A stretch of DNA of 43,259 nucleotides from assembly GCA_043729885.1 (NCBI GenBank), contig JAYTKZ010000040.1, positions 1-43,259 on the forward strand, written 5' to 3'. Of the stretch, positions 1 to 43,259 are shown one piece after another; within the stretch, counting starts at the first letter, position 1; each line of letters begins with the position of its first letter. The notes below the pieces were generated by a model. That model was not told the DNA's origin and made no database searches. It worked only from the letters and a program-made list of their open reading frames with translations. Source of the DNA: a bacterium (lineage in GTDB: Bacteria; Patescibacteriota; Gracilibacteria; Absconditabacterales; Absconditicoccaceae). The translations under genes and the position numbers were made by a program.

Positions 1-9
1 TAATTCTAA

Positions 10-84
10 GCCGGGGTAGCTCAGTGGTAGAGCAGGGGCCTGAAAAGCCCTGTGTCGGAAGTTCGATTCTTCTCCCCGGCACCA
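10..84 (+). tRNA. tRNA-Phe (anticodon GAA), CCA encoded
   Basis: Cloverleaf read by eye: acceptor gccgggg/ccccggc, D arm gctc..gagc, anticodon loop ctGAAaa, T loop ttcgatt, 3' acca. Confidence 0.9.
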
Positions 85-92
85 CAAAAAAA

Positions 93-156
93 GTGTTAGG
101 AAAGAGCAGGTCGGTAAAAACCGACTGAGTCGAAAGTTAGATTCCTTCCAATACCA
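93..156 (+). pseudogene. tRNA-derived fragment: perfect anticodon-arm-like hairpin ggtcgg/ccgact plus a degenerate T arm, with no D arm and no pairing acceptor stem
   Basis: No valid cloverleaf can be drawn. About three quarters identical by eye to 19103-19170, the right end of the GIY-YIG/tRNA-Lys element. Confidence 0.5.
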
Positions 157-189
157 CAATGAAATTAATTATAGCCAACAAAATCAAGA

Positions 190-266
190 CGGGGATTAGC
201 TCAGATGGCTAGAGCGCTTGGTTTGGGACCAAGAGGCCGCGAGTTCGAGTCCCGCATCCCCGACCA
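190..266 (+). tRNA. tRNA-Pro (anticodon TGG), CCA encoded
   Basis: Acceptor cggggat/atccccg, anticodon stem cttgg/ccaag with loop ttTGGga, T loop ttcgagt. Confidence 0.9.
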
Positions 267-288
267 TTATTACTATATACTCATTTAC

Positions 289-365
289 GGGCATGTAGCT
301 CAGCTGGTTAGAGCGCGTCTCTGATAAGGACGAGGTCGAAGGTTCAAGTCCTTCTATGCCCACCA
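289..365 (+). tRNA. tRNA-Ile (anticodon GAT), CCA encoded
   Basis: Acceptor gggcatg/catgccc, anticodon loop ctGATaa, T arm gaagg-ttcaagt-ccttc. Confidence 0.9.
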
Positions 366-372
366 TTCTTAT

Positions 373-446
373 TAAACAGTTAAACGGTTAAATAGTTAAA
401 CAGTTTATAAATAGTTTATCTGCTTATCTACTTCATCTGTTTATCC
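373..446. repeat. 7/8-nt-period array (TAAACAG-type units) followed by its approximate reverse complement
   Basis: taaacag ttaaacgg ttaaatag ttaaacag ... tagtttatctgcttatctacttcatctgtttatcc. Confidence 0.7.
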
Positions 447-483
447 ACTATTATTGTTATTTATTCTTTTATTATAGTACACT

Positions 484-1656
484 ATGTCAAAGATTCACGT
501 TAATGTAGGTACGATTGGTCACGTTGACCATGGTAAAACAACATTGACTGCTGCTATTACTACAGTAGCTGCAACAAAAGGTTATGCAAAAGCTCAAGCT
601 TACGGAGAAATTGATAATGCTCCAGAAGAAAAAGCAAGAGGTATTACAATCAACACTAGACACGTTGAATATGAAACAGATGTTAGACATTACGCTCATA
701 TCGATTGTCCAGGACATGCCGATTATATTAAAAACATGATCGTTGGTGCTGCACAAATGGATGGTGCTATCTTAGTAGTTGCTGCTACAGACGGACCAAT
801 GCCTCAAACAAGAGAACACGTTCTTCTTGCTAAGCAAGTAAATGTGCCTCACGTTATGGTATTTTTGAACAAATGTGATATGGTTGATGATGTTGATATG
901 ATCGATCTAGTAGAAGAAGAAATTAGAGATCTTCTTACTAAGAACGGTTTTGATGGTGCTAAAGCTCCTATCATTAGAGGTTCAGCTTTGAAAGCAGTTG
1001 AAAATCCAACTGACGAAGCAGGTGCTGCTAAATGTGTTTGGGATCTTCTCAATGCACTTGATACATTCATTCCTGATCCAGTAAGAGAAAATGATAAACC
1101 TTTCTTGATGCCAGTAGAAGATGTATTCTCAATCAAAGGTAGAGGTACAGTTATTACAGGTAGAATCGAAAGAGGTATGTTAAATATGAATGATCCAGTA
1201 GAAATTGTTGGACTTCAAGATGAACCTACAGCTTCTGTTGTTACAGGTATCGAAATGTTCCACAAACAACATACTGTTGCAGGTGCGGGTATGAATGTTG
1301 GACTTCTTCTAAGAGGTATTGAAAAAGACCAAGTAGAAAGAGGACAAGTTCTTGCTAAACCAGGTTCAGTTAAACCACATATGAAATTTGAAGCTGAAAT
1401 CTACGTTCTTAAAAAAGAAGAAGGTGGAAGACATACTCCATTTATGACTGGTTACAAACCTCAATTCTTCGTTAGAACAACTGATGTAACTGGAACTGTT
1501 ACTATGGAAGGTAGAGAAATGATTATGCCTGGTGACAATGCGAAAATCAATGTAGAACTTATCTACAAGATCGCAATGGAAGAAGGTCTAAGATTCGCTA
1601 TCCGTGAAGGTGGTAGAACAGTAGGTGCTGGTGTTATTACTAAGATCCTTGATTAA
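484..1656 (+). CDS. tuf: Elongation factor Tu
   Basis: Intact 390-aa track ORF with [18 protein letters not shown] and NKCD GTPase motifs. No in-frame TGA. Confidence 0.97.
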
Positions 1657-1680
1657 TTACATATATTTTAGATGTCGTAT

Positions 1681-1750
1681 GCTGGTAGTTAGCATCTTAT
1701 AACTAACTACTAGCTACTGACTACTAGTTTACTATTCACTATTAACTAAC
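1681..1750. repeat. TAGTNAC-type heptamer array; 1681-1714 folds as a 12-bp hairpin
   Basis: gctggtagttag..ctaactactagc pairing, then ctactgactactagtttactattcactattaactaac running up to the rpsJ start. Confidence 0.65.
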
Positions 1751-1752
1751 AT

Positions 1753-2073
1753 ATGGCTGAAACAACATCACCAAAGTTAAGAATCAAACTTAAAAGCTAT
1801 GATGTGAAAATGCTTGAAAGCTCAACAAGTAAAATTGTTGGACTTCTTGTAAAGTCATGAGCTACTATGAAAGGTCCAATACCTTTGCCAAAACAAAGGA
1901 AACTATATACAGTTCTCAAATCAAACTTTGTATACAAGAATGCTAGAGAACAATTCGAAAGATCTACATTTGCTAGATTGATTGATGTTGTAGAAACAGG
2001 TCCAAAAACTATTGAATACCTTCAAAATCTCTCTATTCCAGTTGGAGTATCTGTAGAAGTAAAAGTATTCTAA
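1753..2073 (+). CDS. rpsJ: 30S ribosomal protein S10
   Basis: Extends track ORF 1867..2073 upstream through one TGA. VKS-TGA-ATMKGPIPLP aligns with E. coli KRTGAQVRGPIPLP. Confidence 0.93.
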
Positions 2074-2106
2074 TCTCTTTATATTACAATAAGTTTCTTA
2101 CTTGTC

Positions 2107-2712
2107 ATGAAAACGAAAAAATGACTCCTCGTTAAAAAGAAAGAAATGACAAAGCTCTGGGTAAACAATGCTCATACAGCGGTAACGCTTTTGGAAATTG
2201 TTCCACAAGAGGTTGTTAGATACAAAACATCTGAAAAAGATGGTTATGAAGCTGCTATTATTGGAGTTGGGAAAAAAGAACTCAACAAAGAAAAATGACA
2301 TAAAGTTTCATATACTGTTTTACAAGAATTCTGATGTGATGATTCTTTCAAATCAGCATTTCCAGCAGGAACTGTTGTTTCTACAAACCTTCTTGAAGGT
2401 GTACAAACAGTTGATCTTACGGGTGTTTCAAAGGGTAAAGGTTTTGCATGAGTAATGAAGAGATTCAATACAAAGTGAGGACCAAAAACTCATGGTTCTA
2501 AATTCCATAGACATGTTTGATCACTTGGTAATAGAAAACCTAGACGTGTACAAAAAGGTCATCCACATGCTGGTCATATGGGTACTGATACAATTACACT
2601 TCACAACAGACCAATCATAGAAGTTACAACACTTCAAGGAACTCCATTTGTTATAGTAAAATGAGCAGTACCTGGGTCATACAACGGATTCTTATCATTG
2701 TATGTTTCATAG
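2107..2712 (+). CDS. rplC: 50S ribosomal protein L3
   Basis: 201 codons open under code 25. KGKGFA-TGA-VMKRFN matches the conserved KGKGFAG motif. Not in the track because of multiple TGA. Confidence 0.92.
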
Positions 2713-2746
2713 AAACCTTTACGTTATATAATACCATCAAACATAG

Positions 2747-3382
2747 ATGAGTTATAGTATATCAATCCATGATTCAAAAGGAAAAGTCGTAGAAAAGAAA
2801 GCATTAAATGCTGCTATCTTTGCCGACGAAAACATTAACGACTCATTAATTCATGAGTTCTATGTTTTGCAACAAGCAAATGCTCGTATTAATATTGCAC
2901 ATACGAAGACAAGAGGAGAAGTAGCTGGTTCTGGTAGAAAGCTGTACAAACAAAAAGGTACAGGTAATGCGAGAGTTGGTGCTGCTAATTCGCCTATTAG
3001 AAGACACGGATGAGTTGCATTCGGTCCTAGAAATACAACTAACTTCACAAAAGAAATGCCAAAGAAAATGAAGAAATTGGCTCTAGCGTGAATCCTTACT
3101 GTAAAAGCTAGAAACGACCAACTAATCGGTATTATAGACAATGCTCTTGATTCTATTAAAACTAAAGAAGCAATTGCTATGCTTCAAAACATAGGATTAG
3201 CAAACAAGAAAACACTTGTTGTTATACCTGAAAAAAATGAAGTAATTGAAAAATCTTTGAGAAATGTACCTAGAACAAAAATTATTACAGCTATGTATGT
3301 TAACCCAGTAGATCTTCTTCATTATGACAAAGTACTAGTGTTCGCAGGATCACTTGATAAACGAGATATATTATTTGCATAA
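2747..3382 (+). CDS. rplD: 50S ribosomal protein L4
   Basis: Joins track ORFs 2747..3013 and 3179..3382 in frame through TGA. KQKGTGNARVG motif. Confidence 0.92.
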
Positions 3383-3400
3383 AACATACAATATAGCCAC

Positions 3401-3428
3401 CATTTACTAGTCACTATTAACTATTTAC
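3401..3428. repeat. Exact 7-nt-period array ending 1 nt before the rplW ATG
   Basis: catttac tagtcac tattaac tatttac. Confidence 0.75.
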
Positions 3429-3429
3429 T

Positions 3430-3789
3430 ATGGCATACATTGATATCCTTAGACAAAGAGCAAAGAAAACATCTTCGACAAGTGCCTTAAAATCACTTAG
3501 TCCGTATGATATTATTATTGCTCCAGTACTAACAGAAAAAGCATACAAAGCATCAGATTCTGATAAGAAAGATGTTGGAAAACAATATTTTTTCAAAGTA
3601 CATTCAGATGCAAACAAGAATGATATAAAACATGCAATTCTTACAATCTATGGAGTTATTCCAGTAGCTGTAAATCTTCTTTGGGTAAAAGAAAAAGGAA
3701 GAGCTAACAGAAAACTTGTGAGAAAATCATATAAAAAAGCAATCGTTAGTGTTGCTGCATGAAAATCACTTCCTGTATTAGATGTATAA
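3430..3789 (+). CDS. rplW: 50S ribosomal protein L23
   Basis: Track ORF 3430..3762 continues 9 codons past a TGA to TAA. Position in the S10 operon. Confidence 0.88.
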
Positions 3790-3793
3790 TATA

Positions 3794-3825
3794 TAGTGAC
3801 TAGTTACTCATTACTAGTGACTAGA
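3794..3825. repeat. Exact 7-nt-period array
   Basis: tagtgac tagttac tcattac tagtgac tagac. Confidence 0.75.
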
Positions 3826-3861
3826 CAAAAGTATTTTATTTGTTCCTAGGTTCGTACCAAG

Positions 3862-4707
3862 ATGGCAGTGAAAAAATATAAACCATATACACCAGCGAGA
3901 CGTACTATGATATGATACGATTTCTCTGATATTACAAAACATACTCCAGAAAAATCTCTGACAGTTTCTATGAAATCAACTGCTGGAAGAAATCAGTATG
4001 GTAGAGTAACTTCAAGATTCCAATGAGGTTGACACAAAAGAGCATATCGTTTGGTTGACTTTAGAGGATATGATAAATCAAATATCCCAGCTACTGTTAA
4101 AGCTATTGAGTATGATCCATACAGAACAGTGAGAATTGGTCTTGTATCATACGCTGACGGTGAAAAAAGATATGTACTTGCTTGGAAGAATATCAAAGTT
4201 TGAGATACTTTCATGACTGGGGAACAAGCACAACTTACTCCAGGAAATAGAAAACAACTCAAGGATATTCCAGAAGGGTTCAATATATTTAATCTTGAAT
4301 ACACTCCTTTTACAAAAGGGAAAACTATCAAGACAGCTGGATCATTTGGTGTAGTAACAGGTAAAGATGAAGCTCTTCATACTGTATTTGTTAAATTACC
4401 ATCATGAGAAGTTAGAAAGTTTGATGAGAAATGTTTTGCTACTATAGGTCAACTTGGTAACGAAGATCATAAAAATATTGTTCTTGGTAAAGCAGGTAGA
4501 GCTAGATGGATGGGTAAAAAAGGTCGTGTACTCGGTAAGTCAATGAACCCAGTGGATCATCCACATGGTTGATGAGAATGACATGCTGAAATTGGTCTTA
4601 GATTCCCTAAATCATTTAGTGGTAAACCAGTTCCTCCAGGAAAGAAAACAAGAAAAACAAAGAAATGGTCAACTAAATTCATCGTATCTAGAAGAACAAA
4701 AAATTAA
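3862..4707 (+). CDS. rplB: 50S ribosomal protein L2
   Basis: 281 codons. HPHG-TGA-TGA-E-TGA-H at 4561-4584 equals the universal HPHGGGEG motif. Confidence 0.95.
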
Positions 4708-4742
4708 TATATTCTTATTTACTATTTATTGTCACCTTAATT

Positions 4743-5000
4743 ATGACAAGATCACTCAAGAAAGGATTCTATGTGAATGAAAGACTCCTTAAAAAAGTAG
4801 AAAAAATGACTACTGCAGGAGAAAAGAAAGTAATCAAAGTATGGGACAGAGCATGTCAAATTACCCCTGAAATGATTGGTTTCACATTTGCAGTTCACAA
4901 CGGAAAACAATTTGTGAGTTTATATATCAATGAAGAAATGATTTGACATAGACTTGGAGAGTTCGTTGCAACAAGAACATTCAAATGACATCCATTCTAG
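4743..5000 (+). CDS. rpsS: 30S ribosomal protein S19
   Basis: Track ORF 4743..4946 extended through 2 TGA. EMI-TGA-HRLGEF matches EMVGHKLGEF. Confidence 0.93.
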
Positions 5001-5030
5001 TGAATTTTAATTACTATTGTATGCTATCCA

Positions 5031-5369
5031 ATGCAAAATAATCTTAGTGCGACACTAAACTACGCACTCACATCGTACAAAAAAATGCAACTTATTGCAA
5101 AGCTCGTAACGGGTAAGAAGGTTGATGATGCGCTCAATATACTTGAGCATACACAAAAATCTGCTGCAAAGATGTTGTGGAAAGTAGTTAAATCTGCGCA
5201 AGCAAATGCTACTCACAATGCTGGTCAAGATGTAAACACATTGTTTATTGATCATATATTAGTAGGGAGATGACCAAAAATCAAAAGAATGAGATTTGCG
5301 TCAAGATCTAGAATGCATGGTTATCTTAAACACAGATCATATGTAAAAGTTGTTTTAAATAGTAAATAG
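5031..5369 (+). CDS. rplV: 50S ribosomal protein L22
   Basis: Track ORF 5031..5273 extended through TGA to TAG. Operon position. Confidence 0.9.
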
Positions 5370-5379
5370 TCTAAACACT

Positions 5380-6078
5380 ATGGGACAAAAAGCAGATCCG
5401 AGAGGACTGAGAGTTGGTGTGACGAAGTCACGATCATCTGAATGGTTTGCAAAAACTAAACGTCAGTGAGCGCAATTTTTCGTACAAGATATTAAAGTAA
5501 GAAACTTCGTTGAAGATTCTTATAAAAGATCTGGTATTGCTAAAATAGTTATCAGACAGACAGATAAAGAATGTGAAATCATCATATTCACTGCAAAGCC
5601 AGCACTAATCTTAGGAAAAGAGGGGAAAAAACTTGAAGAGTTCCAAGCAAAACTTGTAAAAAAGTTTGGTGGAGAGTTCAAAGTTGTTCTCAAAGATGTT
5701 AGACTTCCAGAACTTTCAGCTAAAATAATGGGTGAATACGCTGCGTCTCAATTAGAAGCTCGTATGCCATTTAGAAGAGTTGCTAAAACAATCCTTCAAA
5801 AAGTAATGGAAAAATGAGCTATTGGTGTGAAAATTCAAGTATCAGGAAGACTTGGTGGGGTTGATCTATCAAGAAGTGAAAAATTCTCTCAAGGAAGAGT
5901 ATCGCTTCAAACACTTAGATCAGATATTGACTACCATGTAACTACTGCTCTTACTAAATATTGAATCTTGGGTATCAAAATATGGATTTCAAGATGAGAT
6001 ATTATCACAAAGATTGCTCCAAAAACAACACCTGCTGATGAGAAAAAAGTAGCTATGCAAAAGATATTAGCAAAATAA
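5380..6078 (+). CDS. rpsC: 30S ribosomal protein S3
   Basis: [14 protein letters not shown]-terminus and GRLGG motif; 232 codons open under code 25. Confidence 0.93.
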
Positions 6079-6116
6079 TTAAATAATATATTTTAACCAT
6101 ATAAAGTATAGTAGAT

Positions 6117-6539
6117 ATGTCGTTACTGACGCCAAAAAGATGGAAATATCGTAAACAAATGAGATCAAGAATTACTGGTGCCGCTACAAGAGGTAATCAG
6201 GTATCTTTTGGTGAATTTGGTCTAAAAGCTCTAACAAGCTCTTACGTAACAAATAGACAACTCGAAGCTGCTAGAAAAGTAATCGTAAGATATACTAGAA
6301 AAGTAGGTAAGATGTGGATTAGAGTATTCCCTGATGTTCCATACACAAAAAAGTGATTGGAAATGCCGATGGGTACTGGTAAGGGTGAAGTAGCATTCTA
6401 CCAAGCAAGAGTTAAAAAATGAGGTGTCTTGTTTGAAGTAAGTGGACTAGATAGAGCAACTGCTGTTGAAGCGTTCTCTATGGCTGGATACAAACTTCCA
6501 ATGAAAGTTAAAATCGTAGAAAAAGGAGAAATTAAATAA
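6117..6539 (+). CDS. rplP: 50S ribosomal protein L16
   Basis: Track ORF 6117..6356 extended through 2 TGA. PKRWKYRK and MGTGKG motifs. Confidence 0.93.
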
Positions 6540-6567
6540 TATTTATATTGGTGTAACACTACTCACA

Positions 6568-6777
6568 ATGTCGACTAAAAAATTACCTTTCGTAGATGTA
6601 GCAGAAAAATCTCTCAAAGAGCTTATATGACTTCGTCGTAATCTCAAAAAAGAACTTTTTGATGCTCGCATGAAAAATGCTCTCAAATCTTTGAAAGAAA
6701 CACATACTATATCAGTATTGAGAAAAAATATTGCGAGAATCAATACTGCTTTAACTTCTAAAAATACTAACCACTAA
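6568..6777 (+). CDS. rpmC: 50S ribosomal protein L29
   Basis: 69 codons, helical basic protein between L16 and S17, one in-frame TGA. Confidence 0.8.
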
Positions 6778-7040
6778 TGGCTGTATTGAATTGAAAAAAT
6801 CTCAAAGAAGTAGTTGGAACTGTATCTAGTGATAAGATGGATAAAACCATTGTAGTTACTGTGAAATCAGTGAAACAACATCCTTTGTATAGAAAGAGAT
6901 ATACAACAAAGAAAAAATATTATGCTCATGATGAAGCAAATAATGCTCATACTGGTGATGTTGTAAAAATCAGACTTGCTAACCCAACTAGTAAAACAAA
7001 AAGATGGGCGCTTGTTGAAGTAGTACAAACAGCAGCATAA
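6777..7040 (+). CDS. rpsQ: 30S ribosomal protein S17
   Basis: ATG overlaps the rpmC TAA by 1 nt. VVGTVSSDKMDKTIVV motif. Extends track ORF 6837..7040. Confidence 0.9.
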
Positions 7041-7050
7041 TAATAAGGTA

Positions 7051-7135
7051 CTCAGTAGTTAGTAGTCAGTAGATATTTGTTGTATGCAAATATGATACCT
7101 ATTTACTAAATACTAACTGCTAGCTACTAACTACT
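7051..7135. repeat. Inverted pair of TAGTNAG heptamer arrays around an AT-rich core
   Basis: Left arm ctcagtagttagtagtcagtag; right arm ctaactgctagctactaactact is its approximate reverse complement. Confidence 0.75.
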
Positions 7136-7163
7136 ATATTTATATATTGTATTCCATAGTACC

Positions 7164-7532
7164 ATGTTACAAAATGAATCGGGAGTAATCGTTGCTGATA
7201 ATACTGGAGCCAAAAGCTGACAGATTATCAGAATCCTAAAAGGTTCAACTGCCAAAAAAGCAACAGTTGGAGATAGGGTTGTGATTGCTATCAAAAGTGT
7301 ATCTACTACATCTGTATATAAAAAATGAGATGTTGCTAGAGCTGTAATTGTAAGAACTAAAAAAGGTGTTTGAAGAAAAGATGGTTCTTATCTTAAATTC
7401 GCAGACAATGCAGTTGCAATTATCAACAAAGAAAATGAACCAGTTGGTAAAAGAATATTTGGACCTGTAGCTAGAGAACTAAGAGATGTAGGTTTCAAAG
7501 ATATTGCAACACTTGCTGAAGAAGTTATTTAA
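7164..7532 (+). CDS. rplN: 50S ribosomal protein L14
   Basis: [15 protein letters not shown]-terminus; 122 codons with 3 in-frame TGA. Confidence 0.93.
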
Positions 7533-7551
7533 TCTTTCACACTTTCAATAT

Positions 7552-7839
7552 ATGAAAAAATTGAAACAAGGCGACCCAGTAAAAGTAATTGCTGGTAAGT
7601 TCAAAGGGAAAACATCAAAGATTATTTCTGTTGATGGTGATCTCGTTGTTGTTGATGGAATTAATGTGATGAAAAAAGCAGTTAAGTGAAAAGGGTTTGT
7701 TGATAAAATCAAACCAATACACATATCAAATATAATGTATCACGATGAAAAAGCTGGTATATCAAAGATATGAATCGCTACTGATGCTGCTGGAAAAAAA
7801 TCACGTATTCTAAAAAAGACACAAAAAGCTATTGCATAA
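7552..7839 (+). CDS. rplX: 50S ribosomal protein L24
   Basis: Internal ATG of track ORF 7504..7689, chosen because rplN ends at 7532. KQGDPVKVIAGKFKGK KOW motif. Extended through TGA. Confidence 0.88.
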
Positions 7840-7866
7840 TTATTTATCCTATTTGTACTGTGCACC

Positions 7867-8406
7867 ATGAGTTTACACGCACAATTCCATAAAACTACAA
7901 AACCCGCACTCCAAAAAACGCTTGGGAAAAAAAATATTCATCAAGTACCAGCTGTTGATAAAGTTATTGTGAGTGTAGGTATATGATCTCTTGCTACAAG
8001 AAAGTGAGTGAAAGATTTCTCAGATATTGAAAAGAATCTTATTAAGATTACTGGTCAAAAACCAACTCTTCTCAAATCTAAGAAAGCAATCTCAAACTTT
8101 AAATTGAGAGAAGATATGCCGGTTATGTATAAGGTTACTCTCAGAAGAGATAAAGCTCTAGAGTTCTTAAACAAACTTACAACAATTGTTCTCCCAAGAG
8201 TGAGAGACTTCGTTGGATTAAATCCTAAAAGTTTTGATCCAAATTCGAATATCAATATTGGATTACAAACACAAGCTATCTTTCCAGAGCTTATGACAGA
8301 TGACGCAGGTGCTTCTATGGGTGTGCAAATCACAATCGTGACTCACGCTTCAGATAAAAAAGATGCACAAGCACTTCTTGAAAAACTTGGATTCATATTC
8401 ATATAA
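7867..8406 (+). CDS. rplE: 50S ribosomal protein L5
   Basis: Extends track ORF 8008..8406 upstream through TGA codons. QVPAVDKVIVSVGIG motif. Confidence 0.92.
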
Positions 8407-8436
8407 TATATTTATTCTTCGTTATATACTAGTTAC

Positions 8437-8661
8437 ATGGCTAGAAATGCACTCAAAGTAAAGCAGGCAAAATTAGAACGTAAGAAGTTCGATGCTCTTG
8501 CACAATGAAAAAAAATGGACAAGGCTACTAGATTCTACAATAGATGCAAACTCTGTGGTAGACAAGCAAGTTTCATAAGAGACTTTGGTATCTGTAGAGT
8601 ATGTCTTAGAAAGTACGCAAGAGAATGACTTATTACTGGTCTAAAGAAAGCAAGCCGATAA
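8437..8661 (+). CDS. rpsN: 30S ribosomal protein S14 (zinc-binding type Z)
   Basis: 74 codons with CKLCGR..CRVCLR paired Cys motifs. Operon position. Confidence 0.88.
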
Positions 8662-8688
8662 CATTTTATCTTATATTTTTCCACCGAA

Positions 8689-9093
8689 ATGAGCTTTGTG
8701 AATGCTCCTATCCACGACCTTCTCATTAGAATTAAAAACGCATATATGGCGAGAAGAAATACGCTTGACTGAATTGTATATTCTACATTCAAAGTAAGTG
8801 TATTAGAACTTCTTAAATCATATGGGTTTATTCTATCATACGAGATAGTTGAACAAGGACCTAAAAAAACATTAGTAGTTCACCTCAAAGATGTTAAAGA
8901 CGAGGTTAACGATATTCCTGTAATCAAATTCTATTCTAGACCATCAAGACGTTGGTATATTTCTTACAAAGAAATTAAGCCAGTAGCTGCGGGTAGAGGT
9001 ATTTGAATTTTGTCTACTTCACAATGACTTTTGCCTACGCATATTGCGAAACAAAAGAAAATTGGTGGTGAACTTATTGCAGAAATTTATTAG
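8689..9093 (+). CDS. rpsH: 30S ribosomal protein S8
   Basis: [12 protein letters not shown] motif; 134 codons open under code 25. Confidence 0.92.
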
Positions 9094-9118
9094 TTTATTT
9101 GTTGTTACGTATCTATCC

Positions 9119-9664
9119 ATGTCTAAGATTGGAAAAAAACCTATAGCATTACCAAATGGTGTTACAGTTACTGTTGATAATTCAGTAGTATCTGTTAAAG
9201 GATCAAAAGGGACGCTTTCATACAAAATGTTACAATGAGTAACTGCAACTGTTGAAGAAAATACAGTTACGGTAGCTATTGATACAGATGAAAAGAAAAA
9301 CCTTTGGGGACTTACAAGAACACTTATTCAAAATATGGTAGTAGGAGTATCTGAATGATATACTATAAAACTTCATGTTTTATGAGTTTGATTCACAGCT
9401 AAAGCTGCTGGGGAAAAACTTGTATTAGCATTAGGGTTTTCTCATCCAGTGAACTATCAATTACCAAAAGGTATTGCTGTAACTCTAGAAAAAGATGTTA
9501 AAGGTAATGATATCATTATTTTGACATGAATAGATAAGCAACTAATCGGAGAAACTGCTGCACAAATTAGAAAACTTAAAAAACCAGAACCATACAAAGG
9601 GAAAGGTATTAGATATATTGATGAAAAGATTAAACTTAAAGCTGGTAAAGCTGCTAAGAAATAA
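9119..9664 (+). CDS. rplF: 50S ribosomal protein L6
   Basis: [16 protein letters not shown]-terminus (internal ATG of track ORF 9044..9238), extended through several TGA. Confidence 0.92.
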
Positions 9665-9665
9665 T

Positions 9666-9758
9666 AAGTAGTCAGTAGTTAGTAGTCAGTAGCTAGTTGT
9701 TATATAAAAATATAATACCTATATACTAACTACTAACTGCTAACTGCTAGCTACTAAT
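9666..9758. repeat. Inverted pair of TAGTNAG heptamer arrays around an AT-rich core containing tataat
   Basis: aagtagtcagtagttagtagtcagtagctagttg ... ctaactactaactgctaactgctagctactaat. Confidence 0.8.
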
Positions 9759-9780
9759 TTATATTCCATTGTATTAACCA

Positions 9781-10134
9781 ATGAAAGCAAAGAAAACTCT
9801 TTATAGCAAAGCACAAAGACTTCTAAGAAGAAAAAATAAAGTTAACACAGTCATCAAAGCGACTGCGTCACTTCCTAGATTAATTGTACGAAAATCTAAT
9901 CTTTATACATCAGCTCAAGTAATTGACGCTACTGGTAAAGTTGTAGCTTTTGCAAACGACAAGAAAGAAAAAGGTACTAAGACTGAAAAAGCTCTTGCTG
10001 TAGGTAAATCTATTGCAACTCTTGCTAAAAAAGCTGGTATCGATGCTGTAGTATTTGATAGAAATGGATATCATTACCACGGTAGAATCAAAGCTATTAG
10101 TGAGTGAGCTCGTGAAGGAGGATTACAAAATTAA
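9781..10134 (+). CDS. rplR: 50S ribosomal protein L18
   Basis: Track ORF 9781..10107 extended through TGA. FDRNGYHYHGRIKA motif. Confidence 0.92.
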
Positions 10135-10136
10135 AT

Positions 10137-10200
10137 AGATAAACAGTTAAACGGGCAAACAGTTAAAAGATTATCTGTTTAACTACTTAACTACTTAACC
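10137..10200. repeat. Inverted pair of TAAACAG-type arrays
   Basis: agataaacagttaaacgggcaaacagttaaaag / atctgtttaactacttaactacttaacc. Confidence 0.7.
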
Positions 10201-10229
10201 TATATATTTATTATTATTTGTTTGTCTTA

Positions 10230-10883
10230 ATGACTACACCAGAAAAAGTAAAAACATCAAAGCCAAAGAAAGAGTTTGAAGAACTCCTATTGGAAGTAAG
10301 AAGAGTTACCAGAGTTAATACTTGAGGTAGACAATTATCTTTCAGAGCAATTATTCTTGTTGGTAATAAAAACGGGAAAATTGGATTAGGTGTTTCTAAA
10401 GGGTGAGATGTACAAATCGCTGTTAGAAAAGCAACTAATGAAGCATATAAAAATATGAAAGTAATTCCTATTACTGAATGAGGGACTATTCCTTATGAAA
10501 CAACATTCAAGTATAAGGCAGCTATCATTAAAATGCTTCCTGCTTCAACTGGTACTGGTCTAAAGGCTGGTTCTGCATTGCGTTCTGTTTTGGAACTTGC
10601 TGGATATACAAATATTCTTTCGAAAATTATGGGTACAAATAATAAATTAAATAATGCTCTTGCTACTATTATGGCACTCAGTACATTTAAAGTAGATAGA
10701 TCTAAATTGGGAACTATCAATCTTCAAGAAGTAATGGATATCAGAAAGAAAGATCAAGCGCAAGCTGAAGCTGAAAGAGCTGCTAAAAATGATAGAAAAC
10801 CAAGAAGAAATAATGATCAAGCTTGAGCTGGTGGTGGTAAACCATGAGCAGGATGAGGAAGAAGACCAGCACCTAAGAAATAG
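10230..10883 (+). CDS. rpsE: 30S ribosomal protein S5 with a Lys/Arg/Gly-rich C-terminal extension
   Basis: Extends track ORF 10533..10826 both ways through TGA. VTRVNT-TGA-GRQLSFRA motif. Confidence 0.9.
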
Positions 10884-10886
10884 TTA

Positions 10887-10964
10887 AGAGACCGGTCTCT
10901 TTGTAACCGGAAATAAAATACTAATATGATGACTATCTCATAATTATTTATGAGACCGGTCTCA
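10887..10964. repeat. Two copies of the perfect palindrome GAGACCGGTCTC, centres 63 bp apart
   Basis: aagagaccggtctctt at 10887-10902 and tgagaccggtctca at 10951-10964, in the rpsE-rplO spacer. Confidence 0.85.
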
Positions 10965-10991
10965 TCAAGTTTACCCTTTCTATCTAAAACA

Positions 10992-11444
10992 ATGTTCGGA
11001 TATCAACTCGTTAAAACACCATGATACAAAAAACCTCGTATTCAAAGAGGAAGAGGTGACTCTTCTGGTAGAGGTAATACTTCTGGTAGAGGTAATAAAG
11101 GTGAAGGTGCTAGAGCAGGTGCTTCAGTACATCCTAATTTTGAAGGTGGACAAACTCCATTGGTACAAAGATTGCCTAAATTAAGAGGTTTCAAAAGACA
11201 TTTCAAATTGGTAAATAAATTCCAAGCAGTAAATGTTGGATCACTTGATAAAGATGTTCGTGTAGAAAATGGTTCAACTATTACTACTGAACAATTAGTA
11301 ATTCGAGGATATGCGGGAAAAAATGACTCAGTTAAAATTCTTGGTAATGGAGAATTATCAAAAAAACTTACATTCTCTGGTATTACTGCATTTACAGTAT
11401 CTGCAAAAGAAAAAATTGCAGCCGTATGAGGATCAATTGCATAA
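10992..11444 (+). CDS. rplO: 50S ribosomal protein L15
   Basis: Extends track ORF 11160..11429. GRGNKGEGARAG and FEGGQTPL motifs. Confidence 0.92.
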
Positions 11445-11450
11445 TAATGA

Positions 11451-11482
11451 TTACTAGTGACTAAATAACTAGTGACTAGTAT
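11451..11482. repeat. TAGTGAC-type heptamer array
   Basis: ttactagtgactaaataactagtgactagtat. Confidence 0.6.
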
Positions 11483-11517
11483 ATACATATATTTACTACT
11501 CACAGCTTATTGCTACC

Positions 11518-12840
11518 ATGATTTCAATGTTCAGAACACTAGGTGATGTATTTCGTTCAAAGATTATTAGAAAAAAAATTCTAATTACACTTTGATTGTT
11601 GGCATTATATCGTTTACTTGTATTTCTCCCAGTACCATTTGTCAATATTGATAACCTTATGAATCAAACTGCATCTACTGCAGGTGGGTTACAATACTTT
11701 GCAATGTTATTATGATGATCTCTAGAACAATTTTCTATTATATCTGTTTGATTATGAGCATATATTAATGCTTCGATTATTATGCAATTATTAACTGCTG
11801 TTATACCAGCATTAGAAGAATTACAAGAACAAGGTGAAACAGGAACTCAAAAAATAGCTCAATATACAAGATGGATCAGCTTCCCAATGGCATTTCTTCA
11901 AGGTATTGGAACTGTATACTTCGTTAACTATTTGCTAGGTGGACAACTTATTAATGTTGCTGACTTTGGATTAGTATTATTATCAGCATTTGTATTAGCA
12001 GTTGGATGAATTATGTTAATGTATATTGGTGAACTAATTACTGAAAAGGGTATTTCAAACGGTATATCATTAATCATATTCGCATCTATTGTCTCTGGTA
12101 TCGTATCAAAAGTATATACTGATGTATCAGCTGCATGAGGTGATTGGATTTGAATTACAGTCTTTATGCTTGTGATAGTTGTTGGTCTAATTCTCTTATC
12201 AGTATTAATTCTTAAAACTGTGAAAGAAGTACCAGTGATTTATGCAAAACAAGGTAAAGTACAAGAAAGCTCAAAATTACCAATTCCTTTGAACCCAGTA
12301 GGCATGGTGCCTATTATCTTTGCTATGGCATTTGTTACATTCCCATATTTACTTGCTCAAATGGTAACTAAATTTGGAGGATCAAATCCTACTGTAATAA
12401 ACATTGCAAAATGGGTAGAAGGAAATCTTAATATCTATGATCAACAACCAACAATATTAGCGATATCAATATACTTTATACTTATCGTAGTATTCACATT
12501 CTTCTATGCTATGATTGCATTCAATCCAGACAAGATGTCAGATAATATACAAAAAAGAGGTGGTTTTGTTCCAGGAATTAGACCAGGAGCACAAACAGCA
12601 TCATACCTTTCAAAACTTATTGGACACTTATGTTTTTGGGGTGGTATTGGTTTAGCATGAGTATGAATTTATTCATACGTATTGAACTATATACCAATCG
12701 TACAAAACATCACACAATCATTATGAGCTCTCCCAGTTATCGTAACTGGTTCTGGAGTAATTATTATTGTATGAGTGGTTACTGAAATCGTTGGGAAAAT
12801 TAATGCTGAATTATTGATGCACAAATATGATAGAATTTAG
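11518..12840 (+). CDS. secY: Preprotein translocase subunit SecY
   Basis: 440 codons joining track ORFs 11782..12009 and 12166..12660 in one frame through many TGA. Multi-TM, operon position. Confidence 0.93.
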
Positions 12841-12896
12841 AGCTACGCTCTAGAAATAAGAGAAAAGAAATATGATATAAGAGCATATATTTCAAT

Positions 12897-12922
12897 GTCA
12901 TCCCGGGCTTGACCCGGGATCT
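12897..12922 (+). repeat. REP-like hairpin element (GTCATyCyG family)
   Basis: gtcatcccgggcttgacccgggatct; near-identical core at 35092-35116. Confidence 0.75.
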
Positions 12923-12924
12923 AA

Positions 12925-12951
12925 AAGAAGACTTAATTGTCTTCTTTTTTT
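12925..12951 (+). terminator. Rho-independent terminator after secY
   Basis: aagaagac-ttaatt-gtcttctt followed by a T run. Confidence 0.8.
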
Positions 12952-13031
12952 ATACTTGCAGAATATATCTAAAAATATATAATGTCAATAGTAAAACATA
13001 ATTAATAAAAAAAATTTAAAATAGCTATTTT

Positions 13032-13697
13032 ATGATACTTACAGACAAACAAATTCTTCAGAGGATGAAGAAAGGAACTATTAAAATAGTACCTTTTAAT
13101 CCTAAAGCATTGGGCCCAAATAGCTATGATGTATGTTTGGGTGATACATTAGCGGTATATAAGAATAAGAAACTTGACGCTGCTAAACACAACAAAATCA
13201 AAAGCTTCAAAATCCCCAAGAAAGGATATATGTTGAAAAAAGGAACATTTTACTTGGGTGTTACAAAAGAATACACAGAAACCCATTGTGCAGTGCCATT
13301 CTTGGATGGCAAAAGTAGTATCGGCCGTTTGGGGATCAAGATTCACCTGACAGCTGGAAAGGGTGATGTTGCATTCTGTGGTAACTGGACATTGGAAATT
13401 GAAGTAGCACAGGATGTGAGAGTATATGCGGGTATGGCTATTGGCCAGTTGTTTTATTTACCTATTACTGGTAAAGTAAACAATCCTTATGACAAAAAGA
13501 AAGACGCAAAATACTCTCATCAGGCAGCCGTTCCAGTTGAATCTATGATGTGGAAAAATAAGTTCTTTGAAGAGATGAGACAGCCCCGTGCAAAAAAATC
13601 AGGAAAGGGTAAAAAGAAATCTATAAAAGATATGTCTCTACTTGAAATAGATACTATAGAAACGAAGCACCCACCCTTAATTGGAAATAAAAAATAA
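13032..13697 (+). CDS. dcd: dCTP deaminase family protein with a Lys-rich C-terminal tail
   Basis: Intact 221-aa track ORF with GPNSYDVCLG, GKSSIGRLG and GNWTLEI motifs. No TGA; visibly higher GC than its neighbours. Confidence 0.85.
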   Translation: MILTDKQILQRMKKGTIKIVPFNPKALGPNSYDVCLGDTLAVYKNKKLDAAKHNKIKSFKIPKKGYMLKKGTFYLGVTKEYTETHCAVPFLDGKSSIGRLGIKIHLTAGKGDVAFCGNWTLEIEVAQDVRVYAGMAIGQLFYLPITGKVNNPYDKKKDAKYSHQAAVPVESMMWKNKFFEEMRQPRAKKSGKGKKKSIKDMSLLEIDTIETKHPPLIGNKK

Positions 13698-13711
13698 GCA
13701 TGAGTCCCTAT

Positions 13712-13743
13712 AGCTGTCCGGTTTTTTGCCGGCAGCTTTTTTT
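13712..13743 (+). terminator. GC-rich rho-independent terminator
   Basis: agctg(t)ccgg-ttttttg-ccggcagct followed by ttttttt. Confidence 0.8.
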
Positions 13744-13744
13744 A

Positions 13745-13857
13745 GATTATAGGAAATTTGAAAAGAGCTATTGTGCTATAATCCTTCAAGCATCTTCACT
13801 TCAGCATTCTTCTTTGCAAAAATGCAATAAGAAATGCTTCGTTCAGAAGCTTTTTTT
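13745..13857 (+). ncRNA. Candidate small RNA, or conserved promoter-to-terminator module, copy A
   Basis: Extended -10 tgcTATAAT at 13774-13782; hairpin gcattcttctttgca/tgcaataagaaatgc; terminator gcttc-gttca-gaagc plus T7. Collinear with 37877-37989. Confidence 0.4.
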
Positions 13858-13860
13858 AAT

Positions 13861-13886
13861 CCCTAATCCCCAGTCCCTAGTCCCTG
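13861..13886. repeat. AGGGACT-type heptamer array overlapping the methyltransferase stop codon
   Basis: ccctaatccccagtccctagtccctg. Confidence 0.75.
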
Positions 13887-14641
13887 TAAATCCTTTTCCT
13901 CATTACACTTACCACATTTCTTCCTTCTTTTACATTCTGTGTTTCCTTTCCTTCATTGTCTACGTAGAAGTGTTCTACATTACTAAATCCACTTGCTTGC
14001 GTTAATCTATTCAACTCAGAAATTGAGAATATATGATACAGTCTATTACTAATCAAAACTCATTGACTATCTTTCCATGGGATCATTATGTCATTTTTGT
14101 TGTAATATCCCAAAGTTGCCATGCTTTTCCACGATGCGGAGCGGATTTCAAGGCGGTATTTATCCTTAAACCAATCTGAATAACATCGATTGGTCATAAT
14201 ATATATCCCATCGTATGACAACGCTTCATATATCCCGTCTAAGACATATCATCTTTCTTGTACTGTGGGGAGGTGATGAAAACTTGCCACAGCAATTACT
14301 ACATCGAATTCTTCTTTTCCAATCTCATTGAAATATGTCACCATATCTTTGTGTACCCATCTTGCATGGGAATTGTTTTTGTTCGCTATTTCTAGTAAAT
14401 TGTATGATATATCTACACCAGTATATGTTATAGTTTTCCCAAGTGCAGATTCTAATACTCACAACAACCTTCCATCACCGCATCCTAACTCTAGAATACG
14501 CAAATCTTTCTTAGTAGGAAAGAATTTTTTGATATGTGAAACTATATGGTCGAATTCTGGCCAATGGCGCTTGCGAGTTCCAGAAAACTTTTCAGCTTGA
14601 TTGTCGTAGAATTTTTGGAGATTTTTTGTTTGTTTATGCAT
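13877..14641 (-). CDS. Class I SAM-dependent methyltransferase
   Basis: 254 codons extending track ORF 14459..14641 through 3 TGA. Motif I ILELGCGDGRL. Confidence 0.85.
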
Positions 14642-14644
14642 ATA

Positions 14645-14686
14645 TTAGGGACTAAGGATAAGGGACTGGGGCTAGTTGCTAGTTAC
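14645..14686. repeat. AGGGACT/TAGTTRC heptamer array, inverted relative to 13861-13886
   Basis: ttagggac taaggat aagggac tggggc tagttgc tagttac. Confidence 0.75.
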
Positions 14687-14807
14687 ATATATAATATATC
14701 AAAAGTCTAGTAGTAATAAGGGATTTTAGTGTGTTATCATTCCGTTATTTTGTCATCATCATCATTATAACTATAATAATAGTATCTACATACTATATAT
14801 TTTTCAC

Positions 14808-15398
14808 ATGGATACAAAACAAAAAAAAGTAAATCATGCTCATATTGAAGAAATACTCTTAAGAGAGAAAGAAGAATTATCTAGTATTTTTGAAGCAATT
14901 AGAGAAAGAGAAACTCTTGCTGAAAATGTAAATGATTCATATGATGAAAACCTTACATTCCCACAACGCGTTGCTGATAAAATGGCTGATTTCGGTGGTT
15001 CATGGGCATTTATCCTTACTTTTTTGGGAATACTTGTTTGATGGATGATATTAAATATTATTTTGGCTAGTAAAGCATTTGATCCATATCCTTTCATACT
15101 ACTCAATCTTGCTCTTTCATCACTGGCAGCACTCCAATGACCAGTAATTATGATGAGTCAAAAACGCCAAGAAGTGCGTGATAGATTGCGTGCAGAAAAT
15201 GATTATAAGGTTAATTTGAAAGCTGAAGTAGAAATCCGTTCTCTTCACGATAAACTTGATCACTTGATTGTAAATAAGTGGGATCATCTTATTGAAATTC
15301 AACAAATTCAATTGGAGATTTTGGAAGGTAAAAGAACAACTCCTAAAAAACCTAAAAAAACTATAAAAGAAGTAAGTTCAGATAATACACAAATCTAG
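14808..15398 (+). CDS. DUF1003 family membrane protein
   Basis: Joins track ORFs 14808..15041 and 15150..15398 through 2 TGA. GGSWAFI, FDPYPFILLNL and IMMSQKRQ motifs. Confidence 0.85.
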
Positions 15399-15423
15399 TC
15401 ACTAGTTATTAGTCATTAGTAAC
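15396..15423. repeat. Exact heptamer array whose first unit contains the stop codon
   Basis: TAGtcac tagttat tagtcat tagtaac. Confidence 0.8.
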
Positions 15424-15457
15424 TTTCTAACTTTGCACAATGGAATAATCGTCGAAA

Positions 15458-15482
15458 CCCTAGTGATGAACTAGGGCTTTTC
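15458..15482 (+). terminator. Rho-independent terminator
   Basis: ccctagt-gatga-actaggg followed by cttttc. Confidence 0.7.
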
Positions 15483-15592
15483 GTATGCCACTTTTCTCAT
15501 ATTTTCCCTTGAAATGGCAGGTGGTATCTGTATCATATGACGACATCGCTTTTGAAAAGAGCACTTTTTAATCACACGTTATATACGCAAAT

Positions 15593-16012
15593 ATGCCTAC
15601 TATCAACCAACTGATCAAGACAAGAAGAGTGCCAAAGAAATATAAATCTAAGGCTCCTGCACTTCAATTTGGTGTGAATAAACTTCAAAGTAATAAAAAA
15701 GTTGCTATTTCAGCTCCATTTAAACGTGGTGTATGTCTAAAAGTAACAGTTGCTAAACCAAAGAAACCGAACTCTGCGCAACGTAAAATTGCCAAAGTAA
15801 GACTTTCTAATGGAGTAGAAGTAATTGCATATATTCCAGGTGAAAAACATACACTTCAAGAACACTCGGTAGTAATGATTAGAGGAGGTAGAGTAAAAGA
15901 TCTTCCTTGAGTTAAATATCATATTATTAGAGGTGTTTACGATGCTAACCCAGTAGAAGCTAGAAAACAATCTAGATCTATCTATGGAGCAAAGAGACCT
16001 AAAAAGAAATAA
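15593..16012 (+). CDS. rpsL: 30S ribosomal protein S12
   Basis: Track ORF 15593..15910 extended. DLP-TGA-VKYH matches the conserved DLPGVRYH. Confidence 0.95.
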
Positions 16013-16148
16013 TAGTTCCTAGACATAATATACTCAATAAGAGTATGTCGTATAACTTCTTATAAGTTATACATATCTCCTTTACCAAAGGAGTGACAGA
16101 AGAGCTAGTGTAAACTACAACCTTATTTATTATTCATACCTTATTCCT

Positions 16149-16691
16149 ATGGCTGAAAAAGCAGAAAAGAAACCAGTGAAAGCAAAAGTGGAGAAAGTAG
16201 CAAAAACTGAGATGGTTGAAACTACTGGGAAATCATTAAAGCAAGTAGAAGTTAATATTTCGTTTGATGATCCAAAGATTAAGAAGTTTGTAAATTACTT
16301 AATGATGCATGGTAAAAAAACTGTTGCTCAAAAAATATTTGCTGATACTATGAAAGAGATACAACTAAATGGACATCCAAACCCACAAGCTGTATTGGAA
16401 ACAGCATTAGAAAATGCTGCTCCAGATATCATGGTTAAGTCAAAAAGAATTTGAGGTGCAGTATACCAAGTACCAATGGAAGTTAAACCACAAAAGAAAC
16501 TTTTCTTTTCTACTAAATGGATTCTTGAATCTGCTAGAGGGAAAAAAGGAAAGCAAATGTATAAAAAGTTAGCAGAAGAACTTTTGGCAGCATATTCTGG
16601 ACAAGGACCAGCTGTAAAAAGAAAAGAAGAAGTTCATAAAATGGCAGAAGCTAACAAAGCATTCTCTTACCTTGCTAAATATGTTAAATAG
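16149..16691 (+). CDS. rpsG: 30S ribosomal protein S7 with a Lys-rich N-terminal extension
   Basis: Joins track ORFs 16149..16454 and 16476..16691 in frame. RI-TGA-GAVYQVP motif. Confidence 0.93.
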
Positions 16692-16697
16692 CCTCTC

Positions 16698-16738
16698 GTC
16701 ATCCTGACACTGAGTTTATCGAAGTGGAAGGATCTCGT
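16698..16738 (+). repeat. REP-like element
   Basis: gtcatcctgacactgagtttatcgaagtggaaggatctcgt; nearly the same as 24946-24986. Confidence 0.8.
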
Positions 16739-16777
16739 GAATAAATATCATAATTTATATCTCCACAATCTTACACC

Positions 16778-17035
16778 ATGGGAAAATGTAATAAATCTGA
16801 TTATAATCATGTCTTGTATAACCAAAATAGAGCGAGAGCTAAATCTGGTGATAAATTACAAAATGTGATAGAACATGTTATTCTTTTAAAGAAAAAAGAA
16901 TTAGCAGAATGACAAACTAACCGATTGAAAATGGCTTGGTTAAAAGCAAATGCTAAATTGAAAAAATTTGGTATTACACAAATGATGATTGATGCAGTAA
17001 TTGAGAAAAAATGACTTTCACATTTAACTAAATAA
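16778..17035 (+). CDS. Hypothetical small basic protein (85 aa)
   Basis: Open under code 25 with 2 TGA, same strand as flanking ribosomal protein genes. Competes with antisense track ORF 16807..17070. Confidence 0.45.
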
Positions 17036-17049
17036 TTTGTTTCACAACT

Positions 17050-17214
17050 ATGGCAAGACTTACAACCCAAGCTAAAAGAAAACTACACAAGGCTCTTGTG
17101 AGAGTTGAAAAAGTAGTAATGATGGATACGAGAAAAAACCTTGAACAACAAAAGAAGTGGAAAGCGAAAGTGATGAACTCTAGAAACAAGAAACAATCAA
17201 CAGTGATTGCATAA
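17050..17214 (+). CDS. Hypothetical small highly basic protein (54 aa)
   Basis: MARLTTQAKRKLHK..., Lys/Arg-rich, lies between rpsG and rplS. No family recognised. Confidence 0.45.
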   Translation: MARLTTQAKRKLHKALVRVEKVVMMDTRKNLEQQKKWKAKVMNSRNKKQSTVIA

Positions 17215-17243
17215 TTTTTTACCTTACTTTTCTTTGGATAACA

Positions 17244-17612
17244 ATGAATAACGAAAGATTACAGGAACTCTATGAACAAAAAGGATACAAGAAACTTGAA
17301 GTAAAAGTCGGTCAATACCTTGAATTACATGAAAAACTTGGTGATCGTATTTGGAGATTCAAATGACTTGTGATCAAGACTCGAAAACCATCTCACCCAG
17401 ATGGAACATTCACTATTAGATGAAGCACTTCTGGTCATAATATTGAAAAAGTATATCCATTTTCTTTTCAATGATTTTCAAAAGTTATTGTATTGGATGA
17501 ATATAAAATCAGAAGAAGTAAATTATACTATATCAGAGAAAAGGTAGGTAAAGATGCGAAATTCAAGAGTATAATGACTGTAGATAAGAAAGATAAAAAC
17601 CTTCTTGCGTAG
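17244..17612 (+). CDS. rplS: 50S ribosomal protein L19
   Basis: DGTFTIR-TGA-STSGHNIEKVYPF and RRSKLYYIREKVGK motifs; 122 codons. Confidence 0.9.
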
Positions 17613-17643
17613 TTTATTTTTATTTGTGCCTTAGTTAAAAATC

Positions 17644-18288
17644 ATGGAACTTATAGTAACAAGTCGTACTGTCTTTGGGAAAAAAGTAAATCGTATCCGC
17701 AAAGAATGATTAGTACCAGGTATCGTATATGGTAGACATTTAAAATCTCCATTAGCAGTACAGTTTGATAAAGTAGCATTTATCAAAACATATAAAACAA
17801 CTGGTGTATCTACTCCTGTTGATCTTACTGGTGACCAAAATGAACTTGTACTTATTCATCATGTAGAAACTGACCCAGTATCAGATGTGGTAATCCATGT
17901 TGATTTCTTGGCAGTGAAAGCAGATGAAAAAGTAAAAGCTTCTGTTGCGATTATAATGACTGGAATTGCTCCAGTTGAAAAAGATGGTATTGGTAAAGTT
18001 CAACTTGTTAAAGATCATATTATGGTAGAAGCTCTTCCAAGAGATCTTCCTCATGATATCAAAGTTGATATTTCAAACTTAAATACATTACAAGATGGAA
18101 TTTTCGTTTCAGACTTAGTAATTAGCGATAAAGTAACTATTCTAGATGACGAAGAATTACCAGTAGTAGTAGTATCACAATTACAAAAAGAAGAAGTAGA
18201 AGAAGTTGTTGCTGCACCAGCTGATGCTGCATGAGCTGCGACTGCTGCTGCTATAGAAGCTGAAAAAGCTGCTAAAAAAGTTGAATAA
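17644..18288 (+). CDS. rplY: 50S ribosomal protein L25/Ctc with an Ala-rich tail
   Basis: Extends track ORF 17887..18234 both ways. RKE-TGA-LVPGIVYG and IHVDFLAV motifs. Confidence 0.88.
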
Positions 18289-18323
18289 TAAACCCTTTTA
18301 AATAACACATAACCAATTATCAT

Positions 18324-18512
18324 ATGGCAAGAGTATGTGACTTTACAGGAAAAAGAACTGTCGCTGGACACAATAGATCTCATTCAATGAGACAAACTAA
18401 AAGAACATTCAAACCAAATCTTATCAATAAGATGGTAGATCTTGGTGATGGTGTAAAAATTAGAGTTAAAATGGCTGCTAGTTTCTACAAGAAATACAAA
18501 ACAATGATATAG
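18324..18512 (+). CDS. rpmB: 50S ribosomal protein L28
   Basis: Intact track ORF; [33 protein letters not shown]. Confidence 0.93.
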
Positions 18513-18514
18513 AA

Positions 18515-18589
18515 GGAATCATGGATTAGGTATTAAGTATTAGTAACAATTATCATATTGCTAATACTTAGTACCTAGTTCTGAATTCC
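18515..18589. repeat. Long imperfect hairpin built from GTATTAG-type heptamers
   Basis: ggaatcatggattaggtattaagtattagtaac versus the reverse complement of attgctaatacttagtacctagttctgaattcc. Confidence 0.75.
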
Positions 18590-18596
18590 TGTTCTT

Positions 18597-18665
18597 GGGT
18601 CGGTAGCTCAGCTCGGTTGGTACCGAGTAAAGGGTAGAGCAGTTGGTGTTTACCAACCTGGTCGA
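18597..18665 (+). pseudogene. 5' fragment of a tRNA (acceptor, D arm with a 14-nt insertion, anticodon arm), truncated in the T stem
   Basis: gggtcggtagctcag..gagc, then gttgg-tgtttac-ccaac and ctggtcga; after that, unrelated sequence. Confidence 0.6.
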
Positions 18666-18700
18666 TAGAATATACTGAGAATAAAGTTAATAATTCCTAT

Positions 18701-18772
18701 GGGTCGGTAGCTCAGGGGTAGAGCAATGGCCTTTTAAGCCACTGGTCGAGGGTTCGAGACCCTCCCGACCCA
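18701..18772 (+). tRNA. tRNA-Lys (anticodon TTT), CCA not encoded
   Basis: Acceptor gggtcgg/ccgaccc, anticodon loop ctTTTaa, T arm gaggg-ttcgaga-ccctc. Confidence 0.88.
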
Positions 18773-18779
18773 AAAAAAG

Positions 18780-18805
18780 TCTCAGTCTTCGGATTGGGAT
18801 TTTTT
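18780..18805 (+). terminator. UUCG-tetraloop hairpin plus T run
   Basis: tctcagtc-ttcg-gattggga followed by tttttt; duplicated at 19178-19204. Confidence 0.7.
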
Positions 18806-18872
18806 CATTGTTTATTCTTTGTGATATATGATAATATTTTTATAATTCACTATTTATAAATTATAATCATCC

Positions 18873-19124
18873 ATGTATCAGTGATATTGTGTCTACCTAC
18901 TTACATGAACAAGAAATTACGTATGAAGTACTAATAACCTAGAAAGAAGACTAATAGAACATACTAGATGAGAATATTCAACTAAAAGGATATGAACTCG
19001 AAAGTTAACATGATATATCCCATGTGATACATTATTGATAGCAAGAAGATTAGAAAAGAAAATTAAACAACTGTGACATTATCAAATTACTATGTTGAAT
19101 CTATGAATGGTTGTGGGAGAGTAA
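18873..19124 (+). CDS. Small GIY-YIG nuclease-domain protein (83 aa)
   Basis: Code 25 gives M-Y-Q-G-YCVYLLTGTRNYVGSTNNLERRLIEH...ARRLEKKIKQ, i.e. GIY, YIG, RR..EH and E..IK motifs. 9 of 83 codons are TGA, so it is invisible in the track. Confidence 0.75.
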
Positions 19125-19170
19125 GTCGGTTAAACCGACCTGGTCGAAGGTTCGAGACCCTCCCGACCCA
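19125..19170 (+). pseudogene. 3' fragment of a tRNA (anticodon-arm-like hairpin, T arm, 3' acceptor strand)
   Basis: gtcggttaaaccgac ctggtc gaagg-ttcgaga-ccctc ccgaccc a. Direct repeat of 18742-18772. Confidence 0.65.
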
Positions 19171-19177
19171 AAAAAAG

Positions 19178-19204
19178 TCTCAATCTTCGGATTGGGGTTT
19201 TTTT
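19178..19204 (+). terminator. Second copy of the UUCG-tetraloop terminator
   Basis: tctcaatc-ttcg-gattgggg followed by a T run. Confidence 0.7.
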
Positions 19205-19311
19205 ATTGTTAGAATAGTCTATTGAGTATATACTCTTCCCCCTTGCTATTGCATATTTTAAGCATAGGCTATTTTTATAGGGAATATCTTTATCCCATTA
19301 CCTTACTTATT

Positions 19312-19461
19312 ATGTTATATACTATCGCTGTGATTATGATTATATTACGAGCATTGTGATTCTGATTTAGAATTGGTTGAAATATTATTCATATCCTTTT
19401 GGTGATTGCTATTATTAGTATTTTATTGAGAGTTATTCGTGGTGATAAAAAACCTTTGTAA
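19312..19461 (+). CDS. Small membrane protein, lmo0937/DUF5670-like (49 aa)
   Basis: MLYTIAVIMIILRAL-G-F-G-FRIG-G-NIIHILLVIAIISILLRVIRG, with 3 TGA. Confidence 0.6.
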
Positions 19462-19646
19462 TACATTTATAACTATTGTAATCTCTTGCAATTATTTGTG
19501 TTTTTTCTATACTTCAAACATCAGAAAGTCTTCTCAACGCCTTGTAGAGGAGATTTTTTGTATAATAAAAAATGTTACAAAATAAGAATGAAATCGTATA
19601 CTATATAGTATAGTACAAATATATACTAATAGTAAAATTCTACACT

Positions 19647-19667
19647 CTTAATTTTTAATTCTTAATT
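19647..19667. repeat. Heptamer array
   Basis: cttaatt tttaatt cttaatt. Confidence 0.6.
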
Positions 19668-19679
19668 GTACTCATATTC

Positions 19680-20396
19680 ATGTTTCCAATTTGAGATGAC
19701 CAAGTAAAATGATGATATATGCCAGTTTTCACCTGGGTCATAATTGCTATAAACATCATTGTGTTTATGTATCAGCTATGACTGTCAGAAACAGGATTAG
19801 AGCAGTTTTTTATGACATATGCTACATTACCAGCTAAGATTATGCATGGGGAGCAATGGTACTCTCTAATTACAAGTATGTTTTTGCATGGATGACGAAT
19901 GCATATCATCTGAAATATGTTGTTTCTCTATGTGTTTTGAGATAATATAGAATCTCGTATGGGTAATATTCAATTTCTGATATTCTATCTTTTGAGTTGA
20001 GTAGTTTGAAGTTTTGCACATATCCTAACAGACACATCTAGTATCATCCCATCATTGTGAGCATCATGAGCAATATCATGAGTATTAGGGGCATACCTTG
20101 TGATGTTTCCTGGTTCTCGTATCAAGATGCTTCATCTGTGATCTATGAAGACATTCTTTGTGTGAGCATCTCAATTCTTGCTATATTGGATTTGATTACA
20201 AGTGTTAACATGATTTGGTTCATTGGCATCTGCTAGTGAATGATGATGAGTTGCATACTTTGCTCATATCGGATGATTTGCTATATGATGGATTTGGGGA
20301 GCTATGACAAAAGGGAAATATACTAAAGGAGAATTGGTTTCTGCACAATCTACTGAGATTGATGTGTCTTGATCTGATAATTGAAGAAAATTTTAA
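19680..20396 (+). CDS. Rhomboid family intramembrane serine protease
   Basis: 238 codons under code 25. FLHG-G-RMHII-G-NM, G-AS-G-AIS-G and AHIGGF motifs. About 23 TGA by manual count, so absent from the track. Confidence 0.85.
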
Positions 20397-20406
20397 TATA
20401 AAAAAA

Positions 20407-20429
20407 TCCCCCTGTAAAAAACAGGAGGA
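20407..20429. terminator. Bidirectional terminator hairpin between convergent genes
   Basis: tccccctgt-aaaaa-acaggagga flanked by A and T runs. Confidence 0.6.
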
Positions 20430-20434
20430 CTATA

Positions 20435-22234
20435 TTATTGTTTTGTGTAATCAACTTCGCAATCTGTGGTTTCTTGTTCATCATTACTACTTGTGTCAAC
20501 TTCTTCTTCTTCAAATACCAATTGTTTGTTCCACATTTCTGCGTATAAACCATTGGATGAAATCAATTCATGATGTTTGCCTTGTTCGATAATCTTACCA
20601 TTTTCCAATACAATAATTCTATCCATATTAGCTACGGTAGATAACCTATGTGCTATGCAAATCAAGGTATCATTGCTTTGGAGGAGTTCTTTCATCGCAA
20701 ACTGAATTTTTGTTTCAGACAAACTATCAAGAGAACTTGTTGCCTCATCCATAATAATAATAGGTCGCTTTGCAAGAAATGCACGAGCTATAGCAACTCT
20801 TTGGCGTTGTCCACCAGAAAGCTTTACCCCTCTTTCTCCGACTTTTGTATCATACTCTTTGGAGAGTTTGATAATAAAATCATGAGCTTGCGCTTTTTTT
20901 GCAGCTTCAGTAATTTCTTCATTAGTAGCATCAGGTCTTGCATAAGCAATGTTTTCTTTGATTGATCTATGAAATAACAAAGCTTCTTGTTGAACAGTCG
21001 CAATAGTAGATCGTAAACTACGAATAGAATACTCCCTAATATCATAATTGTTCAATGTTACACTTCCGCTATTTATATCCATTTCACGAAGAATAAGTTT
21101 TACTAATGTGGATTTCCCACTTCCTGATTCTCCAACAATACCAACTTTTTCTCCCTTCTTAATATGAAGATTAAAATTGTTAAATACTGGCTCATAAACA
21201 TCATATCCAAAGGTCATATTATTGAATACTATATCACCATTTTCTATACATACGATGTTACCATTGTCTTGTACAGTAGGTTGAGTTTTTAGTATTTCAA
21301 TCATTTCTTCACCATCAGTTATCAATTGAGTAATATTTTTTATTACATTACCAATGTTTGATAACTTGCTGGCAATAACTGTTGTATAACCAACAACCAG
21401 AATTACATCACCAAGAGTAAATAACTTTTGATCCCATAAATATGCTGTTGTTAGTATACTACTTACAACCATAATTAAATAGAATAAGTCGTTTACGCGC
21501 CATTGGATGTATCCTTTTCCCCATGCAGTTCTTCTATAATCAGACCTTGTTTTATTGATTTGAGTGAATCGATTTTTTTCTTCTTCGATTTTCCCAAATG
21601 CGTGAATAGTACTAATATTGCTCAATTGATCAGATATTAGTGCTGTCACTTTTGAGTCTGTATTTGATACTTTCTCGTTAAATGGATGTTGCCATCTAGA
21701 AAATCTATATGTCATATATCCAAATAATAAACCAATAATCAACATTCCTAAGCCAAATAGAGGCATTTTAATAAACAGTACTGTTATAATTGATACAAAA
21801 AGTGTAACACTTGGTATCAAATTAAAGAAAAGTTCATCATAAATTCTTTCGTAGCAACGAGTGAATTTATTGTGTTTTCCCACAAGAGCACCAATTGAAT
21901 GATTCTTGAAATAATCAATTGAAAGATCCAATAAATGGTGAGCAGTGTGATCTGCTATTCTGTGCATCGTTTTCTGTTCTACTACTACAAGTAACCAGTT
22001 TCCTATAGCCCAAACAATAGTTCTGACTATAAGGTACGCTAGATATGTTAATACAATCGCCAATATAATACTATACGGTGTTTGTAATGACATTTTGTTC
22101 GTAAAATCTGCAAAATATATTGGTGCAATAATATCACCAATAATAGGCGAGATAATGGAAATAATGATAGATAACCAAAACGCTTTTGCGTATGGTTTCT
22201 GTAATTTACTAAAAATGATAAAGACCTTTTTCAT
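20435..22234 (-). CDS. ABC transporter, fused permease/ATPase (MsbA/ABCB-type exporter)
   Basis: Intact 599-aa track ORF with Walker A GESGSGKST, signature LSGGQRQR and Walker B IIIMDEATS. Zero TGA. Confidence 0.93.
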   Translation of the reverse strand: MKKVFIIFSKLQKPYAKAFWLSIIISIISPIIGDIIAPIYFADFTNKMSLQTPYSIILAIVLTYLAYLIVRTIVWAIGNWLLVVVEQKTMHRIADHTAHHLLDLSIDYFKNHSIGALVGKHNKFTRCYERIYDELFFNLIPSVTLFVSIITVLFIKMPLFGLGMLIIGLLFGYMTYRFSRWQHPFNEKVSNTDSKVTALISDQLSNISTIHAFGKIEEEKNRFTQINKTRSDYRRTAWGKGYIQWRVNDLFYLIMVVSSILTTAYLWDQKLFTLGDVILVVGYTTVIASKLSNIGNVIKNITQLITDGEEMIEILKTQPTVQDNGNIVCIENGDIVFNNMTFGYDVYEPVFNNFNLHIKKGEKVGIVGESGSGKSTLVKLILREMDINSGSVTLNNYDIREYSIRSLRSTIATVQQEALLFHRSIKENIAYARPDATNEEITEAAKKAQAHDFIIKLSKEYDTKVGERGVKLSGGQRQRVAIARAFLAKRPIIIMDEATSSLDSLSETKIQFAMKELLQSNDTLICIAHRLSTVANMDRIIVLENGKIIEQGKHHELISSNGLYAEMWNKQLVFEEEEVDTSSNDEQETTDCEVDYTKQ

Positions 22235-22422
22235 AATAATTAATTTTATGGTTCCCCTAGTATACGAATTACTTTTTGTTTTGTGACAACATTATTTACA
22301 TAATTTATATTATTTGTCAATACTTAGTATTCATGATATGGTTTTTTATATGTTTCATCCACTTGCTAAACATACTTTTAAAGGGTATAGTTAGATATAC
22401 TTTTACTCTATAAATACATTCT

Positions 22423-24201
22423 ATGAACCGTATTCGTTTATTTTTTGCACAATGGATCCGTGCTATCACCATATTTCCTCTTTCATTTGTTATATTGACA
22501 GTAATGTCAGTTGTATGAATTGCTATGGTTTATAGTGATTATGATAATACACAGTATTTGCTAAAAATAATGATTTCTTGTTTAGTAGCATTACCTTTGA
22601 CGATACTTTCTCCATTACAAACATACATCTCGAATAAAGAAACTACTTACAAGGATGTAATCATTTCAGCATTGTGAGTAGGTATAGGGATATTATATTA
22701 TATAGCACTCCCACTTGATTTTGAAGATACAAGTCGTGCTATACAGATTTCAACTACATGATGAATAGTGCTTTCACGACTATCGTTATTATTTATTATT
22801 GCATGGAAGAAAAAAGATATCGAAATAATGACATGGGTATGGTGGAAAGAATTTTTGTTATCGATTGTAATGTGATGACTTGCTGGTGGGATTATCTGGT
22901 GAGGAATAAGTGCTAGTTTAGCATCACTGGATTACTTATTTTGACTTACTATTAACTCAAAAGCATATGGATATGTTTGAATTGTCTCTATGATATTTAT
23001 TACTTGAGCTATAGCACTTATTCATATTGTGAATCAAGATCCAAAACATAGTACTCCAGAATATGGTCGCACAATGCGTATCTTTGGACATTATATTTTT
23101 CTTCCACTAACTATTATCTATGGATGTATTTTAATTAGTTATGGTATAAAAATCCTTATTTCATGAGTATGGCCAAAGTGAATGATTGTCTATATGGTTA
23201 CTTGATATGTGGGATTTTGAATACTAACACGATTAGCTACATATCCATCACTACCAAATAACTTTATTAGCAAAGCGCATCGTGGATTGTTTATTAGTTT
23301 CTTGCTAACGAGTTTTTTGATGATTCAAGCAGCTAGAATGAGAATTGATCAATATGGATTTACTGTAGCTAGATATTTTGTTTGTGCAATTATTGTATGG
23401 ATTATTATTGCTAGTATTGGTAGTATCTTTTTTGCAAAGCGTAGATATATGATTATGATTACAACTTTACTAGTTCTATGATGAATTAGTATCTACGGTG
23501 GTAAAATAAATGCTGTATCGGTAGCAAATAATTCTCAAAAAAATCTTTTGATTCAAAGTCTTGCACAATACAATATTACTTTGCCACTAGCATCATGATC
23601 ATTAGCCACTATAACTTCATGAGATGCAGGTAAGGTATACAATACAATATATTATATCTGTAATGCATGAGATATAGATACTATAGATTCATTGTTGCCT
23701 GAAAGTGAAAAATCAAAACTAGCTAACTTATCATCATATGTAAAAGCTGACTATGTATTCAATTATGCATGACTAGATTATGAAAATAGATATGACCCAA
23801 TAGCTACCCCAAAAGAACTTTATTTCTCTTGGGATGAAAGCATTAACCAATCTAAAACCAATGAGCCTATATCAACTCTTTGATATTCATCGCTTTATAT
23901 GTTGAATCACCAGAAGAGCAGTGAAATCAATATTGTTACTATCTACCGTGAAAAAGAAAAGTTTAGTGTGAATCTTTGAGAATATACTAATGATATATAC
24001 AATATAATTACTGCAGTAAATAGTAAAGGTACAATCCCTGAAACTACTAAAGATAATATACAATATACTTCGTGAGGTATCGCTATTACTACTGACTCGT
24101 TGAAACTTATATTAACAAATGTTTCTGGATTTAAAACATTACAAGATTCGTGAGATATATATACAATTCAATACTATATGTGATATGTATTATTGCGTTA
24201 A
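22423..24201 (+). CDS. Large polytopic membrane protein (possibly DUF4153-like)
   Basis: 592 codons open under code 25, in frame with track ORF 23287..23481. Many hydrophobic segments. Family call tentative. Confidence 0.7.
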
Positions 24202-24230
24202 TACTATAGATTATATCTAATAATCAGAAT

Positions 24231-24252
24231 ACTCTCTTTTGGAGAGTTTTTT
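24231..24252 (+). terminator. Rho-independent terminator
   Basis: actctc-ttttg-gagagt followed by tttttt. Confidence 0.8.
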
Positions 24253-24449
24253 GTATAAAGAAAAAGGTCATGTCATAAACAACATGCCTTTATTTGAAGA
24301 GTAGATTTTCTTGTTTGTGTACTAATAAGTAATGAATAAATGAAAGATACTATTGCTAGCACCTAAGATAAATAAAGAACGAATTAATACGCGATTGATA
24401 TAAATAATCGAAAATCTATTGCAAGAGAAAATACATATAAAAAATCTGC

Positions 24450-24908
24450 CTATAATTGCATCTTTCTAGCAAGTTTATCCATAGCATTTTGAGGGTAACT
24501 TTCTACGAGAGAAATATAGGTTTGCAACTCTGTTATAAATGACTTTTTTGCTTCATGTTCATCATCAAATGAGAATACCATATGATCATTATTTTTCATA
24601 ACAATAATAATATTTTTCCACTCTTGAGATTTTGTATCTACTTCAACAACAAAACTATCTAGTGATTGCCATGGCCAGAGTCTAGCATCAACAGCTAAAC
24701 CTGAGTCACGGATCCCTAAATTAATATGTTTATTTTTTGTTAATGAGAAAAGGATATATGCTCATGTAAAAAGAAAGAGTATGATTGATCAAAATAAATT
24801 TGCAAAAAATATTGATGCTCAAATAATGACAGCAAGTGAAACTGCAAATGCTATAAACCATCACTTTGTTCTTTCGAAATGTTCTCAATTATAGACACGA
24901 ATTTCCAT
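24450..24908 (-). CDS. Hypothetical membrane protein (two N-terminal TM segments plus a soluble C-terminal domain)
   Basis: 152 codons open under code 25 on the minus strand; 6 TGA. Confidence 0.6.
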
Positions 24909-24945
24909 GATGATAGTTATGAGTAGTTAAAGATTTTTTATTCTC

Positions 24946-24986
24946 GTCATTCTGACACTGAGAGAATCGAAGTGGAAGAATCTCGT
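24946..24986 (+). repeat. REP-like element
   Basis: gtcattctgacactgagagaatcgaagtggaagaatctcgt. Confidence 0.8.
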
Positions 24987-25003
24987 CAAACAACTATTTA
25001 TTC

Positions 25004-25032
25004 ACGAGATCCTTCGCGATGCTCAGGATGAC
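25004..25032 (-). repeat. REP-like element, inverted orientation
   Basis: Reverse complement reads gtcatcctgagcatcgcgaaggatctcgt. Confidence 0.8.
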
Positions 25033-25037
25033 GTGTG

Positions 25038-26465
25038 TTAATTAAGTATCATTTTTTCAATTTCTCATCCAATTCCAAACAATACATCTTCTCTCCAATG
25101 TGGAGCCATTAGTTGAATACCTACTGCAAATTGCTCTCAATCTTTTTCTACAAATCATGTAGGAACATTCATAGCAGGGTATCATCCGATATTAGCTGGC
25201 ACAGTATATATATCTGCAAGATAGTTTTTCAAGGGGTCATTTGTTCTTTCTCAAATTTTTCGAGCTAATTCTGGTGATGTTGGTCAAAGTATTACATCAA
25301 CTTTATCAAATAGTGAATTCATATTTTGTTGCATTTTTGCTCTAACCATTTGTGCTTTACGATAATAAGCGTCATAGAATCATGCACTAAGTACATATGA
25401 TCACATCAGTATTCTTCTTTTTACTTCTGTTCCAAATCACTTGTCTCTAATGGTAGAGTAATAGTCTTTGATAGACGCAAATGTACTAGTGTCATCTTGT
25501 AGTCAGTATCTAATTCCATCAAATCTTGACATATTTGTACTCACTTCAGCAAATACAAGTATATAATACACTGCTACCATATATTTTAGTAAAGGAAAAT
25601 CTAATTCAATTATTTCTGCTCATTGATTTTTTGCTTGTTCCAATATATATTTCGTATTTTTTTCAATCAATGGATCAATTCATTCTCCAAAAAACTGTTT
25701 GCAGTATCATATCTTTTTTCATTTGAGACTAGTATTTTGTAATGCTTGAAACCAATCTTTAGTGTCATCTTTTTCAATACTTGTCGCGTCGTGTTTGTCT
25801 TGTCATGATATTGCTTGCAACATTAAAGCTGCATCGTAGACAGTTTTTGTCATTACTCATACTTGATCGAAAGAAGACGCCATAGCTTGAACTCCATATC
25901 TAGACACTCTACCATATGTCGGTTTAAGTCATACAATTCAACACATAAATGCTGGTTGTCTAACTGATCATCATGTGTCAGTTCCAAGTGCAGCAATACA
26001 TAAATCTGCAGCTACTGCAGCAGCACTTCATCCACTAGAACCTCCAGAAACACGATTAATACCATATGGATTTATAACTGGTCAGTATGCAGAGTTTTCA
26101 TTTGATCACCCCATCGCAAATTCATCGAGATTTGTTTTTCCTATCATACATCAACCAGCTTGCTCAAGTTTTTCGAAACATGTTGCGCTATATGGAGGAA
26201 TGAATTTCTCTGCAATCTTAGAACCAAAAGTGGTTGTAACTCACTTTGTTAAAATTAAATCTTTTACTGCAATAGGAGCTCATTTTAAATCTCATCATTG
26301 TAGTGTCTTGATATTATTTTTAATATATTCATCTGCAAAACTAAGGTAGATATTATACTTCCCATTTTGTTCTTTTGCTTTTGTTACATATGAAGCAACT
26401 ACAGCTTCTGGTTGTAGGGTTCATGCTTCAACTTGTTGTATATAATCTTTGAGTGTAAGGGACAT
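25038..26465 (-). CDS. gatA: Glu-tRNA(Gln)/Asp-tRNA(Asn) amidotransferase subunit A (amidase signature family)
   Basis: 475 codons under code 25. GGSSG-TGA-SAAAVAA and GTDT-TGA-TGA-SVRQPA. Track shows only antisense ORF 25975..26349. Confidence 0.9.
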
Positions 26466-26471
26466 ATATTA

Positions 26472-26506
26472 TAGGGATTAGGGACAAGGGATTTGGGATT
26501 AGTTGT
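26472..26506. repeat. TAGGGAT-type heptamer array
   Basis: tagggat tagggac aagggat ttgggat tagttgt. Confidence 0.8.
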
Positions 26507-26510
26507 TATT

Positions 26511-26540
26511 GTCATTCTGAGCAACGCGAAGAATCTCGTG
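26511..26540 (+). repeat. REP-like element
   Basis: gtcattctgagcaacgcgaagaatctcgtg. Confidence 0.8.
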
Positions 26541-26554
26541 AATAACTTCGACTA

Positions 26555-26869
26555 CTATTTTACGATTAATTCATTTACTAATGCTTGTGTAGCTTTGATA
26601 TCTTCTTCACTAAGTTGGCTAGATGAGTTAGTACTTCAAGTTGTTCATACTTCTTTCTCTACTATTTCTTTAATTTTCTCAGTTACATCAACTTTTTTAG
26701 CTTCCTCTGAACTATTTGAAAGATTTTCTTTTACATACACTGATTGTTCAACCCCAAACCAACCTTTCAATACATTGAGAGGAGTTTTATCGTTATAGAA
26801 AGCTACTCATAGAACAACTACGAGGAAAAGAAATATGATAATGAGTATCCAAAATAATACTTTTCTCAT
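26555..26869 (-). CDS. Hypothetical signal-anchored protein (104 aa)
   Basis: MRKVLFWILIIIFLFLVVVL N-terminus, then a Ser/Glu/Lys-rich tail. Opposite-strand track ORF 26493..26798 runs through a REP and is less plausible. Confidence 0.5.
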
Positions 26870-27119
26870 TGGGGATAACAAAATATAAATAGCAAATTAC
26901 GAATGTTTAATACTTATCTAAACAACCTTGTGTTGCAAGCATTTCTCAATTATTCTATAAAATATGATAATTAATATGATACACATGTCAATGTTTATAT
27001 ATTATATAGTATATAATGGGTATCCTGTTCTAATAGTATTGTTGTAAATACGACTCTATATAGCTTGATTTGTCAATTCTCAATATACTTATAGGTGATT
27101 TATATATTAGTCACTTGAA

Positions 27120-27428
27120 ATGATTTCAATCAAAGAGTTCGACTTACTCTCAAATCAAGACAAACAAGCATATTTGCTTAGAATGTTTTCACAATTATGA
27201 AACGTTAAACCAGAGGCAATTGATGTAATAGATTTGCTCGAATCATGATATAAATTTTCGACACAGACATTAGATTCCATATTTACCTCTATGTGAGATG
27301 CTATCCAAGAGGGCAAAAATACCAATACCGATAAAATACAAAAACAACTTCATGTAATTCATGAACAATTAGAAAAAGAAGCATCTGAATCATCTGATGA
27401 AGCAGATGATATGCTTGATACTATTTAA
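27120..27428 (+). CDS. Small acidic protein (102 aa), first gene of the giant-ORF operon
   Basis: Open under code 25 with 3 TGA. Ends 18 nt before the giant ORF start. Asp/Glu-rich C-terminus. Confidence 0.6.
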
Positions 27429-27446
27429 ATATAACTATGTAACCTG

Positions 27447-30400
27447 ATGGCTAATGCTGTACCACAAAGTTTTGAAGAACTAAATAAATCTACATTAGGT
27501 GATAAAAAGCTTAGTAGAGAGGAGATTTCTTATATGCAAGCAAAAGATGCTCTTTGGTATAAGGATATATCAAATTGATTACTTCTTGATGTGCAAGAAG
27601 TAAATAAACTTAGTTTAAGCAAAAATCCTACAGTTAAGAAAATTCTGGATTACTTAATTTTTCATCCTGATGTGTTGCTTAGTAAATTTAATAGTTTTGT
27701 GACACCCCAATTAAAAACTGCATTTAAAAAGATATTAAGCGATTCTGATGATTTTCAAAAACAATCTCTAGTCTTGAATGTTCTTTTGTTTTTATCATCT
27801 GCTAGTACAACGACTGACGAAAAGTCTGGTCTTATTCGCCCAGACTTGATTAACTTATTTTCAACTACTACTGTAAAATCGCTTCATAGATATCAAAAGA
27901 AGTATGAAAATACTTCTTGATGGTCTAAAGCAGATTGTATAGTATGACCAAAAACTATTCAGCAACTTATAGCAGACTGTGGTATGACGTTGCATGATGG
28001 AGTAACATGAACATCTGCAGTAACAATAGATAGTCAATTTAGTAAATCAAAATCAACATTGAAAGAATGATACTGATGGGCAAAAGATTCACAGATAGCA
28101 ATAGATGCTATTATGGCTGACCCAGCACTTGATGCAGTACAAAAAACACAAGAGATGATTAAAGTATGTAAAAAAACTACTACTGATCAAAAAGATGAAA
28201 AAAATGGAGAATCAAAAGATAAAAGATATGCAGCAGTTGTGCAAATGATATTAAAAGTTAAAACAATGTTAGCAGCTGCTGATGATGAAGGGAAGGTTCA
28301 AATTCTACAGTGCTTTGATAAAACATTTCAAAAAGAAATTTCTCAATATCGAAATAGTAAAAACTCTAGAGAAGATTTAGGTGTGTCTAAAAGTGATGAT
28401 TTCTGGAAAGAACTAAAAGAAGTGAAAGTAGAAAGTGAATCATGGAAAAATAAAATTAATCTAGCTCTATCTACAGCTAATCTTTGGAAATCATATATTC
28501 ATACCTGTGCCCCAAATGCTGCAGAAGAGTTTTGATCGCAAATTGACAAAGCAATTCAATGATTACAAAAACTTACACGCTATGATTGAGCTGACCATAC
28601 AAAAGAAATTACAGTACTTCTGAGTAAAGTATTTATAACATCTGAAGAATATAGAGTAAAACACAATTCTATATTCAAAGATAAAACGAATCACACAGTA
28701 CAACAATATTTGCTTAATACCATTACTTCACTTTTTGGAAAAAAGACTTGAGATGTTATAAAAGATGAAAATTGAAAAACAATAACTGTAGACTGGAGTA
28801 AGGGGATAGTTAATATGCTCAACATTATTACAACATCAATTAGAACGATTGATAAGAATTTTGATTGATGAATATTTGATCATTATCAAACATGAGAATG
28901 ATTAACACAAATGCTTGAATCAAATGATATAATTAAACCAAAAGATATTAGAATGACAGCTTGAAAAAATTTCGATCAATATAATAGCGATATGGATGCG
29001 ATGAAAGCACTGTTTACAACTATTCCAAATACTAAACTAAACACATTAATTAGCTCACTTGATAAAACTACTTCATCTACTCAAACGGTATACATTGAAC
29101 ATTGAATGAAAACAACTGAGACATCGTATAGTTTTGATAAAGTCGCATTAGACAAAGCATTAGTTGAAGTTGGGATTAACTGACTTTCTGCTGATTGTAA
29201 AAAAGATATGTGGGAGAAATATAAAAAGATGAAAGAAGAAGTAATTCCACAAGCAAAGAAAGAAGCTGAACAAAGTATTGATGGGATTATTAGTTCTTTT
29301 CAATCATCGGTTGATTTTCATACAAGACAAAACAATGCTGCTGTGATACCAATTATACAATCTCAAATTGATGCCCGAAAACTTTTCCGTGTATGAAAAT
29401 GAGAAATGCCTATAGACAATACAAATCCATTACTACAAGAAAATTTAAAAATGCTTTGATTGCCTGCATGATCAATAACTATGCAAACATTTACTGATAA
29501 CTTTATAAACACAAAACTACAACTTTCATCTGCTGCAGTACTTGAGCATTATATGACAGTATGAATAATGGATAAACACTCATGACTAATTGATGCTATA
29601 GAGTCTAAACAAAATAAAAATAGTTCTGAAAAAGTATTATCACTGTATGCTAATATTCATGGAGTATGATCTGGTTGGTCTGATGAAACATACAATACAG
29701 CTATGACTGTTGCTAAAGAAGTTACAATTATGGTTGTAGCTACAATTGCAACTATGTGAATAGGTGCAGCATTTAATGCGGCATGAAGAGCTGTCGTTGC
29801 TGGTGGTGAACTTATATTAGCGTCAGAGTGAGTTGATGTTGTATTAGTATCTAGTAGAGCAGCAGCACAAGTATTATCTAAAACACCATGACTTGCTACT
29901 AGGTTTGGGACGTGGGCAAGTAAATGGACTTCTATGGCTAAATTTTGTGCAAAAACATCACAGTGAATAAATGCCTTAAAGGGTGCAAATATAATTGGGA
30001 AATGAACAATATGATTAACAAAGATGGCTATTGAATGATCAGCTTTCCACTTTTCATCTACTGCAATGTCAAATGTACTTCATGGCCAAGAACGAAATCT
30101 ATGATTACAAGATTGGAAATGATATGCAAAAACATCATTGTTTTTGGGTGCATTCAAATATATCCATGGATGAGTTAATAAAATGATTGGATTAAATACA
30201 GAATCATGAATTACTAAAGCATTTACAACTCCTGCATCAATAGCAGGTAAGACGATAAATATATCAAAAGCATTTGTTAAATCAGTAGTTGGTGTATGAA
30301 CTGAAGCAGTCTCAATGACAGCAGTAGATATTCCATTATCATTAGTATTTGACGGGAAGATGCCTGATATGTCTGCTAAAGATTTAGCTCAAACATTATG

Positions 30401-43259: not shown

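Follow-up and report, generated by a model that had tools for sequence, protein, structure and literature searches.

Intergenic heptanucleotide repeat arrays of a described class, with inverted pairs predicted to form hairpins, in an Absconditabacteria (SR1)-like genome

The spacer between rplF and rplR of a candidate-phylum (CPR) genome resembling Absconditabacteria (SR1) reads, at positions 9666-9758, (TAGTCAG/TAGTTAG/TAGCTAG)n, followed by an AT-rich core and by (CTAACTA/CTAACTG/CTAGCTA)n, just as a preliminary description of this DNA had stated. The locus raises the question of what kind of element two inverted arrays of 7-nt units form, and whether the adjacent genes make use of it. The genome is recoded, with UGA read as sense, and has a GC content of about 32% in the window, by which we mean the whole stretch of 43,259 nt that was analysed; a genome size of about 1 Mb is typical for this lineage. 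The focal hairpin is composed of the following parts:

9666-9699, + strand: 5′ arm, G-type heptads TAGTCAG TAGTTAG TAGTCAG TAGCTAG
9700-9723, + strand: AT-rich core with a small inner stem (TGTTATAT/ATATAATA), without promoter match
9724-9758, + strand: 3′ arm, C-type heptads CTAACTA CTAACTG CTAACTG CTAGCTA CTAA

The 5′ arm begins 2 nt past the rplF double stop TAATAA, and the conserved 24-nt rplR leader, ATTTATATTCCATTGTATTAACCA, comes next after the 3′ arm.

Tandem Repeats Finder (TRF) reported 16 loci with period-7 arrays of 3.1-4.9 copies each in the window (starts at 1702, 3402, 3794, 7048, 7104, 9667, 9724, 11453, 13857, 15396, 19646, 26472, 34726, 36877, 38718 and 39016), and 18 period-7 arrays were found by a separate scan. 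Intergenic autocorrelation was 0.343 at lag 7 (z = 7.7) and 0.339 at lag 14 (z = 7.6), compared to 0.297 in dinucleotide shuffles; this is the intergenic excess that had been anticipated, and coding DNA of the window showed no peak at lag 7 (0.278). When periods 3-15 were scanned, 12 intergenic arrays were observed at period 7 versus 0.17 in shuffles, 10 at period 14 and no more than two at each remaining period, while the 34 kb of CDS in the window contained only four period-7 arrays. Only one such array was present in 9.5 kb of the same genome beyond the window; the arrays thus cluster among the ribosomal-protein genes, and not every spacer has them. For comparison, conspecific contigs were fetched using UGA-free genes (tuf and a dCTP-deaminase-like gene) as queries. 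Independent assemblies in ENA and Logan, built from different samples, contain identical spacers; an assembly artefact is thereby ruled out. A CRISPR array was discarded as well, in line with the earlier opinion, since the units are 7-8 nt long and contiguous, in contrast to CRISPR repeats of 23-50 nt with unique spacers of comparable length. The further arrays of the window are:

372-445, + strand: tRNA-Ile/tuf spacer, period-8 TTAAACAG in four copies (372-405) and an inverted TTATCTGC-like array (416-445)
1681-1748, + strand: tuf/rpsJ spacer with a short G-type arm, GCTGGTAGTTAGC, followed by C-type heptads in two arrays, the arm at 1702-1727 and a further array at 1728-1748 that stops 4 nt short of the rpsJ ATG
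3394-3431, + strand: single C-type array ACTAGTC ACTATTA ACTATTT ACT, adjoining the rplW start codon
3794-3824, + strand: single G-type array TAGTGAC TAGTTAC TCATTAC TAGTGAC TAG, 4 nt past the rplW stop
7048-7136, + strand: palindromic element of about 90 nt in the rpsQ/rplN spacer, paralogous to the focal hairpin
10132-10199, + strand: rplR/rpsE spacer, period-8 inverted arrays, TAAACAGT-type followed by 2.6 copies of TTAACTAC
11451-11480, + strand: single G-type array (ACTAGTG-type) directly past the rplO stop
13857-13885, - strand: GGGAYTA-type array with a canonical G4 motif; it overlaps a methyltransferase gene's stop and is rich in G on the sense (-) strand
14645-14690, + strand: array of GGGAC-type units between divergent genes, directly 5′ of a (-) gene start and C-type when read on the sense strand; 1-nt difference among strains
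15395-15420, + strand: single G-type array CTAGTCA CTAGTTA TTAGTCA TTAGT, which takes in the stop codon of a DUF1003 gene
18514-18590, + strand: long, near-perfect hairpin downstream of rpmB, its arms made of approximate heptads (ATTAGGT ATTAAGT ATTAGTA)
19646-19667, + strand: CTTAATT-type array, 12 nt 5′ of a rhomboid gene start
26472-26502, + strand: GGGAT-type array 6 nt 5′ of an amidase gene start, C-type when read on the sense (-) strand; its + strand carries a canonical G4 motif
34720-34749, + strand: TTCGTAA-type array within a Mur-ligase gene (- strand), in the orientation without TAA or TAG on the sense strand of that gene
36877-36906, - strand: GGGACTA-type array 17 nt past the stop of the upstream (-) gene; rich in G on the sense (-) strand
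38718-38743, + strand: AGGGAAT/AGGGACT array within a glycosyltransferase gene (- strand), whose antisense strand carries a canonical G4 motif here
39016-39045: further array in the same glycosyltransferase gene

These data amend the preliminary description in several respects. The arrays at 373 and 10137, described as 7-nt repeats, have a period of 8. The intergenic location holds for 12 arrays, but those at 34727 and 38717, as well as that at 39016, lie inside real coding sequence. The array proposed at 18515 was called neither by TRF nor by the scan, although three imperfect ATTAGGT-like units are visible there. Rather than being specific to each locus, the units can be grouped into a small number of dispersed families, with TAGTNAG/CTAACTR recurring at at least seven loci, GGGAYTA at five and TTAAACAG at two. 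Near-identical sequence is also shared between loci: 7048-7136 and 9668-9756 are 87% identical across 89 ungapped nt, loop included, 1728-1748 and 3403-3423 are 95% identical, and the left arm of the tRNA-Ile/tuf spacer is paralogous to the rplR/rpsE spacer (373-400 versus 10140-10167, 89% identity).

As had been suggested, the inverted pairs can form hairpins. Folded as RNA, the segment 9665-9780 yields -38.4 kcal/mol (z = -5.8 for the focal hairpin, 200 shuffles), 7041-7163 yields -32.6 kcal/mol and the whole spacer 18513-18699 yields -67.5 kcal/mol, with a near-perfect stem at about 18514-18590. The focal hairpin and its paralogue at 7048-7136 fold in different registers, copy A retaining 32 of 35 pairs in the register of copy B. 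The two strands of the window hairpins fold with almost equal energies (-38.4/-35.0, -32.6/-30.8 and -23.0/-22.5 kcal/mol). The sense-strand folding bias is equal in spacers with and without arrays, hence the window hairpins display no RNA-specific signature, and the comparison of sense and antisense energies was set aside because it tells nothing about the window. Only in the sister (oral) SR1 clade does it carry information: there, a conserved heptad-armed hairpin between rpsJ and rplC folds at -20 to -23 kcal/mol as sense RNA versus -6 to -13 kcal/mol as antisense. Covariation in that hairpin gave no information, as its sequences vary too little (mean column identity 88%). Folded as single-stranded DNA, the focal hairpin reaches only -15.2 kcal/mol, a weak structure (z = -2.4, MFE frequency 0.02). 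A search against Rfam 15 gave no match at or above the gathering score; the sub-threshold matches were to eukaryotic miRNA-precursor models, i.e. generic long hairpins.

Orthologous spacers of relatives, a comparison proposed in the preliminary description, revealed unit gain, absence and replacement. In strains L091 and L093 the rpsQ/rplN array contains exactly one more CTAGCTA unit (130 versus 123 nt), and L094 shares their SNPs without the extra unit. The tuf/rpsJ spacer of strain L085 shows a net gain of 7 nt. The 7048-7136 element is absent from the relative L086, which keeps the bare 31-nt rpsQ/rplN leader and has an rplF/rplR spacer of 55 nt. Strains L091, L093 and L094 carry an unrelated ACCGGT-type palindrome where the window has the focal hairpin, L091 being 98.8% identical to the window overall. 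Comparison of filled sites in the window with empty sites in L086 disclosed no recognisable target-site duplication at either insertion. Close relatives differ in whether a module is present, missing or replaced. The focal hairpin can be dispensed with, and the same probably holds for the element at any single locus; since strains have lost it, it is not required, and this suits a selfish or neutral element no less than a modulatory one.

An inverted repeat looks alike on both strands, and information on polarity is consequently contained only in single arms and in the choice of configuration. In co-directional spacers, G exceeds C in 5/5 stop-proximal arrays and C exceeds G in 7/7 start-proximal arrays; by inspection, the polarity of single arms is consistent in 10/10. 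C-type arrays end 0-27 nt 5′ of start codons. No SD-like motif was found in any of the 48 genes of the window (Xanthomonas, in contrast, uses SD sites), and G makes up 7% of the leaders. The type of the start-proximal arm agrees with the genome-wide G-C skew of leaders in 7/8 CPR genomes, but leader composition was rejected as the source of polarity, since it fails for the (CAGTAGT)n family described below. Array density falls as SD usage rises (Spearman -0.32, p = 0.007, over 72 phylogenetically non-independent loci), and the seven loci with an SD usage of at least 70% are all array-free.

Period-7 arrays are in excess elsewhere as well. In SR1 loci 21 were found versus about 2 expected, in other CPR loci 51 versus about 1 and in non-CPR loci, mostly Bacteroidota, 18 versus about 1, and arrays of this kind are also present across other CPR phyla and Bacteroidota and on more than 120 metagenome contigs. 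In metagenomes, the (CAGTAGT)n family has its partner arm downstream at 34 of 80 loci and upstream at none. Its G-arm adjoins the neighbouring gene regardless of the strand of that gene, an orientation rule that is symmetric on DNA. Leaders on the contigs with (CAGTAGT)n are not C-biased; together with the symmetric rule, this argues for an intrinsic or DNA-level cause over a constraint on leaders. Recurring unit families span unrelated phyla and contigs with GC contents of 0.32 to 0.70, and the same arms flank wholly different cores in different organisms, GC-rich hairpins among them.

Tandem heptanucleotide repeats have been known since 1990, and the STRR units of cyanobacteria (Calothrix/Nostoc) include CCCCAGT; units of the types CCCCAGT and CCCTAGT are present in the window at 13861-13885. 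The window arrays share with these long simple sequence repeats (LSSR/STRR) the head-to-tail 7-nt units in three to five copies, an overwhelmingly intergenic location at many loci with few recurring units, whole-unit changes of copy number between strains and a period of 7 that stands out. They differ in their host, a UGA-recoded CPR genome of about 32% GC, and in that most are paired into hairpins. The preliminary description knew of no such repeat class, yet heptamers with the units TAACTGA or GGGNATC/GGGGA(C/T)T, placed in like manner, were treated in 2015 by Rehm et al. (PMC4692102) and MacGregor (PMC4679880), both of whom cite Mrazek 2007 for heptamers as the most abundant or over-represented class of long SSR; according to the former, Mrazek 2007 found long repeat runs mainly in large, GC-rich genomes. 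The arrays are a new lineage of this class (heptameric long SSR/STRR) and not a new kind of element. In the literature searched, we found no report of heptamer repeats in CPR bacteria. The published hallmarks are seen again in these sequences: intergenic site, 7-nt indels, absence in close relatives, G/C polarity and SD-less ribosomal-protein operons.

The G-rich heptamers GGGAATC (Xanthomonas) and GGGGA(C/T)T (Nostoc) were reported with a preference for four units, G4 formation in vitro, an array length that differs among relatives and 70-75 convergent inverted pairs per Xanthomonas genome, capable of forming stem-loops (Rehm et al. 2015, PMC4692102). The GGGAYTA family of the window has a near-identical unit and four G-tracts per array. 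Its polarity is alike, the arrays at 13857 and 36877 being G-rich on the sense strand past a stop and those at 14645 and 26472 C-rich on the sense strand 5′ of a start. However, the G-rich family is single-armed in the window, where the paired arrays belong to the TAGTNAG family, which is not of the G4 type. Direct TAACTGA repeats were described in Beggiatoaceae, Cyanobacteria and Bacteroidetes, with 169 direct sets and only one indirect repeat in BOGUAY (MacGregor 2015, PMC4679880). The C-type units TAACTGC and TAACTAC of the window are one base away. As with TAACTGA, arrays of the window are found a few nt 5′ of start codons in RBS-less spacers of ribosomal-protein operons, the stop-free orientation is allowed inside ORFs, 7-nt indels occur among strains and relatives without the repeats have shorter spacers. 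An exact TAACTGA tandem is not present, with no match in the window to TAACTGATAACTGA or its complement, and inverted pairing, a single case in BOGUAY, is the rule in the window.

Taken together, we consider it probable, with moderate confidence, that these are heptanucleotide SSR arrays of the STRR/heptameric long-SSR class in an SR1-like UGA-sense genome, changed by slippage and copied as modules between spacers. Most likely, they are copy-pasted repeats driven by slippage and tolerated only in untranslated DNA, where almost all of the arrays survive. The arrays differ by whole units from strain to strain, as slipped-strand mispairing would predict, and whole palindromic modules of about 90 nt (G-type array, AT-rich core and complementary C-type array) have been copied from spacer to spacer. 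The spacers lie inside the ribosomal-protein operon; the arrays are therefore probably transcribed, presumably as intercistronic hairpins of putative function. The paired arrays would fold into an imperfect hairpin of about 30 bp, in several registers, spanning the stop codon to the leader. Any effect would most likely be exerted as intercistronic mRNA structure, candidate roles being a block to 3′ exonucleases, an RNase III site or sequestration of the leader, the last of which could make downstream translation dependent on the upstream ribosome. The hairpin would act neither as terminator nor as promoter. Slippage alone accounts neither for the period of 7 nor for recurring unit families in unrelated phyla.

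Several other readings have to be weighed against these repeats of slippage and copying. The palindromic modules could be miniature mobile elements of the MITE/REPIN type, moved by a transposase encoded elsewhere, with the heptad arrays as terminal inverted repeats or multiple transposase-binding sites; this is a real if doubtful possibility, and it overlaps with slippage and copying instead of excluding them. Imperfect palindromes of about 90 nt in spacers, after stop codons, with paralogous copies and strain presence/absence are indeed shared with REP/REPIN/MITE elements, and the hairpin architecture and two 87%-identical copies, in unrelated spacers, were found within the 43 kb plus 9.5 kb of genome examined. 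The clean presence/absence relative to L086, with insertion directly 3′ of a stop codon, the different palindrome at the focal site of a conspecific strain and the 34:0 convergent configuration of arms, as expected of terminal repeats, point the same way. Against it, the window arms are internally tandem with a 7-nt period, single-armed arrays are numerous, target-site duplications are not recognisable, the same arms surround entirely different cores in different organisms, neither a transposase nor a RAYT was seen among the window ORFs and Rehm et al. (PMC4692102) found heptamers without association to mobile elements. We regard it as unlikely that the arrays are RNA-level protein-binding sites for SD-independent initiation or its regulation, the complementary arm serving as an anti-leader. 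The position of C-type arrays at start codons, the lack of SD-like motifs in the window genes, the inverse relation of array density to SD usage and the clustering in ribosomal-protein genes, as in Beggiatoaceae, are in its favour. A Nostoc preprint speculated that start-codon-proximal heptamers boost translation, and S1, cold-shock and CsrA-like proteins were proposed as candidate binders by MacGregor (PMC4679880). However, close relatives and strains have the same genes without arrays, half of the arrays, being G-type, lie past stop codons, and a single small genome contains several unit families that are unrelated to each other. To our knowledge, no heptad-binding protein has been described in any organism. 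The ribbon-helix-helix protein omega of pSM19035 has 7-bp WATCACW units in direct and inverted arrays, with one protein and few promoters; the window, in contrast, has several unit families over many spacers and no candidate protein, and both omega/RHH operators and HutP-type UAG-N4 sites, considered as leads, were set aside because of this.

It appears quite improbable that the arrays act as DNA-level non-B structures (G-quadruplex/i-motif, cruciform or slipped hairpins) that would affect transcription, replication or local stability. All three canonical G4 motifs (G3N1-7 x4) of the 32%-GC window, at 13861-13884, 26474-26497 and 38719-38742, are heptad arrays with four G-tracts each, for every one of which a quadruplex is predicted in silico (ViennaRNA, G-quadruplex option), in keeping with the four-unit preference noted above, and placement follows a rule that is the same for both DNA strands, whichever way the neighbouring gene points. 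Yet the dominant TAGTNAG/CTAACTR and TTAAACAG families are incapable of forming G4, and the focal hairpin is weak as single-stranded DNA. A similarly slim chance is left to the arrays being a cross-phylum system of cis-elements read by a conserved machine, the convergent pair coupling stop to start in SD-free translation. On mRNA, its reader could be ribosomal protein S1 or a cold-shock protein, for example, and on DNA the replisome, and a register-sliding hairpin would bring the upstream stop beside the downstream start; the fixed arrangement of arms (34:0) in the cosmopolitan (CAGTAGT)n family, the return of that family at GC contents of 0.32 to 0.70 and the sense-strand-specific hairpin conserved in oral SR1 genomes are consistent with it. 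Far less probable still is a role as three-frame stop cassettes that catch read-through or frameshifted ribosomes where the UGA stop has been lost. As 7 equals 1 modulo 3, one TAG or TAA per unit gives stops in every frame; each unit family of the window includes one of the two, arrays start at or overlap a real stop codon, and three-frame stops on the sense strand occur in 7/12 arrays, compared to 4.0 +/- 1.4 for arrays rebuilt from shuffled units. TAACTGA repeats likewise yield stops in three frames (MacGregor 2015, PMC4679880). The property is not specific to the sense strand, however, being found for 9/12 arrays on the antisense strand, and stop-proximal arrays of other CPR genomes contain no stop at all (e.g. 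AAATCTC, AAATACC); the stop cassette was rejected on these two grounds. Periods 4, 5 and 10 would suit equally well but are unused, and stops are already frequent in AT-rich spacers. We give hardly any credence to lineage-specific terminator or promoter modules at operon junctions, even though the tuf/rpsJ and rpsQ/rplN hairpins sit where the S10 and spc operons of E. coli begin. The stems lack a T run and hairpins are also found inside operons (rplF/rplR, rplR/rpsE), so they are not canonical terminators, as had been noted at the outset; a terminator scan did not call them, while ordinary T-run terminators are present elsewhere in the window (12923, 13718, 13836 and 18774). The TATAAT-like box of the preliminary description exists as a hexamer in the loop but is not part of a sigma-70-type promoter: no -35/-10 match was found in the hairpin loops, and promoter-like sites in the window are not enriched (81 found versus 89 expected). 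A promoter in the loop was rejected accordingly, and relatives whose genes are arranged in the same order lack the hairpins.

The function of heptamers and their 7-nt period were still unexplained in the studies of Rehm (PMC4692102) and MacGregor (PMC4679880), and the recurrence of the same heptamer units in unrelated phyla still is. New here are the density of these repeats in an ultra-small, UGA-recoded, SD-free CPR genome and their occurrence in several other CPR phyla, their turnover among strains of about 99% identity by unit gain, whole-module insertion and palindrome replacement, and the strict orientation rule of one unit family across environmental metagenomes (34:0). In practical terms, the arrays may add to breaks and gaps in metagenome assemblies and could pass for terminators, small RNAs or miRNA-like hairpins. 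For the organism itself, they lengthen spacers within the ribosomal-protein operon. If a reader of the arrays exists, a small CPR genome with few nucleic-acid-binding proteins would be a tractable place to find it.

The window has a GC content of about 32% and carries tRNA genes, tuf, an S10/spc ribosomal-protein cluster (1753-11444), secY, other genes and the start of a 23S rRNA gene. Open reading frames of at least 100 aa amounted to 20.3 kb under table 11 versus 64.2 kb with TGA read through; TGA is a sense codon in this genome (code 25 or 4). Some genes are free of TGA (tuf, a dCTP-deaminase-like gene at 13032-13697, an ABC transporter gene at 20435-22234, rpmB, 17050-17214 and 37519-37824) and others contain up to 80, and high expression or recent acquisition could be the cause of TGA-free genes. 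The gene rpmD (L30) is absent between rpsE and rplO (10884-10949), as is usual in CPR bacteria. A naive longest-ORF call hid rplX and rplE behind a longer spurious antisense ORF. Among species representatives, an Absconditabacteria (SR1) MAG came nearest, at an RplF identity of only 61%; conspecific contigs (98.8-100% identity) were present in several ENA and Logan assemblies.

The preliminary description had claimed that intergenic spacers carry arrays with a 7-nt period, and the focal sequence, heptad arms around an AT-rich core in the rplF|rplR spacer (9666-9758), was found as it had been given. TRF detected period-7 arrays at 16 sites and period-8 arrays at four; two of the loci listed earlier have period 8. 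Counted by period, 12 intergenic arrays had period 7 (0.17 in shuffles), ten had period 14 and at most two had each other period. Autocorrelation of intergenic DNA reached 0.343 at lag 7 and 0.339 at lag 14, compared with 0.297 in dinucleotide shuffles (z = 7.7 and 7.6), and coding DNA displayed the lag-3 series only. Most spacers have the same sequence in independent assemblies, which excludes an artefact. In another 9.5 kb of the genome, outside the window, a single array was observed; hence, the arrays are concentrated in the ribosomal-protein cluster. All were found untranslated, or inside ORFs in stop-free orientation. A sense-strand function as a three-frame-stop cassette was unsupported by stop-frame analysis.

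On the sense strand of co-directional spacers, G exceeded C in 5/5 arrays nearer the stop codon and C exceeded G in 7/7 arrays nearer the start codon, and the same rule held beside minus-strand genes. The polarity of an inverted pair is not independent of strand, and the informative cases are single arms and the choice of configuration: all ten single arms fitted, and the G...C configuration was always chosen. Arm configuration is fixed. SD-like motifs are absent at -20 to -4 from all genes of the window, and those leaders contain 7% G. The type of the start-proximal arm agreed with the general leader G-C skew, measured on array-free genes, in seven of eight CPR genomes. Canonical T-run terminators occur elsewhere in the window and none coincides with a heptad hairpin, consistent with the earlier view that the hairpins are not canonical terminators. 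The TATAAT-like box reported for the cores is not part of a promoter match: promoter-like sites in the window were not enriched and none lay inside a hairpin loop. Rfam contained no family matching the arrays or hairpins.

As RNA, the focal spacer was predicted to fold at -38.4 kcal/mol (z = -5.8, no shuffle as good), and as single-stranded DNA at -15.2 kcal/mol (z = -2.4). These predictions show a strong hairpin potential of the paired arrays, as had been proposed. The window's own hairpins displayed no strand-specific folding signature. Units had been regarded as locus-specific, which is contradicted by similarity between loci: the rpsQ|rplN and rplF|rplR hairpins share 87% identity over 89 ungapped nt, loop included, the TTAAACAG arrays at 373 and 10140 share 89%, and 1728-1748 and 3403-3423 share 95%. 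Modules have therefore been duplicated between spacers. The two large paralogues adopt different pairing registers, an effect of the heptad periodicity; copy A retains 32 of 35 pairs in the register of copy B. All three canonical G4 motifs in the window are heptad arrays, so that a DNA- or RNA-quadruplex role is possible, for the GGGAYTA family only.

Further repeats and structures were observed in the window. A second hairpin element is dispersed in the window. It has no relation to the heptad arrays and is of the type GTCATYCTGA...CGAAG..GAATCTC; its copies at 16694-16741 and 24942-24989 share 88% identity, and the relative L087 has related copies.

Hairpins of the GTCATYCTGA type in the window
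12895-12925
16694-16741
24942-24989
26505-26540
35090-35150

Within 18590-19210, the 3' half of tRNA-Lys and its terminator are duplicated (18742-18812 and 19140-19210, 94% identity) on either side of a small GIY-YIG-like ORF (18873-19124), and a tRNA-like pseudo-copy lies upstream of tRNA-Lys. The arrangement resembles a tRNA gene that received a mobile insertion; the region has a 104-nt tandem duplication in strain L091 and an assembly gap in strain L090. A unit of about 106 nt (13738-13858 and 37871-37990, 84% identity; partial third copy at 40056-40076) bears a T-run terminator, GCTTCGTTCAGAAGCTTTTTTT, and in one copy also its own TTGAAA-N17-TATAAT-like promoter; other terminators adjoin it. 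These units, for which Rfam has no match, may represent a family of small RNA genes. Finally, 844 nt without an ORF (35075-35918) show a local rise in GC content and a high degree of predicted structure (MFE -187 kcal/mol); no Rfam family scored above threshold and ARAGORN found nothing there.

The intergenic period-7 excess is not confined to this genome.

Period-7 intergenic arrays in comparison loci
SR1 loci: 21 observed, about 2 expected from shuffles
Other CPR loci: 51 observed, about 1 expected from shuffles
Non-CPR loci, mostly Bacteroidota: 18 observed, about 1 expected from shuffles

Other periods were far rarer (at most 18 versus 51 in other CPR loci, at most five in SR1 and non-CPR loci), period 8 being second commonest in CPR. 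Saccharibacteria, Paceibacterota and Moraniibacteriota loci use unit families of their own, with inverted pairs adjoining stop and start codons. In an oral SR1 clade the rpsJ|rplC spacer holds a conserved hairpin whose arms are built of heptads (ACGAATT ACGAATT / ATTCGTA ATTGGTA ATTTGTA). Owing to G.U pairs it is far stabler as sense RNA than as antisense (-20 to -23 versus -6 to -13 kcal/mol). It is stable as sense RNA only and is a putative cis-regulatory RNA of the S10 operon.

rpsJ|rplC heptad hairpin in oral and animal-associated SR1
Comparison loci L005 (3045-3134, as an example), L006, L007, L010, L012, L014, L019, L020, L026

More than 120 JGI metagenome contigs (GC 0.32-0.70) contain an exact copy of the 20-mer CAGTAGTTAGTAGTCAGTAG from the focal arm, and the G-type arm adjoins its neighbour gene whichever strand that gene is on. 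Among 80 fetched loci, a complementary (CTACTRA)n arm lay within 300 nt downstream in 34 and upstream in none; these loci (387 kb) contained 233 period-7 arrays versus at most 34 at any other period. Another cosmopolitan unit family, TTCGTAA/ATTCGTA, forms short arrays in Gracilibacteria, in SR1, in one unrelated metagenome contig and, immediately before rplF, in Flavobacteriia.

TTCGTAA/ATTCGTA arrays in the window and comparison loci
Window, 34726-34749
L034, 1851-1866
L035, 9976-9991
L037, 9975-9990
L058, 9267-9282
L140

L037, labelled Glaciecola amylolytica, is probably a mislabelled or contaminated record, as its spacers are near-identical to those of the Fluviicola/Flavobacteriales loci L021 and L035.

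Close relatives revealed turnover. In a relative with 92% RplF identity (flanks about 94% at the nucleotide level), rpsQ and rplN are separated only by the 31 nt TTATTATTTATATATTGTATTTCATTGTACC; the window keeps this leader intact, with an insertion of about 92 nt immediately behind the stop codon. The relative's rplF|rplR spacer is 55 nt long and only the last 24 nt, the rplR leader, are common to the window. In strains L091 and L093 the rpsQ|rplN array is longer by exactly one CTAGCTA unit, and strain L085 has 7 nt more in tuf|rpsJ. In L091 (98.8% identical to the window overall), L093 and L094 the focal hairpin is replaced by a 110-nt spacer of unrelated sequence that carries GCGACCGGTCGC...GCAACCGGTCAC palindromes. 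More distant relatives have a hairpin with period-8 arms at the rplF|rplR site (RplF 78%) or GAGACCGGTCTC palindromes in several spacers (RplF 75%). Arrays thus change length by whole units, and are gained, lost and replaced among close relatives; the focal hairpin is therefore a young, dispensable occupant of a spacer prone to palindromes. The GAGACCGGTCTC / GCGACCGGTCGC palindromes, a third spacer occupant, are often paired into long hairpins, and in one conspecific strain such a palindrome stands in place of the focal heptad hairpin.

GAGACCGGTCTC / GCGACCGGTCGC palindromes
Window, 10888-10900
Relative L087, 3119-3244 and 9309-9430
Strain L091, 6643-6730
Comparison locus L219, 50-75 and 4965-4980

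The preliminary description knew of no matching repeat class, but heptamer classes are published. Intergenic TAACTGA repeats of Beggiatoaceae, Cyanobacteria and Bacteroidetes (MacGregor 2015, PMC4679880) lie mostly a few nucleotides upstream of starts and contain stops in forward orientation; relatives without them have shorter spacers. Like the window arrays, they occur in ribosomal-protein operons and in spacers without an RBS, and differ between strains by 7-nt indels. According to Mrazek 2007, as cited there, heptanucleotides are the most abundant long-SSR class, and slippage may be favoured by a contact of about 7 nt with DNA polymerase. GGGAATC and GGGGA(C/T)T heptamers (Rehm 2015, PMC4692102) share the stop/start polarity of the window arrays; four units are preferred, G4 forms in vitro, and Xanthomonas has 70-75 convergent inverted pairs per genome. 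They are transcribed and variable in length, with no known function. For Nostoc, a preprint speculates about regulation of transcription or translation by heptamers close to start codons. Among the papers listed by our literature search, limited in reach, none joined heptamer repeats with CPR.

The initial observation is confirmed and its interpretation partly supported. We suggest that the arrays would be transcribed within the operon and fold into an intercistronic hairpin, which may protect the upstream mRNA, may be processed, or may sequester the G-poor leader arm until an upstream ribosome opens the stem. Since the element is dispensable, neutral or selfish arrays are nearly as good an explanation as the intercistronic hairpin. 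The window arrays are a new lineage for, and a well-documented example of, a known, unexplained repeat class, and the search for a reader of heptad repeats, if any reader exists, is a small one in CPR genomes.

What the first reader, a model, noticed from the sequence alone, without database searches (positions are those of the whole stretch)
18597..19210. GIY-YIG ORF nested in a split and duplicated tRNA-Lys locus
The locus reads, in order:
- 18597-18665: a 5' tRNA fragment that breaks off inside the T stem at ctggtcga.
- 18701-18772: an intact tRNA-Lys(TTT), followed by a UUCG-loop terminator.
- 18873-19124: an 83-codon GIY-YIG ORF, 9 of whose codons are TGA.
- 19125-19170: a tRNA 3' fragment that resumes at ctggtcgaagg..., followed by a second copy of the terminator.

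Segments 18742-18812 and 19140-19210 are a 71-nt direct repeat with only a few mismatches. Joining the 5' fragment to the 3' fragment would rebuild a complete tRNA. It therefore looks as if a segment of about 475 bp, carrying its own tRNA-Lys and the nuclease gene, landed in the T arm of a resident tRNA gene. GIY-YIG homing endonucleases that live in and target tRNA gene clusters are known, for example phage T4 SegB. Integrative elements also typically duplicate tRNA 3' ends. A decayed copy of the right junction occurs at 93-156. The ORF is small and has no obvious DNA-binding extension, so homing activity is unproven.
Basis: partly seen in the sequence, partly recalled or inferred. Interest (0 to 1): 0.7.

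Follow-up and report, generated by a model that had tools for sequence, protein, structure and literature searches.

The report
Tiny nuclease cassette invading tRNA genes
A 0.5-kb piece of DNA carrying a minimal GIY-YIG nuclease gene and its own tRNA-Lys has split the resident tRNA-Lys gene of this TGA=Gly bacterium, and similarly built cassettes sit at many different tRNA genes across bacterial phyla, which points to a widespread small mobile element for which I found no published description.

Summary
The ORF has 8 TGA codons, not 9. Fragment C starts at 19114, in the D stem. The 93-156 relic derives from tRNA-Phe.

The locus reads: A (tRNA-Lys 5' part), spacer, intact tRNA-Lys, terminator, GIY-YIG ORF, C (3' part), terminator copy. 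A and C overlap by 34 nt. In both, the 17-nt anticodon arm is replaced by an equally long, tighter hairpin, so joining them does not rebuild a tRNA.

- **The ORF is a real gene.** It passes Pfam GIY-YIG only if TGA is read as Gly. It groups with SLX1/UPF0213. dN/dS against sister contig L005 is 0.19.
- **The insertion is polymorphic.** Ten related contigs carry a single tRNA-Lys at the same L28-rhomboid site. Four lineages carry A-type copies, each with a different hairpin.
- **The association is general.** In 15 of 17 homologous loci from other phyla, the small nuclease gene lies within about 310 nt of a co-oriented tRNA gene. Most of these are flanked by hairpin-substituted partial copies of that tRNA, and one also carries a cargo gene.

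Best reading: a minimal nuclease-driven cassette that recombines into tRNA genes while keeping one working copy. Cleavage and movement are untested. I rate it a new variant of a known kind.

The parts
18597..18665 (+). Fragment A. A hairpin-substituted 5' copy of tRNA-Lys: positions 1-15, a D-loop insert, positions 16-26, a substitute hairpin, positions 44-51. It ends in the 5' strand of the T stem.
   Evidence: (D2, D9). The same piece is in L005, and A-type copies occur in L028, L029, L035 and L041.
18612..18631 (+). 20-nt insert in the D loop of A: hairpin CTCGGT-TGGT-ACCGAG followed by TAAA.
   Evidence: (-5.8 kcal/mol, z -5.5). It is absent from L005 A. It is present in L028 but absent from L029, which has an identical L28 gene.
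18642..18657 (+). Substitute hairpin H in A (GTTGGT-GTTT-ACCAAC) in place of the Lys anticodon arm.
   Evidence: It is identical in L005. It differs from the hairpin in C by one compensatory pair (T-A to C-G).
18666..18700 (+). Spacer between A and the intact tRNA. It holds a -10-like TATACT (18671-76), paired with TTTACC inside hairpin H.
   Evidence: About 90% conserved in L005 and absent from empty sites.
18701..18772 (+). B: the intact tRNA-Lys(UUU).
   Evidence: ARAGORN; Rfam, 69.4 bits. It is one T-loop base (G for T) away from the single tRNA of empty sites L024 and L025, which is identical to L005's B.
18774..18805 (+). Intrinsic terminator with a TTCG loop. It belongs to the left copy of the 71-nt repeat (18742-18812).
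   Evidence: D1.
18819..18846 (+). Promoter-like TTGTGA-16-TATAAT upstream of the ORF.
   Evidence: 10/12 match. The -35 region is 100% conserved in L005. Function not tested.
18873..19124 (+). GIY-YIG nuclease gene: 83 codons, 8 TGA=Gly, stop TAA lying inside the D-stem part of C.
   Evidence: Pfam 29.3 bits against a cut-off of 22.6 with TGA=Gly, 15.6 with Trp. Also (dN/dS 0.19; UPF0213 1zg2, SLX1 7cq2).
19114..19170 (+). Fragment C. A hairpin-substituted 3' copy of tRNA-Lys: D-stem 3' strand, hairpin H (19125-19139, GTCGGT-TAA-ACCGAC), variable region, T arm, acceptor 3' strand.
   Evidence: (D1, D2). The hairpin is identical in L005.
19171..19210 (+). Second copy of the terminator and trailer, forming the right end of the 71-nt repeat.
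   Evidence: D1. The B and C copies co-vary within each genome.
93..156 (+). ORF-less C-type relic next to tRNA-Phe: GAGCAG, hairpin GTCGGT-AAAA-ACCGAC (110-125), then a decayed Phe T arm and acceptor.

Best explanation
The locus is a resident tRNA-Lys gene occupied by a minimal selfish cassette.

**What the cassette is.** It runs from about 18642 to 19139. It carries a working tRNA-Lys with its own spacer/promoter and terminator, and an 83-aa SLX1/UPF0213-type GIY-YIG nuclease gene. It is bounded on both sides by one 'tRNA-mimic core': D-stem 3' strand, substitute hairpin H, variable region, start of the T stem. The resident gene survives only as the outer parts of A (5' end) and C (3' end).

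**Proposed mechanism (inferred, not shown).**
1. The nuclease makes a break in or next to a stem-loop of an unoccupied tRNA gene.
2. The broken ends, tRNA positions 1-26 and 44-76, are repaired on an occupied copy whose mimic arms carry H instead of the anticodon arm.
3. Repair copies in everything between the arms and duplicates the core.
4. The internal tRNA keeps the host viable.

**How the other layouts arise.** Recombination between the repeated tRNA pieces then produces the simpler forms seen elsewhere: A-ORF-tRNA, tRNA-ORF-C, and ORF-less A or C relics such as window 93-156. Gene conversion keeps the repeats alike.

**Shown versus inferred.**
- Shown: the anatomy, the insertion polymorphism, purifying selection on the ORF, and the cross-phylum association with tRNA genes and hairpin-substituted partial copies.
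- Inferred: the cleavage target, the repair route, and how the cassette moves between cells.
For: **Empty and occupied alleles.**
- A single tRNA-Lys at the same site after L28 in L024, L025, L032-L034 and L036-L040; six of these reach the rhomboid gene.
- Occupied in the window, L005, L028/29, L035 and L041. Each occupied lineage has a close relative whose contig begins with an intact tRNA-Lys instead of an A copy (L031, L034, L040), and each has a different hairpin.
- L035 differs from L034 (L28 98.9% identical at nucleotide level) by two 89-nt A units inserted at the tRNA 5' end.

**The gene is functional.**
- Pfam GIY-YIG above cut-off.
- Catalytic Tyr8, Tyr16-Val-Gly, Arg25/26, His30 and Glu61 are invariant.
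- dN/dS is 0.19.

**The association is general.**
- 15 of 17 true homologue loci from about 10 phyla have a co-oriented tRNA within about 310 nt.
- Partial copies of that same tRNA flank the ORF in most of them.
- The anticodon arm is replaced by a 16-18-nt, 6-7-bp hairpin in the window, L001, L005-L008, L010, L013, L020 and L021.
- The full A...C layout with the same hairpin at both ends occurs in the window, L005, L001, L006, L020 and L007. L007 also carries a DUF4238 cargo gene.

**Signs of activity and decay.**
- Tandem whole units in L014 and L016.
- B and C co-vary within each genome.
- The internal spacer and post-terminator segments are shared only with the other occupied allele.

**Precedents.**
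- A GIY-YIG enzyme that cuts tRNA genes: SegB recognises GGTTCRANTCC (PMC2330249).
- Non-intron GIY-YIG insertions at stem-loop tips of CPR rRNA genes (PMC11270868).
Against: - No cleavage, excision or transfer has been observed.
- The 83-aa protein has no DNA-binding domain, so its target specificity is unexplained.
- The internal tRNA in sister contig L005 is identical to the empty-site tRNA (the window's differs by one T-loop base). A nuclease aimed at the anticodon arm would also cut the cassette's own tRNA.
- Substitute hairpins match the native arm in length (16-18 nt against 17) and keep perfect stems through compensatory change. A pure resistance scar does not require this, and it hints at a role for a tRNA-like fold.
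- A-type units exist without any ORF nearby (L035).
- No homologue was found in the phage or plasmid collections, and only one weak viral hit turned up. The vehicle between cells is therefore unknown.
- Intergenic flanks are too diverged to map junctions to the base in the window's own lineage.
Confidence: 0.6

Rival explanations
1. An RNA-level module. The hairpin-substituted copies are transcribed tRNA mimics. They would act either as processing or stability elements for the nuclease mRNA, or as non-decodable decoys (an antidote) for a nuclease that acts on tRNA. That would make the unit an addiction-type module next to the tRNA it concerns. This could coexist with mobility.
For: - The substitute arm keeps the native 17-nt length in more than 15 independent copies and always forms a perfect 6-7-bp stem.
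- A and C hairpins differ by a compensatory pair.
- The hairpins, spacer and terminator are more conserved between the window and L005 than synonymous sites of the ORF.
- L021 has a full-length mimic that ARAGORN calls 'tRNA-???'.
- A fusion of a prokaryotic Slx1-like domain with a TrmH tRNA methylase has been reported (PMC1564403).
Against: - A and C are each incomplete cloverleaves, lacking the 3' or the 5' acceptor strand.
- A terminator separates the tRNA from the ORF.
- Characterised GIY-YIG enzymes cut DNA (my own knowledge of the family).
- This reading does not by itself explain the insertion polymorphism or the tandem units.
Confidence: 0.15
2. A hairpin-guided transposon. The hairpins are the element's ends. 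A structure-specific nuclease recognises and cuts them, by analogy with IS200/IS605 or REP/RAYT systems, and the element inserts at stem-loops of tRNA genes.
For: - One hairpin family ((G/C)TYGGT-N3-4-ACCRA(C/G)) occupies three different positions in this genome: the D loop of A, the anticodon arm of A and C, and the Phe relic. Within the window it is found only there, apart from one natural tRNA-Pro anticodon stem.
- The D-loop hairpin is a strain-level insertion/deletion (L028 against L029).
- Hairpin inserts also occur in T loops (L006, L009, L020).
- SLX1-type enzymes are structure-specific (PMC1564403).
Against: - The sequence on both sides of each hairpin comes from the local tRNA, so the hairpin is not simply an element terminus.
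- No transposase of a known hairpin-dependent type is present.
- Hairpin sequences differ widely between lineages.
Confidence: 0.12
3. A remnant of an integrase-type island or prophage at a tRNA attachment site, with the GIY-YIG gene as leftover cargo.
For: There is a 71-nt direct repeat of the tRNA 3' end plus terminator. Integrative elements leave such repeats (PMC9897764).
Against: - No integrase is present, and only about 0.4 kb lies between the repeats.
- Partial copies on the 5' side and the anticodon-arm swaps are not explained.
- The same small layout recurs with the same gene family at many tRNAs in many phyla.
Confidence: 0.04
4. Coincidence: local tandem duplication and decay of tRNA genes beside an ordinary housekeeping UPF0213 gene.
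For: Canonical UPF0213 genes without tRNA neighbours exist (L015, L023).
Against: - 15 of 17 loci are tRNA-adjacent, and all 15 tRNAs are co-oriented with the ORF.
- The substitute stems are perfect rather than decayed.
- The locus is polymorphic among close relatives.
Confidence: 0.03

Closest known systems
Phage T4 SegB, a free-standing GIY-YIG homing endonuclease in the tRNA gene cluster (PMC2330249)
   Same: - A GIY-YIG nuclease gene lying among tRNA genes.
[quoted passage not shown]
- SegB cuts inside tRNA genes through the conserved T-loop motif and is inherited by break repair with co-conversion.
- Targeting a universal tRNA motif would explain movement between tRNA species.
   Different: - SegB belongs to the Seg/I-TevI homing-endonuclease family (PMC2330249); by my own knowledge these are longer proteins with a DNA-binding part. 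The protein here is an 83-aa SLX1/UPF0213-type catalytic domain alone.
- SegB is a phage gene. This cassette is chromosomal, with no phage or plasmid hits.
- SegB loci have no hairpin-substituted partial tRNA copies and no carried replacement tRNA.
Prokaryotic stand-alone Slx1-like GIY-YIG proteins (UPF0213; BH0048 1zg2, EF2693 1ywl)
   Same: - They are the best sequence matches among solved structures.
- Same size and single domain.
- Same GIY, YIG, Arg and Glu motifs.
   Different: The family is described as a vertically inherited, putative repair protein (PMC1564403). No tRNA-gene linkage, mobility or flanking tRNA mimics have been reported. Canonical members in my own sample (L015, L023) lack tRNA neighbours.
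GIY-YIG-encoding insertion sequences in rRNA genes of CPR bacteria (PMC11270868)
   Same: - GIY-YIG ORFs sit inside genes for structured RNAs in the same broad bacterial group.
- They are not intron-like.
- In that survey most rRNA-gene insertions, of all classes, sit at the tips or bases of stem-loops.
   Different: - Those are in rRNA genes, are sparse, and were judged by the authors to lie outside a homing context.
- No duplicated or hairpin-substituted host-gene pieces were described, and no replacement gene is carried.
Integrase-driven islands and prophages at tRNA genes
   Same: Integration regenerates an intact tRNA and leaves a direct repeat of its 3' part.
   Different: - No recombinase gene is present.
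- The cassette is 10 to 100 times smaller.
- Partial copies occur on both sides and extend through the D arm.
- The anticodon arm is swapped.
'Fractured genes': host genes split by a free-standing homing endonuclease gene (PMC2677866)
   Same: A host gene is broken into two pieces with an endonuclease gene between them.
   Different: There, split inteins rejoin the protein product. Here the split copy is dead and a spare tRNA gene is carried instead.

Membership tests
GIY-YIG nuclease superfamily (Pfam PF01541) | Profile match above the curated cut-off | tested here: met
   29.3 bits against a cut-off of 22.6 when TGA is read as Gly; 15.6 bits when read as Trp.
GIY-YIG nuclease superfamily (Pfam PF01541) | Catalytic motif residues: GIY Tyr, YIG Tyr-x-Gly, Arg, metal-binding Glu | tested here: met
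   V7-Y8, Y16-V17-G18, R25/R26, H30 and E61 are invariant in the window ORF, L005 ORF and P0002. They align to the UPF0213 and SLX1 motifs.
GIY-YIG nuclease superfamily (Pfam PF01541) | Nuclease activity | not testable with these tools
   Needs purified protein, with TGA recoded to GGN.
SLX1/UPF0213 (stand-alone Slx1-like) clade | Closest relatives are UPF0213/SLX1 rather than UvrC or I-TevI | tested here: met
   PDB profile search: 1zg2 UPF0213 at E 1.8e-5, SLX1 7cq2 at 1.1e-3, 1ywl at 6.5e-3. No UvrC or I-TevI chain was listed at E<=1.
SLX1/UPF0213 (stand-alone Slx1-like) clade | Minimal single domain of about 80-110 aa with no auxiliary domain | tested here: met
   83 aa, with the Pfam domain covering residues 5-67.
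SLX1/UPF0213 (stand-alone Slx1-like) clade | Three-dimensional fold like 1zg2/1ywl | not tested
Seg/I-TevI-type GIY-YIG homing endonucleases | N-terminal GIY-YIG domain plus a C-terminal DNA-binding domain | tested here: not met
   The protein is only 83 aa. NCBIfam TIGR01453 scores 21.7 bits against a cut-off of 56.05, matching profile positions 5-41 only.
Seg/I-TevI-type GIY-YIG homing endonucleases | [quoted passage not shown] | tested here: met
   Ten contigs with an empty site, against the window and L005.
Seg/I-TevI-type GIY-YIG homing endonucleases | Site-specific cleavage of the empty allele and break-repair inheritance | not testable with these tools
   Needs an experiment.
Integrase-type tRNA-targeting integrative elements | A tyrosine or serine recombinase gene in the element | tested here: not met
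   The GIY-YIG gene is the only ORF with family support or conservation between the repeats; other listed frames are short overlapping or antisense ORFs.
Integrase-type tRNA-targeting integrative elements | Direct repeat of the tRNA 3' segment at both ends | tested here: met
   71-nt repeat, 94% identical.
Group I intron in a tRNA gene with an intron-encoded endonuclease | Intron ribozyme fold | tested here: not met
   No Rfam intron match at the gathering threshold, nor at E<=10 within 18500-19300.
Group I intron in a tRNA gene with an intron-encoded endonuclease | Removing the insert restores a functional tRNA | tested here: not met
   A joined to C is not recognised as a tRNA, and the Lys anticodon arm is missing.
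IS200/IS605 or REP/RAYT hairpin-dependent elements | HUH (Y1) transposase | tested here: not met
   The ORF is GIY-YIG. Only the reliance on hairpins is similar.

The most novel reading that the evidence does not exclude
These loci reveal an unrecognised class of very small (0.4-1.2 kb) autonomous mobile elements spanning many phyla. Each would consist of three parts:
- a bare SLX1-like GIY-YIG nuclease;
- a spare tRNA gene;
- two 'tRNA-mimic' arms in which the anticodon arm is swapped for a length-matched hairpin.

Such elements would invade tRNA genes by break repair and hop between tRNA species through the universal D-arm and T-arm sequences. The mimic may in addition act as a non-decodable tRNA-like RNA that serves as a decoy or processing signal. 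If so, part of the prokaryotic 'UPF0213' family is selfish, not housekeeping.
Probability: 0.4. Interest if true: 0.85.

Novelty: new variant of a known kind. Interest (0 to 1): 0.74.

Why it matters
- **A possible function for a large orphan family.** The small stand-alone GIY-YIG / UPF0213-like proteins have no known role. These loci offer a concrete and testable one.
- **A new source of tRNA-gene variation.** Duplication, split copies and 'odd' tRNA calls would be explained. ARAGORN already labels two mimics as tRNA-Val (L007) and tRNA-??? (L021), so annotation pipelines are affected. Contigs of relatives tend to break exactly here.
- **A compact experimental system.** The unit is 83 codons plus about 150 nt of structured DNA. 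It would allow study of how a structure-specific nuclease without a DNA-binding domain finds its target.
- **A possible small tool.** It might be developed for targeting conserved RNA genes.

Tried and rejected
- **Hidden RNA elements.** Rfam at gathering and at permissive thresholds found no intron, tmRNA or other RNA family at the locus. The group-I-intron and tmRNA ideas were dropped.
- **Rebuilding a tRNA from A and C.** ARAGORN rejects the joined sequence.
- **Phage or plasmid origin.** tblastn against 50,697 phage and 72,556 plasmid records gave no match. IMG/VR gave one weak hit not next to a tRNA. PHROGs gave nothing for the window protein.
- **The ATTCCT leader as an element marker.** It precedes A and B in the window, L005 and L001. 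However, the empty site L040 has TTTCCTAT, so I do not rely on it.
- **A second occupied/empty pair in the L001 lineage.** Relatives found through the Mem_trans neighbour are not syntenic, so this was uninformative.
- **Literature.** Three searches timed out. Later searches found SegB, the GIY-YIG phylogenomics paper and the CPR rRNA insertion paper. None describes small GIY-YIG genes flanked by hairpin-substituted tRNA copies. This covers only the held open-access library.
- **Base-level junction mapping in the window lineage.** Intergenic flanks are too diverged.
Full report
**1. Setting**

The window comes from a bacterium that reads TGA as a sense codon.
- With TGA as stop, ORFs of at least 100 aa cover 27% of the window. 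With TGA as sense, long genes appear, including a 1949-aa ORF with 80 in-frame TGA.
- The GIY-YIG ORF reaches the Pfam cut-off only with TGA=Gly: 29.3 bits against 22.6, versus 15.6 with Trp.
- One of its TGA codons is GGT in the sister contig L005.
- The nearest L28 proteins that carry a name are annotated Candidatus Absconditabacterales.

The locus lies after the ribosomal genes L25 (17644-18288) and L28 (18324-18512). It lies before a 50-aa lmo0937-like membrane gene (19312-19464) and a rhomboid gene (19680-20396).

**2. Observation check**

- tRNA-Lys(UUU) at 18701-18772 (ARAGORN; Rfam 69.4 bits).
- A TTCG-loop terminator.
- The 71-nt repeat 18742-18812 / 19140-19210 at 94% identity.
- The 5' fragment at 18597-18665.
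- The 83-codon ORF at 18873-19124.

Corrections:
- The ORF has 8 TGA codons, not 9.
- The 3' fragment (C) begins at 19114 in the 3' strand of the D stem, so A and C overlap by a 34-nt segment that is present three times (D2).
- A has a 20-nt hairpin insert in its D loop (18612-31).
- In both A and C the 17-nt Lys anticodon arm is replaced by another 17-nt hairpin: GTTGGT-GTTT-ACCAAC in A and GTCGGT-TAA-ACCGAC in C.
- These hairpins have 6-bp stems and fold at -5.0 to -6.2 kcal/mol as DNA. The native Lys arm folds at -2.7.
- A joined to C is not recognised as a tRNA.
- The 'decayed junction' at 93-156 is a C-type piece made from tRNA-Phe, and it carries the same hairpin family, GTCGGT-AAAA-ACCGAC.
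- Within the 43-kb window this hairpin family occurs only in these tRNA-like pieces, apart from one natural tRNA-Pro anticodon stem.

**3. The gene**

- The protein has all GIY-YIG motif residues.
- Its best matches among solved structures are the UPF0213 proteins BH0048 and EF2693 and eukaryotic SLX1.
- It fails the group-I-intron endonuclease model and has no room for a DNA-binding domain.
- Against the L005 orthologue, dN/dS is 0.19 with dS 0.88, so it is a maintained gene.
- A promoter-like TTGTGA-16-TATAAT precedes it. The -35 part is identical in L005.

**4. Close relatives: an insertion polymorphism**

L005 is an independent assembly (L28 96% identical at nucleotide level). It has the same order: A, spacer, tRNA, terminator, ORF, C, terminator.

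Between the two genomes the hairpins, spacer, tRNA and terminators are nearly identical, while the ORF is only 78% identical. The B and C copies share genome-specific changes: a T-loop G against T, and 7 against 6 A residues. This indicates gene conversion between the repeats.

States at the same site in relatives:
- **Empty** (one tRNA-Lys plus terminator; followed by the membrane and/or rhomboid gene in L024, L025, L032, L034, L039 and L040, where the contig extends that far): L024, L025, L032, L033, L034, L036-L039, L040.
- **Occupied by A-type copies:** four separate lineages, each next to a relative that lacks an A copy (window/L005; L028/29 against L031; L035 against L034; L041 against L040).
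- Each occupied lineage has a different hairpin: GTTGG..CCAAC, TCCCGAC..GTCGGGA, ACCTGC..GCAGGT.
- L035 differs from the near-identical L034 by two 89-nt A units and has no ORF.
- L028 and L029 have identical L28 genes but differ by the D-loop hairpin.

The resident upstream intergenic region adjoins A (L031). The spacer and the segment after the first terminator are shared only with L005.

**5. Generality**

A pattern scan of one genome per GTDB species, using the window ORF, the L005 ORF and P0002, returned 18 loci. One is a false positive and two are canonical UPF0213 genes.
- In the other 15, from Gracilibacteria, Saccharibacteria, Microgenomates, Acidobacteriota, Bacteroidota, Planctomycetia and others, a co-oriented tRNA gene lies within 10-310 nt. 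The tRNAs are Arg, Val, Lys, Ser, Pro, Gly, Thr, Met and Ala.
- In most of these loci, partial copies of that same tRNA flank the ORF. The 5' pieces cover positions 1-16 to 1-30 and the 3' pieces cover positions 42/45 to the end. The anticodon arm is replaced by a 16-18-nt hairpin with a 6-7-bp stem.
- Copies that lack the 5' end always begin in the D loop. Copies that lack the 3' end stop in the T arm. Extra hairpins sit in D loops (L009, L017, L018, L020) or T loops (L006, L009, L020).
- The full layout, with an A mimic and a C mimic bearing the same hairpin around the nuclease gene and an intact tRNA, occurs in the window, L005, L001-4, L006, L020 and L007. In L007 a DUF4238 gene rides along.
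- Whole units are tandemly repeated in L014 and L016.
- L008 and L010, assigned to different phyla, share an identical tRNA-Val with 13 nt of its promoter and a 92%-identical C piece, while their ORFs are not alignable as DNA.

**6. Model**

The simplest account that fits all layouts is as follows.
- The element consists of a mimic core (D-stem 3' strand, hairpin, variable region, start of T stem) together with the nuclease gene and a working tRNA.
- A break in an unoccupied tRNA gene is repaired on an occupied copy. The broken ends (positions 1-26 and 44-76) pair with the mimic arms, and everything between is copied in.
- The result is: resident 5' end plus core, then the cassette, then core plus resident 3' end. 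This is exactly A...C with a duplicated core.
- Later recombination between the repeated pieces gives A-ORF-tRNA, tRNA-ORF-C, and ORF-less relics (L035; window 93-156).

SegB shows that a GIY-YIG enzyme can target tRNA genes through the universal T-loop motif. The conserved D- and T-arm sequences could supply the short homology needed to move between tRNA species.

The steps from cleavage onward are inferred. Open problems:
- The cassette's own tRNA has the same anticodon arm as an empty site (L005's copy is identical throughout).
- The protein lacks a DNA-binding domain.
- The substitute hairpins are length-matched and structurally maintained, which suggests that a tRNA-like fold, as RNA or as DNA, matters.

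**7. Comparison with known systems**

- It works like a free-standing homing endonuclease cassette (SegB) and leaves repeats like an integrative element. It is a member of neither family (see the membership table).
- By sequence it belongs to the stand-alone Slx1-like clade. That clade was described as vertically inherited putative repair proteins with no tRNA-gene link.
- GIY-YIG insertions in CPR rRNA genes are the nearest reported parallel; in that survey most rRNA-gene insertions of all classes sit at the tips or bases of stem-loops.
- My searches of the held literature found no description of this architecture. That library is incomplete, so this is not proof of novelty.

**8. Verdict**

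The finding is real and not ordinary. I rate it a new variant of a known kind, with interest 0.74.

Noticed in passing
window 93-156: An ORF-less C-type relic directly after tRNA-Phe. It consists of the Phe D-stem 3' strand, hairpin GTCGGTAAAAACCGAC, and a decayed Phe T arm and acceptor. It suggests a second, degraded cassette at another tRNA in the same genome.
   Followed up: yes
window 18514-18590: An inverted repeat with 33-nt arms (79% complementary) between the L28 stop codon and fragment A. It is partly conserved in the relative L031, whose intergenic region runs straight into an intact tRNA-Lys with no A copy. It therefore looks like a resident structure (an L28 terminator or regulator) and not part of the cassette.
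   Followed up: partly
window 19312-19464: A 50-aa lmo0937-like membrane protein gene that uses TGA=Gly. It is conserved in L005, L024, L025 and L032, with dN/dS 0.06 against L005. It was missed by table-11 ORF calling.
   Followed up: partly
window 27447-33296: A 1949-aa ORF with 80 in-frame TGA codons. It is a clear marker of the recoded genetic code. Its function was not examined.
   Followed up: no
L026-L031, L033, L041 (relatives' contigs): Many metagenome contigs of relatives end 80-300 nt after L28, inside or just after the first tRNA-like piece. Assemblies appear to break on these repeated tRNA fragments, so occupied sites are probably under-represented.
   Followed up: no
L007 2427-2500; L021 375-446: ARAGORN calls hairpin-substituted mimics as genes: 'tRNA-Val(tac)' in L007 and 'tRNA-???(caaa)' in L021. 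Such mimics can inflate or distort tRNA gene sets in annotation.
   Followed up: partly
L007 2826-3542: A DUF4238 gene (Pfam 78 bits) lies between the intact tRNA-Ala and the C-type mimic, inside the A...C boundaries. It looks like cargo. Its stop codon is the TAG of the mimic's D arm (GG-TAG-AGC).
   Followed up: partly
L008 2388-2493 vs L010 2787-2892: The tRNA-Val(GAC) is 100% identical, and a 13-nt extended -10 promoter (cgtgtgctagaat) is shared, between MAGs labelled Baltobacteraceae and Acidobacteriota. This hints that the tRNA gene travels with the cassette, or that a MAG is mis-binned.
   Followed up: partly
L028 2776-2836 vs L029 2776-2815: The two contigs have identical L28 genes and flanks, but the A copy has a 19-nt D-loop hairpin insert in L028 and lacks it in L029. 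This is a strain-level gain or loss of the small hairpin alone.
   Followed up: partly
window 40527-43259: A 23S rRNA gene runs off the end of the window (Rfam 2289 bits). It contains two TCGG..CCGA hairpins that are ordinary rRNA helices and are unrelated to the cassette.
   Followed up: no
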